Shown here: one piece after another, positions 1 through 64,000 of the stretch
Layout of the letters: each line of letters opens with the position of its first letter
Position numbering within the stretch: position 1 is the stretch's first letter
Assembly (NCBI GenBank): GCA_902524895.1
Contig: CABZFH010000003.1
Coordinates: 71,433 to 135,432 of the forward strand
Length of the DNA: 64,000 nucleotides
Direction of reading: 5' to 3'
Source: an uncultured Alphaproteobacteria bacterium
GTDB lineage: Bacteria > Pseudomonadota > Alphaproteobacteria > Methylaequorales > Methylaequoraceae
Translations under genes and position numbers: made by a program
Notes under the pieces: generated by a model
The model's database searches: none
Told to the model about the DNA's origin: nothing
What the model saw: only the letters and a program-made list of their open reading frames with translations

Positions 1-420
1 CTTTACTACTATGAAAAAAATAGCTCAAAATATTCATATCTTTATCCTGGAGTAAAAAAAACACTTTTTATTTTATCTAAAAGAAATATAATTTTGAATG
101 TTTGTACTAATAAAAATCAATTTCTAGCTAATAAAGTACTTAAAGAATTAAAAATCAAAAATTATTTTAAGATCATTCTCGGTTCATCAAATTCTTTAAA
201 ACTTAAACCTGATACCGAAATGATTAGTTTTATAATGAAAAAATTAAGATTACACAAAAATGAAACCATAATGGTGGGTGATAGTATTAACGATATACAT
301 CCTGCTAAAGTTTTAAGTATAAGGTCATTTTTTGTAACCTACGGCTTTGGGGAAAATTTTGAATCAAATACAAAAACTAAAATCACAAGATTTAATCAAA
401 TCTTAAAACATATTAACTAG
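1..420 (+). CDS. HAD-superfamily phosphatase (phosphoglycolate phosphatase-like), 5' end outside window
   Basis: Frame 1 is open from base 1 (..YPGVKKTLFILSKRNIILNVCTNKNQ..LKPDTEM..MVGDSINDIHPAK), matching HAD motifs II-IV. The track start at 94 is only an internal TTG. Confidence 0.6.
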   Translation, partial: LYYYEKNSSKYSYLYPGVKKTLFILSKRNIILNVCTNKNQFLANKVLKELKIKNYFKIILGSSNSLKLKPDTEMISFIMKKLRLHKNETIMVGDSINDIHPAKVLSIRSFFVTYGFGENFESNTKTKITRFNQILKHIN

Positions 421-620
421 ATTTTTATTTTTTCAGTAAAAAAAAGATTTATTTCTGACAAAACAGAATATATTGTAACAATAGCAATTAAAAGTGCTAA
501 CAATCCTATTAAATAAAAGTATTTGTAAAAGTTGTTATTCATCACCACAATATACAAGTACAATATTAAATTAAAACCTAATAAAAAATAATTTAATAAT
601 AAATAGAGAAATAAGTTCAT
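417..620 (-). CDS. small hydrophobic protein (2 predicted TM), hypothetical
   Basis: 67-aa ORF, strongly hydrophobic. It fills an otherwise empty gap and overlaps the neighbour's stop by 4 nt in convergent orientation. No family recognised. Confidence 0.3.
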   Translation of the reverse strand: MNLFLYLLLNYFLLGFNLILYLYIVVMNNNFYKYFYLIGLLALLIAIVTIYSVLSEINLFFTEKIKI

Positions 621-727
621 TTTTTATTTCTTTAATTAAAAAATCATTTAACAAATAAAATTTAACTATGAATATGATACCAATACAGAAATAATATTTT
701 TAATATTTATAAGTTAAGTGTATTGTT

Positions 728-1696
728 ATGGGAAAAAAGGATTTAAAGTTGAGAATATTAAATGATTCCACCAATTCTATTAATACTGCTTCTAAATTAA
801 TTTTAAATGGTGACGCCGTTGCAGTTATGGCTGAAACTGTTTATGGTTTAGCAGTCGACGCTTCAAATAAATCAGCTATTAAAAACCTTTATTCTCTAAA
901 AAAAAGACCAAAAAATAATCCCTTAATAATCCATGTTGAATCTATAAATATGGCGCTAGAATTTGGAAAAGGAAATGAAGATTTTTTAATTTTAGCTGGC
1001 ACATTCTGGCCAGGACCACTTACAATTATTTTGCCTCAAAAAAAAAAATCCTCGATCTCAAAAGAAGCAACTGCAGGTTTAAAATCTGTAGCACTTAGAA
1101 TGCCTAAATCTAAAGTTTTTTTAAGACTAATAAAAAAAGTTGGGAAACCGCTTGCTGCGCCGAGTGCTAATCTTAGTGGATATATTTCGGCAACGGATTC
1201 AAAGCATGTGCAAGAATGTTTTAAAAATAATATAAAGTTAATTCTTGATTCTGGAAGATGTGAATATGGTCTTGAATCAACAGTTATCAATCTTACAAAA
1301 AAACCATACATTATAGAAAGAATGGGAGTAATTAACAAAGAAGAAATTTTTAAAAAAACAAAAATTTTAACAATTGAAAAAAATCAAAAAAAAAAGAAAA
1401 TAGTTTCACCAGGCCAATTATTCAAACATTATTCACCCAAGAAACCTCTACGACTAAATGCTAAATATCCAAAAATTGGTGAATCTTTTTTGGCATTTGG
1501 TAGTACCTTTGCAGATTCTAAATACTGTTTAAATTTATCAAAAAAATCTAATCTTAAAGAAGCAGCATATAATCTATTCTATTATTTGAGAAAACTTGAT
1601 AATTTAGAAAAAAAAAAGATTGCTGTTTCTCCAATTCCAATGAGAGGTTTGGGTAAAACCATTAATGAAAGATTAAGGAGAGCTTCCTTAGGATGA
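728..1696 (+). CDS. tsaC: L-threonylcarbamoyladenylate synthase (Sua5/YwlC/TsaC family, long form)
   Basis: Motifs ETVYGLAVDASN, KKRPKNNPLIIHV and LAAPSANLSG, plus a Sua5-type C-terminal domain. Confidence 0.85.
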   Translation: MGKKDLKLRILNDSTNSINTASKLILNGDAVAVMAETVYGLAVDASNKSAIKNLYSLKKRPKNNPLIIHVESINMALEFGKGNEDFLILAGTFWPGPLTIILPQKKKSSISKEATAGLKSVALRMPKSKVFLRLIKKVGKPLAAPSANLSGYISATDSKHVQECFKNNIKLILDSGRCEYGLESTVINLTKKPYIIERMGVINKEEIFKKTKILTIEKNQKKKKIVSPGQLFKHYSPKKPLRLNAKYPKIGESFLAFGSTFADSKYCLNLSKKSNLKEAAYNLFYYLRKLDNLEKKKIAVSPIPMRGLGKTINERLRRASLG

Positions 1697-3102
1697 ACAT
1701 AAAAAGTAAGCCAAATTTTAATAAAATTACTAATCAACTAACAATAAAAGAGTATACTTTCGATAAAAAAATAATACATCAACATTGTGAAGATTGGCGT
1801 AAAAAATATTTCGGTGATTCTGAATTAATACTCTTTCCTAAAACTGTTAAAAGTTTATCAAACATTGTAAAAGAATGTGCAAATCAAAAAATTTCAATTG
1901 TACCTCAAGGAGGAAATACAAGTCTTGTAGGTGGATCTGTTCCCAGAAATGGAAAGTCTGATATTATTATTAATCTAAAAAACTTAAACAAGATTAGATA
2001 TTTGGATAAATTTGGATTTTCTATTTTATTAGAAAGTGGGTGTATTCTTGAAGATATTCAGAATCTTGTTTCGAAGGAAAACCTTACCTTCCCAATTTCA
2101 ATGGGTTCTAGAGGAAGTTGTCAAATAGGTGGAAATATTGCAACCAACGCTGGAGGCTTAAATGTTATAAAGTATGGATTGTTAAGATCTAATATAATTG
2201 GCATTGAAGCAGTAATGAGCGATGGAGGTATTTACTCAGATTTAAAAAATATAAAAAAAAATAATACAGGCTATGACCTGAAACAACTTCTAATTGGCTC
2301 TGAAGGAACATTAGGAATTATCACTGCGGCGAATATTAAATTATTTCCAAGTTACAAGGACAAAAATGTTATTTTTGCAAGCTGCAATAAATTTAAAAAT
2401 ATTCTTGATCTTTATTTCTTCGTGCAAAACAATTTTTCTGATCTTTTAACCAGTTTTGAAATAATCAATAATGACGCCATGGAGCTAGTAAAAAAATATA
2501 ATAAAGATCTTACTAAATACCCTGAAAGAGGACGATATTATGTATTAATTGAAATTTCTAATTTTTTAGGAATTGATTCTTTTAAGGATTTTATAATTGA
2601 TAAATTTTTTAATTTAAAGATCACAGATGTTTCACTAATTTTTTCTAAATCTGAAAAAGAAAATCAAAATCTTTGGAAATTTAGAGAACTTATTCCACCA
2701 TCAGAAACTTTCGAAAAACTCTGCATACAACATGATATATCTTTACCCCTTGATAAAATGGAGAATTTTATTCATACAACAACAAGTGAAATACAAAATT
2801 TAATCGATAATATATATTTTATTAACTTTGGTCATATAGGAGATAATAACTTACACTTTAATATTTTGAGTGGAGAAAATACTGACATAGAAAAATTAAA
2901 TCAAAAAAAAAAATTGATTACTGATATTATATACAATAATACATATCGATTTGGTGGTAGTTTTAGCGCTGAACATGGTATCGGACAATTAAAAAAGAAA
3001 GAAATGATAAAATATAAAACCAAAGAAGAGATTAAACTAATGAGAGAGATTAAAAAGTCATTTGATCCATTAAATATTTTTAATCCAGGTAAAATATTTT
3101 AA
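1693..3102 (+). CDS. FAD-linked oxidase (GlcD / D-2-hydroxyacid dehydrogenase family)
   Basis: PQGGNTSLVGGSVP, NNTGYDLKQLLIGSEGTLGIIT, C-terminal SAEHGIGQLKK. ATGA overlap with tsaC. Confidence 0.8.
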   Translation: MNIKSKPNFNKITNQLTIKEYTFDKKIIHQHCEDWRKKYFGDSELILFPKTVKSLSNIVKECANQKISIVPQGGNTSLVGGSVPRNGKSDIIINLKNLNKIRYLDKFGFSILLESGCILEDIQNLVSKENLTFPISMGSRGSCQIGGNIATNAGGLNVIKYGLLRSNIIGIEAVMSDGGIYSDLKNIKKNNTGYDLKQLLIGSEGTLGIITAANIKLFPSYKDKNVIFASCNKFKNILDLYFFVQNNFSDLLTSFEIINNDAMELVKKYNKDLTKYPERGRYYVLIEISNFLGIDSFKDFIIDKFFNLKITDVSLIFSKSEKENQNLWKFRELIPPSETFEKLCIQHDISLPLDKMENFIHTTTSEIQNLIDNIYFINFGHIGDNNLHFNILSGENTDIEKLNQKKKLITDIIYNNTYRFGGSFSAEHGIGQLKKKEMIKYKTKEEIKLMREIKKSFDPLNIFNPGKIF

Positions 3103-4007
3103 CTCAAATAATCTTCATAAACAGTATTTGCTTCTTCACAAAGTTTTTCTATATCATTTGAAAAATAAAAAAAACCTCTAATATATAGTTTTAAATATTT
3201 AAAATATAAGTTCTTTGGCATATGTCTTTTTGCAAATCTCCAAGATCTTCCAGTTAATCTTCTAAGAGCAAATTTCTTGTATTTTTTTTGAAGAGTTTTG
3301 TTATCCTTTATAAAAAATTCTAACGCTTTTGAAACTCTGTATATTTGATTTACTTTTTTTTCTGAAATCTGTCCAGGAGCAATTTCAGGTAAGATTGCAA
3401 TATATTCATTTAACTTCGCAAAACCATCATATTTTGCTAATTTCAATGTCAGTGAATATTCTTGACTATGTTTGATTCTCTCATCGCATCCTCCTACATT
3501 TTTGCACAATTTAGTTCTAACTAAAAATTGAGATGGATTAAACATTGAATTAGTCATTGCCTTTTTCAAAGGATCCTCAATAATTTTGTAAGAATTTGTA
3601 TTTATTTTTAAATCAAGTTTGACCTTATCCAAATTGCTAACTTTTCTTTGCAAACCAAAAACCAAATTAATGTTATTGTTATTTTCAATAATTTTAATTA
3701 GGGAATCTGTTGCATTGAAAACAATAAGGTCATCTGCATCTAAAAATTTAATATATTTATATTTTGCCAATTTAATACCCACATTTGTTGCAGCTGCAGA
3801 TCCTTTATTATTTTGAGAGATTACAAATGAATTACTCATTTTTTTGATCTTTGAATTTATAATTTTCAGAGATTTATCTGTGGAACCATCATTTATAAAA
3901 ATAAATTCTCTTTTAAAAGTTCCAATTTGGTTAAACAAAGAATTAAGAACTGCATTCAAATATTTTTCTTTGTTATAGACCGGAATAATAAAAGATACTG
4001 AGGACAT
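3099..4007 (-). CDS. glycosyltransferase family 2
   Basis: N-terminal VSFIIPVYNKEKYL..NDGSTD..LDADD, the GT-A DxD signature. Confidence 0.8.
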   Translation of the reverse strand: MSSVSFIIPVYNKEKYLNAVLNSLFNQIGTFKREFIFINDGSTDKSLKIINSKIKKMSNSFVISQNNKGSAAATNVGIKLAKYKYIKFLDADDLIVFNATDSLIKIIENNNNINLVFGLQRKVSNLDKVKLDLKINTNSYKIIEDPLKKAMTNSMFNPSQFLVRTKLCKNVGGCDERIKHSQEYSLTLKLAKYDGFAKLNEYIAILPEIAPGQISEKKVNQIYRVSKALEFFIKDNKTLQKKYKKFALRRLTGRSWRFAKRHMPKNLYFKYLKLYIRGFFYFSNDIEKLCEEANTVYEDYLS

Positions 4008-4009
4008 TT

Positions 4010-4696
4010 TTATTTATTAATACTAATAAGTTCCCTTGTGTATTCTTGAGTTCCAAAAACTAACGAGTCTGTTGATTCTATTCTTTTTTCTTTAACTATT
4101 CCAATGTTAGGGCATACCCACTCATCAGAAATGATTGTAACTTTATTTGGACCGGCTCTCGTATCAGCAATAAATTCTGTTGAACCATTACCCTTCACAT
4201 GAACACACTCACTAAAATTTCCGGCTTTAACTTTAACACTTGCATTGTGGGATATGATTTTAAAATTCATATCAAATATGGTGTTAGGCTTAAAACCTCT
4301 TAATGGAGGTTGAAAACCTTTTGTGAAAAAAAGTTGATTCTTATTTTTCCAGTTTGTTATTTTGAAATCAACCGATGGATTAATTATTTTTTTAACTGGC
4401 TCTAGAAGACCTTCACTATCGTTCACAAATGCTGCTATTCTTGATAATGAATCATCTTGTTTATTTTTAAAAAATGTCAATACATCACCATTTGAATAAA
4501 GTTTAGAGAATGTTGTTCCTTTTCCGCCTATTACAGTTTTAATATTTGTTACAGAGAGTCGCATTTCATCTCTAGAATTTGTGTAATCAGAAGTTATCGA
4601 TATTTTATAGTTCCAGTGTTTTCCTTGAGTATCAGGATAATAATTATCCTCACCACTACAAGAAAACAAAAACAGAAGAAGTACAAAGGTGCCCAA
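4010..4696 (-). CDS. lipoprotein of unknown function (paralog of 29562..30272); start uncertain
   Basis: Lipobox LFLFSC followed by a soluble domain. The C-terminal half aligns with the 29562 protein (GNGSTEFI/GNGNTTFI, PNIGIVK/PKIGLIK). The track ORF runs upstream through tRNA-Phe. The only plausible start is TTG at 4696, inside the tRNA acceptor stem. Confidence 0.55.
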   Translation of the reverse strand: MGTFVLLLFLFSCSGEDNYYPDTQGKHWNYKISITSDYTNSRDEMRLSVTNIKTVIGGKGTTFSKLYSNGDVLTFFKNKQDDSLSRIAAFVNDSEGLLEPVKKIINPSVDFKITNWKNKNQLFFTKGFQPPLRGFKPNTIFDMNFKIISHNASVKVKAGNFSECVHVKGNGSTEFIADTRAGPNKVTIISDEWVCPNIGIVKEKRIESTDSLVFGTQEYTRELISINK

Positions 4697-4762
4697 GGGA
4701 GGAATTGAACCACCGACACAGCGATTTTCAGTCGCTTGCTCTACCAACTGAGCTACTTGGGC
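4690..4762 (-). tRNA. tRNA-Phe (anticodon GAA)
   Basis: Minus strand GCCCAAGTAGCTCAGTTGGTAGAGCAAGCGACTGAAAATCGCTGTGTCGGTGGTTCAATTCCTCCCTTGGGCA folds as a canonical cloverleaf with anticodon loop CTGAAAA and T-loop GGTTCAATTCC. Confidence 0.92.
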
Positions 4763-4832
4763 AAAAATATTAAATATGTTCATAATCTTTTACATATATA
4801 AACGCATAAAGGCAAATATTCTTATTTTCTTA

Positions 4833-5420
4833 TTAACTTTTTTTCCAACCTAAACCTAACAACATATTATTTAGTTCAAATATAGATAATCCTACAACAT
4901 TATAAAAGGACCCTTTAATCTTTTTTACCAATACAGATCCTTTACCTTGGATTGCATATCCTCCTGCCTTACCAACTCCTTCAAATAAAAGTTCATTGTC
5001 ATTAAAATCATAACTACATAATTTTTTAAAAAAAACTTCTGTGATGACAACTCTCTTTAATATTTTATTATTTGGAGAAATTATACATATGCCTCCATAA
5101 ACATAATGTTTTTTACCTGATAATTTTTTTAAATATTCTAAAACTTCATTTTTATTTTCAGCTTTTTCGAAAACAAATCCAGATCTATAAACGATGGTAT
5201 CTGCTGCTATAATATATTTATTCTTGATTTTATAGTGTTCTTGAACAAATTTAGCTTTTCTATAAGCTAGATCTTTTGCTTTAATTGTTATCTTGGATAT
5301 TGTACTTTTTTCGTCAACTTCGGGTTTTATGACTTTTTCTGGTTTTATTCCAATTTTCTTTAAAAGTTTTAATCTTCTTTGAGACGAAGATGCTAAAATT
5401 ATTTCTGAAGCAATATTCAA
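4833..5420 (-). CDS. maf: Maf-like nucleoside triphosphate pyrophosphatase
   Basis: ILASSSQRRLKLLKKIGI, AADTIV, KAGGYAIQG. Confidence 0.85.
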   Translation of the reverse strand: MNIASEIILASSSQRRLKLLKKIGIKPEKVIKPEVDEKSTISKITIKAKDLAYRKAKFVQEHYKIKNKYIIAADTIVYRSGFVFEKAENKNEVLEYLKKLSGKKHYVYGGICIISPNNKILKRVVITEVFFKKLCSYDFNDNELLFEGVGKAGGYAIQGKGSVLVKKIKGSFYNVVGLSIFELNNMLLGLGWKKS

Positions 5421-5424
5421 TAAT

Positions 5425-5643
5425 CTATTTGAATCTGAAGGTAATTCTGCCTTTAGTAAGGTCGTAAGGTGTCATCTCTACTGTAACTCTATCTCCAGCT
5501 AAAACTCTTATTCTAAATTTTCTCATTTTACCAGCAGTATGCGCTATTATTTCATGATCGTTGTCTAAAAGAACTCTAAACATCGCATTAGGCAACAGTT
5601 CTTTGACAGTACCATTAAACTCCATTACTTCTTCTTTAGCCAT
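5425..5643 (-). CDS. infA: translation initiation factor IF-1
   Basis: 72 aa; [46 protein letters not shown] matches the IF-1 S1 fold throughout. Confidence 0.95.
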
Positions 5644-5700
5644 ACTTCAACCTTAGTATATGGAATAACGCTTTTTTAAAATAAATCAACAAATTTTTGT

Positions 5701-6999
5701 TTATTTTTTTTGTATTCTGGCACTAATTGAAAGGGCATGCGCTCCGAGCCCTTCCTCTTCAGCAAGAACAATTGCGTCTGGTCCTATTTTTTTTAAGCTT
5801 TTTAGATCGCATCTTACTACTGAAGTTCTTTTCATAAAATCTAATACATTTAACCCAGAAGAGAATTTTGAAGTTCTATCTGTTGGTAAAACGTGATTTG
5901 GTCCTGCTATATAATCTCCAATAGCCTCAGGAGTATGTTTGCCCAAAAAGATTGCACCTGCGTTATTAATTTTTTTTAATATTTCATTAGCGTTTGTGAT
6001 TGTTAACTCTAAGTGCTCCGGTGCAATTAAATTAATTAAATTAATACATTCCTCTATATTTTGTACAACAATAATCTTTCCAAAATCATTCCAGCTTTTT
6101 TTGGCAATTTCTACCCTAGATAATTTTTTTAGTTCAATATTTATCTCGGTATTAACTTTTTCTGCGAAAGTCTTGCTTGGTGTAATCAATATTGATTGTG
6201 CAAATTTATCGTGTTCTGCTTGTGATAACAAATCAATTGCTATGTGTTTTGGGTTATTTCTTTCGTCTGCAACTACGAGAATTTCTGAAGGACCAGCTAT
6301 CATATCAATACCAACCGTTCCAAATACATTTTTTTTAGCCAAGGCAACATAAGCATTTCCTGGTCCAAAGATCTTATCAACTTTTTTGATTGATTTAGTT
6401 CCAAATGCCAATGCACCTATTGCTTGAGCTCCTCCAATTTTATATATCTCATTAATTCCCAAAACTTTTGCCGCGGCAAGGATTGAGGGATTCATATCAC
6501 CCTTTTGAGTGGGTACTACCATAACAATTCTTTTTACACCCGCAACAATTGCAGGAATTGCATTCATCAGCACTGACGATGGATAAGAGGCAGTTCCTCC
6601 AGGAACATATAAACCTACCGAGTTAATTGGATTCCACTTTGAACCTAATAAAACACCCTGTTTATCTTTATAAAAATCATCTTTAGGAAATTGTCTTTTG
6701 TGATAATTTTTTATTCTTTCATATGCTTTTCTTATTGCATTTATTAGTTTTTTGTTAGTTATTTTTAATGCTGTATTGATTTCATCACTTGTGACCTTCA
6801 ACTGACAAAATGAATTGACGTTAAAATTATCAAATTTCTTTGTAAGTCTTATGACTGCTTTATCTGAATTAATTTTTACATCGTGTAAGATTTTTTGAAC
6901 AACCTTCTCAATTGCAGTATTATCGAATTTTCTTTTTTTTAAAACTTTTTGAAGTTCAAAATCAAAATTTTTGCTTTTTGTTTCTAAAATTTTATTCAT
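5701..6999 (-). CDS. hisD: histidinol dehydrogenase
   Basis: 432 aa; GLYVPGGTASYPSSVLM, AGPSEILVVAD, SQAEHD, GDYIAGPNHVLPT. Confidence 0.95.
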   Translation of the reverse strand: MNKILETKSKNFDFELQKVLKKRKFDNTAIEKVVQKILHDVKINSDKAVIRLTKKFDNFNVNSFCQLKVTSDEINTALKITNKKLINAIRKAYERIKNYHKRQFPKDDFYKDKQGVLLGSKWNPINSVGLYVPGGTASYPSSVLMNAIPAIVAGVKRIVMVVPTQKGDMNPSILAAAKVLGINEIYKIGGAQAIGALAFGTKSIKKVDKIFGPGNAYVALAKKNVFGTVGIDMIAGPSEILVVADERNNPKHIAIDLLSQAEHDKFAQSILITPSKTFAEKVNTEINIELKKLSRVEIAKKSWNDFGKIIVVQNIEECINLINLIAPEHLELTITNANEILKKINNAGAIFLGKHTPEAIGDYIAGPNHVLPTDRTSKFSSGLNVLDFMKRTSVVRCDLKSLKKIGPDAIVLAEEEGLGAHALSISARIQKK

Positions 7000-7639
7000 T
7001 TATTGCTCTTTCAAATCTATTAACCCAATTAGTTATATCCGAATTCATTATTTTGTAAGCGATTTTATTCACTATAAGTCTACTAGTTATATTTAATAAA
7101 ACTTCTGTTTCAACCAGATTATTTTCTTTTAAGGTATTACCTGTTGAAACTAAATCAACAATTGTTGAGCAAATACCCAATTTAGGTGCTAATTCTATGG
7201 CTCCATTAAGTTTAATACATTCAGCTCTAATTCCCTGTTCTGCGAAGTGATTTATAACAGTTTCTTTATACTTTGTTGCAACAAGTATGTGTCCTTTTTG
7301 TTCATCTGTTTGATTTATTTCAGCCTTTGTCTTTGCCACTGATAATCTACATTTTCCAATTTTTAAATCTAAAATCGAGTAAATTTCGTTATATTGAAAT
7401 TCGTGTAAAATATCATTTCCTGCAACCCCTATTTGAGCAGCTCCGAAAGCAACAAAAGTAGCAACATCAAAAGATCTTACTCTAATGATTTCAAAGTTTT
7501 TATAATTTGTTTTGAAATAAAGTTTTCTTGTGGTTGAATCAAAAAAATCGTTTTCAATTTTTATATCCATTTTTTCTAGTAGAGGAATGAGATCATTTGA
7601 GATTCTACCTTTTGGAACAGCTAAAACTATTTTTTTCAT
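6992..7639 (-). CDS. hisG: ATP phosphoribosyltransferase (short form)
   Basis: LAVPKGR, DVATFV..G..D.G..G.D, DLVSTGNTLKEN. Overlaps hisD by 8 nt. Confidence 0.9.
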   Translation of the reverse strand: MKKIVLAVPKGRISNDLIPLLEKMDIKIENDFFDSTTRKLYFKTNYKNFEIIRVRSFDVATFVAFGAAQIGVAGNDILHEFQYNEIYSILDLKIGKCRLSVAKTKAEINQTDEQKGHILVATKYKETVINHFAEQGIRAECIKLNGAIELAPKLGICSTIVDLVSTGNTLKENNLVETEVLLNITSRLIVNKIAYKIMNSDITNWVNRFERAINE

Positions 7640-7646
7640 ATTTTTA

Positions 7647-8915
7647 TTATCCTTTGATTCTTTTTATATTTGCATTACATTTTGAAAGTTTTTTCTCAAT
7701 TTTTTCGTAACCTCTGTCCAAATGATAAACTCTATTAATAGTTGTTTTCCCCTCTGCCATCAAGCCTGCTATTATTAAACTTGACGAGGCTCTTAGATCA
7801 GTTGCCATTAGCTGAGCTCCAAAAATTTTTTTTTTTCCTTTTATTATAACTCTTGAACCTTTAATTAAAATATTTGCACCCATTCTTCTTAGTTCTGCTA
7901 TATGCATAAATCGATTTTCAAATATACTTTCTTCAATTATGGAGGTTCCTTTCGCCCTTGTCATTACTGCTGATAATTGAGCCTGTAAGTCTGTTGGAAA
8001 TCCTGGAAAAGGTAAGGTTTTGATATTGACGCTTTCAAAAATTTTTTTACTAGATTTTACGAAAATCGAAGTATTATCCTTCTTTAGCAAATCTAAATCT
8101 TTAAATTGCGCAAATGTATCTATTAAATTTTGGATAACTTCATTATTTAAATTTACCAATTCAACACTTCCAGAACAACCCAAAATCGCAAATAGATATG
8201 TTCCAGCCTCAATTCTATCTGGCATTATTTTATAATTACATCCCATCAATTTTTTTACACCTCTTATAATAATCTTTGAAGTTCCAAGGCCACTTACTTT
8301 TGCACCCATTAGTTTTAGACATCTACCAAGATCAATTATTTCTGGTTCTTGAGCAGCATTAACAATAATTGTTTTACCCTCAGCTAACGTAGCGGCCATC
8401 AATAAATTTTCTGTTGCACCAACTGACTTAAAAGGTAAAGAGATTTGTGCTCCTTTTAGATTTTTTTTTACTTTACCAATCACATAACCGTCTTTAATTT
8501 CAAAATCAACCCCCATTTTTTCAAAACTTTTTAAATGGATGTCAATAGGTCTTGCTCCAATTGCACATCCTCCTGGCAACGAAACTTTTGCTTCACCATA
8601 TCTAGAAAGCAAAGGTCCTAATACCAAAAAGGAAGCTCTCATCTTTCTAACTAATTCATAAGATGCAAAGTTACTTTTAGGTTTCTGAGATTTAATGATA
8701 ACTTTTTCTGATTTTTTACAAATATTTGAATTTAGAGATTTTAACAATTTAAGCATCGAGTTTATATCTGATAAATTAGGTATATTAGATAATTTTATTT
8801 CATTATTTGTTAACAATGATGCTGCCATAATGGGTAGTGCAGCATTTTTTGCCCCACTTATAGAAATTGTCCCGACAAGAGGTTTGCCTCCAAAAATTTC
8901 AATTTTGTCCATCAC
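7647..8915 (-). CDS. murA: UDP-N-acetylglucosamine 1-carboxyvinyltransferase
   Basis: ISGAKNAALPIM, LPGGCAIGARPIDIHL, FPGFPTDLQAQ, ATDLRASSSLIIAGL. Confidence 0.95.
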   Translation of the reverse strand: MMDKIEIFGGKPLVGTISISGAKNAALPIMAASLLTNNEIKLSNIPNLSDINSMLKLLKSLNSNICKKSEKVIIKSQKPKSNFASYELVRKMRASFLVLGPLLSRYGEAKVSLPGGCAIGARPIDIHLKSFEKMGVDFEIKDGYVIGKVKKNLKGAQISLPFKSVGATENLLMAATLAEGKTIIVNAAQEPEIIDLGRCLKLMGAKVSGLGTSKIIIRGVKKLMGCNYKIMPDRIEAGTYLFAILGCSGSVELVNLNNEVIQNLIDTFAQFKDLDLLKKDNTSIFVKSSKKIFESVNIKTLPFPGFPTDLQAQLSAVMTRAKGTSIIEESIFENRFMHIAELRRMGANILIKGSRVIIKGKKKIFGAQLMATDLRASSSLIIAGLMAEGKTTINRVYHLDRGYEKIEKKLSKCNANIKRIKG

Positions 8916-9469
8916 TAAAGTTTAGGTAAAGTTACTCCGATTTGATGCATATATTTTCCTTTTCTTTCGGAATAAGAAATTTCACATTGCTCCTTTCCTT
9001 CAAAAAAAAGAAATTGTGCGGCACCCTCATTAGCATATATTTTTGCTGGTAGTGGTGTAGTGTTTGAGAATTCAAGGGTAACATGACCTTCCCAACCTGG
9101 CTCTAATGGTGTAACATTAACTATTATCCCGCAGCGAGCATATGTTGATTTACCTACACAAATAACTAAAACATTCTTTGGAATTTTAAAATATTCTACA
9201 GTTCGTGCTAAAACAAAACTGTTTGGAGGAATAATACAATGATTGGCTTCTCTATCAACAAAACTTTCATTCATAAAGTTTTTGGGGTCAACTGTGACCG
9301 AATCTACATTTGTAAAAATCTTAAACTTATTTGATACTCTAGCATCATAACCATAAGAAGATAATCCATAAGATAAAACACCTTTATTATTTAAAGTTTT
9401 TTCAAAAGGAGTTATCATATTATTTTTTAAGGATTGCTCTTTAATCCATTTGTCAGGCATTATACTCAT
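8915..9469 (-). CDS. dcd: dCTP deaminase
   Basis: [36 protein letters not shown]. Confidence 0.9.
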
Positions 9470-9570
9470 TTAATATTAACTCTTTTTCTTTTTTTTAAGT
9501 TTTCTCTTAAAGCATTAGACCTATCAAAATCCTTTTGTATTTTTGATTGTTTCTTTTTTTTATTCTTCAT
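9466..9570 (-). CDS. possible 34-aa highly basic micro-protein ([34 protein letters not shown])
   Basis: Not in the ORF track (<60 aa). Its stop overlaps the dcd start as ATGA, a translational-coupling geometry. It fills the only gap between dcd and the MazG-like gene. No family recognised. Confidence 0.3.
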
Positions 9571-9592
9571 AACATTTTATAATAATTAAACA

Positions 9593-9937
9593 TCAAATTT
9601 CATTATATTTTTTTGAACTACCTCTTGATAAGCTAATTGGATATTTTTTTTTATTTTTTTTGATTTTATTTAAGCAAACTTCTTCTAAATTTATATCAGC
9701 AATATCAGAAAAACGAATTAGGTATAACATAATATCAGCTACTTCATCACCAATTTTTTCTTTTAAATTTAAATCTTTTAAATCGATGCTCTTTATTTCT
9801 CTCCATTGAAATATTTCTAAAAGTTCTGAAGCCTCTATATTTATTGAACATGCAATGTTTTTTAATGTGTGAAATTGGTTCCAATCTCTGTCCTTAGCGA
9901 ACTCTCTTAACCTAGATTTTATTTTTTCACTATCCAT
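9593..9937 (-). CDS. MazG-like nucleotide pyrophosphohydrolase
   Basis: F..RDW.QFH..KN.A.SI..EA.ELLE.FQW and E.AD...YL.R, typical of the small MazG/dCTPase family. Confidence 0.8.
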   Translation of the reverse strand: MDSEKIKSRLREFAKDRDWNQFHTLKNIACSINIEASELLEIFQWREIKSIDLKDLNLKEKIGDEVADIMLYLIRFSDIADINLEEVCLNKIKKNKKKYPISLSRGSSKKYNEI

Positions 9938-10085
9938 TTTTTTAATTCCTAAAGACTTTTAATTATACCTGATGAATAAACTATGTGAATTATAATTATT
10001 TTTTAATTTTTTGTATATCAAGAAGTCAATTTGCTTTTTTTTGATTTTTATGGTGTTTTAGAATAAAAGATTAAAGGGTATTAAA

Positions 10086-10577
10086 TTGAGTAATGAATTA
10101 TATTGTCCAAAATGGATATTTGATATTTGTGTGGCATCAACAGCTGAAGGTTTTATTGGAAATGATATTCCCATTGATATCAGTGCGAAAAAATTCTCAA
10201 GAGGTCTAAACAAACATTACAAAGAAGTAAAATTATTAGAAATCAAATATGGAGCTGAGTCTATAATTAGGTTTATGGGGGAAATTAAAAATCCACAATA
10301 CAACTCATATGAAAGACTGAGACAGTTTTTATACTATACGTTAAAGTTTGAAAAAAAGTTTTTTATTTCAAAAAGAAAATTCAAAAAATTTATTGGATCA
10401 CCCTTCAACGGTACCAAAAAAAAAGAATATTCAGAGGATATTACCTTGGCTGATTTTAGAAAATATATTTATTCCTTAAGAGCGAATTTAGTAGAAAAAG
10501 CCCCTATGAGTTGGGATATTAGAAATGATGAGGAAGACTTGAGTTTTTTGGGGGAATTACTAAGAAAGGATTATTAA
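10086..10577 (+). CDS. hypothetical protein
   Basis: 163-aa ORF with TTG start. No recognisable motif. It occupies the full interval up to the tRNA. Confidence 0.45.
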   Translation: MSNELYCPKWIFDICVASTAEGFIGNDIPIDISAKKFSRGLNKHYKEVKLLEIKYGAESIIRFMGEIKNPQYNSYERLRQFLYYTLKFEKKFFISKRKFKKFIGSPFNGTKKKEYSEDITLADFRKYIYSLRANLVEKAPMSWDIRNDEEDLSFLGELLRKDY

Positions 10578-10584
10578 TGACTAT

Positions 10585-10658
10585 GCCCTTATAGTTTAAT
10601 GGTAAAACACGGTCTTGGTAAGACTGAGCTTCCTGGTCAGTACAGGGTAAGGGCACCA
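10585..10658 (+). tRNA. tRNA-Thr (anticodon GGT) with encoded CCA and atypical T-loop
   Basis: Folds as gccctta ta gttt aatggta aaac a cggtc ttggtaa gactg agct tcctg gtcagta caggg taagggc a cca. The cloverleaf is complete, but the T-loop reads GTCAGTA instead of the TTCRANY type. Confidence 0.7.
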
Positions 10659-10667
10659 CTCGAGAAA

Positions 10668-10913
10668 ATGAATAAAAAAAGTAAAATTGATTATTGGCGT
10701 TGGTTGGGTTTCATACTTGCTGTAATAGGTGCTTACATTCTTGGAAATGCAAATACTTTTTCTCAATGGTTGGGTTGGACAATATGCTCGGTTTCATGTA
10801 TTATTTGGATTTCAATGGGTATTAAGGACAGAGATATTCCCAGAACATTGATGGAATTAATGTATCTTCTTATTGGTATCAGAGCTATATTTAATTGGTT
10901 AAATTTCGTTTAG
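10668..10913 (+). CDS. small membrane protein (about 3 TM), hypothetical
   Basis: First ATG after the tRNA (MNKKSKIDYWRWLGFILAVIG..). The upstream part of track ORF 10599.. is a read-through of the tRNA. Confidence 0.5.
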   Translation: MNKKSKIDYWRWLGFILAVIGAYILGNANTFSQWLGWTICSVSCIIWISMGIKDRDIPRTLMELMYLLIGIRAIFNWLNFV

Positions 10914-10914
10914 A

Positions 10915-12144
10915 ATGGGAAAAAAAAAAACAATAACAGAAAAAATTCTTATTGCTTTTATATTTGGAATCGTTTTTGGAATTATTTTAAACCTTTTTAA
11001 GGAATTTAGTTTCACACTATATAACATTGTAACAGATAATATTTTAAGTACTGGGGGTGAGATTTTTCTTAGAGCTTTAAAGATGCTTGTTGTGCCAATT
11101 GTGTTTTGTTCTCTAATATGTGGAATATGTAATTTAAAAGATTTCACTAGTCTAGGGCGGATTAGTATTAAAACTATTAGTTTTTATATTTTCACAACCT
11201 CTGTTGCTATATCCATTGCTATTTTATTAGCCTCTATTATTAACCCTGGAGAAAGCTTCAAATCTCAAATTATTACGAATGAAATTGAAATTAATAAAGC
11301 ACCAAAAATTTCTGAAATTTTAATTAATATTATACCTCTTAATCCCTTTGAATCCTTAGTTAAAGGAAATATGTTACAAGTAATTTTCTTTGCGTTACTC
11401 ATTGGAAGTGCGATTTCTATTTCTAAATCAAAGGGAAAATCAACTAATGATTTTTTCATTAGTTTGAATGAGGTCATTTTACAGGCACTTCAAATTGTTA
11501 TGATTTTTGCACCCTATGGTATTTTTTGTTTAATTTCCAATACATTTGCAACGCAGGGGTTGGAAATGATATTAGAATTAGGAAAATATTTTTTTACAGT
11601 TGTTATAGTCCTATTTATTCACATGTTTCTGATTTATGGATCGCTTATCAAAATTTTATCTAAGATTTCACCAATTTATTTTTTTAAAAATATAAAAGAA
11701 TGTATTTTTTTTGCTTTTTCTACCTCTAGTAGCAGTGCGACAATTCCAATTACTCTAAGAAATGTAACAGAGAATCTTAAAGTTAAAAAAAAAGTTGCAT
11801 CCTTCACCATTCCTTTAGGATCTACAATAAACATGGATGGAACAGCAATAATGCAGGGTGTGGCTACTGTTTTTATAGCAAATATTTACAGTCAGAATTT
11901 ATTTTTAATTGACTATCTAACAATTATTTTAACAGCAACTTTGGCATCTATTGGAACTGCAGGTGTGCCTGGTGTAGGTTTAATTATGCTTGGTATGGTA
12001 TTAACACAAGTTGGACTGCCTTTAGAAGGAATAGCCATAGTAATGGGCGTTGATAGACTTCTTGATATGCTTAGAACTTCAGTTAATGTATCTGGTGATG
12101 CGACGATAAGCTTTTTAATTGACCAATCTGAGAATAATAAATGA
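10915..12144 (+). CDS. dicarboxylate/amino acid:cation symporter (DAACS family)
   Basis: FSTSSSSATIPIT, GSTINMDGTA, ASIGTAGVPG, DRLLDMLRT..NV.GD. Confidence 0.85.
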   Translation: MGKKKTITEKILIAFIFGIVFGIILNLFKEFSFTLYNIVTDNILSTGGEIFLRALKMLVVPIVFCSLICGICNLKDFTSLGRISIKTISFYIFTTSVAISIAILLASIINPGESFKSQIITNEIEINKAPKISEILINIIPLNPFESLVKGNMLQVIFFALLIGSAISISKSKGKSTNDFFISLNEVILQALQIVMIFAPYGIFCLISNTFATQGLEMILELGKYFFTVVIVLFIHMFLIYGSLIKILSKISPIYFFKNIKECIFFAFSTSSSSATIPITLRNVTENLKVKKKVASFTIPLGSTINMDGTAIMQGVATVFIANIYSQNLFLIDYLTIILTATLASIGTAGVPGVGLIMLGMVLTQVGLPLEGIAIVMGVDRLLDMLRTSVNVSGDATISFLIDQSENNK

Positions 12145-12311
12145 GTTGGTATGTTGTTGACTTAGAAGTTTTTATATACGGAAAATGTACAGAATATATT
12201 GAGGCACTTAACGAAGAAGATGCAAAACTGATTGCTGTAACAAAAATTAAGAAAAAATTTTTTTGTAATGATGAATCTATAGAAATAATTAATTGTACAA
12301 AAAAAAATTAA
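12141..12311 (+). CDS. possible 56-aa protein (MSWYVVDLEVFIYGKCTEYIEALNEEDAKLIAV..)
   Basis: Below the track threshold. ATGA overlap with the symporter stop. Its end overlaps the pyrC stop convergently. No family recognised. Confidence 0.3.
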   Translation: MSWYVVDLEVFIYGKCTEYIEALNEEDAKLIAVTKIKKKFFCNDESIEIINCTKKN

Positions 12312-13645
12312 TCAATTACACCAAATTCAAATGGTTTTGCGTCTATTTTTTTTAAAATTTCTCCTTCTTGCATTATTATTTCACCACCAATGACTGTGTG
12401 TGAAGGCCAGCCTTTAAATTTTTTTCCATCGTAAGGTGTCCAACCTGATTTACTTACAATCCAATTATTTTCAATAATCTTTGTTTTATTTAAATCTACA
12501 ATGGTAAAATCTGCATCATAATTCTTTTTTATTTTTCCTTTATTAATAATATTGAAAATTTTACATGGGTTTTCAGATATTAACCTTACAAAATCAAAAA
12601 TAGATAATTTATTTTGGTTTACAAAATTTAACATAACCGGGACTAAAGTTTGAACTCCAACCATTCCTGATGGTGATAAAGGATAATCTTTATTTTTTTC
12701 AGATAAAGTATGAGGAGCATGGTCTGAACCTATAATATCAATCACTCTTTCATGAATGCCTTTCCATAAACCAGATTGATGTTTTTTGCTTCTGATCGGT
12801 GGATTCATTTGTGCTAGTGTTCCAAGTTCATTGTAACAATCAGGCGAATTAAAAAAAAGATGTTGAGGAGTTACCTCAGCCGTAATCAGTTTTTTATTTT
12901 TTTTTATTAATTGTATTTCGTCTTCAGTTGAAATGTGAAGAATATGAATTTTTCTACCTAGTTTCTTTGATATTTTAATTAATCTTTTAGTACTATTAAT
13001 CGCTGAGATTGAATCTCTCCAAATTTCATGTTCATTTACACTTACACTTTTTTTATTTATAATATTTTTTCTTGCAAGTAGCCTATATTCATCCTCACTA
13101 TGTACTGCAATATTTTTAAAACATGAACTAAAAATTTTTTCTAAATTTTCGTCATCCTCTACAAGCAAACTTCCTGTTGAAGAACCCATAAAAATTTTTA
13201 CTCCAGCACAACCTGAAAGTTTTTCTAAAAATCTTAAATCTTTTGCATTTTCCTTAGATGCTCCAATGTAAAAACCAAAATTACAGTATGAGTTTTTTTT
13301 TGCAGACAATATTTTATTTTTAAATTGGATTTCATTAATAGTGGGTGGATTTGTGTTAGGCATTTCAAAGAAGCCAGTTATTCCACCTAAGATAGCTCCT
13401 TTGGATCCACTTTTTATGTCTTCTTTATGAGTAAATCCTGGTTCTCGAAAATGAACTTGTGTATCTATGCAACCAGGCAATACATGTAAATCTGAAATAT
13501 CTAATATTTTTTTAGATAGATAGGAGGATAAATTACCGATCGACGCTATTTTAGAATCTAAAATTCCTATATCACTTACTTCTGTCTTATTATCAAAGAC
13601 AATTTGCCCATTTTTTAAAATTAAATCAAAAGTTTTTCTTCGCAT
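12308..13645 (-). CDS. pyrC: dihydroorotase (cyclic amidohydrolase superfamily)
   Basis: PGCIDTQVHFREPG, metal-ligand pattern HxH..K..H..H..D (GSDHAPH). Confidence 0.8.
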   Translation of the reverse strand: MRRKTFDLILKNGQIVFDNKTEVSDIGILDSKIASIGNLSSYLSKKILDISDLHVLPGCIDTQVHFREPGFTHKEDIKSGSKGAILGGITGFFEMPNTNPPTINEIQFKNKILSAKKNSYCNFGFYIGASKENAKDLRFLEKLSGCAGVKIFMGSSTGSLLVEDDENLEKIFSSCFKNIAVHSEDEYRLLARKNIINKKSVSVNEHEIWRDSISAINSTKRLIKISKKLGRKIHILHISTEDEIQLIKKNKKLITAEVTPQHLFFNSPDCYNELGTLAQMNPPIRSKKHQSGLWKGIHERVIDIIGSDHAPHTLSEKNKDYPLSPSGMVGVQTLVPVMLNFVNQNKLSIFDFVRLISENPCKIFNIINKGKIKKNYDADFTIVDLNKTKIIENNWIVSKSGWTPYDGKKFKGWPSHTVIGGEIIMQEGEILKKIDAKPFEFGVID

Positions 13646-15378
13646 TATGTAGTATTATCTGAAAGAACTTCAAAAGTATTTCCATTAATTTTTCTTTTTT
13701 CCACATTAGCAATATACCATAATGCAAAAAAAATTAAATGCCAAACAGGAATACTAGCCTTTGCATTATATTTTAACATTTTACAAAGTCTGGCTATTTC
13801 TATTTTTGAAAAAAGTTCATTCAAACAACTAACTCTAGGAAGAATCTTTTCTAATATTTTTGATTTTTCTGGTATCCATTTTTTAATAGGAACTGTGAAA
13901 CCCTTTTTTTTTTCAAAAGCTTTATAAAATTTAAGTTTTTTATCAAGGAATTCTCTTAAAAAGTACTTTCCAAGTCCATTTTTAATTTTTAAATTATCAT
14001 TAATTAAGAAAAATTTTTGAAAAATATTTTTATCTATCAAAGGGGTTCTTCCTTCTAAACCATTAGCCATTAAACATCTATCTAATTTTGTTAATAAATC
14101 ATTAGGCAACCAATTGTCAAAATCAAAAAGTTGGTTTTTTTGCAATTCAGTAATCCTTTGAGTCATATTTCTAATCTTGTATTGTTTGATTTCAAAGTCC
14201 CATCCACTAAGGACATTATCAAAATATTTAAATTTTTTAAAAGCACCATTTTTAAAAATTTCTTTTTTAAAAAAAGGTCTTGTAGAAGTTCTATATCGTC
14301 CATATCCACCAAAAATTTCATCTCCTCCCTCACCGCTTAAAACTACTTTCAAATCATTCTTTGCCGATTGAGCTAATTTATAAGTTGGAACGGTCGCATA
14401 ATCAATTATTGGATCATCCAGCGCATTTGCAACAACTGGTAACAAATTCCAAAAATCATTTTTATCAAAATTTACAAATTTTAGATTTACATTGAATTGG
14501 CTGCAGATATTTGTGATTATATCCTTATCATCACGTTCAAACACTACACTATAACAATTTATTGGGTTTGAGTTAACTAAAGACATTAAATGTAGAATTA
14601 ATGTTGAGTCAATTCCTCCAGAAAAAAAAAGACCATAAGGAACATCACTCCTTTGATGCGCAAAAACTGAAGCTTCTAGCTCCTTGAAAGATTTCTCAAT
14701 ATTTAAATTTTTTTTTAATATGGGTTTATCTAAAATTTTAGAACATTTAATTCTAAAATCTTTAAGTGTCAATATTTCTCCTGGTCTTAATCTTAATATA
14801 CCATCAAAAATTGTATTTCTTCCAGTTGTAAATTGAAGCTGTAATAGTTCTTTTGTTTTAGTATCGTTAAGCTTTGTTTTAAAGATATGTGACTTTAAAA
14901 TGGATTGAATTTCTGAACTGTAAACAAATGTTTGATCTTGAAAACAAAAATAAAGAGGTTTTATGCCAAATGCATCTCTTCCCAAAATTAATTCATTCGT
15001 AATTTTATCATAAATTGCAAATGTAAACATACCTCTTAATTTTTTGAAACCAGCAACCCCAAAATTCTCATAGACACATAAAATTGACTCGCAATCAGAA
15101 TGTGAAGTAAAATTATAATTATTATTCTGATTTCTAATTTCAAGATCATTATAAATTTCTCCATTGGCAATTAATACGTATCTTTGATTTTCAATCGGTT
15201 GTTTTCCTCCTTTAACATCTATGATTGATAAGCGTTTATGAAACATAATAATTTTGGAATTTTTGAAAAAACCATCACCATCCGGACCTCTATGAGATAA
15301 TAAATCAAACATTTTAAAACACTTTTCTTCCATGTTTTTACTTATTTTTTTTGAAAATATACCAGCAATTCCACACAT
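13645..15378 (-). CDS. asnB: asparagine synthase (glutamine-hydrolysing) family amidotransferase
   Basis: N-terminal MCGIAGIF (Ntn Cys2), GEIYN, SGGIDS PP-loop. Confidence 0.88.
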   Translation of the reverse strand: MCGIAGIFSKKISKNMEEKCFKMFDLLSHRGPDGDGFFKNSKIIMFHKRLSIIDVKGGKQPIENQRYVLIANGEIYNDLEIRNQNNNYNFTSHSDCESILCVYENFGVAGFKKLRGMFTFAIYDKITNELILGRDAFGIKPLYFCFQDQTFVYSSEIQSILKSHIFKTKLNDTKTKELLQLQFTTGRNTIFDGILRLRPGEILTLKDFRIKCSKILDKPILKKNLNIEKSFKELEASVFAHQRSDVPYGLFFSGGIDSTLILHLMSLVNSNPINCYSVVFERDDKDIITNICSQFNVNLKFVNFDKNDFWNLLPVVANALDDPIIDYATVPTYKLAQSAKNDLKVVLSGEGGDEIFGGYGRYRTSTRPFFKKEIFKNGAFKKFKYFDNVLSGWDFEIKQYKIRNMTQRITELQKNQLFDFDNWLPNDLLTKLDRCLMANGLEGRTPLIDKNIFQKFFLINDNLKIKNGLGKYFLREFLDKKLKFYKAFEKKKGFTVPIKKWIPEKSKILEKILPRVSCLNELFSKIEIARLCKMLKYNAKASIPVWHLIFFALWYIANVEKRKINGNTFEVLSDNTT

Positions 15379-16418
15379 TATTTTTTCAAACGTCTAAAAA
15401 GTTCTTTAAATTTTTTTATTACTACATCTTTGGAAAATTTTTTTTGATAATCTTTGTAAGCATTTTCAACAATTTTTTTCTTTAAAGTTCTATTAGAATT
15501 AATTTCATTTAAGCATGAAATAAGGTCATCCACATTTTCAACTTCAAATTTCATTCCATTTATTTTATGTTTTATTAATCTTTTTGGTCCCATTATATTT
15601 GATGCCACTACTGGTAATTTATATGACCACGCCTCAATAATAATATTTCCTAATGGTTCAATTCTTGAAGGACATATTAAATAATCTGCTAACAAATAAT
15701 ACTTAGATACATCTTCAACCCAATCAATGATTTTTACTTTGTTAGAGATTCCGAGTCTTTGAGATTCATATTGATAATAATTTTTTAAATTTCCTTCTCC
15801 AATTAATATTAATTTAAAATCTTTGAGTTTTGGTAATGCATTAATAATAATTTCAAAAGCTTTATTTTCATGAAACCTACCTAGTCCTAATAAAGTTTTT
15901 TCACTTACACTTTTTTTCTTTTGTGGCAAATATTTTTCATTTTTAGCGACAAAATTATTTATACAAAAAACCTTTTTTGGATCCCAACCTTTAGAAATAA
16001 TAAAGTTTTTTATGTCTTCAGTATTCGCTATTAAATAATCACAATATGTATAATTTTTTATATTGTAATATCCCCCTAGTCTTCCAATTTTTATAATCGA
16101 ATCATCGAGATCTGAGATCAAATAAGAAGCTCTATTCATCCATGTTAAAATTATATCAGGTTGAAAAATATCACACTTTTTTTTTAAACTTTTTTTGGTG
16201 AATAAATCCCATTTACCGTTGAAACCCAATTCTTCAATATCTAATCCATTTTTTGCAAGTAAATTGTATCTTCTTTTATTTTTTCTAATTATAACTTTTT
16301 GCGAAATATCAGATTCTTTGTTTAAAGCGATCGAGAAACGTTCAAAGAAATTTTCTGCGCCACCGTAATTTGAACCAGATATTACATTTACAATTTTTAT
16401 TTGAGAATTTTTTTCCAT
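15378..16418 (-). CDS. glycosyltransferase family 4 (GT-B)
   Basis: GGAENF near the N-terminus and a C-terminal E(x7)E-type region (PSRIEPLGNIIIEAW). Confidence 0.8.
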   Translation of the reverse strand: MEKNSQIKIVNVISGSNYGGAENFFERFSIALNKESDISQKVIIRKNKRRYNLLAKNGLDIEELGFNGKWDLFTKKSLKKKCDIFQPDIILTWMNRASYLISDLDDSIIKIGRLGGYYNIKNYTYCDYLIANTEDIKNFIISKGWDPKKVFCINNFVAKNEKYLPQKKKSVSEKTLLGLGRFHENKAFEIIINALPKLKDFKLILIGEGNLKNYYQYESQRLGISNKVKIIDWVEDVSKYYLLADYLICPSRIEPLGNIIIEAWSYKLPVVASNIMGPKRLIKHKINGMKFEVENVDDLISCLNEINSNRTLKKKIVENAYKDYQKKFSKDVVIKKFKELFRRLKK

Positions 16419-17431
16419 TCCTTAGCTATTTCTGACCAACCTTTATGATTTTCTAACTTTAAAGAATTAAGATTTAATTTTTTCCAATCCTCATCGTTCG
16501 ATAACAAATTAATTACAAATTTACTATATTGTAAATCATTGGAACATATATGCCCTGTAATTTTATCTTGAACTCTTTCTCTCATGCACCCCAAATCTTT
16601 TACAACTGTTGGGAGTCCTATCACCTGTGCTTCTGCTACTGACATACAAAACGTTTCTTCTACACTTCCTTCATACAAGAATAACCTTGATTTTTTTATT
16701 TCTTTTATTAATTTTTTTCTCTGCACGGGTTTATGTAAAAAAACACCTTTTTTGTTCATTGTTTTAGCTCTATCCAAAACTGGTTTCATTTTGTTAACTT
16801 TTTTCTTTCCAATATTTCCATAAGTTTGTGATCCTGTGAATAAATTTAATTTAGCTGATGGTACTTGGGGAAATATTTCATTTTCCCACCTATCTAATAG
16901 CCAGTTAAGTCCTCTTAAAGGATTAGACGTAAAAATCGCATTTTTTTCTTTTGGAAAACAATTAATTTTATTTTTAAAAACAAAACTGTCTACACCATAA
17001 GGGATAACAATATTATTTTTTGAAGGAGCCCATTTTGGATATGTAGATAAGTGATAATAACTTGAGAATATTACAGTAGTTGGGTTAAGGAACAATTTAA
17101 ATAAATATCTCCATTTTAATAAATATTTAGCTGGGTTATGTATCCAAAAAAATCTTTTTTTACATTCTGGTTTAAAATTTAAAAACTTATCTCCTCTATT
17201 GACAACTATAATATCAAAATTTTCTTCATCAATAGAACATAATTTTTTCCAAAAAACACCATTTATTTTTATATTTTTATCTATAGTATTAAAAACAACA
17301 ACTTCAAAATCTAATTTTGCTAATTCCTCAACCAATGATACAAAAGCATTCTCAGCTCCTCCAGCTGGTTTTCTCCTTACTGATTGTCCGTCAAAAGGAA
17401 TACCATTATCAATAAATATTACTTTAGTCAT
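16397..17431 (-). CDS. glycosyltransferase (GT-B, family 1/4-like)
   Basis: PAGGAENAF and EETFCMSVAEAQ motifs. Overlaps its neighbours by 22 and 8 nt. Confidence 0.7.
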   Translation of the reverse strand: MTKVIFIDNGIPFDGQSVRRKPAGGAENAFVSLVEELAKLDFEVVVFNTIDKNIKINGVFWKKLCSIDEENFDIIVVNRGDKFLNFKPECKKRFFWIHNPAKYLLKWRYLFKLFLNPTTVIFSSYYHLSTYPKWAPSKNNIVIPYGVDSFVFKNKINCFPKEKNAIFTSNPLRGLNWLLDRWENEIFPQVPSAKLNLFTGSQTYGNIGKKKVNKMKPVLDRAKTMNKKGVFLHKPVQRKKLIKEIKKSRLFLYEGSVEETFCMSVAEAQVIGLPTVVKDLGCMRERVQDKITGHICSNDLQYSKFVINLLSNDEDWKKLNLNSLKLENHKGWSEIAKEWKKILK

Positions 17432-18179
17432 GGAAGTCCTTTGATTTTATATAGGAAATAATGGGATATAAAGATGCCATAATTGCTATAAAAAAACCCA
17501 TTTCTTTTTCTTTGTAACCTTTTCTTAAAATGTAACATTTCCAAAATCGAGAGAATATTCTTCTCAAATTTTTTAAAAGAGATTCATTAATATTTTTTTC
17601 TTTTAGATCTAAAGCCCTAGCTGAGGAATATTTATCTAACTTCAAAATCATATCAGACAAACTTTTACAATAATAATGGCTTATATAATTTTTCAGCTTA
17701 CCTCTTTTTTCTGTTAAAAATTTAAGTCTAGGATGAACTCTTTCATTTCCCCATATCTTAATTTTTTTTTTAAATAAACCAGGATATGATGATTTTCCAA
17801 AGTATGCACCCCAACCATATTTTACTAATTTGCTCCCTACGTAATTATTAACGTCAATTAAAAAAAAATCTCTGTCAGTATTATTTATTATATATTTTAT
17901 TTCTTTTTGTAATGCGGGAGAAACTCTTTCATCAGCATCAATCTCAAGAATCCATTCACGTGAGCATTGATTTATGCCAAAATTTCTTCTATCTCCTTCA
18001 ATTTCCCATGACCCTTTAAATATTTTGTTTGTAAATTTCCTGGCTATGCTCTCAGAATTATCAGTGCACTTATCTAAAATAATTACAATTTCGTTTGCGA
18101 ACTGTATTGTTTTTAAACATTGTAAAATTTGCTTTTCCTCATTAGAAACAACTAAAAGAACTGATAACTGATTTTTCAT
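17424..18179 (-). CDS. glycosyltransferase family 2
   Basis: LSVLLVVSNEE..ILDKCTDNS..EIDADE. Confidence 0.78.
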   Translation of the reverse strand: MKNQLSVLLVVSNEEKQILQCLKTIQFANEIVIILDKCTDNSESIARKFTNKIFKGSWEIEGDRRNFGINQCSREWILEIDADERVSPALQKEIKYIINNTDRDFFLIDVNNYVGSKLVKYGWGAYFGKSSYPGLFKKKIKIWGNERVHPRLKFLTEKRGKLKNYISHYYCKSLSDMILKLDKYSSARALDLKEKNINESLLKNLRRIFSRFWKCYILRKGYKEKEMGFFIAIMASLYPIISYIKSKDFHD

Positions 18180-19141
18180 AAGATATCTTTTTGATTAACA
18201 AATTTAATTATTTCTTTAAAAACTTTACTAGCTTTTAAAGTCAACATTAACGATTTTTTTTGCTTGTAAGAAAATTGTTTGTTGTTCATAAGTTCTTCTG
18301 GAGTTTCTGGTGTACTTATGGCTATGGTCTTCTTGCCCCAGGGTCTATACTGTCTAATATCACTAGGACCAAAAAGACCTATTGTGGGAACATTCAAAGC
18401 TGCAGAAAAATGCATCAAACCTGAATCGTTTCCCATAAACAGATTGCATTCCTTTAAAACATAAAAAATTTCATAGAGTTTTAATTTTCCAACATAATTT
18501 ATTACCTGTGTTTTATTAAAATTTTTGCATATTAATTCAGCATCAGACATTTCCTGCTCAGAACCTAGAAAAATAAATTTATAATCTCTAAATTTTTTTT
18601 CTTTCATTAATTTTTGTATTAATTCTATGAAGTATTCTTTAGGCCATTGTTTTCCGATCCAATTAGCAGAGGCTGAAACTCCAACTAACTTTAATTTTTT
18701 TAAAAATCTAATTTTTTTAAATGATGAATATTTTTTTTCTAAGTTAATAAGATTTACATAAGGATTATATACTTTGTTACTTACTAGTTTAGATGTGGAT
18801 ATTACTTTATGTTGTATTTCAAATTTAGACTTTCTATAGATTTTAGTGTTTTTGGAAATTAGAAAAAAACCAGTTAATGATCCTCTTAAGTCAATAACTA
18901 ATTCCCAAATATTAAAAAAAACCTCACACCACAATAAAAACCAGTGAATCGAAAATTTTTTTTTTTTTAAAGGTAAAACTCTATTTAGTTGAGAATGATA
19001 CCGAAATAAATCGTAAGGAATTTTTCCACAAATGAATGTTATTTTACAGTTTTCAAATTGGCTTTTACAATAATCTATAAGACCTGAGGATAAAATACAA
19101 TCGCCAAGACGATTAGATGAAATTATTAAAATTTTTTTCAT
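18176..19141 (-). CDS. glycosyltransferase family 9 (LPS heptosyltransferase-like)
   Basis: SNRLGDCIL near the N-terminus and MGNDSGLMHFSAALNVPTIGLFGPS. Confidence 0.8.
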   Translation of the reverse strand: MKKILIISSNRLGDCILSSGLIDYCKSQFENCKITFICGKIPYDLFRYHSQLNRVLPLKKKKFSIHWFLLWCEVFFNIWELVIDLRGSLTGFFLISKNTKIYRKSKFEIQHKVISTSKLVSNKVYNPYVNLINLEKKYSSFKKIRFLKKLKLVGVSASANWIGKQWPKEYFIELIQKLMKEKKFRDYKFIFLGSEQEMSDAELICKNFNKTQVINYVGKLKLYEIFYVLKECNLFMGNDSGLMHFSAALNVPTIGLFGPSDIRQYRPWGKKTIAISTPETPEELMNNKQFSYKQKKSLMLTLKASKVFKEIIKFVNQKDIL

Positions 19142-19187
19142 ATACTTTGAGACTATAGTATATTAAACATAAACAATTACACTTATT

Positions 19188-20060
19188 ATGTTTAATACTA
19201 ACCATTATTATCAATATAAAAATAGTAAATTTTTAATAATTGAAGGCGCTGACAGAAAAAAATTTTTACAAGGTTTGATTTCTAATGACATTTATAAATT
19301 AGGACCACAAGTCGGAATATATAGTGCTTTATTAACACCGAAAGGAAAATTTTTGTTTGATTTTTTTTTAGTTGAACAATGTAATAGTATATTCCTTGAG
19401 TGTGCATCAGATAAAATTGAATCGCTAAGATTAAAATTAAAAATTTATAAATTAAGATCTAGTGTTGACATTGAAACTTTTAACGAAAAACAAAGTTTCA
19501 TATTATCTAAAACCTTAAAGCCCGAAATTGAAAAATTAAATCTCAATAACCGATTCTTTTATTTTGACGACCCTAGACTTCCTAAAAATTTTCTTAAACT
19601 CTATTGTTCAGAAAAAGATTTTAAAGAAATAAGTAAAAATTTAAACCTAAAGTTAATTGAATCAAAAGAATTTGCAAATTTTGAGATTAATAATTTCTTA
19701 CCAAATTTTTCAGATTTGATAGAAGAAGATAATTTTTTTTTACTTGAACTTAGATTTGATAAGCTAAATGGTATTTGTTGGAAAAAAGGATGCTTTATGG
19801 GGCAAGAGTTAACGGCAAGAACAAAATACAGGGCCAATGTGAAAAAAAGAATATACGGAATAAAAATCGAAGGTAAATTAGATAAAAGCAAAAATGAAAT
19901 TTTTTTAGATCAAAAAATAATAGGCCATTTGTTAATAAATAATGGATATTTTGGAATTGCAATGATTAAAATTACAGATGAAGAAGTTTTAAGTTCTAAA
20001 ATGCAATTAAATTCTGGTAATGCAAAAATCTTTCCTATTGTTCCAAAATGGGCAACTTAA
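19188..20060 (+). CDS. ygfZ: folate-binding YgfZ-family protein (aminomethyltransferase fold)
   Basis: KKGCFMGQELTARTKYRANVKKR, the YgfZ signature. Confidence 0.75.
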   Translation: MFNTNHYYQYKNSKFLIIEGADRKKFLQGLISNDIYKLGPQVGIYSALLTPKGKFLFDFFLVEQCNSIFLECASDKIESLRLKLKIYKLRSSVDIETFNEKQSFILSKTLKPEIEKLNLNNRFFYFDDPRLPKNFLKLYCSEKDFKEISKNLNLKLIESKEFANFEINNFLPNFSDLIEEDNFFLLELRFDKLNGICWKKGCFMGQELTARTKYRANVKKRIYGIKIEGKLDKSKNEIFLDQKIIGHLLINNGYFGIAMIKITDEEVLSSKMQLNSGNAKIFPIVPKWAT

Positions 20061-20063
20061 AGT

Positions 20064-20984
20064 TTAATCAAATTTTACATGAAGTCTATTTTCTAATTTT
20101 TTTAAGGAAGAAAAAGGATTTTTTCCAATTTTAATTTGATTCTCAGTCAACTTAATACCCTCTGTGCCAAATTTATTTCTTATAGTTTTTCTTATCCATT
20201 CAATATCCTGAAAAATCCTTGTATTTTTTAAAATTCTACTATTATTAAGCCAAAGCCATCTTTTTTGAATTAAATATAATAAATCATTAATCCCCGAATT
20301 ATTTTTTGATGAAATAGGCAAGATACCAATATCCCATTCAGACTTTTCTAGTAGAAAATTTTTACTTGAAAGTAAATCTGATAGAGTAATTTGTGACAAA
20401 TCCTTCAAATCACTTTTTGTCACAACAATTATATCTGGAATCTCAATTATTCCAGATTTCATAAATTGTATCGTATCCCCACTTCCTGGTTGCACACAGT
20501 ATATAACTGTATCAACAACATCCTCAATACTTATTTCAGACTGTCCCACACCAACTGTCTCAATTATAACGATATCAAATAATGATCTCATAACTATCAT
20601 ATAGGGGTATGTAAGTTCAGAAATTCCTCCTAGATAATCCTTAGCCGCCATAGATCTAATAAATACATGAGAATCTTTTGGATCCACATCAAATCTAGCT
20701 CTGTCTCCGAGAAGTGCACCGCCAGATCTTTGAGATGAAGGATCAATTGCGAGAACTCCAACTGATAATGATTTATTCCTCAAGTTGGCAATTAATCTAT
20801 TTATCATAGATGATTTTCCAACACCAGGAGGGCCAGTAATTCCTAATACATGGGCATTTTGTTTGCTATGATATTTATCTAGTAAACTAGCTATTTTTTT
20901 TTCATCTATTCCTTTTTCAATGTTTTCTAGAACCTTTGAAAGCTTAAGTTTTTCTTTAATATTTAACTTAATCTTATTCATCAC
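20064..20984 (-). CDS. meaB: MeaB/ArgK family GTPase (methylmalonyl-CoA mutase accessory)
   Basis: GITGPPGVGKSS, LAIDPSS..SGGALLGDR, ETVGVGQSE, VVTKSD. Confidence 0.85.
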   Translation of the reverse strand: MMNKIKLNIKEKLKLSKVLENIEKGIDEKKIASLLDKYHSKQNAHVLGITGPPGVGKSSMINRLIANLRNKSLSVGVLAIDPSSQRSGGALLGDRARFDVDPKDSHVFIRSMAAKDYLGGISELTYPYMIVMRSLFDIVIIETVGVGQSEISIEDVVDTVIYCVQPGSGDTIQFMKSGIIEIPDIIVVTKSDLKDLSQITLSDLLSSKNFLLEKSEWDIGILPISSKNNSGINDLLYLIQKRWLWLNNSRILKNTRIFQDIEWIRKTIRNKFGTEGIKLTENQIKIGKNPFSSLKKLENRLHVKFD

Positions 20985-23040
20985 AGTCTTTAAGTTTTGA
21001 AAAATCGCATAATTGATTGAATGTTTTTATTGTCAATGTTAGTAAAGCTATTCTGTTATTTTTTTTTAATTTATCATCGATGTTAACCTTAACATTTTCA
21101 AAAAAAAGATTAATAATTGGAGTAAGTCCAAAGATATATTTTAGACCTTCGTCTAAATTCTTATTTAGATTTAGTTTTTCAATTTTATTTCTAATTTCCT
21201 TTACCTTATCATACAATTTTTGTTCATACTTATCGCATAATTCACTTTTCCTAATATCATTTTTTAAAACCGATTCTTTTAATATTGAGTCTATCCTTTT
21301 ATAAGCAGCTAAAAAATTTCGTCCTTCTTTTTTATTCATTAACATGCTTAAAGTTTTACTTTTGTGAAATATCATATACGGGTTTAGTTGATCAATTCTA
21401 ATGATAGAGTTTATAAAATCCTGTCTTATGCCAATAGATTGAAAATAACCAACCATTCTTACGGTAATAAATGTTGTTATTTCATCAGGAATATATTTTT
21501 TTTTGCTTGATTCATGAAGATACAATGATGATGAATAATTAAGAATTTTATAAAGATTAAAATCTATTTTATTTTCTAATAAAATACGGATTATACCTAA
21601 GGCTGATCTTCTTAAACCATATGGATCTTTTGAGCCAGTTGGTTTTTTTCCAATAAGGAATGCACCAACAATATCATCAATTTTGTTTGCTAGTGAAAGA
21701 CAAATAGATAATTCAGATTTTGGACAAAAATCTTTTGCGGATATCGGTTTATACTGCTCAGTAAGTGCATCAGATTCAATAGTGCTATATCCTTGCGATC
21801 TTGAATAGTAAGACCCAACTACGCCTTGAAGAGAAGTAAATTCTTTAACCATCTCAGTAGTCAAATCACATTTTGAAATTAAGAAAACTCTTTTAAAAAT
21901 ATCTTTAAAAGAGAAGTCAAATATTACTTTGAGATGACTTGCTAAATTCGAAATTCGTTGAGCTTTATCATGCAAAGAACCTAATCCCTCAAAATATGTT
22001 ATTTTTTTTAACATTTCTAATCTATCTATTAACTTGATCTGAAGATCTTCTCTTATATAGAATAAAGCATCTTCAAATCTTGCCTTTAACACTCTTTCAT
22101 TACCTCTTTTAATTTCATTTTTTGTATCTTTAGAATGATTACTGACAAATGCAAAAACATTACTCAATTTTCCTTTTTGATCTTTAAAAGAGAAGTAATT
22201 TTGTTGGCCAGAAATTACTGTAACAAGAAAATCTTCAGGCATAGAAAAGAATCTTTTGTCAAAAGTACCAAAAAAAATATTTGGTGATTCAACTAGTCGT
22301 GAAATAGTTTGAGTAAATTCCTCAGAAAAATTAAATTTAAGATTTAAAGAATTGGATACTTTTCTTAACTTTTCTTTTATTATTTTTTCTCTATCTTTAT
22401 TGTTTATGATAACTAACCTCTTTTCAAGTAATTTTCTGTAATTTTCAAAAGATTTACATTTAATTTTTTTTGAAGAATAATAATAATTACCTATTGTTTC
22501 ATTCGATGATTCAATTCCTGAAAATTGAAAAGGAATAATTTTGCTGTCCAATATACACAAAATATTTTTTATTGGTCTAATCCACTTTTCTCTATGATTT
22601 GACCATCTCATTGACTTTTTCCAATTAAACTCTGACAAACATTTTGGTATAAACTGAGCCAAAATTTCACTTATTTTTTTGTCTTTAATTCTTTTTTTAT
22701 AAAAATAATATTTTTTATCCTTTATAGTTTGTAAATACAGCTTTTTTCTAGAAGAAATTTCATTAGACTTTAAAAAGCCGTTAATTGCTTTCACATTTGC
22801 TGAAGCTGCTGGCCCTCTAATAAGTTTTTCTTCACCTTTCATAATGTCTGGAAGTTCTTTAACAAATAAAACTATCCTTCTTGAGGTTGAATATGTTGAG
22901 ATTTTTCTAAAAGAAATATTTTTTTCTTTAAAAAAGTTGTCAAAAAGTTCAAGCATTCTATTTTCAGCTTCAATTTGCGAAAGTTCTGGAATTTCTTCAC
23001 CATAAATTTCTAAAAGTAGATCAGACATTTTAATTTTCAA
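20974..23040 (-). CDS. glyS: glycine--tRNA ligase beta subunit
   Basis: 688 aa; LLLEIYGEEIP at the N-terminus, PTGSKDPYGLRR. Overlaps glyQ by 11 nt. Confidence 0.93.
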   Translation of the reverse strand: MKIKMSDLLLEIYGEEIPELSQIEAENRMLELFDNFFKEKNISFRKISTYSTSRRIVLFVKELPDIMKGEEKLIRGPAASANVKAINGFLKSNEISSRKKLYLQTIKDKKYYFYKKRIKDKKISEILAQFIPKCLSEFNWKKSMRWSNHREKWIRPIKNILCILDSKIIPFQFSGIESSNETIGNYYYSSKKIKCKSFENYRKLLEKRLVIINNKDREKIIKEKLRKVSNSLNLKFNFSEEFTQTISRLVESPNIFFGTFDKRFFSMPEDFLVTVISGQQNYFSFKDQKGKLSNVFAFVSNHSKDTKNEIKRGNERVLKARFEDALFYIREDLQIKLIDRLEMLKKITYFEGLGSLHDKAQRISNLASHLKVIFDFSFKDIFKRVFLISKCDLTTEMVKEFTSLQGVVGSYYSRSQGYSTIESDALTEQYKPISAKDFCPKSELSICLSLANKIDDIVGAFLIGKKPTGSKDPYGLRRSALGIIRILLENKIDFNLYKILNYSSSLYLHESSKKKYIPDEITTFITVRMVGYFQSIGIRQDFINSIIRIDQLNPYMIFHKSKTLSMLMNKKEGRNFLAAYKRIDSILKESVLKNDIRKSELCDKYEQKLYDKVKEIRNKIEKLNLNKNLDEGLKYIFGLTPIINLFFENVKVNIDDKLKKNNRIALLTLTIKTFNQLCDFSKLKDCDE

Positions 23041-23872
23041 TCCATGATTTACAACATAATCTAGCTAAATTTCTCACCTTTAAAATATATGCTTGTCTTT
23101 CTGAAACTGATATCAAACCTCTAGAATCCATGAGATTGAATATATGGCTAGCCTTAATACAATGTTCATATGCGGGAAGTAGTAGATTAAGTTTAACCAG
23201 CCTAATGCAGTCCTTTTCATAACTTTCAAAAAACGTAAACAATAAATCAGGTGAAGCAGAGGTAAAATTATATTCTGAAAATTCTTTTTCATTTAACATG
23301 AACAGGTCAGAATATTTCGTTCCATTACTGTCCCATTCAATATCAAAAACATTATCAATCTTTTGTATAAACATTGCTATTCTTTCTAATCCATATGTAA
23401 ATTCAACACTCACTGGGAAACATTCAAAGCCTCCGACTTGTTGAAAATAAGTGTATTGACAAATCTCCATACCATTGCATTGAACCTCCCAACCCATACC
23501 TGCAGCTCCAAGAGTAGGACTTTCCCAATCATCCTCTATAAACTTTATATCATTCGTAGATGAATCTATATTTATGGAGTTTAGACTTTTTAGAAATAAT
23601 TCTTGTGAATCTTGAGGTGATGGTTTCAATAAAACTTGCATCTGATAATAATGTTGTAAACGGTTAGGGTTATTGCCATATCTGCCATCGCTAGGTCTTC
23701 TACAAGGTTGTATATATACTGCTTTCCATGGATCTTTTCCCAAGCTTTTCAAACAAGTTGCAGGATGAAATGTAGCAGCTCCCATTTCTAAATCGTAAGG
23801 TTGTAAAACTACACAACCCTCATCAGACCAAAATTTTTGAAGTTTTGAAATTATTTTTTGAAAACTTAACAT
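23030..23872 (-). CDS. glyQ: glycine--tRNA ligase alpha subunit
   Basis: FQ.II..L..FW...GC...QPYD.E.GA.TFHP, QPCRRP.DGRYG.NPNRLQHYYQ.QV. Confidence 0.95.
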   Translation of the reverse strand: MLSFQKIISKLQKFWSDEGCVVLQPYDLEMGAATFHPATCLKSLGKDPWKAVYIQPCRRPSDGRYGNNPNRLQHYYQMQVLLKPSPQDSQELFLKSLNSINIDSSTNDIKFIEDDWESPTLGAAGMGWEVQCNGMEICQYTYFQQVGGFECFPVSVEFTYGLERIAMFIQKIDNVFDIEWDSNGTKYSDLFMLNEKEFSEYNFTSASPDLLFTFFESYEKDCIRLVKLNLLLPAYEHCIKASHIFNLMDSRGLISVSERQAYILKVRNLARLCCKSWIEN

Positions 23873-23994
23873 AATTTTTAATTTTTATTTATTCAGTTTG
23901 TTGAAAAATATCATTATAAGTAAATATATATTAAAATAAACGATTTATAGTTAAAAGATTTTATAATGATTAGAAACCAATAACTTTAAAAGAA

Positions 23995-25017
23995 ATGCAA
24001 AATTTAAAATTAATTAAAGATTCTAAATATTCAGGTGATAAATCAAATTATAATTCAATCATGAAATGGTTAAATCAAGACTTTCAGAAAGTTAACGATG
24101 TAATTTTAGCCAACATGAAGAGTAAAGTTCCTCTTATCTCTCAACTTAGTGGATATATAATCTCATCAGGAGGAAAAAGGATACGTCCATTACTCACACT
24201 CGCAACCTCAAAGTTGTGTAAATATAATGGTGAAAGACATATTAATCTTGCTGCTAGCATTGAATTTATTCATACTGCTACTCTTCTTCATGACGATGTT
24301 GTAGATGAAAGTATGAATAGGAGAGGACAAATCAGCGCTCATAATGTTTGGAACAATAAATCTTGTATACTAGTCGGAGATTTTTTACTTAGTAAAGCTT
24401 TTAGACTAATGATTAAAGATGGTTCTAATAGATGTCTTGACACATTATCTAAAGCTTCAGTTGAAATCTCTCAAGGTGAGGTTTTGCAACTTTTAACTAA
24501 CAATAACATTAGAACTTCAGAGTCTCAATATTTTGACGTAATAAATGCCAAGACAGCTGCACTTTTTTCAGCTGCATGTGTCACAAGTGCTATAATTTCT
24601 GAAATGAATAAAGAAAAAGAAATTGCACTTTATGAGTATGGTAAATATCTTGGTACCGCATTTCAAATAACAGACGATACTTTTGATTATTACTCGAGTT
24701 ACAAAAACTTAGGCAAAGATATAGGCGATGACTTTAAGGAGGGAAAAGTTTCTTTGCCTATAATATTGGCTTTCAACAGAAGCAATGAACATGAGAAAAA
24801 ATTTTGGTTGAGAGTGATTAATGAAAAAAAACAAAAGAATAATGATCTTTCAACTGCATTAGACATAATTGAAAAACACAATGTAATAAAAGATTGTTTC
24901 AGTAAAGCTAGACATTTTGCGACTATGGCAAAAGACTCATTAGGACCATTTGAAAATTCATATGAAAAGGAAAAGCTTTTACACCTTGCTGATTTTTCTG
25001 TAGATAGATCGGGTTAA
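23995..25017 (+). CDS. ispB: polyprenyl diphosphate synthase (octaprenyl-type)
   Basis: GGKRIRP, TLLHDDVVDES (first DDxxD), FQITDDTFDY (second). Confidence 0.85.
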   Translation: MQNLKLIKDSKYSGDKSNYNSIMKWLNQDFQKVNDVILANMKSKVPLISQLSGYIISSGGKRIRPLLTLATSKLCKYNGERHINLAASIEFIHTATLLHDDVVDESMNRRGQISAHNVWNNKSCILVGDFLLSKAFRLMIKDGSNRCLDTLSKASVEISQGEVLQLLTNNNIRTSESQYFDVINAKTAALFSAACVTSAIISEMNKEKEIALYEYGKYLGTAFQITDDTFDYYSSYKNLGKDIGDDFKEGKVSLPIILAFNRSNEHEKKFWLRVINEKKQKNNDLSTALDIIEKHNVIKDCFSKARHFATMAKDSLGPFENSYEKEKLLHLADFSVDRSG

Positions 25018-25204
25018 TTGGAATAAAAATTGCTTTTGTTCACTATGATGAAAATTAGAGTTCTTAGTCAAAAGCAATATATCAAAGTAAAACTTTTAGA
25101 ATTTGTTACAAAACAATATCTTATTATTTCGATTATTTCTTCAATTAGTATTTTTTTGATATAATTTTGGTTTAATATTTTCAAATTATGATTAATTATA
25201 TTGT

Positions 25205-26542
25205 ATGGAAGAAAATAATAAATTTTCTAAAAGACTAAAAAGATATGCCAACCTTGGATCTTCAGCTGGCATTATGGCCTTAAAGTTTGCAGGATCAAAA
25301 TTTCTTAAGAATTCAAAAAATCGAATAACCGCTAATCAAATAACAGAAATGTTAGGTGAGTTAAAAGGTCCGGTTATGAAGATTGCTCAACTTATTTCGA
25401 CAGTACCAGATCTACTGCCTCAAGAATACATGCAAGCACTTGCACAACTTCAATCCAATGCACCGCCTATGGGTTGGAATTTTGTTAGAAGAAGGATGAA
25501 AAATGAGCTTGGTTTTAATTGGCAAAGAAACTTTAATCATTTTGAAAAAGAACCATTTGCTGCTGCATCTCTTGGCCAAGTTCATAAAGCTAATATCGAA
25601 AAAGATGAATCAGTAGTTTGTAAACTACAATATCCTGATATGGCATCAATTGTAGAAGCAGACATCTCACAACTCAAACTTATATTTTCAATATATAAAA
25701 AAATAGACTCAAGTATTGATACCACTAATATATTAACAGAAATTTCTAATAGAGTGAGAGAAGAACTTGACTATAAAAGAGAAATTAAAAATTTAAAACT
25801 TTATGGAAACCTTTTTAAAAAAAATGCTCAAATAAATGTTCCTAAAGTTTATGATCGTCTATCTACAAATAAATTAATTTCCATGAAATGCTTAGACGGC
25901 AAAAAATTATTATCATATAAAAATGAGAAGCATGAAATAAGAAAATTGATAGCTGTTAATATGTTTCATGCATGGTATCTTCCATTTTACAAATGCGCAA
26001 TAATTCACGGTGACCCACATCTTGGAAACTACTCTGTTGCATCTAATCACTCAATAAATTTATTAGATTTTGGTTGTGTTAGGATCTTTGATCCAAAATT
26101 TGTTAAAGGAGTTATTGATTTGTATCATGCAATTTTAAATGAGGATCAAGAATTAGCTGTGCACGCCTATGAAACATGGGGATTTGAAAATATTTCAAAG
26201 GAATTAATTGATATACTCAACATTTGGGCAAAATTTCTGTATTCACCACTCCTTGAAAATAAAGTTAGGAAAATGCAAGATACTAACTCAACTGCATATG
26301 GTGCCGAGGCGGCTTCGAAAGTTCACAAAGAACTTAAAAGAATTGGAGGTGTTAAACCTCCTCAAGAGTTTGTATTTATGGATCGCGCAGCAATTGGTCT
26401 TGGATCAGTTTTTCTTCATTTAGATGCAGAAATTAATTGGTATAAACTTTTTAATGATTTAATAAAAGGTTTTGATATCAACAAAGTTAAAACTTTTCAA
26501 AAAGAACAATTAAATATTGTAAAACTTAGAAATATTCATTAA
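25205..26542 (+). CDS. ubiB: ABC1/UbiB-family atypical kinase
   Basis: GPVMKIAQLIST, FAAASLGQVHKA, IIHGDPHLGN. Confidence 0.8.
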   Translation: MEENNKFSKRLKRYANLGSSAGIMALKFAGSKFLKNSKNRITANQITEMLGELKGPVMKIAQLISTVPDLLPQEYMQALAQLQSNAPPMGWNFVRRRMKNELGFNWQRNFNHFEKEPFAAASLGQVHKANIEKDESVVCKLQYPDMASIVEADISQLKLIFSIYKKIDSSIDTTNILTEISNRVREELDYKREIKNLKLYGNLFKKNAQINVPKVYDRLSTNKLISMKCLDGKKLLSYKNEKHEIRKLIAVNMFHAWYLPFYKCAIIHGDPHLGNYSVASNHSINLLDFGCVRIFDPKFVKGVIDLYHAILNEDQELAVHAYETWGFENISKELIDILNIWAKFLYSPLLENKVRKMQDTNSTAYGAEAASKVHKELKRIGGVKPPQEFVFMDRAAIGLGSVFLHLDAEINWYKLFNDLIKGFDINKVKTFQKEQLNIVKLRNIH

Positions 26543-27101
26543 TTTTCTTACCATAAAATTCTGCTTTAGATAACCATTTATCTAGTTCTACCATAGTTTT
26601 ACTCATTTCAGATGATTGATCATCTAACCATACTTTAAAAACATAACTATAAATTATAAAAATGATATTTACTTTTATAAAATCCATTAAGTAATTATTC
26701 TTTACATTCGCTATTTCTAAAAATAAATCCATAGAATCCAAAACTTTCCTCATAATTTTTTTAAGTTCTACTGGTGATTTTTTTAAATCCGATAAGAGAA
26801 TTTTTAAACCAGTTTTAAAATGATTTAAATTTTCAAACCTTAACATTATTAATTCAAATAGATTGTCTTTAATAGAATTTTTATTAAATTCATCTTTGTC
26901 TATATTAGCTAAAACTTTATTATCAATCATTTCGCTAAATGACTCTAAAAACTGAGATTTATTCTTAAAAAAAATTTTTATTGATTCTAAATCAGATTTG
27001 TTTTCTTTAGCCAAATTTTTTAATGAAAAATATGACCAACCCTTTTTTTCAATTAGTTTAAATCCAAGGATTATTAGTTTCTCTTTTTTATTTTCCACCA
27101 T
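26526..27101 (-). CDS. TetR-fold, COQ9-like (rpsU-divergently-transcribed type) protein, tentative
   Basis: N-terminal HTH-like segment (IILGFKLIEKKGWSYFSLKNLAKE). Position next to ispB/ubiB. Family assignment rests on weak similarity. Confidence 0.4.
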   Translation of the reverse strand: MVENKKEKLIILGFKLIEKKGWSYFSLKNLAKENKSDLESIKIFFKNKSQFLESFSEMIDNKVLANIDKDEFNKNSIKDNLFELIMLRFENLNHFKTGLKILLSDLKKSPVELKKIMRKVLDSMDLFLEIANVKNNYLMDFIKVNIIFIIYSYVFKVWLDDQSSEMSKTMVELDKWLSKAEFYGKKINEYF

Positions 27102-27197
27102 AACACTTTATACAATTTAAAAGTTGTATTTAATCTATATATATATATCATAATTAAGAATTTTATTAATCATATTATTTGAATCAAGAGTATATAC

Positions 27198-27710
27198 ATG
27201 GATATCTCTACATTAGAGACATACATATCAAAAGTTCCCGATTATCCGAAAAAAGGAATTTTATTTTATGATATATCTACACTCCTAACTGATAAATTAG
27301 CGTTTAAAAGTTCAATTGAAAAAATGTCAGAATGTCTTAAAAATTATGATATTGATAAAGTTGCGGCCATAGATGCTCGTGGCTTTATATTTGGATCTGC
27401 TATTGCAAAAGTATTAAATTTAGGTCTTATAATGATTAGGAAAAAAAACAAATTACCAGGAGAAGTAATAAGTTATAATTATGAACTTGAATATGGTTCT
27501 GATTGTTTAGAAGTTAAATCTAACTTTCAAGGAATTAATGTTGCTTTAGTAGATGATTTATTAGCAACAGGTGGAACAGCAAAAGCAGCTTGTGAGCTTA
27601 TAAAAAAAGCTGGTGGATCTGTGAAATGTTTTTGTACCTTAATTGAACTTGAGTTTTTATCAGGTAGAAAATTAATAAGTGTTCCATTAGAAACTTTAAT
27701 TAAGTATTAA
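27198..27710 (+). CDS. apt: adenine phosphoribosyltransferase
   Basis: YPKKGILFYDISTLL, ARGFIFG, VALVDDLLATGGTA. Confidence 0.9.
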   Translation: MDISTLETYISKVPDYPKKGILFYDISTLLTDKLAFKSSIEKMSECLKNYDIDKVAAIDARGFIFGSAIAKVLNLGLIMIRKKNKLPGEVISYNYELEYGSDCLEVKSNFQGINVALVDDLLATGGTAKAACELIKKAGGSVKCFCTLIELEFLSGRKLISVPLETLIKY

Positions 27711-27714
27711 GATA

Positions 27715-28425
27715 ATGACTCGAGATCACAAATTATTCCTTAAATGGCTACTACAGTTTAGTTTGATTTTTTTCTTTTTTTATTTTATCTGGGATCAAGG
27801 TCTTATAGGCATGGTATTGTTAACTGATAAGAGTTATATAACAAGCACTATATTATTTCTTTTTCTTCTAATTTGTTCTCATTGTGGCTACTTCACTTAT
27901 TTGATTTCTTCAGAATTAAATAAAGCTCATATTATTAAAAAAAATCTTCTCAAACAAAATGTAAAACTCAAAGTTATTGACAATCGTTTAATATTAACTT
28001 CTAAAGGTGAAATTGCTTCTGGAATTGTTTCTGATTATTTTATAGATATTATCAATCTTAAAAAGAAAGATTCTGATAATCAAAACAAGATTTTGGATTC
28101 GTATATTCAAAAATCAAACGGATACTATGAACTAGGTTGGTTTAGTGCTGATCTAATGTTAAAATTGGGCTTAATAGGTACAGTTATAGGTTTTATTATA
28201 ATGCTCGGATCATTATCGAATATTACAACTTTTGATGTAACCCTTTTACAAGGAGTGCTGACAACAATGGGAAGTGGAATGGGTGTTGCATTATACACAA
28301 CATTATCTGCATTAGTTACTGGGGTTTTTATAGCAATTCAATATTTCAACTTGGAAAGCGGATGTGAAGAATTGTTTTCTGTCATCAACCAAATTTCCGA
28401 GGTAAGTTTAGATAATAAAAAATAA
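27715..28425 (+). CDS. MotA/TolQ/ExbB-family proton-channel protein
   Basis: C-terminal LGLIGTVIGFI..MGSGMGVALYTTLSALVTGV, the family signature. N-terminal TM segments. Confidence 0.7.
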   Translation: MTRDHKLFLKWLLQFSLIFFFFYFIWDQGLIGMVLLTDKSYITSTILFLFLLICSHCGYFTYLISSELNKAHIIKKNLLKQNVKLKVIDNRLILTSKGEIASGIVSDYFIDIINLKKKDSDNQNKILDSYIQKSNGYYELGWFSADLMLKLGLIGTVIGFIIMLGSLSNITTFDVTLLQGVLTTMGSGMGVALYTTLSALVTGVFIAIQYFNLESGCEELFSVINQISEVSLDNKK

Positions 28426-28428
28426 ATT

Positions 28429-29025
28429 ATGGCTTACTCAGGAAGAAGAATTAAAGCTGATCCATTCACAGATTTATTATTTAACATTCTGTTGGCTTTT
28501 ACGTTGTTAATGTTTCTAGCAATTATTTTTATGAACCCTATTCCGAAAACTGGGGTAATAAACCCGAAGGCTGAATATATTATTACTGTTAGTTGGAAAG
28601 ACAATAGTCCAGACGATATAGATACTTATGTTCAAAGTCCAACTGGAGATTTAGTTTGGTTTAGAGGAACAGAGGCTGGTTTCGTGCATCTTGACAGAGA
28701 TGACAGAGGTTTGTTAAATGATACTATAATGATCAATGGAGAAGAAGTGCAAAATCCTCTAAATCAAGAGGTTGTGACGTTAAGGGCTGTAGTTCCAGGC
28801 GAATATATTGTTAATATTCATTATTACGCGACTAAAACCAATCAACCTGTGGATGTGAATGTTAAAGTTGAGAAAGTAAATCCTCAGCTTGAAGTTATTT
28901 ATTATGGAACCATACCACTAGAAAAAAAAGGAGTAGAAAAAACTGCCACTAGGTTTAATATAACTCAAGACGGAAAGGTAACAGTCAGTGGAAATTTATT
29001 TAAACAATTAGTCCCTAATAAATAA
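28429..29025 (+). CDS. membrane-anchored protein with ExbD/TolR-like N-terminal anchor and unknown periplasmic domain
   Basis: KADPFTDLLFNILLAFTLLMFLAIIF resembles the ExbD/TolR P-x-x-D-hydrophobic anchor. The remaining approx. 150 aa are not recognised. 3-nt spacer after the MotA-like gene. Confidence 0.45.
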   Translation: MAYSGRRIKADPFTDLLFNILLAFTLLMFLAIIFMNPIPKTGVINPKAEYIITVSWKDNSPDDIDTYVQSPTGDLVWFRGTEAGFVHLDRDDRGLLNDTIMINGEEVQNPLNQEVVTLRAVVPGEYIVNIHYYATKTNQPVDVNVKVEKVNPQLEVIYYGTIPLEKKGVEKTATRFNITQDGKVTVSGNLFKQLVPNK

Positions 29026-29040
29026 AAAAATGGAGTCAAG

Positions 29041-29565
29041 ATGAGTACAACAATTTTATCAATAGTAGTTAGCTATGTAATATTAGGTCTTTTACTATTA
29101 ATTTTCAATTTAAAAACAAGTTATCACTGGTTAGTAAAATCAATAATGATAGTCTCAGTAACTTTTTTTTATATATTAACTTACAATTCTTTTAAAGAAA
29201 TATTAGGTTGGCCAACAAAAGGTAATTTGCCTGAGAGATTCAGACTAGTTGGTGCACAAATTTATGAACCTAATGCAGTTACCAATTCTGAGGGTGCCAT
29301 ATATATTTGGATAACAAATATGAATGAGAAGGCCGGACTTGGAATACCTCGATCATTCGCTCTTCCTTATAATAAAGAAAGACACGAGAGAATATCCAAA
29401 GCTACTGTAAATTTAAAAAATGGAATTCCTCAAATGGGAGAAATTGTAGAAGAGGAAAAAGAGACAGGTATAATTAGCAAGGCATTAGAGAAAAAGAAGA
29501 CAATAGCAAGTAGTACAAAGGTAAAGTTTTTTGATATGCCTAATCAATTACTTCCAGAAAAATGA
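29041..29565 (+). CDS. membrane protein (2 TM plus soluble C-terminus), hypothetical
   Basis: 174-aa ORF in an operon-like arrangement, with a 4-nt overlap onto the next gene. Confidence 0.5.
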   Translation: MSTTILSIVVSYVILGLLLLIFNLKTSYHWLVKSIMIVSVTFFYILTYNSFKEILGWPTKGNLPERFRLVGAQIYEPNAVTNSEGAIYIWITNMNEKAGLGIPRSFALPYNKERHERISKATVNLKNGIPQMGEIVEEEKETGIISKALEKKKTIASSTKVKFFDMPNQLLPEK

Positions 29566-30272
29566 TTAACCATATTAATAAATTTTTTATTTTAATATCT
29601 ACATTTTATTTTTTAAGTTGTTCCTCAGAAAAACAAGAATATTTTCCATTAAATGCAGGAAAAGTTTGGAATTATGATGTGACTATTAACCCAGGTGTTG
29701 AGGAAAAAGTAAAATATAAAAAAACAAATTTTAGTCTTAAAAAACAAAAAATTCTTTTTAAAGGTGAAGAGTTTTTGATGCAACCAATAGTTAGAGAAGA
29801 TAATAGCATTTATTATTATTCAAAAAATAAAAACGGTGTTTTACGAAAAGGTATTCAATTCAATGGAAATCCTAATATCAAATTTGAGCAGGATGAAAAG
29901 TATGTTCTTAAATATCCAATTAAAATTGGTACGGAATGGAACGCTCAAAGTAAAACATATTTGATTCTTAGACGTTATGCTTATTTTGATTATAGGGCTA
30001 CCACTAATTTTGATATTAAATATAAAGTTTCTTCTATTAATGAAACAGTTAAGGTGCCAGCGGGTAGATTTAAAAATTGTATAAAAATTTCTGGAAATGG
30101 TAATACAACTTTTATAGGTGATAGAGAAATTGGTTCAATCAATATTGAAATTAAAACAGAAGATTGGTACGCTCCAAAAATTGGTTTAATAAAAAGTATA
30201 AGATTAGAAAAAACTGATACTGAACTTTTTGGAACTAGTAAAATGGTGCAGGTATTAGATGATTATAAATAA
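29562..30272 (+). CDS. lipoprotein of unknown function (paralog of 4010..4696)
   Basis: Signal peptide with lipobox FYFLSC. C-terminal similarity to the 4010 protein. Confidence 0.6.
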   Translation: MINHINKFFILISTFYFLSCSSEKQEYFPLNAGKVWNYDVTINPGVEEKVKYKKTNFSLKKQKILFKGEEFLMQPIVREDNSIYYYSKNKNGVLRKGIQFNGNPNIKFEQDEKYVLKYPIKIGTEWNAQSKTYLILRRYAYFDYRATTNFDIKYKVSSINETVKVPAGRFKNCIKISGNGNTTFIGDREIGSINIEIKTEDWYAPKIGLIKSIRLEKTDTELFGTSKMVQVLDDYK

Positions 30273-31281
30273 CAAAAATCATAATTTATTTTTATCTTTT
30301 TCAATAATTATTCTGATTTTATATTTAGGAAAAGATTTGCTAATTCCGTTTTTTTTCTCTGTTTTTTTATTTATTATTCTTAAATCTCTTTCAAGCAAAC
30401 TATCAGAAAAAAAAATTTCAAATACATCTTTACCCTATAATTTATCTTTTTTAATAGTTACAATTCTACTTATTTTTATTTTTTACCTTATTTGGATTAT
30501 GATAGAAAATAACCTCTCTAATGTGATTGCCTCTTCAGACGAGTATCAAAATAATTTATTGGAGATATACTCAAAAATAAAAGAGAGTAAATTGAAGTCT
30601 TTACCATTTTCTTATAATGAATTTGTAAAAGAATTAAACTTTACAAAAATTTTTTCTAATGCTTTAAATTTACTTACTTCATTAGCTAGTTATTTCTCAT
30701 TAATACTTTTGTACTTAATTTTTTTCATCTTAGAGGAAAACTTTTTTAAAATTAAAATTCTTAAACTATTTAAAAAAAACTCAGCAAAAAATATTTTCGA
30801 AAAAATCAGGACAGAAATTTTTGGATATTTTCAAATTAAAACTTTAACGAGTTTACTGACTGGTATTTTAACATTTCTACTTTTATTTTTATTTAATAGT
30901 GATTTTGCAATATTATTTGGTCTTTTGGCATTTATTTTAAATTTTATTCCCTTCTTAGGCTCTCTGATATCTGTATTATTACCATTCTTATTTTCTTTAG
31001 TGCAGTTTCTTGATTTTTTTCAAGCACTAATGATTTTGATTTTTTCTGTGATTATTCAAATTCTTATCGGAAATATTATTGAGCCTAAGCTTATGGGCAG
31101 ATCTCTAAATTTAAGTCCTTTGGTGATGCTTTTAACTCTTGGATTAATGGGAAAATTATGGGGTATTAGTGGTATGTTTTTGAGTATCCCAATCTTAGTC
31201 ATTTTATTAATTTGTTTTAATAATTTTCAATCAACAAAAAAAATAGCAATTCTATTGTCTGAAAAAGGGGAGATTAACTAA
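30259..31281 (+). CDS. AI-2E family transporter (PerM/UPF0118)
   Basis: About 8 TM. LNFIPFLGSLISV and IEPKLMGRSLNLSPLV, typical of UPF0118. Confidence 0.7.
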   Translation: MIINNKNHNLFLSFSIIILILYLGKDLLIPFFFSVFLFIILKSLSSKLSEKKISNTSLPYNLSFLIVTILLIFIFYLIWIMIENNLSNVIASSDEYQNNLLEIYSKIKESKLKSLPFSYNEFVKELNFTKIFSNALNLLTSLASYFSLILLYLIFFILEENFFKIKILKLFKKNSAKNIFEKIRTEIFGYFQIKTLTSLLTGILTFLLLFLFNSDFAILFGLLAFILNFIPFLGSLISVLLPFLFSLVQFLDFFQALMILIFSVIIQILIGNIIEPKLMGRSLNLSPLVMLLTLGLMGKLWGISGMFLSIPILVILLICFNNFQSTKKIAILLSEKGEIN

Positions 31282-32385
31282 ATTATCTTCTTTATGAATT
31301 TTGTGACTCAATTCAATTGAAAGCAACAAACCAAAGCCGAAAAAATAGGTTACCATAGACGAACCACCATATGAAACTAAAGGTAAAGGAATACCAACAA
31401 CAGGAGTAAGTCCCATCACCATTGCCATATTTATTGCTCCTGATATAAAGAAATTCGTAATTATAGCAATGCCTACAACCTTAGAAAAAAAACTCTTTTC
31501 AATTGAACTAACCATTAAATATCCAATTATACATATCAAAATAAAAAGACCAATAACAGATAAAGTACCTAAAAAACCGAACTCCTCACCTAACATAGAA
31601 AATATAAAATCTGTTTTCTTTTCTGGTAAAAAATCTAAATGAGATTGCGTACCTCTTAACCAACCTTTGCCAAAAAAACCACCTGAGCCAATAGCTATCT
31701 CTGATTGAATAATATGATAGCCTGTACCTAATGGATCTTTATACGGATCAAAAAAAGTAAGTAATCTTTGTTTCTGATATTCATGAAGTAAATTCCATAC
31801 AATGGGAGAAGAAAAAAAGAAAATAATACCACAAAACATAAAAAATTTATAATTTATCCCTACTATAAAGAAGACAACAGCTCCCAAAAAAAGTAATATT
31901 ATAGATGTTCCTAAATCTGGCTGATTAAGTATTATTAAAAATGGAATAGCTATCATTATTATGGGTATCAACAAAAAAAGATAATCTCTCAATCCTTCTA
32001 TTTTCCTCTCATCAAAAAATTTAGCTAGACCAATAATTAAAAAAATTTTCATTATCTCAGAAGGTTGGATATTTACTCCCAGAAAATTTATCCAACGCCT
32101 CGATCCTTTCCCTATAAATCCATAAAATGTAGCATATATTAAAATTATAATTCCGATTAAATAAAACAAAAATGAATACTTTTGCCATGTATTAATATTT
32201 ATAAGAGCAACTAACAACATAATTGTAAAACCAAAAACCAACTTAGCTAGATGTGAATAAGTTGATCTCATTCCTTCGGCATTAGATGCACTGTAAATCA
32301 TTATCAAACCAATTAAGGACAAAAATAAAACAGACATCACAAGTGTCCAGTTGAGATTTTTAAATTTATATACAATTTCCTGCAT
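31252..32385 (-). CDS. rodA: rod shape-determining protein RodA (SEDS family)
   Basis: QPSEIMK, DLGT, TDFIFS..GEEFGF, P.VGIPLPLVSYGGSS. Confidence 0.9.
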   Translation of the reverse strand: MQEIVYKFKNLNWTLVMSVLFLSLIGLIMIYSASNAEGMRSTYSHLAKLVFGFTIMLLVALININTWQKYSFLFYLIGIIILIYATFYGFIGKGSRRWINFLGVNIQPSEIMKIFLIIGLAKFFDERKIEGLRDYLFLLIPIIMIAIPFLIILNQPDLGTSIILLFLGAVVFFIVGINYKFFMFCGIIFFFSSPIVWNLLHEYQKQRLLTFFDPYKDPLGTGYHIIQSEIAIGSGGFFGKGWLRGTQSHLDFLPEKKTDFIFSMLGEEFGFLGTLSVIGLFILICIIGYLMVSSIEKSFFSKVVGIAIITNFFISGAINMAMVMGLTPVVGIPLPLVSYGGSSMVTYFFGFGLLLSIELSHKIHKEDNLVNLPFFRQ

Positions 32386-32386
32386 T

Positions 32387-34174
32387 TTAAGTATTTAAAA
32401 TCTTTAACGAATTATCTAAAATATCTCTTGCCATTGGAGCAGCTACTTTAGATCCACTACCTTCATGCTCTAAAATTATAGCAATAGCAAGTTGAGGGTC
32501 TTTAAATGGAGCAAATCCAGAAAATATTGAGTGATCTCTTAACTTATATGGTAATTCTTTATTTTCAAGAACACCCACTTCTCTCTCTGCCAAACTTATA
32601 CGTCTTACTTGTGAAGTGCCAGTTTTTCCCGCCATTTTATATTTTTTACTTTTCAATCTTGATGAAAATGCAGTTCCTTTATATTCATTTACAACTCCAA
32701 ACATTGAATCTCTTACGAAATTAAGTGAATTCTTATCAATATCAAGATCTGAAAAGTTTGGTTGTGTATTTGGATCATATTTAATTTTGGGATAAATAAT
32801 TTTTCCACTAGCAATCCTTGCAGTCATGATTGCCAGTTGTAGTGGAGTTGAAAGTGTAAAACCTTGGCCAATTACAGCGTTGTAGGTTTCTCCAAGATGC
32901 CAAGAATCATTTTTATTTTTTTTCTTCCATTGAACGGTCGGCATTAGTCCACTGCTTTCATTTGGTAAATCAATCTTTGTTTTATTTCCCATTGAGAATT
33001 TCTTTGCCATTTTAGCTAATTCGTCAATATTAATATCTTTTGCTAAATTATAAAAAAAACAATCACATGATTCTTTTATTGCTTGTCTTAAATCAACATA
33101 ACCATGACCTTTTCTTTTCCAACAGTGAAATTTGTGATTTCCTAACTCTGTCGAACCAGAACAAAAATACTTTTGAGTAAGACTAAAATTATTTTGTAAA
33201 ACGAAAAGAGCAACAATTAATTTAAAAGTTGATCCTGGAGCATATAGGCCTGAGATTGATTTATTCAAAAGTGGTTTGTGTGGATCACTTTGATAGACTT
33301 TCCAGTTATCATTTTTAATTCCATAACTAAATTCGTTAATATCGAAAGAAGGTGATGATATCATTGAAATTACACCACCAGTATAACAATCTATCAACAC
33401 CATACTTCCATTCATTTTTTTTATCAAATCATAGTTGTACTCTTGAATATCAGAGTTTAGATAAGTTTGAAGGTTTTCCCCAGACGTACTTTTTAAATTG
33501 TCCAGTTTTCTTACGATTGTTCCGCTAGAATTTGACTCAATTTTTTGCCAGCCTTCTTTTCCAACTAAAATGGAGTCATAAATTTTTTCTATACCCGTTT
33601 TTCCAATTTTTAAATCAGGTAAATTTTTTTTTCTTTTAACACTAGAATCATAACCAACATATCCAACAACATGAGAGAAGGCATAATTATTTTCATAGCT
33701 TCTAACCTTTTCCTTTGTTATAGACATAAAAGGGAATTGGTGAGAAAAATATTCAAATGTCTCTAATTCTTCCCACGTTAAATTTTTTTTAATTGTAATA
33801 AAGTCGTCGAGAGTCTTTCTTTTCAAATTCTTATTTAATTGAAAAAAGTCATCTTCAGTTATATTTAAAATTTTTTGTAATTTGATTATTTCTCTAGTTA
33901 CCAAATTTTTTTTTTCTTTTAAAAGGCTTAGCTGATAGTCAATTCTATTCTCAGCAATCCTTTTATTGTTTTTATCAAAAATAATTCCTCTTTCGGGATG
34001 CAAAATTTTTATCTTTGTTCTATTATCCTCAGAAAGCTTTCCAAATTTTGATTTATTGAGAATTTGTAGGTAGTATAACTTACCAATTATTAGAGAGGAA
34101 AGTACTGCTTTTCCTAAACCGAGTATAAATATCCTTTTCTGAAAACCCTTATGCTCTTCAATGTCTCTATTCAT
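32387..34174 (-). CDS. mrdA: penicillin-binding protein 2 (elongasome transpeptidase)
   Basis: PGSTFK (SxxK), SCD (SxN-like), KTGTSQ (KTG). Confidence 0.9.
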   Translation of the reverse strand: MNRDIEEHKGFQKRIFILGLGKAVLSSLIIGKLYYLQILNKSKFGKLSEDNRTKIKILHPERGIIFDKNNKRIAENRIDYQLSLLKEKKNLVTREIIKLQKILNITEDDFFQLNKNLKRKTLDDFITIKKNLTWEELETFEYFSHQFPFMSITKEKVRSYENNYAFSHVVGYVGYDSSVKRKKNLPDLKIGKTGIEKIYDSILVGKEGWQKIESNSSGTIVRKLDNLKSTSGENLQTYLNSDIQEYNYDLIKKMNGSMVLIDCYTGGVISMISSPSFDINEFSYGIKNDNWKVYQSDPHKPLLNKSISGLYAPGSTFKLIVALFVLQNNFSLTQKYFCSGSTELGNHKFHCWKRKGHGYVDLRQAIKESCDCFFYNLAKDINIDELAKMAKKFSMGNKTKIDLPNESSGLMPTVQWKKKNKNDSWHLGETYNAVIGQGFTLSTPLQLAIMTARIASGKIIYPKIKYDPNTQPNFSDLDIDKNSLNFVRDSMFGVVNEYKGTAFSSRLKSKKYKMAGKTGTSQVRRISLAEREVGVLENKELPYKLRDHSIFSGFAPFKDPQLAIAIILEHEGSGSKVAAPMARDILDNSLKILNT

Positions 34175-34688
34175 CGTAAAATTTTATTTTATCATTTAAC
34201 TTACTAACTAACATAAAAAAAACAGGAAAAACTGCTACTGTTATTAATATTGTAATTATAAATTCAATAATATCAAATTTTATTTCATCTAGAAAAAGGT
34301 CGTGAAAAATAAAATTAAATAAACTATAAGCTAAAAAGATTGAACCAAATCTTATCCAAGTAAAAACGAACTTTTTACAGTATAAATTTTCATTATCTTT
34401 TCGTTGGATTAAGAAAATAGATAGTAAAAATAATGATGAAAATCCAAAAAAGATATTATTGAACAAATCAACTAAAATTCCAAAAAATAAAAGAATTATA
34501 GGCCTTAGTCGTTTATAATCACAACATATCCAGCAGTATAAAACCAAAAGACCAGTATTAGATTTGAAGTAATCAAATTGAAAAAAATACAATGGTGAGG
34601 AATCTATTATGCAAAATAAAAATGATGATATAAATGGGGAGGCTAATAAAATATTTGTATAAAATTTGTTGATAAAATTTAAACTCAT
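34167..34688 (-). CDS. mreD: rod shape-determining protein MreD
   Basis: 173-aa polytopic membrane protein located between mreC and mrdA. Confidence 0.7.
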   Translation of the reverse strand: MSLNFINKFYTNILLASPFISSFLFCIIDSSPLYFFQFDYFKSNTGLLVLYCWICCDYKRLRPIILLFFGILVDLFNNIFFGFSSLFLLSIFLIQRKDNENLYCKKFVFTWIRFGSIFLAYSLFNFIFHDLFLDEIKFDIIEFIITILITVAVFPVFFMLVSKLNDKIKFYDE

Positions 34689-34690
34689 TA

Positions 34691-35539
34691 CTACTGCGGA
34701 AAAGGTTGATTCTTTTCGAAATCATAAACTAAAACTTTTATGTATTTGGAATCCTCTTTTCTTGCCAACGGTTTAATATACGTTTTATTATCAACTTTTA
34801 CAACTTTGCCAACTCGTATACCTTCCTGAAAATAACCTGAAGAATTTGTTGATAGGATCATTTCACCGTTTATTAAATTATTGTTTCCCTCTAAATGTTT
34901 TATACCGAAACCATCTAAATTACCATTAACAAAAAATTTCAAGTTACTTTTTAATGAAAAAACAGGTAAATTAGATTTAGGATCTGTCAGAAGTAATACT
35001 TCAGAAGAACTTTTATTAACTTTAATTATACGTCCAATCAACCCATTTTGGTTTAATACAGGATTACTAATTTTGACATTATGATCTAAGCCAATATCGA
35101 TAAATATATTTTGAGATGCAAAATTAATTGGGTCATTAATTATTCTTCCGGAAACTTTATAGCTCGATGGTGGTGATTTCAAATTAAGTAAATTTTTTAG
35201 TTCGTGATTTTCAATCTCCAGATGGTAAAGTTCATTAAGTTGAGATTCATAATTCTCTAATTTAGAAATTAATTTTTTATTTTGTTCTTTAATTTCAAAA
35301 ATATAGTTCATCTGTTCTATTATCTCCGTCAATTTGTTGAATGGATATATAAAAATCTTAGAAAATGGATCAAAGTAATCGATTAATAAAATTCTTACGT
35401 CTGAATTTTCCTTTTTATAATTGAATGATAATATTATCAATGCGATTGAAATGATAAATGAAATTAATATTTCAATAAAACTATAATTAAAGAAAGTTGG
35501 TTTTAAAAATTTTGAAAATGAACTCTGTGAGTAAGCCAT
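34691..35539 (-). CDS. mreC: rod shape-determining protein MreC
   Basis: N-terminal TM, coiled-coil (ENHELKNLL), then a beta-rich domain. Synteny with mreB. Confidence 0.8.
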   Translation of the reverse strand: MAYSQSSFSKFLKPTFFNYSFIEILISFIISIALIILSFNYKKENSDVRILLIDYFDPFSKIFIYPFNKLTEIIEQMNYIFEIKEQNKKLISKLENYESQLNELYHLEIENHELKNLLNLKSPPSSYKVSGRIINDPINFASQNIFIDIGLDHNVKISNPVLNQNGLIGRIIKVNKSSSEVLLLTDPKSNLPVFSLKSNLKFFVNGNLDGFGIKHLEGNNNLINGEMILSTNSSGYFQEGIRVGKVVKVDNKTYIKPLARKEDSKYIKVLVYDFEKNQPFPQ

Positions 35540-35541
35540 TT

Positions 35542-36588
<1,047 letters not shown>

Positions 36589-36642
36589 TTAGTATTCTAA
36601 ATAGTTATAATTTATTATAATCACAAATTTTAAAAAAATACA

Positions 36643-38217
36643 CTATATTGCGTGTTTATCGAAAGTTTCATTGCTTTTCTTTAAATTGTTAGATAGAAAA
36701 ATTTCTTTTTTATTTTTAAGTTTATTTAAAGCATTAATGTATGACTTTGCAGAAGCCACCATTGTGTCAATATTTTTTCCTTGACCTAAAACAGCTATAC
36801 CAGATTCTTCTAGTCTCACAATCACCTCAGCTTGAGCGTCAATTCCTTTAGTTATTGCATTAACTTGATACAAAATTAATTGAGATTTATTTGGAACAAC
36901 TTTTTTTATTGAGTTAAAAATTGCATCTATTGGTCCTTGTCCTGAAGAAGTAGAAGTAAAATTGCTTCCATCAATTTTCAAATTAATAGTTGCTTCAGCT
37001 TTAGCTTTATTACCACATTTTACATCAAGCTCCAAAAATTGAATGTAATTGTAGTTTAAGTCAAAAGTATCATCAACAAGAGCTATAATATCCTCCTCAA
37101 AGATTTGTTTTTTTCTGTCGGCTAAATCTTTGAATTTTTTAAAAATCTTATTTAACTCTTTTTCTGATTTAAATTTATAACCCAATTCATTTAATTTTAC
37201 TTTAAATGCATGTCTTCCAGAATGTTTTCCTAGTACAAGCTCAGAGGACTGCAAACCTATGGATTCTGGTGTCATTATCTCATATGTATTAGCATTTTTT
37301 AGCATTCCATCCTGATGGATACCCGATTCATGTGCAAAAGCATTTTTGCCAACTATTGCTTTATTAGGTTGAACTTTAAAACCCGTAATTTGGGATACTA
37401 GTTTCGAAATCTTAATTATTTTCTTAGTTTCAACATTTGAATAAAAAGGAAAAAGATCCTTTCTTGTTTTTAAACACATTATAATTTCTTCTAATGCGGC
37501 ATTACCTGCTCTTTCTCCTATGCCATTTATAGTACATTCAACTTGTCTTGCCCCCGATAATAAGGCATTAATTGAATTTGATACTGCTAAGCCTAGGTCA
37601 TTATGGCAGTGTACCGAAAGTGTTGCTTTGTCAATATTTGCAACATTATCCTTAATTTTCTTTATTAGATCAGAAAATTCAGAAGGCACTGAATATCCGA
37701 CAGTATCAGGAATATTTATTGTTTTTGCACCGAAAGAAATTGCTGTTTCAATAGATTTGTATAAAAAGTCAAGATCAGTTCTGGAGGCATCTTCGGGTGA
37801 CCATTCGACATCATTGACAAATTTCATAGCTCTTTGAACGCTACTTTTTATAGCAGCAATTACATCCTCTTTAGACATCCTGAGTTTATATTTCATATGT
37901 AAATCGCTGGTTGAGATAAAAGTATGTATCCTAGGATGTTTTGCTTTCTTTAGAGCCTCTCCAGCTGTATCAATATCTCTTTTTTGCGCTCTAGCTAAAC
38001 CACAAATAATTGAATTTTTAGCTGTCTCAGAAACTTTTTTTACAGAATCAAAATCTCCTTGGGAAGCAAAAGGAAAACCTGCTTCAATTACATCAACCTT
38101 CATAGAATCTAATAGTTCAGCAATTTTTATTTTATCTTCTACCGACATTGACACTCCAGCTGATTGTTCTCCATCTCTCAATGTTGTGTCAAAAATTACA
38201 ATTTTATCTTTTTTCAT
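36643..38217 (-). CDS. leuA: 2-isopropylmalate synthase
   Basis: IFDTTLRDGEQS, HCHNDLGLAV, HESGIHQDG, plus a C-terminal LeuA regulatory domain. Confidence 0.95.
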   Translation of the reverse strand: MKKDKIVIFDTTLRDGEQSAGVSMSVEDKIKIAELLDSMKVDVIEAGFPFASQGDFDSVKKVSETAKNSIICGLARAQKRDIDTAGEALKKAKHPRIHTFISTSDLHMKYKLRMSKEDVIAAIKSSVQRAMKFVNDVEWSPEDASRTDLDFLYKSIETAISFGAKTINIPDTVGYSVPSEFSDLIKKIKDNVANIDKATLSVHCHNDLGLAVSNSINALLSGARQVECTINGIGERAGNAALEEIIMCLKTRKDLFPFYSNVETKKIIKISKLVSQITGFKVQPNKAIVGKNAFAHESGIHQDGMLKNANTYEIMTPESIGLQSSELVLGKHSGRHAFKVKLNELGYKFKSEKELNKIFKKFKDLADRKKQIFEEDIIALVDDTFDLNYNYIQFLELDVKCGNKAKAEATINLKIDGSNFTSTSSGQGPIDAIFNSIKKVVPNKSQLILYQVNAITKGIDAQAEVIVRLEESGIAVLGQGKNIDTMVASAKSYINALNKLKNKKEIFLSNNLKKSNETFDKHAI

Positions 38218-38233
38218 ATTATAATGTTTTTTC

Positions 38234-39256
<1,023 letters not shown>

Positions 39257-39274
39257 TTATCCTTTATTTTAAAA

Positions 39275-39787
39275 CTACTTTTTTATAAAACTTGAATCTA
39301 TAGGCATTGAAACCAAACCAGATCTTGTTAATTCAATAATACCAAATGTCCTAAGTAATTTAATAAATTTTGATATATTTAGAGAAGTTCCAACCATTTC
39401 TAAAATTAATTCGTTGTTTTGATCACTAAGAATACTAGCATTGAATTTATTGGCAATATCAAAAGTTTTTTTTTGGTTTTTTTGATTTTTTTTAATTTTT
39501 ATTAAAATGTATTCTTTAGCAATAAATGACTCTTGTTGAGTTATGTCAATTAAGTTATGAACTGGAATAAGTTTGTTTAGTTGAGCTTTAATTTGATCAA
39601 CGATAATTTTTGTCCCTGATGTAACTATTGTTACTCTCGATAGAAATTTGTCTGAATCTACTTCTGAGACAGATAAACTTTCAATATTATAACCTCTACC
39701 CGAGAATAAACCTACAACCCTTGCTAACACACCTGGCTCATTATCGACCATGATTGAGATAATGTACTTATCACTCTTATTTGTCAT
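39275..39787 (-). CDS. ilvH: acetolactate synthase small (regulatory) subunit
   Basis: ISIMVDNEPGVLARVVGLFSGRGYNIESL (ACT domain). Confidence 0.85.
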   Translation of the reverse strand: MTNKSDKYIISIMVDNEPGVLARVVGLFSGRGYNIESLSVSEVDSDKFLSRVTIVTSGTKIIVDQIKAQLNKLIPVHNLIDITQQESFIAKEYILIKIKKNQKNQKKTFDIANKFNASILSDQNNELILEMVGTSLNISKFIKLLRTFGIIELTRSGLVSMPIDSSFIKK

Positions 39788-39795
39788 ATGTCTTC

Positions 39796-41556
39796 TTAGA
39801 CAAGAACCATTCCATCCTCTGAAATACCGTCTTCAAATTCATCATTTGGACCAAGTAGCATTTGATCATGTGTCGCGCCAGAAGGAATCATAGGAAAACA
39901 ATTTTCTGTTTCATCTACACATACATCAAAGATTACAGGACCTTTAATTTCGATCATTTCTTTAATCATTAAATCCAAGTCATTAGGTTGAGTTGCTCTA
40001 AGACCTACTGCACCGAATGATTCTGCTAATTTTACAAAATCAGGAAGAGATTCCATATATGACTCTGATAATCTATTTCCATGAAGAAGTTCCTGCCATT
40101 GTCTTACCATACCCATATAGTGATTATTTAAGATAAAAATTTTTACTGGCAACCTATATTGCTTTAGTGTGGACATCTCCTGAATATTCATTAATATTGA
40201 AGCTTCGCCAGCAACATCAATAACTAAACTTTTAGGATGAGCTATTTGCGTTCCCATAGCAGCTGGTAAACCATAACCCATAGTACCCAAACCACCTGAT
40301 GTCATCCAGTGGTTAGGTTTATTAAAAGTTAAGTATTGAGCAGCCCACATCTGATGCTGACCAACCTCGGTTGTAATGTATGGGCATAGGTTTTTTGTTA
40401 GCTCGTTCAAACGTTCTAAGGCATATTGAGGTTTGATTAATTTTTTTGAATTTTTATATGCTAAACAATCTTTTTTCCTCCACTTATTTATTTTTTTCCA
40501 CCAGTTGGAATACTTTTGTTTTTGAAAATGCATTTTTTTCTTATTTAACAAGTTTAAAATTTCTTTGAGAACCTTTTTTATATCTCCTTGAATTGTTAAA
40601 TCAACATTAACGCTCTTATTAAACGATGACGGATCAATATCAATATGTATTTTTTTAGATTTTGGGGAAAAACCTGAAACTTTTCCTGTAATTCTATCAT
40701 CAAACCTTGCTCCTATGCAGATCATTAAATCACATTGATGCATAGCTAAATTAGATTCATAAGTTCCATGCATTCCCAACATGCCTAGAGCTTGTTGGTC
40801 AGAGGTTGGAAATGCTCCAAGACCCATTAAAGTTTGTGTGCATGGAAAACCGGTTTTTTTTATCAACTCAAAAAGTAATCTTGAAGCCTTTGGACCTGAA
40901 TTAATAACTCCCCCTCCAACATAAAAAATTGGTTTTTCTGATTGACCAATCATTTCCACAAAAAATTTAATTGAGTCTTTGTTAGGATCTACTTGTGGTG
41001 AGTAATATGAGATTTTTTTTGTGTTTGTTTTTCCTTCATAATTTGTTCTAAAAGTTTGAATATCTTTTGGAATATCTACCAAAACTGGGCCTGGTCTACC
41101 ATTAGATGCGATAAAAAAAGCAGAATGAATTGCACCGGCTAAATTGTCAACATCCTTTACGAGATAATTGTGTTTTGTACATGGTCTTGTAATTCCTACT
41201 ATGTCCGCTTCTTGGAATGCGTCATTCCCAATCATGTGCGTGGGAACTTGACCTGATATACATACTATTGGAACAGAATCCATCATTGCGTCAGTTAATC
41301 CAGTTACTGTATTCGTTGCACCAGGTCCGGAAGTTACCAGAACCACCCCTATTTTTCCTGTGGATCGTGCATATCCTTCAGCAGCATGCACTGCTGCTTG
41401 TTCATGTCTAACGAGAATATGTCGAATTTTTTTTTGTTTAAATAATTCGTCATAAATTGGTAATACTGCTCCCCCAGGATATCCAAATATTACATCCACT
41501 TTTTCGTTAATAAGGCATTCAACTAATAGTTTTGCTCCAGTTATTTTTTTTATCAT
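39796..41556 (-). CDS. ilvB: acetolactate synthase large subunit
   Basis: GYPGGA.LPIYD, TSGPGATN, thiamine-PP motif GLGTMGYGLPAA..N-N. Confidence 0.95.
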   Translation of the reverse strand: MIKKITGAKLLVECLINEKVDVIFGYPGGAVLPIYDELFKQKKIRHILVRHEQAAVHAAEGYARSTGKIGVVLVTSGPGATNTVTGLTDAMMDSVPIVCISGQVPTHMIGNDAFQEADIVGITRPCTKHNYLVKDVDNLAGAIHSAFFIASNGRPGPVLVDIPKDIQTFRTNYEGKTNTKKISYYSPQVDPNKDSIKFFVEMIGQSEKPIFYVGGGVINSGPKASRLLFELIKKTGFPCTQTLMGLGAFPTSDQQALGMLGMHGTYESNLAMHQCDLMICIGARFDDRITGKVSGFSPKSKKIHIDIDPSSFNKSVNVDLTIQGDIKKVLKEILNLLNKKKMHFQKQKYSNWWKKINKWRKKDCLAYKNSKKLIKPQYALERLNELTKNLCPYITTEVGQHQMWAAQYLTFNKPNHWMTSGGLGTMGYGLPAAMGTQIAHPKSLVIDVAGEASILMNIQEMSTLKQYRLPVKIFILNNHYMGMVRQWQELLHGNRLSESYMESLPDFVKLAESFGAVGLRATQPNDLDLMIKEMIEIKGPVIFDVCVDETENCFPMIPSGATHDQMLLGPNDEFEDGISEDGMVLV

Positions 41557-41591
41557 TTTAATAAAGTAAACTAATTATATAATTTAAACAT

Positions 41592-42512
41592 CTAAAATTT
41601 ATTTTTTTTTTTAATCAAGTTAATTAAAAATTTATAGGCATCTTCTTTATTAAGATAATAAGCATTTAAAGGTTGATGATTAAACCAAGTAATTTGTCTT
41701 TTTGCGAAATTTCTAGTGTCTCTTTGGGCAGATATGATTGCATCTTTGAATGATATTTTATTTTCTAAATAAGAAATTAAATATCGTAACCCAATTATTT
41801 TATTTATTGGATGTTCAGGTTTTACTTTTAAAGTCATAAATCTTCTTACTTCGTTGATAACTCCATCTTCTATCATTTTTAAAAATCTTTTATTAATGTT
41901 CTCGTACAAATATGTTCTTTTTGTTTTAATGACAACAAAAATATGATTTCTCGTATTTGTAAGACTATTTTTCTTATGCCAATAACTCAAATTTTTTCCC
42001 GTTGAAACCCTGACCTCGATGGCTCTTATAATTCGTTGAGTGTCATTGCAATGCAGATTTTTTGCTGTTTCAGGATCAATTATCTGAAGTTTTCTAAAAA
42101 AAAATTGATTCCCCTTCTTTTTATGCAATTCTTGAATTTTTTTTTTAACTTTTTCCTTTATTTCAGGAATTTCAGATATCTCTTTTTCTAGTCCACTTAA
42201 ATATAAGCCAGTTCCGCCAACAACTATGGGGATTTTCCCGACTAAACGTGATTTAATTATTTCTTCTTTTGCTCTTTTTATCCACCAGCCAAAATTACAT
42301 TTTTTATCAACAGAAAGTTCTCCAAAGATTTTACAATTATAATTTATTAGATCTTTTTCTCTTGGTCTATTTGTTAAAATTGAAAAGTCTTTGTAAACTT
42401 GCATGCTATCTGCATTTATTATAGTAGAAGGATATTTTTTTGATATTAGATGAGCTATATCAGTTTTTCCCGAGGCAGTTGGTCCAGCTATTATAATAGT
42501 CGTAAGATTCAA
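41592..42512 (-). CDS. miaA: tRNA dimethylallyltransferase
   Basis: IIAGPTASGKT, PIVVGGTGLY, RQITWF. Confidence 0.9.
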   Translation of the reverse strand: MNLTTIIIAGPTASGKTDIAHLISKKYPSTIINADSMQVYKDFSILTNRPREKDLINYNCKIFGELSVDKKCNFGWWIKRAKEEIIKSRLVGKIPIVVGGTGLYLSGLEKEISEIPEIKEKVKKKIQELHKKKGNQFFFRKLQIIDPETAKNLHCNDTQRIIRAIEVRVSTGKNLSYWHKKNSLTNTRNHIFVVIKTKRTYLYENINKRFLKMIEDGVINEVRRFMTLKVKPEHPINKIIGLRYLISYLENKISFKDAIISAQRDTRNFAKRQITWFNHQPLNAYYLNKEDAYKFLINLIKKKNKF

Positions 42513-42513
42513 G

Positions 42514-43980
42514 TTAATTTAGCTTGAACGGTAGAAATCTTGGAAAACCATTTTGAAAAACTTGTAACAGAATTAAGTCTGCTTTCTTATCAATAAAATC
42601 TCTAAACACTTTTTCTGCTTGCGAAGCGTTTTCTACATTAATTTGAGAAATCTGTGAAACAACATCTCCGACCCGTAAACCCTCGTTAAATGCTAAAGAG
42701 TTATTTTTAACGCCAGTTATGACAACACCTTTAATATTTTCAGCAATATTGTACTGATTTTGCAATTCCTTTGTTAAATTTTTAAATCTTAATCCAATTT
42801 GTTCGATTTCAATTTCCTTTGAATCATCTTGAGTTTTGTTTTCAGGAGGTTTATTTTCTGCAACATCATTGAACTTTTCAAGTTCTCCAAGTTTAACTTT
42901 AAGTTTTTTTAATTTTTTATTTCTCCAAATTGAAACATTGGCAGAGCTAGAAACTGCAGATTCTGCAACTGTTCTTTGCAAAGATCTAACATCTTTGATC
43001 GCTTTGCCATTAAATTTAATAATTACATCACCAGCTAAAATACCTGCTTTATCTGCAGGTTCTCCAGGATTTACCATAGAAATTAAGACTCCCTCTTCAT
43101 TTTCTAATCCCAAACTTTTTGCAATATCAGGGGTTATTTCTTGTATTCTTACTCCTAACCAACCCCTTTGAGTTTTTCCATATTTTTTTAATTGTGCTAA
43201 AATCGGTTTAGCTAAATTAGCAGGTATTGAAAAACCAATACCAACACTTCCGCCAGTTGGAGAAAATATAGCAGAATTAATACCTACAACCTCACCATTA
43301 AGATTAAATAGAGGGCCTCCGGAGTTTCCTTTGTTTATTGATGCATCTGTTTGTATAAAACTGTCGTATGGTCCTGAATTTATATCTCTATTAAAAGCAG
43401 AAATAATACCAGTCGTAACCGTTCCTCCAAGACCGAAAGGGTTTCCAATAGCGATTACAGAATGGCCAACACGGGCTTTGTCAGAGTCTGCAAATTTGAC
43501 GAATTCAAGAGGTTTTTTGGATTCAACCTTTAACAAAGCAAGATCAGTTAATTTATCACTACCAACTAATTTAGCTTTTAATTCAGTTTCATTTTGAAAT
43601 TTAACTTTGATCTCATTAGCTTCTGCAATTACGTGCTGATTTGTTACAATATAACCACTTGCATCGATAACAAACCCAGACCCAAGTGCTTGTGGAGCTT
43701 CTCTATTTCTTGGTTGATTTGGGGAAGGCCCAAATGGGAAACCAGGAGGCATATTTTTGAAAAAATCTCTAAATTGAGGTGGAAGATTATCAAATGGCAT
43801 CTGTTGATTGTTATCATTGGCATTTTTTTCATTTTTCTGAACCGTGAAAACATTAACCACTGCCGGTGATAACTTTCCGACAAGGTTGGCCATATCGTCT
43901 GACAATGGATGCGATGAGGTTATTTTAGTGCTAAAAAGAGAAACTAAAAATATTAAAAATTTTATACTATTTCTGAACAT
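42514..43980 (-). CDS. degP: Do/DegP/HtrA-family periplasmic serine protease (two PDZ domains)
   Basis: Signal peptide, TNQHV (His), DLALLK (Asp), GNSGGPL (Ser), and two PDZ-like segments. Confidence 0.9.
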   Translation of the reverse strand: MFRNSIKFLIFLVSLFSTKITSSHPLSDDMANLVGKLSPAVVNVFTVQKNEKNANDNNQQMPFDNLPPQFRDFFKNMPPGFPFGPSPNQPRNREAPQALGSGFVIDASGYIVTNQHVIAEANEIKVKFQNETELKAKLVGSDKLTDLALLKVESKKPLEFVKFADSDKARVGHSVIAIGNPFGLGGTVTTGIISAFNRDINSGPYDSFIQTDASINKGNSGGPLFNLNGEVVGINSAIFSPTGGSVGIGFSIPANLAKPILAQLKKYGKTQRGWLGVRIQEITPDIAKSLGLENEEGVLISMVNPGEPADKAGILAGDVIIKFNGKAIKDVRSLQRTVAESAVSSSANVSIWRNKKLKKLKVKLGELEKFNDVAENKPPENKTQDDSKEIEIEQIGLRFKNLTKELQNQYNIAENIKGVVITGVKNNSLAFNEGLRVGDVVSQISQINVENASQAEKVFRDFIDKKADLILLQVFQNGFPRFLPFKLN

Positions 43981-44005
43981 TATATTTTAATACAATTAAC
44001 ATATT

Positions 44006-44863
44006 TTAATTAGAATCATTCAAAAATTGAAGGAATTCACTGTCCGGAGATAATATCATAGTTGTACCCTCTTCACCAAGGACTTTGCTGTAAGCTTGCA
44101 TCGATCGATAAAAAGAATAAAACTCGGGATCTCTCTTGAAAGCGTCAGCATATGTATCTATAGAAATTGATTCACCTTCACCTTTAAGAATTTCACTTTG
44201 TCTTGTTGCTTCCGCTAATATGACTGTTTTTTCTTTATCTGCTTCAGCTCTAATTCTTTGTGCTTCTTCAGCGCCTTTAGCCCTAAATTCTTTTGCTTCT
44301 CTTACTCTTTCACTAATCATTCTTTCAAAAATAGCTTGGCTATTAGCTTCTGGAAGATCTGCCCTTCTAATTCTTACATCAACAACTTCGATTCCAAACC
44401 TTGTTGCCTCGCCATTTACTTCAATTTTTATGCTATCCATAATATTACTTCTTTCAGAAGATAAAAGTTCATCTAACGTAACCCTTCCAACTACTCTTCT
44501 AAGTGATGAAATTACATTTGAATTTAGTCTATTTCTCACATTAACTTCGTTTCCTACAGTTTTATAAAATTCTAAAGGATCAATTATTTTAAATCTAGCA
44601 AACGAATCGATTAACATTCTTTTTTTATCGACTGCAATGACCTCTTCAACAGGTAAGTTATATTCGAGAATTCTTTTATCATACCTAACAACATTTTGAA
44701 TTAATGGAATTTTAAAATGCAATCCTGAGGTCTGAATAACTCTCTTTGGTTCACCAAATTGTAAAACGAGCCCTTGCTGTCTTTCATCCATAACAAAGAA
44801 ACAGCTAAAACCAACAAACAACAATAATGTAGATAAAACAAGTAATAGGGTAGATTTTTTCAT
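44006..44863 (-). CDS. hflC: protease modulator HflC (SPFH domain)
   Basis: N-terminal TM and SPFH/band-7 domain. Adjacent to hflK. Confidence 0.88.
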   Translation of the reverse strand: MKKSTLLLVLSTLLLFVGFSCFFVMDERQQGLVLQFGEPKRVIQTSGLHFKIPLIQNVVRYDKRILEYNLPVEEVIAVDKKRMLIDSFARFKIIDPLEFYKTVGNEVNVRNRLNSNVISSLRRVVGRVTLDELLSSERSNIMDSIKIEVNGEATRFGIEVVDVRIRRADLPEANSQAIFERMISERVREAKEFRAKGAEEAQRIRAEADKEKTVILAEATRQSEILKGEGESISIDTYADAFKRDPEFYSFYRSMQAYSKVLGEEGTTMILSPDSEFLQFLNDSN

Positions 44864-45991
44864 TTAGTTAACTCCGTCATTCTTTTCATTATTAACACTT
44901 CTTTTTTTTATCTCTGGTAAAGGAAGATAAGGGACTATACCACCTTGAGCATCATTATCAATTATGACTTTGTTAATGTTGCCAAGAGTCTGTTCAAGTG
45001 TTTCAAGGTATATTCTCTGTCTTGTTACATCTTTTGAGGATTTGTAAGAGTTGTAGACAGATATAAACCTTTCAGCTTCACCTTTAGATTTTGCAACCAC
45101 TTCTTGCTTATAACCTTCTGCTTTTTGAAGCATTTGCTCAGCTTCACCCCTTGCTCTAGGAATTATGTCATTTCTGTACGATTCTGCTTCATTTTTTAAT
45201 CTCTGTTCATCAGTTTTAGCTCTTTGAACGTCTCTGTAGGATTCAATAACCAATTCGGGTGGATCAGCTTTTTGAAGTTGAACTTGTGTAACTAAAACTC
45301 CTGAATTGTAATAATCTAAAACTTCTTGTAATTTATTTTTAGCATCTTCCTCTACAACAGATTTACCTTCAGATAAAATTGGGTCAATTGGTGTTTGTCC
45401 TATTTTTTCTCTCATAACACTTTCACCTACACTTTTTATAGTCATTTCAGGGTTTCTAATGTTGAATAAAAAATCTTTAGCATCTTTGATAATCCAAAAA
45501 ACAGTAAAATTTAAATCAACAATGTTTTCATCACCAGTTAACATTAATGCTTCTTCTGGTACTTGTCTGGCTTGGGAACTTTGACTAAATTGTGATTGTG
45601 AAGTTCTAAAACCGACTTCGATTCTATTTACCTTGGTCACTTTAGGTTTTAGTACCTTTTCAATTGGAAATGGAAGGTGGTAATGAAGGCCAGGTTCAGA
45701 CGTTCTAACATACTCTCCAAATCTTGTTACAACTCCTTGCTCATCAGTACCAACTCTGTAAAATCCACTACCTAAATAAATGGTAATAATTACTATAAAA
45801 AATATTGAAAAGTTTAGAGGACTTTTACTATTTGGAAAAAAGGATTTAAACTTATCCTGAAATTGTTTTATATAATCATCATACTCGTTGCCTGTATTAT
45901 AAGAATTTTTCTTATTATTTTCAGATTTTCTTTTTTTTTCATCTCCACCCCAGGGGCTTTGATCATTGTCATCATTTGAAGACCATGACAT
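44864..45991 (-). CDS. hflK: protease modulator HflK (SPFH domain)
   Basis: Charged N-terminus, TM, SPFH domain, coiled-coil (EAESYRNDIIPRARGEAE). Confidence 0.88.
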   Translation of the reverse strand: MSWSSNDDNDQSPWGGDEKKRKSENNKKNSYNTGNEYDDYIKQFQDKFKSFFPNSKSPLNFSIFFIVIITIYLGSGFYRVGTDEQGVVTRFGEYVRTSEPGLHYHLPFPIEKVLKPKVTKVNRIEVGFRTSQSQFSQSSQARQVPEEALMLTGDENIVDLNFTVFWIIKDAKDFLFNIRNPEMTIKSVGESVMREKIGQTPIDPILSEGKSVVEEDAKNKLQEVLDYYNSGVLVTQVQLQKADPPELVIESYRDVQRAKTDEQRLKNEAESYRNDIIPRARGEAEQMLQKAEGYKQEVVAKSKGEAERFISVYNSYKSSKDVTRQRIYLETLEQTLGNINKVIIDNDAQGGIVPYLPLPEIKKRSVNNEKNDGVN

Positions 45992-46091
45992 AATTTTTTT
46001 CCTTTATAATTTAAATATATTGAATTATATATAAGACTTGTTTTAATCATGCAAAGGAATATTTTCAATAAACATTTTTATTAGTGCCTAC

Positions 46092-46877
46092 ATGCAAAAA
46101 ATAAAACATATAATTCTTATCGGATCAGGAAAAGGTGGTGTTGGCAAATCAACTGTGGCTGTTAATTTATCTATATCATTAGCAAAACAAAGTAACAAAG
46201 TAGGTTTATTAGATGCGGATATTTATGGTCCATCAATACCAAAAATGATGGGAATAAAAGAAAAGCCTAGGCTAAACAATGAAAAAAAACTTGAACCTTT
46301 TTTTAAATATGGCATTAAATTTATGTCAATTGGATCTTTGATTCCCTCAGAAAAACCAATCATATGGAGAGCTCCAATGGTTGTTAATGCCTTAAATCAA
46401 CTCTTAAGGGATATAAGTTGGGAAGACTTAGATTTTTTAATTATTGATTTACCACCTGGTACAGGAGATATTCAACTTACCTTGAGTCAAAACCTTCAAA
46501 TTTCTGGAGCTATAATCGTCTCTACTCCACAAGAAGTTGCACTTGAAGATGTAAGAAGAGCAATTAATATGTTTAAACAAGTAAAAATTGAAATCATAGG
46601 AATGGTTCAAAATATGAGCTATTTTGAAGATTCAAAAAAAAATAAAATTTATCTTTTGGGAGAAAATAATGTTGTTGAAGAAGCAAGAAAACAAAACTTA
46701 AACTTCTTAGGTGAAATTCCAATTGTACAGGATATTAGCTTTTCTTCTGATCAAGGAAAACCCATTTCTACAAATGAAAAGTCAGAGGTTGCATTAAAAT
46801 TTCAAGAAATTGTTTATAGCATGAAAAAAGTCCTAGCTAAGCAAACCAATCAAGAAACGAATATCGAAATTAATTGA
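46092..46877 (+). CDS. apbC: Mrp/ApbC/NBP35-family Fe-S cluster carrier ATPase
   Basis: GSGKGGVGKSTVAVNL, DADIYGPS, DLPPGTGD. Confidence 0.85.
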   Translation: MQKIKHIILIGSGKGGVGKSTVAVNLSISLAKQSNKVGLLDADIYGPSIPKMMGIKEKPRLNNEKKLEPFFKYGIKFMSIGSLIPSEKPIIWRAPMVVNALNQLLRDISWEDLDFLIIDLPPGTGDIQLTLSQNLQISGAIIVSTPQEVALEDVRRAINMFKQVKIEIIGMVQNMSYFEDSKKNKIYLLGENNVVEEARKQNLNFLGEIPIVQDISFSSDQGKPISTNEKSEVALKFQEIVYSMKKVLAKQTNQETNIEIN

Positions 46878-46879
46878 GA

Positions 46880-47815
46880 TCAAAGATCAAACTTACTATT
46901 TATTTCATTTAATTCTCTCTTTGAAATTCTTTTTGTATCAAATTTTTTATTCTTTAAAATTGATTTTAAATATTCCAAACCTACCGAAGATAAAGAAAAT
47001 CCATCAAGTCTAAACTTTAAAAAAGCTTCATAAGTAAAAGGTACCCATTTTTTCATAATTTCCAAAATTACATCAGCGTAAACCCTAATTTCATATTGTG
47101 CATGCTGATCAAATCTTAGTGATAGAAAATGCATTAGATTATGTAAATCAATTTTCCAATACCATTGTGTGTAAGCATTTAAAGGTAGTGTCATTCTAGC
47201 TAATTCTCTTGCTAATCCAATATTATTTAAATCCAAAGTCTCTCCGACCAAATTTTCATTTAACAAATAACTATATTTTTCAAATGAAGATTCCGAATGT
47301 TTTTTTATTATATGTCTTTTCTCTAAAGCATTTTCCTTATCAATTTTTTCTCCTCTTCCTTGATTATTTACTGAAGACTGAGTCTGCATGTGTTTTAATT
47401 CTGGAATGTAAAATTCTTTTTCTAAAATGGAATATCTAGCAGAATACTCATTTACGTTAGCTGTTCGATGCCTAATCCACTGTCTCGCAACAAAAATTGG
47501 AAGTTTTACGTGTAATTTTATTTCATTCATTTCAAATGGTGTTGAATGACGATGACTAAGAAGATAATTTATTAAACTTTTATCCTCATTTATTTTTTTT
47601 GTTCCTTTTCCATATGAAACTCTTGCAGCTTGAACAATTGAGGAATCATCACCCATGTAATCTATTAATCTTACAAAACCGTGATCTAAAACTTTAAATT
47701 TCTTGTAGATAATATTTTCAAGTTTTTTAACTGTAGCTCTACTTGTCGTATTCCTTATTTTTCTCAGACTTTTTAGGTCTTTTTCTGAATCTTCTTTTGA
47801 TTTATTTGTGGTCAT
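46880..47815 (-). CDS. thyX: FAD-dependent thymidylate synthase
   Basis: ThyX motif [14 protein letters not shown] (RHR..SxR). Confidence 0.9.
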
Positions 47816-48088
47816 TATTTTTATTAGTCAGATTATATAAAACATATTTTTACATAAAATAAACAATATTAAACAATATTCTTTAATTTTTTTATTTTTC
47901 TAATATTATCTAACTGCCAGTAATGGCTATGGCAATAAATGTTTGATTTGTGATCTGAGACGGACCCGGGGGCGGTACCCGGCGCCTCCACCAAAATTTT
48001 GTGGGGGCGAAATAGGATCGACGTGCATGGGAATCTTCAAAACTTTGCTCGGTGTAGTTCCACCGTTATCGGACTAAAATAAATATGT

Positions 48089-48121
48089 GCTAACGATAAT
48101 GAAATGGCACTCGCTGCTTAA
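48089..48121 (+). other. tmRNA tag reading frame: ANDNEMALAA-stop
   Basis: gct aac gat aat gaa atg gca ctc gct gct taa. The ANDN start and hydrophobic LAA end are typical of proteolysis tags. Confidence 0.8.
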
Positions 48122-48150
48122 TTAAGTAAGCGCTGCAATGAGCGCGGGGC

Positions 48151-48312
48151 AACAGAAGTCTCATCGGCAAGGGCGGGCAATTGTTCGCCCTTGTTTGTTT
48201 TAGGGAGACTCACAAAGGGTTTCAGAGGATTCACTCTTCAACAAACAAGGGAAACAATAGTGCAATAAGTTGCACACACTCTGCACACACTCTGCACACA
48301 CTTTTGTTTGTT
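48151..48312 (+). repeat. ssrA-3'-end repeat copy 1 (functional gene end plus right arm)
   Basis: aacagaagtctcatcggcaagggcgggcaattgttcgcccttgtttgttttagggagactcacaaagggtttcagagg.. followed by 3x tgcacacac at 11-nt spacing (48271, 48282, 48293). Ends in cttttgtttgtt. Confidence 0.9.
48168..48201 (+). terminator. hairpin plus T-rich tail at the end of the ssrA coding piece
   Basis: caagggcg (48168-75) pairs with cgcccttg (48186-93) across a 10-nt loop, followed by tttgtttt. Confidence 0.6.
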
Positions 48313-48323
48313 CAATATATGTT

Positions 48324-48722
48324 CTAGATACTGACTTTGTTTGAATAAATCTTATTCCAAGTTTCAATGGTATCCTTTGGTAAAAAATTAGGTAAAAACT
48401 TTATGCCTAGTTCCTTTAGTCTTAGACAAGTTCCTACCAAATCAAGTTCAACTTTTTTATTACACTTTCGTTTATGAGCAGAATATATATTTTGGTCTTT
48501 ATCAAGAAAATCTGGTGTTAGTGCAAAATTTACAATTCCAATTTTAAAACCAATTATATGAGACGATTCAAGAGGATTATCTTTTGTAGGTGGTTGAAAA
48601 CATACTTCACAAATTTGCTTTTTCTTTTTTTTTATATATCTGACTGGCATTCTCTTTATGAATGTTTGCCATTCACTTTTAGTCAAAAAAACTCTGTTAT
48701 TAAATCCAATGTTTGTTTTCAT
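48324..48722 (-). CDS. hypothetical protein with weak HNH-nuclease-like motif
   Basis: 132 aa; ICEVC(x14)SSHIIGF ... NIYSAHKRKCN gives a CxxC..H..N..H-like spacing. First ORF after repeat copy 1. The family call is tentative. Confidence 0.4.
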   Translation of the reverse strand: MKTNIGFNNRVFLTKSEWQTFIKRMPVRYIKKKKKQICEVCFQPPTKDNPLESSHIIGFKIGIVNFALTPDFLDKDQNIYSAHKRKCNKKVELDLVGTCLRLKELGIKFLPNFLPKDTIETWNKIYSNKVSI

Positions 48723-48952
48723 ATTAAAAAAAAGACCAGTCTAATCAGTTCCAAAAATTATATTCGAAAAGTCCAGTGTTTTCTTTGTTTTTTTTTTTAT
48801 ATTTTTAATAGTCCAAAACTAGAGTAATAGACTGACTAAAATAATGATTTTTTGATTTTCTTACAGACACCATACGAAACATGACCGTTTGAATTGTATT
48901 CTTCTTTACAAAAATACTTGTGACATTGATTCTGTGTTTATTTAAAAAGTTC

Positions 48953-48981
48953 CAGTAGAAAGTTTTTTAAAATTTCTACTG
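48953..48981 (-). terminator. 9-bp perfect inverted repeat overlapping the stop of 48976..49509
   Basis: cagtagaaa (48953-61) pairs with tttctactg (48973-81). There is no clean T-tail, so function is uncertain. Confidence 0.3.
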
Positions 48982-49509
48982 ATTATAAAGAAGCAAAAAA
49001 AACAATATTAAATATCCAACCAAGACATATCTCTTCATGAGAAAAGTATCCTTTTCCTTACTATTTGATATTTTGAAGGGATCAACGACCCAAGATTTCT
49101 GAAATAAAAATTTCAATGTTGGACCTAAATAAAAAAAAAAAATTGGAAATATTAGAAGTAATAATTCTAAAAAACCATATGCTAAAAACCCTCCTTCAAT
49201 AAGCAAAACCAGTAGTGATGTCAAAGAGAAATAAACAAAAACAAAATGTAAAAAATCAATCAAGAAATAAGAGTAATTTCTGTGTTTGATGTTGACGAAT
49301 TTTTTAATATTACTCCATGGAAAAACTGCCATTTTACCCCATAAACAATATTTAATAAATGAGAATAAAAATATTAAAGGAATTAGAATAATCGCTAATT
49401 CTTTATCAACACCATCATGTTGAGTTGATACTTTTAAAAGATAAATAGGGAAGATAAAAAAGTAAATATAATGAAATACTATTAAAAGTCTGTTTATGAA
49501 ATTTGCCAT
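48976..49509 (-). CDS. polytopic membrane protein, hypothetical
   Basis: 177 aa with about 5 hydrophobic segments. Confidence 0.5.
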   Translation of the reverse strand: MANFINRLLIVFHYIYFFIFPIYLLKVSTQHDGVDKELAIILIPLIFLFSFIKYCLWGKMAVFPWSNIKKFVNIKHRNYSYFLIDFLHFVFVYFSLTSLLVLLIEGGFLAYGFLELLLLIFPIFFFYLGPTLKFLFQKSWVVDPFKISNSKEKDTFLMKRYVLVGYLILFFLLLYNQ

Positions 49510-49606
49510 AATTAAACTCTTTTAACCTTAAAATGACTTCATAGTACTCTCATGTTATTATTTTTTAAATATAAAAACTATTTTTAAGAATTATAAATTT
49601 GATAAA

Positions 49607-50125
49607 ATGAAATTATTTGAAACAGGAAATCCATTAGTTTTAGTATTGGATTTATTACACAAATATAAAAAATTTATTTGGATAAGAAAGTATTTGTACT
49701 TTCTAGAAAGATGTTTTAATGAAAGAATTTCAATAAAAAATTACACCATTATGTCTGATGGACAAAAACTCCTATGCATTACACCTTTTCTTCATGGAAA
49801 AAAACACGGTTTGCAGAAAGTATATTATGTGTTTAAAGACCATGAGAGACTTCCTGATGGCGTATATCTTTGGAAACATACTAATTTCTTTCAAGGTAAA
49901 AAACATGGTCAGGAAATTGTTTTTGGAGACAACGAAGAAATAAATTGTCTATATAATTATGATTACGGAACACAATATGGACTTCAAGAACTCTATCATC
50001 CAGATACTGGCAATCTTTTTGTGAGTTATTTTTCAAATTACTACGGTGGAGAAAAATGGAGTAATTGGTATGACGAAAATGGGAAGTTTATAAGAAGTAC
50101 TGGTCTTTCTAATTTTTGGGAATAA
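49607..50125 (+). CDS. MORN-repeat (YwqK-like) protein
   Basis: Repeated G-KKHG-x-(E/K)-x-(V/I)-(Y/F) units: HGKKHGLQKVYY, QGKKHGQEIVF, GTQYGLQELYH. Confidence 0.55.
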   Translation: MKLFETGNPLVLVLDLLHKYKKFIWIRKYLYFLERCFNERISIKNYTIMSDGQKLLCITPFLHGKKHGLQKVYYVFKDHERLPDGVYLWKHTNFFQGKKHGQEIVFGDNEEINCLYNYDYGTQYGLQELYHPDTGNLFVSYFSNYYGGEKWSNWYDENGKFIRSTGLSNFWE

Positions 50126-50168
50126 CAATGAAATTTTTTCATTGATTTAACTTATAGATTCGTCTCAA

Positions 50169-51185
50169 TCACCATTTTTTGTCACATCCGATCATCCATT
50201 TTTCAGAAGGATATGTTATTTTCATATCATTTGTATTTCCGTAATCTTCTATAAATATGTTACATTCTTTTTCATTACTGAACTCATTATTTATATATTT
50301 TTTATATTTACTTTGTCCCTCTTCACAAGGATCATTAATTTTTAATGGGTTATCCTTGTCTAAAAGGTTTGGGTTATTTAAAACACCATCAACATAATTA
50401 CAAAAGAAGGGTTTATATTCTTTTGATGAACCGGAGAAAAATTTATAACCAACAAAAATTATAAAACATAAACCAAAACCTAACCTCCTCCAACCACTAT
50501 CGTTGTCTTGAGAAACGGTTAGAGTCTCTTTAGATTCCATAAATCCTTTTTTTCTTATAAATTTTTCTTTGGAAATCAACTCCCTTGAAGGTTTGGGGTC
50601 CCTCCACTTCCAAGATCGATTAAAACTTTTTTCTTTATAAACAATTTGATCATTAATAAAGAATGAAAATTTTACATTATACTTATTTACTCGATAAACT
50701 TTTAATTTTTCTTTTCTATTTAAATTACATGAGAGTATAGGGTTTTTACTCCAATCTTCGTACTTATCTTCCTCAAGATACCTCTTTGAAGAATCAATTT
50801 TCTTCTTAGATTCCATAAATCCCTTTTTTTTTGGTTGGGAGTAATAACCAAAAAAAATAACCTCATCTTTTAATTTATTATCAACATAGAGTTGAAAAAT
50901 AGTTTCATGATATTCTGAGAAAATTAGTTTAAATTGATCAATTCTTTTTTTGGGTATACTAGGACAGGATAACATTATCTGATAAGTTTCAGAACCTTCT
51001 GAAGACTTGTAATGAAATTTCAAATCTTGAATAGATTTTTTCATACAAAGATCATCAATGATCCAAATATAAGAATGTCTATTAAAATCACCGTTGTAAA
51101 ATCTCTCATATTTATCCTATAACTTTACCAATTTCACTTCAAAAAACACAAACAAACAAATTAGTGTAAGTAATAGTTTTTTCAT
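50169..51185 (-). pseudogene. secreted protein gene interrupted by an in-frame TAG (51117-51119)
   Basis: Track ORF 50169..51044 continues upstream in the same frame through a single TAG to an ATG at 51185. That upstream part encodes a signal-peptide-like MKKLLLTLICLFVFFEV. There is also an internal approx. 17-nt DNA repeat (50530 and 50806, 276 nt apart) that encodes KKGFMESK twice. Confidence 0.5.
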
Positions 51186-51733
51186 CAATCAACTTTTACT
51201 GTTTCATAGTGACCACCTAGAGTCACACGAAAACCATAACCGTATTCTTTTTTGAGTAACTCGTCTGTCCTCTTATTTCCCTCTTCTATCGTTATGTAAT
51301 CATTAAGAACTAGGAAATCTATTTCCTCATATTTTTTCTCAAATACTTTTGTTCTCTCTTCATCGTAATCTAAAATATTCTTTCCAGAATATTTTCTATT
51401 TGTCGTTGGTTCATAATAAAAATTTATTGGTTTTAATCCAAATAGTCTTCCAATGGTTAACCTGAATAATTGTTCAATTGTGTCATAAACTAATTTAAAC
51501 AAATCAGATTTATAAGAACTAAACATAATGAAAATCATAAAGAAAAAATTAATGACAAAATAAAACTTTAGATAATCAACAAATGATATTTGAAAAATTA
51601 AACCAAAGATTAAGGAATATAGTAATGAATATGCCCATAATTTTGAGTATGTGGTTAATAAAATCAACCAATGATTAAATGGATATGGTCTACTAAAAAT
51701 ATATCTATAAAATTTGAAGTGCAGTCTTTTCAT
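51185..51733 (-). CDS. membrane protein (N-terminal TMs, soluble C-terminus), hypothetical
   Basis: 182-aa ORF. Its stop overlaps the downstream ATG (TGATG). Confidence 0.5.
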   Translation of the reverse strand: MKRLHFKFYRYIFSRPYPFNHWLILLTTYSKLWAYSLLYSLIFGLIFQISFVDYLKFYFVINFFFMIFIMFSSYKSDLFKLVYDTIEQLFRLTIGRLFGLKPINFYYEPTTNRKYSGKNILDYDEERTKVFEKKYEEIDFLVLNDYITIEEGNKRTDELLKKEYGYGFRVTLGGHYETVKVD

Positions 51734-51804
51734 ACAAAAATTATATTAGTAAAGAGTTGAATATCCAATCGTTTTCTTCTTGAAATTCGACACACAGAAG
51801 AAGT

Positions 51805-52072
51805 AACCAATTACATAAATCGTGCAGAAATGCACCCAATTTGCACACACTTTTGCACACACTTTTTGAGAAAGTCCGAGAAACAGTACACTTTAGAGCA
51901 TATGCAGGAGAACAGAAGTCTCATCGGCAAGGGCGGGCAATTGTTCGCCCTTGTTTGTTTTAGGGAGACTCACAAAGGGTTTCAGAGGTTTCACTCAACA
52001 GAAAATAAGGGAAAAAATAGTGCGTTATAATGCACGCAGTCTGCACGCAGTTTGCACGCAGTTTTGGGTGTT
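51805..52072 (+). repeat. repeat copy 2 (left arm, core, right arm)
   Basis: Core 51911-51988 is identical to 48151-48228 (78 nt). The left arm has 2x tgcacacac (51842, 51854). The right arm has 3x tgcacgcag at 11-nt spacing (52031, 52042, 52053). cgcagt-type motifs continue to about 52118. Confidence 0.9.
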
Positions 52073-52129
52073 ATTTTTTTGTTCGCAGTCACTCCCCTAA
52101 ACTGCATCGCACCCACAAGCAATAAGTAT

Positions 52130-52984
52130 CTAATCAACTTTTGTCAGTGCATTTTGTGGTTGAGTGTACTCGTCAATAATTTCATTTAACCACGAACTTT
52201 TGGTAAGTAAAAATTCTTTTTCTTTTGGTACTGCCAAAATATTAAAAGTTGCTACATTAGCATAATAATTATTATCATTAATAAAATGATTGTTTGGGTT
52301 ATACAACATAGTTGCTGCCCAAAATGGTTTATAGTTAATTTTTAAAAGATGTTTGTTCAAATAATTTGGGTATGCCCGATGATTTTCAATCCAGATAATT
52401 GGTTTAAACTTATTAATAAAATCTTTTGCTCCTTTTAAAACACTTAATTCCATTAACTCAACATCTATTTTTAAGAAATTACATTTTTTTAAATTTAAAA
52501 AGTTATTAAGAGTTAAAGTCTTTATTTTATTTTTTTTTGTTCCCTTAATTTTGGCACAATATGAATTATCATAATCTTCTTTCAAACCAATTCCTCCAAA
52601 ATTTCCTGGTTGGGAATAATCAAAATCATTTAATTCTAGAGTTCTATTTTTACCACCAATAGCATTATTGAAAATTTGAACATTATTTAATTCATTACAT
52701 TTAATATTTTCTTTTAGAAGGTTAAAAATAAATTTTTGGGGTTCAAAAGCATATACTTTTCCATTAGAACCAACCTTTTTTGCAAATGGTACAGAAAAAC
52801 ATCCAATATTCGCACCTATGTCAAAAATTACGTCTCCCTCATTTATAAATTTTAATATTGTCTTTAATTCTAGTTCTGAATATTCTCCATATTCTCTGAT
52901 TGACATTCCAATAAATTCATCAAAATGACAAAAATGAAATATACCATGTTTTGCATCAACTTTACCAATAATATCCTTATTCAT
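52130..52984 (-). CDS. FkbM-family methyltransferase
   Basis: VIFDIGANIGCFSVPFAKKVGSNGKVYAFEPQ, the FkbM signature. Confidence 0.8.
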   Translation of the reverse strand: MNKDIIGKVDAKHGIFHFCHFDEFIGMSIREYGEYSELELKTILKFINEGDVIFDIGANIGCFSVPFAKKVGSNGKVYAFEPQKFIFNLLKENIKCNELNNVQIFNNAIGGKNRTLELNDFDYSQPGNFGGIGLKEDYDNSYCAKIKGTKKNKIKTLTLNNFLNLKKCNFLKIDVELMELSVLKGAKDFINKFKPIIWIENHRAYPNYLNKHLLKINYKPFWAATMLYNPNNHFINDNNYYANVATFNILAVPKEKEFLLTKSSWLNEIIDEYTQPQNALTKVD

Positions 52985-53084
52985 ATTTATTAACTAGCAA
53001 TTTCTATTCCATTAATAAATTGAGTAGATAAAGTGTGTTAGTAAATTTACAATCCAAACTCATATTGAGTTACAGAGGAGCAGA

Positions 53085-53339
53085 ATGGATTCAGAATCTT
53101 ATTCATCTCCAATACACCTTGGCATATATTCAAAGGTTTCATTGATTCGTGATGAATTCATTAACACAGAAAATAGTAAACTATTTGGAAGTTGTGAAAA
53201 TGAATACGAAGTTGAAAATACTTTTGAAGCATTTTGGAATAGAACGAATGGCGATTACAGTAATTCTGCTATCGTTAAAGTTCTAAAAGTAGAAAAAGTA
53301 ACAGAAAATATAGTCCAACTTAAACGAATTTCCTCATAA
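53085..53339 (+). CDS. hypothetical 84-aa acidic protein
   Basis: AGGAG lies 5 nt upstream of the ATG. The stop abuts repeat copy 3. Confidence 0.4.
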   Translation: MDSESYSSPIHLGIYSKVSLIRDEFINTENSKLFGSCENEYEVENTFEAFWNRTNGDYSNSAIVKVLKVEKVTENIVQLKRISS

Positions 53340-53584
53340 CCAATTACATAAACCGTGCAGAAATGCACCCAATTTGCACACACTTTTGCACACACTTTTT
53401 GAGAAAGTCCGAGAAACAGTACACTTTAGAGCATATGCAGGAGAACAGAAGTCTCATCGGCAAGGGCGGGCAATTGTTCGCCCTTGTTTGTTTTAGGGAG
53501 ACTCACAAAGGGTTTTAGAGGATTTACTCTTCAACAAACAAGGGAAAATGAAACGAGTTAAGTGCAACGCACTTTTGCTTTTGC
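53338..53584 (+). repeat. repeat copy 3
   Basis: Left arm 53338-53445 differs from 51805-51912 at 1 of 108 nt. The core is identical to copy 1 for 72 nt, then shows 2 mismatches. Confidence 0.9.
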
Positions 53585-53643
53585 ATTTTCATTAGAGTGA
53601 TATCCAGGAAATTTGAAAAACTAAGAAGATGTAAATTGTATAT

Positions 53644-54417
53644 TTAGTACAAAAAAGTATAACCACTAAAAATATTAAAGTCGTCCTCTTTACCTAATAA
53701 CCTATGATTTAAACCTATGTCAAATATAAGATCTTTACTTAGTGAGTAAGTTGCACCAAATCCAATTATGTTTGATAACTTGTAATCCACATCATTACTT
53801 TTGATAGCAATAATTTCTGAATAAAGACCCAATGAATTTTGTATATTTATTCCTAATAGACCTGAAATAATAAATTCAATATCAAAATTTTGTTCATCAT
53901 CATCATACACATAATCTGTTTCAAACATGAAATCTAAATTTAGTGTATCGGATATATTAGTAGAAAATGGAAAAATAATTCCTCCTTCTACTTTGTTATT
54001 GCCAATCCTATTGTCAGCAGTAGGTAATTTCATGTAAGGCATTAATCCAAATGCAGATTTCCCGTCTTCATTTACCCAAATTTTTTTTTTTATACTAATT
54101 TGAAAATCTCCATAACTATCATTTATTTTTTTGTTAGACTTTTGAGTAATATATGGATCAAAAACTAACTGAAGATCAATTGAATTATTTAAACCAATTC
54201 TAAAATTAAATGGATGTATGGACCAAGTATTCACATCACTATTTTGAGAATAGTCAATAATACTGCTTTCTAACTGTTTTACTCCTATATCTAATGTATA
54301 TCCACTTTCGGTGAAAGTCGTGGCATAAACTTTATTATAATCAATAAAAAAATTTATAAAAATTAAAATTAAGATAGAAAGTTTTTTAATAAGAAAGTTT
54401 TGTTTTTTTATAAACAT
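53644..54417 (-). CDS. outer-membrane beta-barrel protein (MetA-pathway/'transporter'-like family, tentative)
   Basis: Signal peptide, alternating amphipathic strands, C-terminal ..GYTFLY aromatic terminus. Confidence 0.6.
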   Translation of the reverse strand: MFIKKQNFLIKKLSILILIFINFFIDYNKVYATTFTESGYTLDIGVKQLESSIIDYSQNSDVNTWSIHPFNFRIGLNNSIDLQLVFDPYITQKSNKKINDSYGDFQISIKKKIWVNEDGKSAFGLMPYMKLPTADNRIGNNKVEGGIIFPFSTNISDTLNLDFMFETDYVYDDDEQNFDIEFIISGLLGINIQNSLGLYSEIIAIKSNDVDYKLSNIIGFGATYSLSKDLIFDIGLNHRLLGKEDDFNIFSGYTFLY

Positions 54418-54733
54418 TTAATAAATAGATTTATTTTTTATTCAAATTAGGAAGAAATTAATTTTGGTACAAATTTAAAGAATTTAAATTTTATTTTAGT
54501 TTATTTTTTTTTTATGTTTTTACTCAGCAAGTTGATCAAGTAAATAAATCCAATTGATTTAGGTAGATAAATTACATGGGGAATATTAATTAAATAAATT
54601 TCAAATTACACAAATTTAATCTATTTCGCACAACTTTCTCTCTTCTTATTTTTCAATATTTATATAAATCTTCATAGTATCGGTTCAAACATTATAACTT
54701 ATGTTACTGTGCTTGAACCAATCGTAATTCATA

Positions 54734-54895
54734 TTATTCTTTTTTTTCTTCAGTTGATTCTTCTTTTTTATCTTCAGAAGACTCTTCAGTTGTTTCTTCC
54801 GCAACATCTTTTTTTTCTCCGTGCCCGTCTGCTTTTACGAATTCTGAGGAAAATAAGAATGCTAAAGAAAAAAATAAAATGTACAAATATTTCAT
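54734..54895 (-). CDS. possible 53-aa secreted acidic peptide
   Basis: MKYLYILFFSLAFLFSSEFVKA then DGHGEKKDVAEETTEESSEDKKEESTEEKKE: a signal peptide plus an E/K/S-rich tail. Below the track threshold. More plausible than the low-complexity plus-strand ORF 54709..54948. Confidence 0.4.
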   Translation of the reverse strand: MKYLYILFFSLAFLFSSEFVKADGHGEKKDVAEETTEESSEDKKEESTEEKKE

Positions 54896-55006
54896 ATATA
54901 TCTCCAAAAAAGTTATTATTTAAGTTAGCAAATATTAAATATTTTTAAAAATTTATATTATTTATATCTGTCATAATTTCAAATTATAATGACCATACTT
55001 ACTACG

Positions 55007-55262
55007 ATGAAAAGTAGTCCGTGCAGAAGTCGTACAAAAAAAAACACTGATTTTCTACCCGCTTTGCGACCCACGTTTTAAAAAACCCCTAGTTATAAAG
55101 GGTTTAAGACCATACACCGAGACACAGAAGTCTCATCGGCGAGGGCGGACAATTGTTCGCACTTTTTTGCTTTAAACGTCCTCACAAAGGGTTTCAGAGG
55201 ATTCACTCTTCAACAAATAAGGGAAACAATAATTGAATAAGTAGCAGACACTTTTGTTTGTT
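55007..55262 (+). repeat. repeat copy 4 (diverged)
   Basis: atgaaaagtagtccgtgcagaagtcgt .. caccgagacacagaagtctcatcggcgagggcggacaattgttcgcac .. ttcagaggattcactcttcaacaaataaggg .. gcagacacttttgtttgtt. Confidence 0.85.
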
Positions 55263-55279
55263 ATTTATTTTCTGTTATA

Positions 55280-55803
55280 TTGAAGATTATGAAAATTGAA
55301 ATTGCGTACCTTCATTGTGGTGATTATCTTCTCAAAACTCTTAGAAAAGAAATTCAAGAGGTTTTCAAGATAATAGATATCTTGAAATGGGAAGTGAACT
55401 ATTCCTCGAAAAACAAATCGCATGAAACATTATACAACAAGAAATTTAAGATGAATTTAAAAAGTTTACATGGGAACCCAAACCATTTTTGAATAAGGAA
55501 CCAAAGACTAATTGTAGAATTTAGAAAAAATTCAGTATTTGTTAAAATTCAATTTAATAATAGTGCTAATATTTATAGAGATTTTTATAAGTTTCAACAT
55601 GGTCATAGAAATGGATTATTATCGTTATCAATTTTAATTGTACCAACTAATCAATGTCTTTTTTTTCAAGAAGAGTTTAAAGTGTTAGTTATATGGCAGA
55701 GTATAATTTAGCAAAAAAATATTTTACTTTTTTTAAAATTCAAGTGCCAACCATAATAATTGGTCTTCTTCCAAAAAATTATTCTAAACAGTTTAAAATA
55801 TAA
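55280..55803 (+). pseudogene. BglII-like type II restriction endonuclease, decayed (one in-frame TGA plus one frameshift)
   Basis: MKIEIAYLHCGDYLLKTLRKEIQEVF resembles the BglII N-terminus (MKIDITDYNHADEIL..WKEIEETL). After TGA at 55490 the same frame reads ..IVEFRKNSVFVKIQFNNSANIYRDFYKF (compare VEVQFSN). After a -1 shift near 55685 it reads ..YMAEYNLAKKYFTFFKIQVPTIIIGLLP (compare LAEYNVFDVPIRLVGL). Confidence 0.55.
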
Positions 55804-55945
55804 TATCGTTTAGGAGTTGATTTTACTTAATTTAATTTTTTGATTTCAGGATAGTCTAAACTAAAGTTATAGACTGATATGTAAATTTGTTCATATTTTA
55901 TTAATCCTAATATTGGTAAGGTTAAAATCCAAAATAATTTGGGGT

Positions 55946-55991
55946 ATAGTAACGACCTACCGTTCTGGAATAGTAACGACCTAATCGTTCT
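55946..55991 (+). promoter_or_regulatory. two 21-22-nt direct repeats, each with an internal dyad (operator/iteron-like)
   Basis: atagtaacgacctaccgttct (55946-66) and atagtaacgacctaatcgttct (55970-91), period 24 nt. Each contains AACG(A)..(T)CGTT. They lie about 70 nt upstream of the first small ORF. Confidence 0.35.
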
Positions 55992-56062
55992 ATCTCTGAC
56001 AGTAAAAGTTTCAATACATTCAAATTTTCTTGGTTAATAATAATTAACAAAGGAGAAATTAA

Positions 56063-56227
56063 ATGCCAAAGAAACAAACTAGTTATCTTGAAAAAGCAAC
56101 TAATAAATTCATTAAGGCGTTGCGAAGTAAAGGGATAAAAGTGCAAACTTTAGAATCTGTAGATAATGGAAAATCAAAAATTACTTTAGTTCCAAGAATT
56201 AAAATCAAGGAGGGAAACAATGTTTAA
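56063..56227 (+). CDS. small ORF D2, 54 aa (MPKKQTSYLEKATNKFIKALRSKGIKVQTLESVDNGKSKITLVPRIKIKEGNNV)
   Basis: AAAGGAG lies 7 nt upstream of the ATG. First of three coupled ORFs. Below the track threshold. Confidence 0.45.
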   Translation: MPKKQTSYLEKATNKFIKALRSKGIKVQTLESVDNGKSKITLVPRIKIKEGNNV

Positions 56228-56336
56228 AATCATTTGGAAAAAACTTAAAGAGGATGACCCCATCTTCAAAACTGGATTTATAATCTCAAATCCAAAACTA
56301 AACTTTAATACAAAACGAAAAGGAGATAAAAAATGA
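56220..56336 (+). CDS. small ORF D3, 38 aa (MFKIIWKKLKEDDPIFKTGFIISNPKLNFNTKRKGDKK)
   Basis: AAGGAGGG lies 5 nt upstream. The start overlaps the D2 stop by 8 nt. Confidence 0.35.
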   Translation: MFKIIWKKLKEDDPIFKTGFIISNPKLNFNTKRKGDKK

Positions 56337-56467
56337 AAAAATTATCTTTTTTCTCTATTCCTAGAAATAAAACAAGGAGAGAAACTCTTGAAGTAATAAA
56401 AAATGCTCTTGTTGCCAATGGGTGGAAATTCGTTGAAAAATCAGAAAGGAGTAAGAACAAACCTTGA
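56333..56467 (+). CDS. small ORF D4, 44 aa (MKKLSFFSIPRNKTRRETLEVIKNALVANGWKFVEKSERSKNKP)
   Basis: AAAGGAG lies 7 nt upstream. ATGA overlap with D3. The stop sits exactly at the left edge of repeat copy 5. Confidence 0.4.
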   Translation: MKKLSFFSIPRNKTRRETLEVIKNALVANGWKFVEKSERSKNKP

Positions 56468-56702
56468 GTCCATTCAGAAGTCGTGCAGAAAATGTACTCA
56501 ATTTGCAGACACTTTTTGAGTAATACCCAGAAACAGTGGGTTTTAGACAATACACCGAGACACTGAAGTCTCATCGGCAGGGGCGGGCAAATTGTTCGCC
56601 CTTGTTTGTTTAAGGTACACCTACATGGGGGCTCAGAGGATTGACTCTTCAACAAATAAAGGAGACAATAGTGCAATATGTTGCACACACTTTTTGTTTG
56701 TT
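56466..56702 (+). repeat. repeat copy 5 (diverged)
   Basis: cagaagtcgtgcag .. tttgcagacactttttgag .. caccgagacactgaagtctcatcggcaggggcgggcaaattgttcgcccttgtttgttt .. tgcacacactttttgtttgtt. Confidence 0.85.
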
Positions 56703-56749
56703 CTATTAATTTTTATTGAAATTGAATTCATATTTATTAGTTAATATAT

Positions 56750-56998
56750 ATGAGATTTTATATACGTTACGTCCTCTTCTTTATTGCCACTTTTATTTTG
56801 AACCCTTACAATCAAGATAAGCAAGAAATGACTTATTCATCAAATTTAAATAAAGCAATATATTCAGGTTTTTTACAATCGCAAAATAGAGTATTTGTTT
56901 CAGAGAACATGACCCTTTCATGTAAATTTAAGAGTATGAATAGAAAATCTGTTAAAATTCCTAAATTAAAAGATAAAACCAATAAAAGTAAAATTTAA
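56750..56998 (+). CDS. hypothetical 82-aa protein with hydrophobic N-terminus
   Basis: MRFYIRYVLFFIATFILNP.. The only sizeable ORF of cassette E. Confidence 0.35.
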   Translation: MRFYIRYVLFFIATFILNPYNQDKQEMTYSSNLNKAIYSGFLQSQNRVFVSENMTLSCKFKSMNRKSVKIPKLKDKTNKSKI

Positions 56999-57096
56999 TT
57001 TTTTATTAAATCTTTGAGACATATCAAATTAGTTACAATTATTTTTGCTAAGTGTTCTAGTTTTAATAAATCCTTCTAGGTGTAGTTCATAAAAAA

Positions 57097-57180
57097 TCAA
57101 TAACTGTTATTTAAATCATCAGACGATATAACTTCAAAATACACAAACAAAAAAATAAACATGAGTAATAGTTTTTTCAT
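57097..57180 (-). pseudogene. remnant of a signal-peptide-encoding gene start (27 codons)
   Basis: MKKLLLMFIFLFVYFEVISSDD.. is homologous to the N-terminus MKKLLLTLICLFVFFEV at 51185. The downstream frame is broken by stops. Confidence 0.35.
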
Positions 57181-57193
57181 AATTTATCGTAGC

Positions 57194-57425
57194 TGAAAAA
57201 TAGTCCGTGCAGAAGTCGTGCATAAATTATCCTCAATTTGCAGACACTTTTGCAAACACTTTTTGAGGAAATCTCAGAAACAGTCGGTCTTAGCTGATAC
57301 ACCGAGACACAGAAATCTCATCGGCAAGGTCGGGAAAATTGTTCGCCCTTATTTGTTTTAGGTAGACTCACGAAGGGGGGTCAGAGAATTTACTCTTCAA
57401 CAGATAACTAAAAATAAAAGGAAAT
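57194..57425 (+). repeat. repeat copy 6 (diverged)
   Basis: tagtccgtgcagaagtcgtgca .. tttgcagacacttttgcaaacactttttgagg .. caccgagacacagaaatctcatcggcaaggtcgggaaaattgttcgcccttatttgtttt. Confidence 0.8.
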
Positions 57426-57539
57426 GAGCAATATTTTTTTAATAACACAATATTTACAACTACATAATCAAGATTATTATACAAATAACTGTTTCGATAA
57501 TTTCAAATCTGAATAACATATCCTAAATGATTTTTTTTG

Positions 57540-57947
57540 TTAGTAACAAAAACCAGTTCTTGAAAAGTAACAAGAAGGGATTCCTCTAACGTAATGATTA
57601 TTCGAGTAGTAATAGTAATTTGACAAATCATTATTTCTCATTGTGGTGAATTTTGATTCTTCAAAATCTATTAAATTATAATATCTAAACATTGCTTCAT
57701 TATCTGAGATTTCATTGTTCTCTAACATAATTTGAAGTCTCTTCATAACATCTACGAATCTAGTATTCTCATTTCGACAGTTGGTAGTATTATTACATTC
57801 TTTTTGAATCTCTTTAAATGCACACGATGAAAGATCAGAAAATTCACTAAATTTTTTTTCACAGTCAACAAAATAAGTGTAAGGATATTTACTTGATACA
57901 CAAGAAGTGATAATAAACAAACTAAAAATTAAAAAGTATTTCATCAA
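57540..57947 (-). CDS. Cys-containing lipoprotein, hypothetical
   Basis: MMKYFLIFSLFIITSC lipobox-like signal. 8 further Cys in the mature part. Confidence 0.55.
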   Translation of the reverse strand: MMKYFLIFSLFIITSCVSSKYPYTYFVDCEKKFSEFSDLSSCAFKEIQKECNNTTNCRNENTRFVDVMKRLQIMLENNEISDNEAMFRYYNLIDFEESKFTTMRNNDLSNYYYYSNNHYVRGIPSCYFSRTGFCY

Positions 57948-58000
57948 TTATGTTTAATAATAATTTTTGTATTTCACAAAATATAAAATAATCCTACACA

Positions 58001-58212
58001 ATGAAAAGTAGTCTGTACAGAAATCGTGGAAAAAAAAATACTCATTTACAATGCACTTATTAGATAGTCCTAGATATGGGTGTCTGTATATTAACCTAGA
58101 TACAGAAGTCTCATTGGTAAGGAAGAGCGATAGCTCACCTTTGTTTGTTTTAAGTTAACTAAAGAAGTGTTTCAGAGGATTCAATTTTAAATTAATAAAA
58201 GAAATAAGGAAA
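58001..58212 (+). repeat. repeat copy 7 (most degenerate, distal end of array)
   Basis: atgaaaagtagtctgtacagaaatcgtgg .. tacagaagtctcattggtaaggaagagcgatagctcacctttgtttgtttt .. gtttcagaggattcaa. The hairpin sequence has changed but a hairpin is still possible. Confidence 0.75.
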
Positions 58213-58286
58213 AGTCTAGAAAATTTATATAAAAATTTCCAATTGATACTAGATACTGTTATGGTAAAAAAGACTGAAAGTTTCTA

Positions 58287-58427
58287 ATGATTAATACTGA
58301 AAATATTTGTTGTAAATACACTTGTTGCGCAGACGGTTGTTGTAGTGATGGTTGCGAAACAGGCGAGTGCAGTAACACATGTTGTAAAGATGGATGTTGT
58401 GCAGATGCTGAGAACTGTTGCGAATAG
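58287..58427 (+). CDS. 46-aa cysteine-rich (14 Cys) metallothionein-like peptide
   Basis: MINTENICCKYTCCADGCCSDGCETGECSNTCCKDGCCADAENCCE. Below the track threshold. Preceded by an 8-codon uORF (58261-58287) whose TAA overlaps the ATG (TAATG). Confidence 0.5.
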   Translation: MINTENICCKYTCCADGCCSDGCETGECSNTCCKDGCCADAENCCE

Positions 58428-58562
58428 ATAAAGGCTTGTTTTTAATCTATTGCAATCAATAATTTGATTACGTCTTTATTCTTATTTTATTCTCATTATA
58501 ATATTTTTGCTCTTAATTTCTTAAAACTTAGAATTATCACTATATATAATTCCAAATTCTTG

Positions 58563-58844
58563 TTAAATATCAAACCATAAGAAAATATAATTTCCGGTGA
58601 CCATTAGTGTGCCAAAGAATACAAAACAATAGAGTGCGCCAAATAAAAAGAAGTAAATTCCTGAAATCAGAAAACGAATGAAAGAGGACATAGAGCTTCC
58701 AAGTAATTCAAGTCTAAGGCTCATAATAAATGGGTTTAGTCTGTGTTTAGTTTTTTTATTCAACCAGTAAACAGGATAAGTAAATATCCAGAACATAGGA
58801 AGGAATAATAATATATATAGTACTGTAATTCCTAGTAGATCCAT
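58563..58844 (-). CDS. small membrane protein (3 TM), hypothetical
   Basis: 93-aa hydrophobic ORF. Confidence 0.45.
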   Translation of the reverse strand: MDLLGITVLYILLFLPMFWIFTYPVYWLNKKTKHRLNPFIMSLRLELLGSSMSSFIRFLISGIYFFLFGALYCFVFFGTLMVTGNYIFLWFDI

Positions 58845-59006
58845 ATAATTAACATAACTTAAATATAACTTTTAGTTAAAACAAAATCTTTTAAAATTTA
58901 TAATTATTTGATAATGAATTTTTGTAGATATTTAATTTAAAAATTGTAAAGTAAAATTATAATATTTTAAAGTTCAAACCTCGGGAAAATTAAAATCTAA
59001 GCAGAA

Positions 59007-59177
59007 ATGATGAGCGATAAATTTAAAGAAAGTATTCATCAAGAATTTGAAAGATTTATGAGAGATGAAATGGACGATAATGAGAAAAAAAATTACCAAA
59101 ATACATCAAGATTTAAGAATATTATTAAAAGAATCACTAAAGTGTTAATTGAAAAAAGCTTAAAAAAAAATATTTAA
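59007..59177 (+). CDS. possible 56-aa charged protein (MMSDKFKESIHQEFERFMRDEMDDNEKKNY..)
   Basis: Below the track threshold. No family and no obvious SD. Confidence 0.25.
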   Translation: MMSDKFKESIHQEFERFMRDEMDDNEKKNYQNTSRFKNIIKRITKVLIEKSLKKNI

Positions 59178-59234
59178 ACTTTTGACTCTTTCAATTCCGC
59201 TTTGCTATTTTTAAATTACACTAGATATATAATT

Positions 59235-59543
59235 TTAATGAAGCGTAACTTTTTCTTTTGTATCTTCGTTATTATTTAAAAAATTTTGACAGGGACTATG
59301 CATATTCACATATTCCTGTGCTGAGTGGACAATTCTATGAGATTCTCTTATCAATCTTGAAAGCAAATATTTACTGATTATAAGCTTATTTTTTTTATTT
59401 GATTTCATCAGTTTTTGAAAAATATAATTGTACATCATATGTTTCTCATTCTTCTGCTCAAAAACTTGATTAAACATAACAAGCATTAAGTTTTTAAAAT
59501 TCTCATCGTTCATATTATTAATGATAATAATTATTAATTTCAT
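59235..59543 (-). CDS. hypothetical protein
   Basis: 102-aa ORF. An internal start at MNDENF is possible. No motif recognised with confidence. Confidence 0.4.
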   Translation of the reverse strand: MKLIIIIINNMNDENFKNLMLVMFNQVFEQKNEKHMMYNYIFQKLMKSNKKNKLIISKYLLSRLIRESHRIVHSAQEYVNMHSPCQNFLNNNEDTKEKVTLH

Positions 59544-59569
59544 TTCAAGATCAATTTTATATTTTTTAT

Positions 59570-60082
59570 CTATTTGTTTTTAGATATTAGAGTATCCATG
59601 TAAGCTAAAATCACACCACTAATTACAAAAGTAAAATGTATGGCAATGAATAAGATAATCTGTTCTTTCGTGTATTTATCTAAATCAAAAAATACTTTTA
59701 AAAGATGAATCCCTGATATTGCTACAATTGAGGATACTAATTTAAGTTTTAATCCTTTAAAATCAACTGTTCCCATCCATTCTGGTTTATCCTCGTGATT
59801 ATTAACATCAATTTTAGAAACAAAATTTTCATAACCTGAAAATATTACAATTATCAACAAATTTCCGGCAAATGAAAGATCTATAAGAGTCAATATAAAT
59901 AAAATTAACTCTGTTTCATCAGTACTAAAGTTTAAAACGAAATGAAATATTTCTTTTATAAAAACTACTAATAAAAAAAATAAAGAAACTATTAAGCCAA
60001 AGTAGAATGGTGCAAGTATCCATCTTGAAGCAAACATAATTCTTTCAAGAAATTTTTCAAAGCTTTTAAGCATATCTTGCAA
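59570..60082 (-). CDS. yqhA: UPF0114 (YqhA) family membrane protein
   Basis: FASRWILAPFYFGL, FSGYENFVSK, SSIVAISGIHLLKVF. Colinear with E. coli YqhA as I recall it. Confidence 0.85.
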   Translation of the reverse strand: MQDMLKSFEKFLERIMFASRWILAPFYFGLIVSLFFLLVVFIKEIFHFVLNFSTDETELILFILTLIDLSFAGNLLIIVIFSGYENFVSKIDVNNHEDKPEWMGTVDFKGLKLKLVSSIVAISGIHLLKVFFDLDKYTKEQIILFIAIHFTFVISGVILAYMDTLISKNK

Positions 60083-60085
60083 AAT

Positions 60086-60115
60086 ATAAAAAAAAAGGGG
60101 AACTTAATCCCCTTT
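60086..60115 (-). terminator. intrinsic terminator for leftward transcription
   Basis: aaagggga (60094-101) pairs with tccccttt (60108-115) across a 6-nt loop. On the minus strand the hairpin is followed by a T9 run. Confidence 0.55.
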
Positions 60116-60145
60116 CCGTATTTAAATCACACATCTCAATATTAT

Positions 60146-60220
60146 TTATTTTACCTTTGAAGGTTGCTCAGATAAAAAATACAATAAATTAAGATGTGAA
60201 AAATTTATAATACTAGACAT
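60146..60220 (-). CDS. possible 24-aa micro-ORF (MSSIINFSHLNLLYFLSEQPSKVK)
   Basis: Preceded by AAGGAGGTG 5 nt upstream, the strongest SD I saw in the window. Followed by the terminator. Confidence 0.25.
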   Translation of the reverse strand: MSSIINFSHLNLLYFLSEQPSKVK

Positions 60221-60327
60221 CAGACCACCTCCTTTATATTGGTTAAAACTTATTTTAATTTAGTATTAAATTTAAAAAAGTCAAAAATAATATTGCATAA
60301 ACATAAAACTTTTTTTTATTGATTAAC

Positions 60328-60727
60328 TATGAAACTTCTACATTATCAATCTGAAATTCTAATTCTTTGAATCCATTTGGAAACTCTTTTTCATTGATCG
60401 ACATGAAACCCTCATCATAAAATTTTTGTTGTTGAATTGGAATAAATTTTTCTAACTCTTCCATAATTTCATTATCTTGTTGAAACCAAGATATAAAACG
60501 ATCTTTAGCCGATTCAATATCATGAATAACAAGCTTTTTTTTTGAATATCAAAAAAATATTGACTACCCTCTTCCATAAAATATAAATCAGAGTTTTTGA
60601 TGTGGCTTGGGCATTCACCGCATTGACAATTTTCGACTAATTCTGAATAATGGTATTTTTCCGCTTTAATGAATAGTGAAAAATGTATTTTGTAAGTTTT
60701 TATTAATTTAATTCTACTATAAGGCAT
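60328..60727 (-). pseudogene. CxCxxC-motif protein gene split by a frameshift at a 10-nt homopolymer
   Basis: Frame A (60452..60727) reads ..YHYSELVENCQCGECPSHIKN.. Frame B continues KKLVIHDIESAKDRFISWFQQDNEIMEELEKF.. to a stop at 60328. The frames switch at the T10 run near 60535-60545. Confidence 0.45.
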
Positions 60728-61748
60728 ATTGCAAACCCAATATAATTTTAAAATCCTGTTTCATTTGGATTCTATTATATTTTTCATAAATAGGTTTAAT
60801 TACTTCAATAGCAAATCTTTGATTATTTAAAAAGCTATTCTTATTTATGAAATTAAATCCAAGTCCTAGCAGAACTTTAGTATATCCAATATTTCCAGCA
60901 TCCATTGCAGGGCTCATTCTTGAATTTAGTTGATCGTCTTGTCCTTTCATTTGGTTCAAGTTTTTAAAACTAATTTTTAGCGAGGAACTAAAAAAATGAA
61001 TAAAATTATAAGAGGTCCAAATATTTGTATCCAAAAAATTTCCATACTTATAACCATATTTATTGCTATCTCCTGGTCTAAATTTGAAGAAAAATTGTGC
61101 GCCATATTTTATTTTATCAATATTTTTTAATATGTTTAGCAGAATGTAAGGATCGTAAGTCCCTGAACCATTCTGCATACTGTAACCTAACTTTTTATTG
61201 GAACCTGTTGGAGTTTGATCTTTTTTGCTAATACTACCAGTAGGGAAACTCAAACCAAAACCTAGATGCATTTTCAGATTTTTATTATTTTTAATACCAA
61301 ACATACCACCCAATAAAAGATCCCCAAAACCATGCGAATTAATATTAAATCTTGCACCTCCAGACATTTTCATGCGTTGTTGTGTCATTTCTTTCTGTTG
61401 GTAATTGCTCATTATTAAAAATGTAAAGTAATCGGATGGAGCGTACATCATACCAAACATATGCATTGACATATTCATTGATACTGGTGCGTTCATATAC
61501 GATCCTTTATTGAAAGATGAACCATTTGGATTTGTCATAGTATCCTCAATTGAGATTGAGGAAGTTCCATTACTTAACCCACTCATTATCATCGATGAAA
61601 GTCTATATGAAAACATGAATTCATTTTTTTTATGCATGTGATCACTCATTATGCTGATAGGGGCATGATCATCGGCAACAGTAATCTCATCTGAATGAGC
61701 ATAGTAACAACTTGATAATATAAATAATGTAGTAATTTTCTTAAACAT
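60717..61748 (-). CDS. outer-membrane beta-barrel protein with Met/His-rich segments
   Basis: Signal peptide. DDHAPISIMSDHMHKK, MNMSMHMFGMMY, MTQQRMKMSGG. Beta-strand periodicity to the C-terminus. Confidence 0.6.
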   Translation of the reverse strand: MFKKITTLFILSSCYYAHSDEITVADDHAPISIMSDHMHKKNEFMFSYRLSSMIMSGLSNGTSSISIEDTMTNPNGSSFNKGSYMNAPVSMNMSMHMFGMMYAPSDYFTFLIMSNYQQKEMTQQRMKMSGGARFNINSHGFGDLLLGGMFGIKNNKNLKMHLGFGLSFPTGSISKKDQTPTGSNKKLGYSMQNGSGTYDPYILLNILKNIDKIKYGAQFFFKFRPGDSNKYGYKYGNFLDTNIWTSYNFIHFFSSSLKISFKNLNQMKGQDDQLNSRMSPAMDAGNIGYTKVLLGLGFNFINKNSFLNNQRFAIEVIKPIYEKYNRIQMKQDFKIILGLQYAL

Positions 61749-61791
61749 AATGTTCCTCTCTAAAAAATTTTAAAATCTAAAGTAAAATTTT

Positions 61792-62103
61792 TTAGAAGGG
61801 AGGAGATTGAGATTTTTCAGGAATATTTAAAAAGAAGTTAGTTTTATTTTTCTTTTTTGATTTATCATCACTTTTAATAAATGTAATAAATTTCATATTG
61901 GCAGGGTCTACAACATCATCTTGAACTAGATCAAAACAATGTTCAAAACAATTATGTTTTGATGAATCTTCACTCGAAGAACATATGTCATTATTAATTT
62001 TATAATAAAAATTATGTAACTGACTGCTAATAGCGATGTTAGAGCCAAGCAAAAAAAATAATATTATGGTGTAGAAGCTGCTATTTTTTTTCATTTTTTC
62101 CAC
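61792..62103 (-). CDS. small secreted Cys/His-containing protein, hypothetical
   Basis: Signal peptide (FYTIILFFLLGSNIAISS), then ..DICSSSEDSSKHNCFEHCFD.. Confidence 0.45.
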   Translation of the reverse strand: MEKMKKNSSFYTIILFFLLGSNIAISSQLHNFYYKINNDICSSSEDSSKHNCFEHCFDLVQDDVVDPANMKFITFIKSDDKSKKKNKTNFFLNIPEKSQSPPF

Positions 62104-62437
62104 TTCATTAAATTACTAGTCACTATTATGTAATGCAACTCAAATAATAAACTTAAACCAAACTGTTTTCTTAAAGAGAAAAAAAACAAGAATTCAAAGA
62201 ACATTTTTTCATGTCTTGTTCAAAAAATGAGCATTATTCATTGTGAATTTTACTATTTAATCATCACTACAAACTATGCAAATTAAATTGAACAAAATAA
62301 ATTAATGAAAAAATATGGAAATCAACAATTACAAAATTTACAACTTAGTTGAAATAAATTCCAAAAATAAGGATTTTAGATATAATAGATTTCATAAATA
62401 AATTGGTAAAATTATTATAATTATAAAATAATTAAAA

Positions 62438-63196
62438 ATGAGATTTGAATTTGGAAAAAATTGGAAAAATTATTCAAGATTTATTGATAGTAAAAAAATT
62501 GAAATTGGAAAGGAATCATTAAAAGAATATTTTAACATTGAGAACTTTGAAAACAAAACTTTTTTAGATGTAGGTTGCGGAAGTGGTCTTTTCTCGATTT
62601 GTGCTACCTCTCTTGGAGCTGATGTAAGATCTTTTGATTACGATCCAGATTCCGTTGATTGTACAAAAAAAGTTTTTAAAACACATATTAAAAAAAAAGC
62701 ATTAGTTGATAAAGGAGATATTTTGGATAAGTCTTTTATTCAAAATCTTGGAAAATTCGACTATGTATATTCCTGGGGTGTCCTTCATCATACAGGGAAT
62801 TTAGATACTGCACTGAAAAATATAGATATGTTAGTTAAAAAAAAAGGAAAACTCTTTATTTCCATTTATAATAATCAAGGTGCAAAGTCAAAAGCTTGGG
62901 AAAAGATAAAACTTATATACAATAAGTTTTTTTTTTTAAGGCCATTATTATTCATCATATTTTTTATTTTTATGAAGTTACCTGAAATTATTTACAAAAT
63001 CATTAAAAAGAAAAACGAAATAAGAGGAATGAATCCTTTTATTGATTTAATAGATTGGTTAGGTGGTTATCCGTTTGAAACAGCCAAACCTGAGGAAATC
63101 TTTGATTTTTTTAGAGAGCTTGGATATTCATTAGAGAAAATTAAAACTGTAAATGGAAAATCAGGTTGTAACGAATTTGTTTTTATGAAAGATTAA
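62438..63196 (+). CDS. class I SAM-dependent methyltransferase
   Basis: FLDVGCGSGLFS motif I, then a D acidic loop (RSFDYD). Confidence 0.8.
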   Translation: MRFEFGKNWKNYSRFIDSKKIEIGKESLKEYFNIENFENKTFLDVGCGSGLFSICATSLGADVRSFDYDPDSVDCTKKVFKTHIKKKALVDKGDILDKSFIQNLGKFDYVYSWGVLHHTGNLDTALKNIDMLVKKKGKLFISIYNNQGAKSKAWEKIKLIYNKFFFLRPLLFIIFFIFMKLPEIIYKIIKKKNEIRGMNPFIDLIDWLGGYPFETAKPEEIFDFFRELGYSLEKIKTVNGKSGCNEFVFMKD

Positions 63197-63207
63197 TTTT
63201 TAGTCAA

Positions 63208-63942
63208 ATGTTTAAAAAATTTAAAGAGAAATATATTAAAAATACTCTCGCCTACAAATCATATAGGATAAAAAAGTTCAAACCTTTCGTTTCGTATTCT
63301 TCATTTGGTGAGGAAATACTGGTGAATAGAATCTTTAAAAATAAAAAAAATGGATTTTTTGTTGATGTTGGTGCTTTTAATCCGGTTGTTGGCTCCTTGA
63401 CAAAAATACTCTATGACAAAGGATGGAAAGGAATAAATTTAGATTTTTCTGAAACTAATATCAATTTGTTTAAAATTTTCAGAAAAAGAGATATTTCCAT
63501 TAAAACTGGAGTTTCAAATAAAAATATAGTAAAGAAATCTTTTTCTTTTGATCCTAGTTCAGGGACTAATACACTAAATAAACAATACGCTGAAGGTTGG
63601 TCCAAAAAATTTTATAAAAATTATCAAATTGAAGATGTTAAATGTAAAACATTAAATACTATTCTTGAGGAAAATAATGTTTGTAAAAATTTTGATTATC
63701 TGAATATTGATGTTGAGGCGCACGACTTCGAAGTTTTGCAGGGTATTAATCTCAATGTATTTAAGCCTAAGTTAATCACATGTGAAATAATTGGTAATTT
63801 AAAAAAAATATCAAAAAAAAATTCAGATATGTATTTTACAACTACTGAAGAGTTGATTAATTCAAAAATTAATAAATATTTAAACAAATATAAATATAAG
63901 CTTGTATCACAATATTATTTAACAGCTTTCTTTATTAAATAA
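63208..63942 (+). CDS. FkbM-family methyltransferase
   Basis: GFFVDVGAFNPVVGSLTK and a later NIDVEAHDFEVLQG. Confidence 0.72.
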   Translation: MFKKFKEKYIKNTLAYKSYRIKKFKPFVSYSSFGEEILVNRIFKNKKNGFFVDVGAFNPVVGSLTKILYDKGWKGINLDFSETNINLFKIFRKRDISIKTGVSNKNIVKKSFSFDPSSGTNTLNKQYAEGWSKKFYKNYQIEDVKCKTLNTILEENNVCKNFDYLNIDVEAHDFEVLQGINLNVFKPKLITCEIIGNLKKISKKNSDMYFTTTEELINSKINKYLNKYKYKLVSQYYLTAFFIK

Positions 63943-64000
63943 ATTTAATTAAAAAAAAATTTGTAGCGTCGTTTTAAATATAATGTTTCCATTGTACTTA

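What the first reader, a model, noticed from the sequence alone, without database searches (positions are those of the whole stretch)
48151..58212. Seven direct ssrA-3'-end repeats split about 10 kb into six integrase-less mini-cassettes
Immediately after the tmRNA gene, its last approx. 50 nt plus about 110 nt of flank (aacagaagtctcatcggcaagggcgggcaattgttcgcccttgtttgttttagggagactcacaaagggtttcagagg...) recurs in the same orientation near 51.9, 53.4, 55.1, 56.6, 57.3 and 58.1 kb. Copies 1 and 2 are identical over 78 nt, and copy 3 over 72 nt. Copies 2-7 are 210-270 nt long because each carries an extra conserved left arm (..gtgcagaa..tttgcacacactttt..tttttgag..cagaaacagt..) that is absent upstream of copy 1. 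The intervening segments are only 0.5-3.5 kb and hold 1-5 small ORFs each. I see no tyrosine or serine recombinase-like ORF in any segment or anywhere in the 64 kb. Tandem islands at tRNA/tmRNA genes normally each bring an integrase. Here the layout is tiny cargo, a long structured repeat, uniform polarity and one chromosomal anchor. That resembles an integron-like cassette platform, or satellites mobilised in trans. I cannot assign it to a described element family from the sequence.
Basis: partly seen in the sequence, partly recalled or inferred. Interest (0 to 1): 0.9.

Follow-up and report, generated by a model that had tools for sequence, protein, structure and literature searches.

The report
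Integrase-less gene cassette array at ssrA
Downstream of the tmRNA gene of a streamlined marine alphaproteobacterium (TMED127 relatives), small gene cassettes are separated by about 240-nt attP-like sites but have no integrase; related genomes carry them in different numbers and orders, so this is a known kind of island in an unusually minimal form.

Summary
A two-piece tmRNA gene ends at 48166, and its 3' end plus terminator and flank recurs six times in direct orientation up to 58.2 kb.

The layout matches serial site-specific integration:
- The first copy is B-O-P' (attL).
- Internal copies are P-O-P'.
- In two related genomes the last copy is P-O-B'.

Identity with ssrA becomes perfect at ACAGAA, inside a dyad (GAGAC-ACAGAA-GTCTC) that is almost invariant in about 40 independent junctions.

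No recombinase gene or remnant was found in the 64 kb, in three related genomes or in about 40 metagenomic contigs.

Comparative data show cassette behaviour:
- Near-identical cassettes have different neighbours, with breakpoints at the core edges.
- A shared pool of small genes appears in different orders, nearly always in the same orientation.

It is not an integron: there is no intI, no attC-like fold and cargo orientation is mixed. The closest precedents are the Dehalococcoides ssrA islands that lack integration modules ("cis-mobilizable elements") and the tRNA-repeat cassettes of streamlined marine bacteria.

I call it a new variant of a known kind. The most likely mechanism is a tyrosine integrase acting in trans. 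This integrase was not found, and RecA-driven exchange between the repeats remains a serious rival.

The parts
47878..48166 (+). ssrA, a two-piece (permuted) alphaproteobacterial tmRNA gene. It is the chromosomal anchor and integration target.
   Evidence: Rfam RF01849 at 183.6 bits and RF04321 at 135.2 bits. thyX, mrp/apbC and hflK lie upstream.
48152..48305 (+). Copy 1, attL-type (B-O-P'). The core O (48152-48228) is the last 15 nt of ssrA, the terminator hairpin and the run to ..AAAGGGTTTCAGAGG. The P' arm (48229-48305) has three TGCACACACT units phased at 11 nt.
   Evidence: No P arm lies upstream; the ssrA body is there instead.
48306..51803 (.). Cassette 1, probably composite. It has five ORFs (132, 177, 172, 291 and 182 aa), none with a family assignment.
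   Evidence: In L133-L135 the first gene is 98-99.7% identical but has a P arm on its left, and in L134/L135 the flank diverges beyond about 48907-48913.
51804..52072 (+). Copy 2, an internal junction (P-O-P'). The P' arm has three TGCACGCAGT units.
52073..53336 (.). Cassette 2: an FkbM-family methyltransferase (52130-52984, - strand) and an 84-aa ORF (53085-53339, + strand).
   Evidence: Pfam PF05050 at 1.4e-17, TIGR01444 and phrog_8156. The same cassette is 97.8% identical in Tara contig L130, where different cassettes follow.
53337..53590 (+). Copy 3, an internal junction (P-O-P'). Its P+O part is 96% identical to copy 2 over 212 nt.
53591..55012 (.). Cassette 3: a MetA-like outer-membrane protein (53644-54417, - strand) and the small secreted acidic protein X57 (54734-54907, - strand).
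   Evidence: PF13557 at 1.4e-11. The X segment is about 80% identical to L021 8533-8161 and also occurs in L022, L104 and L111, in other cassette contexts.
55013..55256 (+). Copy 4, an internal junction (P-O-P').
55257..56465 (.). Cassette 4: no intact gene, with a remnant of a BglII-type restriction endonuclease.
   Evidence: PF09195 at E 1e-5 on a six-frame fragment. Positions 55780-55877 are 85% identical to L021 9455-9356.
56466..56694 (+). Copy 5, an internal junction (P-O-P') with a single 12-nt unit in P.
56695..57197 (.). Cassette 5: one 82-aa ORF (56750-56998, + strand).
   Evidence: A 68% identical homologue sits between repeats in L111.
57198..57439 (+). Copy 6, an internal junction (P-O-P').
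57440..58005 (.). Cassette 6: a 135-aa lipoprotein-like ORF (57540-57947, - strand).
   Evidence: Homologues at 56-63% identity in L102, L107, L111, L115 and L116 occupy a different position relative to anchor93 and cys46.
58006..58219 (+). Copy 7, the last recognisable junction and the most diverged (P-O plus a degenerate P' or B').
   Evidence: 141-146 bits, against 216-238 for the internal copies.
58287..59177 (.). Older cassettes whose junctions have eroded in this genome: Cys-rich 46-aa peptide (58287-58427, + strand), 93-aa membrane protein 'anchor93' (58563-58844, - strand) and a 56-aa ORF (59007-59177, + strand).
   Evidence: anchor93 is flanked by repeat copies in L102, L111 and L115 and is followed by a pristine P-O in L114. 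L021 and L022 keep a 37-nt P-arm vestige there. orf56 lies between repeat copies in L130. cys46 directly follows a junction in L104.

Best explanation
This is an additive genomic island anchored at the 3' end of ssrA. It was built by repeated site-specific (Campbell-type) insertion of small circular cassettes of 0.5-3.5 kb and 1-5 genes.

**Proposed cassette and insertion cycle**
- Each cassette carries an attP-like site of about 240 nt with three parts. The P arm is about 110 nt. The core O is about 77 nt (the last 15 nt of ssrA, its terminator and about 30 nt more). The P' arm is about 60-90 nt.
- Strand exchange most likely occurs in or next to ACAGAA, the spacer of the dyad GAGAC-ACAGAA-GTCTC, within the last 15 nt of ssrA.
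- The incoming cassette supplies a fresh ssrA 3' end and terminator, so the essential gene stays intact.
- Each new arrival at attL pushes older cassettes away from ssrA.
- This leaves B-O-P' at ssrA, P-O-P' between cassettes and P-O-B' at the far end.
- Distal junctions then erode and cassettes fuse or become fixed.

**Recombinase.** The cassettes encode no recombinase. I infer that one acts in trans, probably a heterobivalent tyrosine integrase that reads the phased arm motifs. It would be encoded by a rare or transient helper element or elsewhere in the genome. RecA-dependent exchange between the long, nearly identical cores probably adds to the shuffling.

**Cargo.** The cargo is typical flexible-genome material: restriction-modification and other defence genes, methyltransferases, envelope proteins and small secreted peptides.

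**Shown versus inferred.**
- Shown: the anatomy, the absence of a recombinase, and the cassette polymorphism and permutation.
- Inferred: the class of enzyme, its action in trans, the crossover position and the circular intermediates.
For: **Anatomy**
- attL copies are B-O-P', internal copies are P-O-P', and the last copies in L021 and L022 switch after ..TTTCAG(A/T)G into a shared B' that is the 3' end of the next gene.
- The P arm still carries a diverged copy of the ssrA 3' region (ACACCGAGAC against ssrA ACACCGGGCA). Identity becomes perfect at ACAGAA. The dyad is almost invariant in about 40 junctions (majority-base frequency 0.97).
- The arms carry phased direct repeats: GTGCAGAA twice, a 12-nt unit once or twice in P, and a GTGCA-N6-TGCAC palindrome plus 1-3 units at 11-nt phasing in P'.
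- Conservation is non-monotonic. It is 0.90 in the most distal 25 nt of P and 0.69-0.76 in between.
- The terminator stem shows compensatory CG to GC changes in 5 junction copies.

**Cassette behaviour**
- Arrays of 3, 3 and 6 cassettes with unrelated cargo occur in L021, L022 and the window, between ssrA and shared genes.
- Cassette 2 is 97.8% identical in L130. Similarity stops at about the 3' edge of the core of copy 3 (window 53547, about 25 nt into P'), and other cassettes follow.
- The first gene of cassette 1 is 98-99.7% identical in L133-L135, where a P arm replaces the ssrA body. In L134 and L135 identity to the window stops exactly at 48152.
- The same gene families occur in different orders, nearly all in the same orientation.
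- The O-P' of window copy 2 is 97% identical to the attL of L022, although the two ssrA genes are only about 81% identical.

**No recombinase**
- None in the window.
- None in the cassettes of the relatives.
- None in 41 representative ORFs of at least 170 aa from the 19 largest of the 31 junction contigs.
Against: - No integrase, helper element, circular junction or empty site was found. Seven viral-contig scans and a BLAST of cultured phages were negative. No contig has circular topology.
- The genome-collection and metagenome scans were capped, so the rest of the host genomes could not be searched.
- The arm motifs vary between junctions, and may co-vary within a cassette (p about 0.06). 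That is awkward for a single trans-acting integrase reading conserved arm sites.
- Cores share 72-100 nt of perfect identity, which is enough for RecA. Every breakpoint observed is equally compatible with homologous recombination.
- Streamlined marine genomes are reported to lack mobile-element genes generally (PMC7771536, PMC11796062).
Confidence: 0.5

Rival explanations
1. The array is driven by homology and no dedicated recombinase acts today. An ancient integrative element left the first P-O-P' units. Since then the 210-250-nt repeats have served as portable homology. RecA deletes, duplicates, circularises and re-inserts cassettes, and incorporates incoming DNA flanked by repeats. Gene conversion and hitch-hiking keep the units similar.
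For: - Cores share 72-100 nt of perfect identity between copies.
- Copies 2 and 3 are 96% identical over 212 nt, which suggests conversion within the array.
- No recombinase was found anywhere.
- All breakpoints fall inside or at the edge of the shared core, as homologous recombination would also predict.
- Contigs break at the repeats.
- The literature attributes such cassettes in streamlined marine bacteria to recombination hot spots with no identifiable mobile elements (PMC7771536).
Against: - Conservation is non-monotonic. There is a 90%-conserved block 105 nt from the core and a nearly invariant dyad exactly at the ssrA/P boundary.
- The phased arm repeats look like protein-binding sites.
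- Junction units are as similar between genus-level relatives as within one genome. Concerted evolution alone would not give that.
- The attL, attP-like and attR asymmetry is preserved.
Confidence: 0.3
2. The cassettes are decayed remnants of conventional self-integrating islands, prophages or tycheposon-like elements. Each would originally have brought its own integrase and later lost it by deletion. The array would then be a graveyard and no longer mobile.
For: - Tandem tDNA islands normally arise this way. Prochlorococcus islands contain degenerate elements, fragmented integrases and scattered partial tRNAs (10.1101/2020.12.28.424599).
- Cassette 4 is clearly decaying.
- Distal junctions erode.
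- Cassette 1 looks like a fusion of units.
Against: - No integrase gene or fragment appears in about 60 cassettes across about 40 loci, although six frames of the island were scanned.
- The att units remain full-length and well conserved while the supposed integrases have vanished without trace.
- Near-identical cassettes (98-100%) sit in different contexts, so the movement is recent.
- Many cassettes are under 1.5 kb, with one small intact gene.
Confidence: 0.12
3. It is an integron-type or Xer/dif-type cassette system, with single-stranded attC-like folding sites or dif mimics processed by IntI or by the host XerCD.
For: The resemblance is superficial: small, mostly promoter-poor cassettes in a uniformly polarised array next to a fixed anchor, with no recombinase inside the cassettes.
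Against: - There is no intI or any tyrosine recombinase next to the array or in the 64 kb.
- The units do not fold better than shuffles on either strand.
- There is no covariation beyond the terminator.
- Cargo orientation is mixed. It is mostly antisense to ssrA in the window and sense in L021 and L022.
- No dif-like GCATAA-N6-TTATGT core lies in any unit, and matches in the window are at chance level.
Confidence: 0.03

Closest known systems
[quoted passage not shown] 2011, PMC3146451)
   Same: - Tandem islands lie directly downstream of the single-copy ssrA gene.
[quoted passage not shown]
- Number and content vary between strains.
- About half of them (15 of 31) lack any integrase and were proposed to rely on neighbouring elements.
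- More distal regions look like old, fixed islands.
   Different: - In Dehalococcoides half of the islands carry a conserved integration module with a CcrB-like serine recombinase (DsiB). Here none of about 60 cassettes does.
- Those islands are about 10-30 kb with a 20-bp repeat and only about 15 bp of extra conservation. Here the cassettes are 0.5-3.5 kb with a 240-nt unit that has long arms, which is tyrosine-integrase-style architecture.
- The insertion point differs: the T-loop there, and the last 15 nt of the coding piece of a two-piece tmRNA here.
Additive flexible genomic islands at tRNA genes of streamlined aquatic bacteria: Ca. Actinomarinales fGI1 (PMC7771536), Methylophilaceae fGI-2 (PMC10872708), SAR11 gMED islands (PMC11796062)
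   Same: - Small gene cassettes are marked by direct repeats of part of a tRNA or tmRNA gene.
- The genomes have few or no recognisable mobile-element genes.
- Cassettes are exchanged between species or genera.
- Cargo is envelope modification, restriction-modification and transport genes.
   Different: - Those reports describe short tRNA-fragment repeats (about 20 nt, or over 90% identical partial tRNAs). They do not describe conserved attP-like arms, attL/attP/attR asymmetry or a core dyad.
- The target here is ssrA in the order TMED127, for which I found no published description.
Tycheposons and the tRNA/tmRNA-anchored islands of Prochlorococcus (Hackl et al., 10.1101/2020.12.28.424599)
   Same: - Islands grow at tRNA and tmRNA genes by successive site-specific integrations, with the newest element next to the tRNA.
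- Partial tRNA repeats separate the elements.
- Most islands contain no intact element.
- The hosts are streamlined oceanic bacteria.
   Different: - Tycheposons are defined by their own tyrosine (or serine) recombinase and a replication module. Neither occurs here.
- The elements here are far smaller.
- Every junction here keeps a complete attP-like unit rather than a bare partial tRNA.
Integron cassette arrays
   Same: The cassettes are promoter-poor units of one to a few genes without a recombinase, arranged in a polarised array at a fixed platform, with insertion next to the anchor. The order is permuted between genomes.
   Different: - There is no intI and no attI.
- The recombination units are double-strand attP-like sites with arms and a core, not folded attC hairpins.
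- Cargo orientation is not uniform.
- The anchor is an essential RNA gene whose 3' end each cassette restores.

Membership tests
tDNA-integrating genomic island (Islander/Williams definition) | Integration into a tRNA or tmRNA gene, with the gene regenerated and a displaced 3' fragment marking the far end as a direct repeat | tested here: met
   ssrA is intact. The 3'-terminal 15 nt plus the terminator are repeated six times in direct orientation.
tDNA-integrating genomic island (Islander/Williams definition) | An integrase gene (usually a tyrosine integrase) inside the island | tested here: not met
   No Phage_integrase, resolvase or other recombinase appears in any island ORF or six-frame fragment, or anywhere in the 64 kb.
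Cis-mobilizable element (CIME) / accretion-mobilisation | The element is flanked by att sites of an integrative element family but has no recombination or transfer genes | tested here: met
   B-O-P', P-O-P' and P-O-B' sites flank units that have no recombinase.
Cis-mobilizable element (CIME) / accretion-mobilisation | A related autonomous element exists, with an integrase and the same att site, that can integrate next to the unit and co-excise with it | tested here: not met
   No such element was found in the window, 3 related genomes, 31 junction contigs or IMG/VR and cultured phages.
Cis-mobilizable element (CIME) / accretion-mobilisation | Excision or transfer demonstrated when the helper integrase is present | not testable with these tools
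   This needs experiments or read-level data. The assembled contigs show no circular topology.
Integron | An intI tyrosine recombinase gene with attI and a Pc promoter next to the array | tested here: not met
   The neighbours are thyX, mrp and hflK upstream and cargo downstream. There is no recombinase in the 64 kb.
Integron | attC sites: imperfect palindromes that fold as single strands | tested here: not met
   Both strands of the units fold no better than shuffles, with z between +0.6 and -1.7. The consensus structure contains only the terminator and a 4-bp dyad.
Integron | Cassette genes are co-oriented and expressed from the platform promoter | tested here: not met
   In the window 8 of 11 cargo ORFs are antisense to ssrA. 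In L021 and L022 the cargo is sense.
Tycheposon | Its own tyrosine or large serine recombinase at the tRNA-proximal end, plus a replication module (primase or helicase) | tested here: not met
   The first gene next to attL is a 132-aa ORF with no family hit. There is no recombinase, primase or replicative helicase in the cassettes.
Tycheposon | Site-specific integration at one of a few tRNA genes or the tmRNA gene, forming additive islands | tested here: met
   The ssrA target and the tandem architecture.
Dehalococcoides-type ssrA-GI | A conserved integration module with the DsiA and DsiB serine recombinases overlapping attL | tested here: not met
   No resolvase or serine-recombinase domain was found in any scanned protein.
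Xer-dependent elements (IMEX / pdif modules) | Units bounded by dif-like sites of about 28 bp (XerC arm, 6-8-bp spacer, XerD arm) | tested here: not met
   The GCATAA-N6-TTATGT core gives 13 matches in the window against 14.2 expected by chance. None lies in the seven units. The true dif site of this clade is unknown.

The most novel reading that the evidence does not exclude
TMED127 bacteria, and perhaps other streamlined marine bacteria, may run a dedicated cassette-capture platform at ssrA that is functionally analogous to an integron but mechanistically distinct. Minimal circular cassettes would consist only of cargo plus a 240-nt attP-type site. A recombinase encoded nowhere in the array would insert, excise and reshuffle them, and each cassette might carry its own arm-motif 'flavour' matched between P and P'. 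This would explain how genomes with almost no mobile-element genes keep a rapidly exchanging pool of defence and envelope genes.
Probability: 0.25. Interest if true: 0.8.

Novelty: new variant of a known kind. Interest (0 to 1): 0.6.

Why it matters
Streamlined oceanic bacteria such as SAR11, Prochlorococcus, OM43, Actinomarinales and TMED127 have large flexible gene pools but almost no recognisable mobile-element genes. How their small cassettes move is an open question.

This locus offers an unusually clean and testable case:
- It has a complete, well-conserved attP-like unit with a candidate crossover dyad and phased arm motifs.
- There are dozens of independent junctions.
- Near-identical cassettes sit in different contexts.
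- Cassette order is permuted between genomes.
- No recombinase is present.

The locus defines exact sequences to look for in long reads (circular junctions, empty sites, a helper attP). It also gives substrates for testing a candidate integrase against a RecA-only mechanism.

The cargo is restriction-modification systems, a Dnd-restriction-like helicase-nuclease, SRA-domain proteins, methyltransferases and envelope proteins. This suggests the array is a main site of phage-defence and surface variation in an abundant but little-studied group of marine methylotrophs.

Tried and rejected
1. **Viral helper or vector.**
   - The 16-mer core gave 18 IMG/VR hits, all chance matches with no extension.
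   - Patterns for the P-O junction, the terminator, the P arm and the P' arm gave 0 hits.
   - blastn of a whole unit against 50,697 phage records gave no match.
   - The cargo proteins FkbM284 and g132 have no relatives on viral contigs.
2. **Integrase remnants.** The six-frame fragments of the island gave none.
3. **attC-like or RNA structure.** Folds are not better than shuffles. A candidate P-arm hairpin (CCCC-N8-GGGG) was rejected, with 57.5% paired and no excess over shuffles or slid controls.
4. **Circular cassettes.** No contig has terminal direct redundancy.
5. **Xer/dif.** There is no dif-like core in the units.
6. **A SAR11 host.** I assumed this at first because of the 28% GC and the two-piece tmRNA. 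The closest genomes belong to the order TMED127.
7. **Matching arm motifs.** The match between the P' and P motifs of the same cassette is only suggestive (6 of 18 perfect against 8% for random pairs, p about 0.06, not independent).
8. **Other lineages.** Within 10 kb of ssrA, no comparable arrays were seen among 22 other loci with a detectable ssrA (Pelagibacteraceae, HIMB59-like and other Alphaproteobacteria). One locus, L026, has a 27-nt extra fragment.
9. **Failed or empty look-ups.**
   - The listing of cluster members timed out.
   - Exact look-ups of the window's ThyX, anchor93 and OMP257 found nothing on record.

Full report
**1. What is there**

The window has about 28% G+C. Rfam finds an alphaproteobacterial two-piece tmRNA gene at 47878-48166 on the + strand (183.6 bits), which ARAGORN missed. 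Core genes lie upstream: hflC, hflK, mrp/apbC and thyX.

The 16-mer ACAGAAGTCTCATCGG starts 15 nt before the end of ssrA. It occurs seven times with at most one mismatch, all on the + strand, at 48152, 51912, 53445, 55124, 56562, 57309 and 58102. Shuffles give zero. Repeat finding, alignment and a profile search confirm seven units and no others in the 64 kb.

**2. Anatomy of the unit**

I aligned 16 copies from four genomes and 35 distinct junction copies. They show three parts.

- **Core O, about 77 nt.** It contains the last 15 nt of ssrA, the ssrA intrinsic terminator (CAAGGGCGG-GCAATTGT-TCGCCCTTG followed by a T-run), and about 30 nt ending in AAAGGGTTTCAGAGG.
- **Left arm P, about 110 nt.** It is present in every copy except the one attached to ssrA.
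- **Right arm P', about 60-90 nt.**

Each first copy is B-O-P', where B is the ssrA body. Internal copies are P-O-P'. In L021 and L022 the last copy leaves the family after TTTCAG(A/T)G and continues into a shared flank, the 3' end of the next gene, giving P-O-B'. This is the pattern expected from successive Campbell-type insertions of elements carrying P-O-P' into the ssrA 3' end.

The core-proximal end of P is itself a diverged copy of the ssrA 3' region. Junctions read ACACCGAGAC|ACAGAA|GTCTCATCGG. The ssrA genes of the relatives read ACACCGGGCA|ACAGAA|GTCTCATCGG. Identity therefore becomes perfect at ACAGAA. The junction version also creates the dyad GAGAC-N6-GTCTC, which is almost invariant in about 40 junctions (majority-base frequency 0.97).

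An element that must regenerate a tRNA-like gene needs identity only 3' of the crossover (established knowledge: Williams 2002, as cited in 10.1101/2020.12.28.424599). I therefore infer that exchange happens in or beside ACAGAA, flanked by inverted core-type sites.

The arms carry phased short repeats:
- Two GTGCAGAA about one helical turn apart at the far end of P.
- One or two copies of a 12-nt unit (TTTGCAnACACT) in P.
- In P', a GTGCA-N6-TGCAC palindrome followed by one to three of the same kind of unit at 11-nt phasing.

Conservation along the unit is not monotonic. The distal 25 nt of P is 90% conserved, the stretch between it and the core is 69-76%, and the dyad and terminator are 95-97%. 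The junction set was selected on the P/O border only, so the distal block is not an ascertainment artefact.

The unit has no significant global fold. RNAalifold recovers only the dyad and the terminator, and the terminator has one pair with five compensatory CG/GC changes. A candidate P-arm hairpin failed the covariation test.

**3. No recombinase**

The Pfam scans found nothing resembling a tyrosine or serine recombinase, transposase or Xer protein. They covered:
- the island ORFs and flanks;
- every non-overlapping ORF of at least 100 aa from 1 to 44.8 kb;
- all other stop-to-stop fragments of at least 30 aa in six frames of 48.16-59.24 kb.

The only hit among the fragments is a BglII-type endonuclease remnant in the otherwise gene-less fourth segment.

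**4. Cargo in the window**

| Cassette | Content |
|---|---|
| 1 | five ORFs with no family |
| 2 | FkbM-family methyltransferase and an 84-aa ORF |
| 3 | MetA-like outer-membrane protein and a small secreted acidic protein (X57) |
| 4 | decayed endonuclease |
| 5 | 82-aa ORF |
| 6 | 135-aa lipoprotein-like ORF |

**5. Relatives**

In the nearest of these loci, and in many others, ssrA lies directly beside thyX.

The nearest are L019 (AG-895-B20), L020 (CM1_5m.P40), L021 (AG-903-D15), L022 (AG-892-F10) and L023. AG-892-F10 and CM1_5m.P40 belong to the order TMED127 ('Methylaequorales'). These are streamlined marine methylotrophs of about 1.5 Mb (10.1101/2025.06.11.659106). The host is therefore a TMED127 relative, not SAR11 as I first assumed.

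- L021 and L022 each have four copies of the same unit, giving three cassettes.
- L019 has one copy.
- L020 and L023 end at the repeat.
- The cargo of the relatives is unrelated to the window's. L021 has a Tsp45I endonuclease with an N6/N4 methylase, and DoxX. L022 has a PhoD-like phosphatase. L019 has a methyltransferase. None has a recombinase.
- Among 22 other alphaproteobacterial loci with a detectable ssrA, none has an array within 10 kb.

**6. Metagenomes**

A junction-specific pattern, which cannot match a plain ssrA gene, hit 31 marine contigs. Many of them end in the repeat.

I scanned 41 representative ORFs of at least 170 aa from the 19 largest of these contigs. They include:
- a C5 methylase with an MvaI/BcnI endonuclease;
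- an SRA-domain protein;
- many SAM and FkbM methyltransferases;
- acyl- and glycosyltransferases;
- radical-SAM enzymes;
- an HTH regulator;
- a 1619-aa Dnd-restriction-like helicase/nuclease in a 37% G+C single-gene cassette.

Again there is no recombinase.

**7. Evidence that the cassettes move**

- **(a) Cassette 2.** The exact FkbM protein occurs on Tara contigs. L130 matches the window at 97.8% over 1.64 kb, from the core of copy 2 through P and O of copy 3. It then diverges at about 53547, and other cassettes follow.
- **(b) Cassette 1.** The exact 132-aa protein occurs on nine contigs. In L133-L135 (98-99.7% identical) a P arm replaces the ssrA body to its left. In L134 and L135 the match to the window stops exactly at 48152, the left edge of the core. 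In those strains another cassette sits between ssrA and this one, as expected if newcomers insert at attL.
- **(c) Permuted order.** An ordered map of 18 loci shows a common pool of small genes: anchor93, cys46, p135, g105, X57, p82, g143b, g171, UPF0114, MT278 and MetA-like OMPs. They lie between ssrA and a conserved FUR-ABC-transporter block. Nearly all keep the same orientation relative to ssrA (orf56 is reversed in three loci), but order and combination differ. Two examples:
  - window: p82 [J] p135 [J] cys46 anchor93
  - L111: p82 [part] g105 anchor93 [P-O] cys46 p135

  The gene after the last junction also differs between genomes (anchor93, g143b, UPF0114, g171, cys46 or a MetA-like OMP).
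- **(d) The gene beyond copy 7.** The 93-aa gene I first took for the distal anchor is flanked by units in L102, L111 and L115. L114 has a pristine P-O beyond it. L021 and L022 retain only a 37-nt vestige of P there. Distal junctions therefore erode and old cassettes become fixed.
- **(e) Cross-genome similarity.** Junction units are as similar between these genus-level relatives as within a genome. The O-P' of window copy 2 is 97% identical to the attL of L022, while the ssrA genes are about 81% identical and ThyX 67%.

**8. Mechanism**

The anatomy, the dyad at the homology boundary, the phased and selectively conserved arm blocks and the cassette dynamics fit a heterobivalent tyrosine-integrase system acting on integrase-less cassettes. 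These would be cis- or trans-mobilisable units in the sense of CIMEs.

This is an inference. I found no integrase, no helper attP in IMG/VR or cultured phages and no circular contigs.

The main rival is RecA-mediated exchange using the long, nearly identical cores. It predicts the same breakpoints and preserved orientation, and it fits genomes poor in mobile-element genes. It explains less well the invariant dyad, the non-monotonic conservation and the similarity of units across genera.

Simple decay of conventional islands is unlikely, given zero integrase traces in about 60 cassettes and the near-identical cassettes found in different contexts. Integron and Xer models fail their defining tests.

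**9. One unexplained feature**

The 12-nt arm unit differs between junctions but is identical between its tandem copies. The P' motif at the start of a cassette tends to equal the P motif at its end: 6 of 18 pairs match perfectly, against 1 of 46 for the two arms of one junction and 8% for random pairs. The test gives p of about 0.06 and the cases are not independent. If this is real, it means either cassette-specific recognition or frequent conversion within cassette circles.

**10. Comparison with what is known, and verdict**

Tandem islands at ssrA bounded by 3'-end repeats, half of them lacking integration genes and proposed to be CIMEs, are described for Dehalococcoides (PMC3146451). Small cassettes marked by tRNA-fragment repeats in genomes without recognisable mobile elements are described for Ca. 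Actinomarinales (PMC7771536), Methylophilaceae (PMC10872708) and SAR11 (PMC11796062). Tycheposon islands in Prochlorococcus grow in the same proximal-insertion manner (10.1101/2020.12.28.424599).

What is different here:
- the cassettes are very small;
- recombinases are completely absent across dozens of loci;
- every junction preserves a full 240-nt attP-like unit;
- cassette order is permuted between genomes;
- the host order is TMED127, for which I found no such description.

I rate it a new variant of a known kind, with interest 0.6.

Noticed in passing
window 55600-55900 (cassette 4); L021 9356-9455: The gene-less fourth segment holds a fragment of a BglII-type restriction endonuclease (PF09195, E 1e-5). 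About 100 nt of it is 85% identical to a stretch in cassette 1 of L021. This looks like a decaying restriction-modification cassette shared across genera.
   Followed up: partly
window 58287-58427 (+): A 46-aa peptide that is very rich in cysteine (MINTENICCKYTCCADGCCSDGCETGECSNTCCKDGCCADAENCCE). It is conserved at 62-78% in L019, L021, L022, L104, L105, L111 and L115, always in the ssrA island but at different positions. It may be a metallothionein-like or RiPP-like peptide.
   Followed up: partly
window 54734-54907 (-); L021 8240-8434; L022 8491-8664; L101, L103, L104, L111: A small secreted acidic protein (signal peptide followed by an E/K/D/S-rich tail) recurs as cargo in many arrays. It sits next to P' in L021 and L022 but next to P in the window, which suggests that cassettes fuse when a junction is lost.
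   Followed up: partly
alignment A3 columns 61-83 and the P' tails; e.g. window 48271-48305, 51842-51866, 52031-52065: The 12-nt arm units are identical within an arm but differ between junctions. They tend to match between the P' and P arms of the same cassette (6 of 18 against 8% for random pairs, p about 0.06). This is unexplained.
   Followed up: partly
window 51804-52015 vs 53337-53548: Copies 2 and 3 are 96% identical over 212 nt (P+O), far more than other pairs. In the near-identical cassette 2 of L130, the copy-3 P arm carries a different unit (GCACGCAGT) that matches the cassette's own P' arm. This suggests recent gene conversion within the window's array.
   Followed up: partly
window 48324-48722 and 52130-52984: Two cargo proteins (g132 and the FkbM methyltransferase) occur with 100% identical sequence on several Tara, ENA and Logan contigs. 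The window's core ThyX and the 93-aa protein are not on record at all. The cargo may be more widespread than this host backbone, or this may be a sampling effect.
   Followed up: no
L103 689-5548 (metagenome contig MDTB01183851.1): A single-gene cassette between two units encodes a 1619-aa helicase/nuclease resembling Dnd-system restriction enzymes. Its G+C is 37%, against about 28% for the host. This points to foreign origin and a defence role.
   Followed up: partly
window 13645-19141: A cluster of asparagine synthase, two GT1 glycosyltransferases, one GT2 and a GT9 heptosyltransferase, plus another GT2 at 3099-4007. It looks like an LPS or envelope glycosylation region, a typical replacement-type variable region in marine bacteria.
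   Followed up: no
window 58845-64000: Downstream of the last repeat the genes remain island-like: UPF0114, a second MetA-like OMP, two methyltransferases including another FkbM, and small ORFs. The FUR-ABC-transporter block that closes the island in the relatives is not reached by 64 kb, so the island is longer than 16 kb here.
   Followed up: partly
window 10585-10658 (tRNA-Thr ggt) and 4688-4762 (tRNA-Phe): The two tRNA genes show no sign of repeated 3' fragments or cassettes. The one arm-like 13-mer near tRNA-Thr (10748) has 2 mismatches and is consistent with chance. A dicarboxylate symporter follows directly.
   Followed up: partly
L021 8847-9284: The ssrA-proximal cassette of AG-903-D15 encodes a DoxX-family membrane protein. 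The TMED127 transcriptome paper lists a DoxX-like protein among the most highly transcribed genes of AG-892-F10. Whether that gene lies in an ssrA cassette was not checked.
   Followed up: no

Follow-up and report, generated by a model that had tools for sequence, protein, structure and literature searches.

The small integrase-less cassettes behind the tmRNA gene of this streamlined marine alphaproteobacterium most likely keep the arm sites of a rare ocean integrase. In the reading that we favor, to which we give a probability of roughly 0.7, the phased 8-9-mers at the cassette junctions are arm-type sites of a lambda-style attP, and the array arose by the stacking of elements that descend from a rare ssrA-targeting element and have lost its integrase. 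The original prediction had compared the repeats with the arm-type sites of lambda-like tyrosine integrases, and this comparison is supported by autonomous relatives, in which a tyrosine integrase ends at the left arm and the attP carries the 9-mer in a 2 + 3 arrangement.

The analyzed stretch of 64,000 nt (the window; GC content 28%) contains a circularly permuted, alphaproteobacterial, two-piece tmRNA gene, ssrA (Rfam RF01849, 183.6 bits; RF04321, 135.2 bits), with hflKC, mrp and thyX located upstream. The repeated unit, consisting of the final ~23 nt of the coding piece of the tmRNA, the terminator hairpin and ~60 nt of flank, is present in seven direct copies (Table 1). These copies are part of seven attP-like modules of ~265 nt that follow the tmRNA gene and separate six cassettes, and copies 2-7 have a conserved left arm of ~100 nt. 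The six intervals, 0.75-3.8 kb each, encode an FkbM methyltransferase, an outer-membrane barrel, lipoproteins and small secreted or membrane proteins, and no recombinase gene was found within the six window cassettes.

Table 1. Coordinates of the tmRNA gene, the core copies and the cassette arms in the window
Feature	Coordinates	Strand	Remarks
Permuted two-piece tmRNA gene (ssrA)	47878..48166	+	last ~23 nt = start of the common core (attB side)
Copy 1 core	48144..48258	+	tmRNA 3' end, terminator hairpin 48166-48195, conserved P' block AAAGGGTTTCAGAGGATTCACTC...; aligns to the contiguous attP of integrase-bearing L151
Cassette A right (P') arm	48271..48301	+	TGCACACAC x3, 11-nt spacing (48271, 48282, 48293)
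Cassette A left (P) arm, in copy 2	51804..51903	+	CGTGCAGAA at 51821, then TGCACACAC x2 (51842, 51854), 12-nt spacing
Copy 2 core	51904..52018	+	94% identity to copy 1
Cassette B right arm	52031..52061	+	TGCACGCAG x3, 11-nt spacing; (T)GCACGCAG at 52031/52032, 52042/52043, 52053/52054
Cassette B left arm, in copy 3	53337..53436	+	TGCACACAC x2 (53375, 53387); motif unlike B right arm, arm subtype the same (I/I)
Copy 3 core and type-II right arm	53437..53572	+	one GCAACGCAC (53564-53572)
Cassette C left arm, in copy 4	55016..55115	+	GTGCAGAA/GTACAAAA pair (55021, 55032), then decayed pair CTACCCGC / GCGACCCAC (55055, 55066); subtype II/II
Copy 4 core and right arm	55116..55251	+	one GCAGACAC (55244-55251)
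Cassette D left arm, in copy 5	56467..56554	+	one GCAGACAC (56505-56512), same as the right arm at 55244
Copy 5 core and right arm	56555..56690	+	one TGCACACAC (56682-56690)
Copy 6	57202..57410	+	left arm with GTGCAGAA pair, GCAGACAC (57240) and GCAAACAC (57252); then core (from ~57302); right arm decayed
Copy 7	57998..58213	+	most decayed; left arm with CAATGCAC (58049), then core (from 58094)

The motif positions given by the original prediction for TGCACACAC, (T)GCACGCAG and GCAGACAC were all correct; the pair in the left arm of cassette A is spaced by 12 nt, not by the 11 nt of the right arms in the window. TGCACACAC occurs eight times in the window against 0.04 expected (none of 100 shuffles reached eight), always on the + strand and inside the array. 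The pattern GCASRCAS occurs 15 times against 1.5 expected, 14 of the 15 being in the array and on the + strand. Just five further copies of TGCACACAC, all isolated, are present outside the window in the whole 1.43-Mb genome, and the ~110-nt core and the left arm are confined to the array and absent elsewhere in the genome; the motif is therefore not the generic genome-wide repeat that had been named as the objection to be feared. Several members of the set were additional to those predicted: the TGCACACAC pair in the left arm of copy 3, the lone GCAACGCAC and TGCACACAC in the right arms of copies 3 and 5, respectively, GCAGACAC with GCAAACAC in the left arm of copy 6, and GCGACCCAC in the left arm of copy 4. 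Left arms 4-6 also carry, at their outer end, a second conserved pair, GTCCGTGCAGAA/GTC-GTGCAGAA, with 11-nt spacing (55021/55032, 56483, 57207). A promoter or terminator role of the repeats was rejected, since promoter-like matches in the array are no commoner than in shuffles (61 vs 63), and also because the repeats vary in sequence and match between cassette ends.

Of 36 genomes from the same family, 30 contain the core, with 1-7 copies each. We compared 20 arrays fetched from relatives, which are marine single-cell and metagenome genomes (21 arrays in the counts), and one layout is common to all internal copies of the fetched arrays. The order in the left arm is AGTCCGTGCAGAAGTCGTGCAGAAAA, ~10 nt, ATTT, a variable 8-9-mer, TTT(T) and the same 8-9-mer, followed by TTTTTGAGAAA, a small hairpin and ..ACCGAGAC up to the core. 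The core consists of ACAGAAGTCTCATCGG, the terminator and ..AAAGGGTTTCAGAGGATTCACTC..AATAAGGGAAA, and the right arm of either of two ~16-nt linkers, one to five copies of the variable 8-9-mer, and TTTTGTTTGTTC. In the 21 arrays, the motif occurs exactly twice, at a spacing of 11 or 12 nt, in 31 of 45 left arms, and 2-5 times in 25 of 55 right arms; 36 of the 40 gaps in right arms measure 11 nt. The motif variants include GCACACAC, GCAGACAC, ACAGACAC, CGCAGACAC, CAATGCAC and CAATACAC, and further GCAATACAC, GCAACGCAC, GCGACCCAC, GTGATACAC, GCATACAC and GCACGCAG. As in an attP of the lambda type, the motifs stand on both sides of the tmRNA-end core and outside the stretch shared with attB, both in the 21 arrays and in the integrase-bearing contig L151 described below.

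The same variant at both ends of cassettes A and D, as originally claimed, was confirmed (TGCACACAC in A, GCAGACAC in D). Cassette B had been described as breaking this pattern, and the motifs of its two ends do differ, but the arm subtype outside the motif agrees (I/I), as it does in A, D and E (I/I) and in C (II/II). For each cassette of the larger sample, the right arm of copy i was compared with the left arm of copy i+1 by their longest common substring, and at least 11 shared nt were counted as a match. By this measure 14 of 38 cassettes match, against 3.1 expected (maximum 10 in 10,000 random re-pairings). With metagenome contigs added and homologous cassettes collapsed into 29 clusters, 12 of the 29 dereplicated cassettes match, against 1.55 expected (maximum 7 in 20,000 permutations, p<=5e-5), and at least 10 distinct variants are involved, so that the proposed co-variation of variants between cassette ends holds beyond the window. 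In roughly half of the cassettes overall, the ends differ or have decayed. Matching was found in 6/9 cassettes beside the live tmRNA and in 6/20 later ones, as would be expected if cassettes insert at the end of the gene and decay later, the youngest being the most intact.

The type of the right-arm linker (I or II) also co-varies with the type of the next left arm (14/1/4/8, Fisher p=0.0027, for classes made by hand), and this co-variation outside the motif takes in window cassettes B and C, whose motifs differ. The right-arm linker lies between core and motif and yet co-varies across the cassette, which locates the exchange in the core rather than in the repeats. Where within the core the crossover lies is inferred; linkage of polymorphisms gave no position there, because the arms are mosaic. 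If the repeats were themselves the crossover sites, as heterospecific overlap regions through which only ends of the same variant recombine, the matched cassette ends would be directly explained, and the cargo-less junctions do join right-arm and left-arm repeats directly. We find this hardly tenable, given that the segment from core to motif varies in step with the opposite side of the cassette, that cassettes of different variants share one array, that the motif is without dyad symmetry, and that the repeat sets of L151 lie on either side of the stretch identical to the tmRNA end.

The same cassette of ~880 nt, encoding a 53-aa secreted acidic peptide, was observed at different array positions in different genera. 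A population-level insertion with an RF01849 match was reported by a long-read study in MAG LRMED-289 (PMC12379486), which supplies one of the arrays compared here. The placement of the ~880-nt cassette and the LRMED-289 insertion suggest turnover of cassettes.

The parent element, recovered from ocean metagenomes, is ~9 kb long and encodes a tyrosine integrase of 397-403 aa. The integrase ORF ends at the left arm (contigs L107, L108, L114, L150-L152, L156-L158, L160 and L161), and in four metagenome contigs fetched by a left-arm scan (L107, L108, L114 and L150) the integrase stop falls exactly at AGTCCGTGCAG. The family is rare, with 17 clusters among 5.8 billion proteins, and divergent: Tyr replaces the box-II His, Asn replaces the second His, and Pfam PF00589 is matched with 27.3 bits at a cut-off of 27.1. 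The search with the integrase profile gave no meaningful PDB sequence match, and no Pfam match to an arm-binding domain was obtained in the integrase. Foldseek with the AF2 model of the integrase detected Cre, Tn1549 Int and full-length lambda Int (probability ~1.0, E-values from 5e-5), the whole-model TM-scores in this comparison being low.

Contig L150, 9.7 kb long, has a P' arm (ACAGACAC x3) at one end, then ~15 genes, among them int, a conserved 145-aa ORF beside it and a serine resolvase, and finally a P arm. The latter carries CAATG.., unlike the ACAGACAC of its P' arm, a mismatch within one element. L151 and L152 are circularly permuted relative to L150, and the attP is contiguous in them, with the order int stop, GTGCAGAA pair, GCAATACAC x2, core, GCAATACAC x3 at 11-nt spacing, and element genes. 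The core hairpin of these two contigs has compensatory changes. In L151 the repeat sets flank a stretch identical to the tmRNA end, and five of five repeats are letter-identical across both arms. All seven window copies align to the L151 attP over 180-224 nt (E-values 5e-15 to 7e-45), and the P'-proximal backbone of L150 runs into window cassette A (48209-48326, 91% identity). Of the element backbone, the window genome has only a 45%-identical homologue of a 78-aa protein, located on a small contig. The GTGCAGAA pair, conserved in all lineages directly after the int stop, could itself be the real arm site of Int, or else bind some other factor.

The repeats might instead be iterons, forming the replication origin of an excised circular element or cassette, as short direct repeats at helical spacing can suggest; the many unannotated element genes and the circular permutation of L151 relative to L150 would agree with that. 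This is very improbable in our judgment. A Pfam scan of six element proteins recognized neither a Rep-like gene nor a primase gene, iterons commonly measure 17-22 bp, the two repeat sets lie ~190 nt apart and flank the recombination core, and cassettes without integrase or replicase retain both sets.

Decayed copies of the integrase gene link the cassettes to the parent element. Directly upstream of many left arms, a frame on the + strand ends in ...KLFPDYYGKK*, and, read back through stops and frameshifts, gives ...GLERPMYxLRHSALNQ...DKGNTSPEMIKNYYRDV, the box II and catalytic tyrosine region of a tyrosine recombinase. Such decayed integrase 3' ends (...LRHSALNQ...DKGNTSPEMIKNYYRDVRNQKQMVNDHIKLFPDYYGKK*) adjoin many cassette left arms, and pseudogene remnants of the integrase 3' end, with stops and frameshifts, are located immediately upstream of left arms in at least 10 arrays. 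The remnant peptide is uninterrupted in the four metagenome contigs, where it is the end of intact integrase ORFs, and blastx of the remnants against the P4-like integrases discussed below gave no match. The remnants belong to the new integrase family and not to the P4-like one. The cassettes have no recombination genes, and their arms and core are homologous to the L151 attP; together with the int remnants and the L150 backbone continuing into cassette A, which point to derivation by deletion, this is the composition of CIMEs.

No integrase of the parent-element family was detected in the window, in its genome (84.5% complete) or in 42 genomes of the family, and the arrays of the 42 family genomes gave no match to PF00589 and none by tblastn with four integrase families; no integrase was located in or close to any of these arrays. 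The movement of the window cassettes in trans today is for this reason only putative. The three PF00589 genes of the window genome are on other contigs, two of them being Xer-like and one encoding a 414-aa integrase. This own-genome integrase (C8, with DUF6538) was considered as the cognate enzyme and rejected; it has its own TAGGGGTAA pair and is sited elsewhere in the genome. A phage origin was also rejected, as exact-pattern scans of IMG/VR with the core, the left arm and the P' block gave chance matches (GC-rich coding DNA, iteron/rep regions) or none.

Comparison of 12 full-length integrases detected a hypervariable patch near the N-terminus. Residues 22-45 have a mean pairwise identity of 56% (minimum 29%), against 81-85% for residues 86-397, and the integrases of L150 and L108, 92% identical, have nearly all their differences in residues 25-65. 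In the AF2 model, which is of moderate confidence as a whole (mean pLDDT 66, pTM 0.41), residues 1-68 form four beta-strands and a helix (pLDDT 72-89) ahead of the core-binding and catalytic domains, and the patch maps to strands 3-4 and their loop. Foldseek did not single out the N-terminal domain; we take its sheet and helix to resemble the arm-binding folds of the lambda and Tn916 integrases.

The patch was compared with the P-arm motif of the same contig. Patch v3 is found with GCAATACAC (4 contigs, 2 protein clusters), v2 with GTGATACAC (L156), v5 with CAATACAC (L161), v6 with CGCAGACAC (L160) and v1 with CAATG.. (L150), and v4 with GCAACGCAC in L107 and with GCAATACAC/GCAATAAAC in L114; v8 is accompanied by one CGCAGACAC (L162). 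The exceptions are L114, which has v4 and GCAATACAC like v3, and v6 and v8, both beside CGCAGACAC; the integrases of L107 and L114 are near-identical, and their adjacent motifs differ by 2 nt. In this small sample the patch variants (seven or eight) appear largely to track the motif variants, not one-to-one. The predicted binding of the repeats by the N-terminal domain of the integrase is the best-supported reading and, as we estimate it, a probable one.

The repeats could alternatively bind an accessory protein, one per helical turn, such as an RDF, an Xis-like winged helix, or a bending protein of the element or the host. Direct repeats one DNA turn apart are typical of the filament-forming wHTH RDFs Xis, BldC and RdfS (PMC11963761), and the parent element has several small unannotated ORFs, including the conserved 145-aa ORF beside int. 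We regard this as unlikely, considering that two and three repeats at the outer ends of the two arms are the classic layout of Int arm sites and that the sites of RDFs commonly lie on a single arm and fall between its arm sites and the core; moreover, the motif varies by lineage, and the hypervariable region that was found lies in the integrase itself.

Other integrases of the same bacterial family have tandem repeats of their own. Genome G010 contains a 14.7-kb island at tRNA-Thr(TGT), bounded by a 69-nt repeat and carrying type III restriction-modification genes, whose integrase has 389 aa and the Pfam domain Arm-DNA-bind_3. Its P' arm opens with a block homologous to the tmRNA modules, followed by CGGGGCTCCAC x2, and its P arm, just upstream of int, has TGGGGCTCCAC x2. 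Six Arm-DNA-bind_3 integrases, 93-95% identical, are all accompanied by GGGGCTCCAC x2, and relatives at 50%, 41% and 35% identity by GGGGCTACAC, GGGGTTCCA and GGGGTAAC, respectively. The tRNA-Thr island L116 has its own motif at both ends, and each of three unrelated integrase families has a tandem pair particular to it immediately upstream of int. Since several integrase families have tandem pairs of their own, a lineage-specific pair of 9-11-mers beside int is the rule in these genomes. The P4-like Arm-DNA-bind_3 integrases at tRNA-Thr were considered as the cognate enzyme and rejected: they have a P' block of ~40 nt in common with the tmRNA modules, but their motif is of the GGGGCTCCAC type. 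Four metagenomic P4-like homologues are all at tRNA genes and have GGGG-type motifs. The P4-like integrases are an analogy and not the enzyme for the tmRNA modules.

These pairs also bear on the possibility that the repeats have no sequence-specific reader and are microsatellite-like tracts made by slippage, constrained only by phased CAC and T-tract bending, with matched ends owing only to shared ancestry. Nearly all variants retain ..CAC followed by T(T/C)T, the copy number of 1-5 suggests slippage, two cargo-less junctions (L034, L053) look like deletions between right-arm and left-arm repeats, and near-identical integrases occur beside motifs that differ by 2 nt. We nevertheless give this explanation a slim chance. 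In the intact L151 the tandem copies are letter-identical within and across the arms (5/5), the unrelated integrase families of the same hosts keep a conserved tandem pair of their own in the same position, and decay begins once cassettes are old, which argues for selection only while the element is mobile. Taken together, RDF sites, bending tracts, iterons and crossover sites each explain less than the arm-site reading does.

According to the arm-site reading, a ~9-kb integrative element would insert at the 3' end of ssrA, and the cassettes would be its stripped-down derivatives. Repeated insertion at the live tmRNA end would push older cassettes outward, and the int gene and the remaining element backbone would be deleted later, with the cargo and both arms left in place. 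Each ~265-nt junction would then be a hybrid attP, with the P arm from the left-hand cassette and the P' arm from the right-hand cassette, the two arms meeting at a core in which the final bases of the tmRNA coding piece and the terminator hairpin are duplicated. The N-terminal beta-sheet domain is predicted to bind the repeats of both arms, two in P and one to five, typically three, in P', which are spaced by one helical turn; the C-terminal domains would act on the core, and the arms would wrap into an intasome as in lambda and ICEMlSymR7A. Element lineages would differ in the motif variant and in the patch (residues ~22-45); lineages carrying different versions of motif and patch would explain why the variant is equal at both ends of a cassette and unlike between cassettes.

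A further-reaching idea is that the arm repeats and the hypervariable patch form a matched, diversifying address code, in which each integrase variant moves only the cassettes with its own 8-9-mer. The ssrA site would then serve as a population-wide, integron-like exchange; rare ~9-kb elements would drive it in trans and would hardly ever be present in the cassette-bearing cells themselves. We put this forward as speculative and rather unlikely. The at least 10 arm-motif variants beside at least 8 patch variants provide material for the question of how arm-binding domains read DNA, and the motif/patch series is possibly useful for orthogonal integrase/att pairs.

Streamlined ocean bacteria have been reported to be nearly free of mobile elements. 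The origin of the small flexible gene cassettes of SAR11-type populations has been called unresolved (bioRxiv 10.64898/2026.10.07.757358; PMC11796062). The locus offers a concrete mechanism of cassette acquisition, with one- to four-gene cassettes that have a complete split attP and a matching rare integrase family seen only in metagenomes; if the arm-site reading is right, the cassettes show how streamlined marine genomes gain new genes. The literature search found no published description of the modules, the arm repeats or the integrase family.

A close model is phage lambda, whose heterobivalent tyrosine integrase binds the arm sites P1, P2 and P'1-P'3 of its attP. The system described here is like lambda in an attP of about 240-270 bp, in the short arm repeats that flank the core, two and three adjacent and about one helical turn apart, and in a tyrosine recombinase with an extra (here predicted) N-terminal domain, full-length lambda Int being among the Foldseek matches. 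Unlike in lambda, the integrase is very divergent and rare, all repeats are direct, the motif differs by lineage, and a permuted tmRNA is targeted, at the 3' end of its coding piece.

ICEMlSymR7A of Mesorhizobium has a 283-bp attP with five 10-nt arm-type sites for IntS, all required for integration; a mini-element with attP alone integrates when IntS is given, and attP-bound IntS represses intS (PMC11963761). Both systems are alphaproteobacterial, and its five arm sites compare with the 2 + 3 of L151. ICEMlSymR7A, a conjugative element of 502 kb, is located at tRNA-Phe and has a single invariant motif, whereas the elements described here are at most 9 kb, the cassettes 0.4-3.7 kb, and the motif variants at least 10.

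CIMEs and tandem accretion at att sites have been described for ICE/IME families of Firmicutes (PMC5704250; ICEberg 2.0, PMC6323972). Like CIMEs, the cassettes are integrase-less DNA between att sites, stacked with relatives and presumably moved by the integrase of a related element; they differ in being one- to four-gene cassettes, in residing in a streamlined marine alphaproteobacterium, and in having a complete split attP with lineage-specific arm repeats.

Prochlorococcus tycheposons are islands at tRNA/tmRNA genes with specific families of recombinase and replication modules (bioRxiv 10.1101/2020.12.28.424599; Williams 2002 as cited there). The array resembles tycheposons and tRNA/tmRNA islands in the streamlined marine host, the tandem arrangement and the repeated copies of the gene 3' end. 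Set against tycheposons by description only, it differs in its arm repeats and in its integrase-less mini-cassettes with a full attP, neither of which is described in the tycheposon papers considered.

In lining up small cassettes at a single site, most of them with one gene and none with a recombinase, the locus is also functionally reminiscent of integrons. An integron was rejected as an assignment for the locus, which has thyX and ssrA upstream, where an integron would have an adjacent intI, attI and promoter, and no integrase, and whose junctions are direct modules of ~265 nt. Unlike integrons, it thus has no adjacent integrase, its junctions are attP-like and direct, not palindromic attC sites, and the capture site is the end of ssrA.

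The tandem pair GTCCGTGCAGAA/GTC-GTGCAGAA of the left arm was found directly 3' of the integrase stop codon in all lineages (all relatives) and is constant across them, unlike the variable arm repeats. We detected a serine resolvase gene in all long contigs of the parent element that targets the tmRNA gene, 1-2 genes from the tyrosine integrase gene. The resolvase could act in multimer resolution or could bind the conserved GTGCAGAA pair. The RF01712 match (Methylobacterium-1 sRNA) in the 9.7-kb, integrase-bearing element contig L150 lies just within the P' end of the element; RF01712 had no match in the window.

Coordinates of the features in the window, in related tmRNA-gene arrays, in contigs of the parent element (L107, L108, L150, L151, L160, L162) and in the same bacterial family
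Feature	Location	Strand	Detail
Tandem pair GTCCGTGCAGAA/GTC-GTGCAGAA	window 55021-55039, 56483-56490, 57207-57214		11-nt spacing
Palindrome GTGCAAnnnnTTGCAC	window 48260-48275, 56671-56686		
GTGCA-GAAA-TGCAC	window 51822-51835, 53355-53368		left arms 2 and 3; resembles GTGCAAnnnnTTGCAC
53-aa ORF	window 54734-54895	-	signal peptide, very acidic tail (MKYLYILFFSLAFLFSSEFVKADGHGEKKDVAEE...)
Core terminator hairpin	L151 2130-2153; L160 ~1555-1577		compensatory changes
Cargo-less junctions	L034 11170-11262; L053 5040-5105		
Serine resolvase	L150 7083-7673	-	196-201 aa across the contigs of this and the next row; PF00239, E=4e-36
Serine resolvase, further element contigs	L151 7894-8484; L107 527-1132; L108 2707-3297; L162 6274-6864		
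RF01712 match	L150 359-460	+	68.5 bits vs gathering score 40
Homologue of the 78-aa protein encoded by the element	own genome, contig C25 1899-2126	-	45% identical
tRNA-Thr(TGT) island	L116 (relative G010, contig C11) 4607-19383		14.7 kb
TAGGGGTAAT pair of 414-aa DUF6538 integrase	L117 (own genome, contig C8) 7598-7630		
Three near-perfect 25-nt tandem repeats (CTAAGAGTACAGTTAGATGTGGTCT)	L117 12917-12999		~5 kb downstream of TAGGGGTAAT pair/integrase start

The core hairpin reads AAGGGGTGGCGATTGTCACCCCTT and AAGGGGGGCAATTGTTCCCCCTT in the element contigs L151 and L160, versus AAGGGCGGGCAATTGTTCGCCCTT, and its pairing is kept by compensatory changes; selection therefore acts on its structure, and it probably serves as the tmRNA terminator supplied by the element. 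The palindrome GTGCAAnnnnTTGCAC overlaps the first repeat of the right arm.

At the cargo-less junctions of two other tmRNA-gene arrays (L034 and L053), the right-arm repeats are followed without a gap by the inner portion of a left arm and the initial ~16 nt of a core. Such a junction resembles the product of a deletion between the matching repeats within a single cassette, or else the end of an array. The 53-aa ORF was found again in 11 arrays, usually as the only cargo of a ~880-nt cassette, whose array position differs between genera. The sole trace of the element backbone in the own genome is the homologue of the 78-aa protein, on a 3.2-kb contig (C25) without att sequence.

Five IMG/VR viral contigs of ~40% GC (L135, L138, L140, L142, L143) have 19-mer matches that are due to chance. 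Next to these matches, 4-5 iteron-like repeats of ~22 nt each form an array upstream of an apparent replication-initiator gene; they are unrelated to the arm repeats of the window.

In the own genome, TAGGGGTAAT is present twice adjoining the start codon of the 414-aa DUF6538 integrase gene, and this pair is kept in 70%-identical homologues. The tRNA-Thr island of the same-family relative encodes type III restriction-modification, a UvrD-like helicase and an Arm-DNA-bind_3 integrase, and carries the arm repeat GGGGCTCCAC twice at each of its ends. The tRNA-Thr gene is a second stacking site in the same bacterial family (loci L118, L121, L128 and L129).
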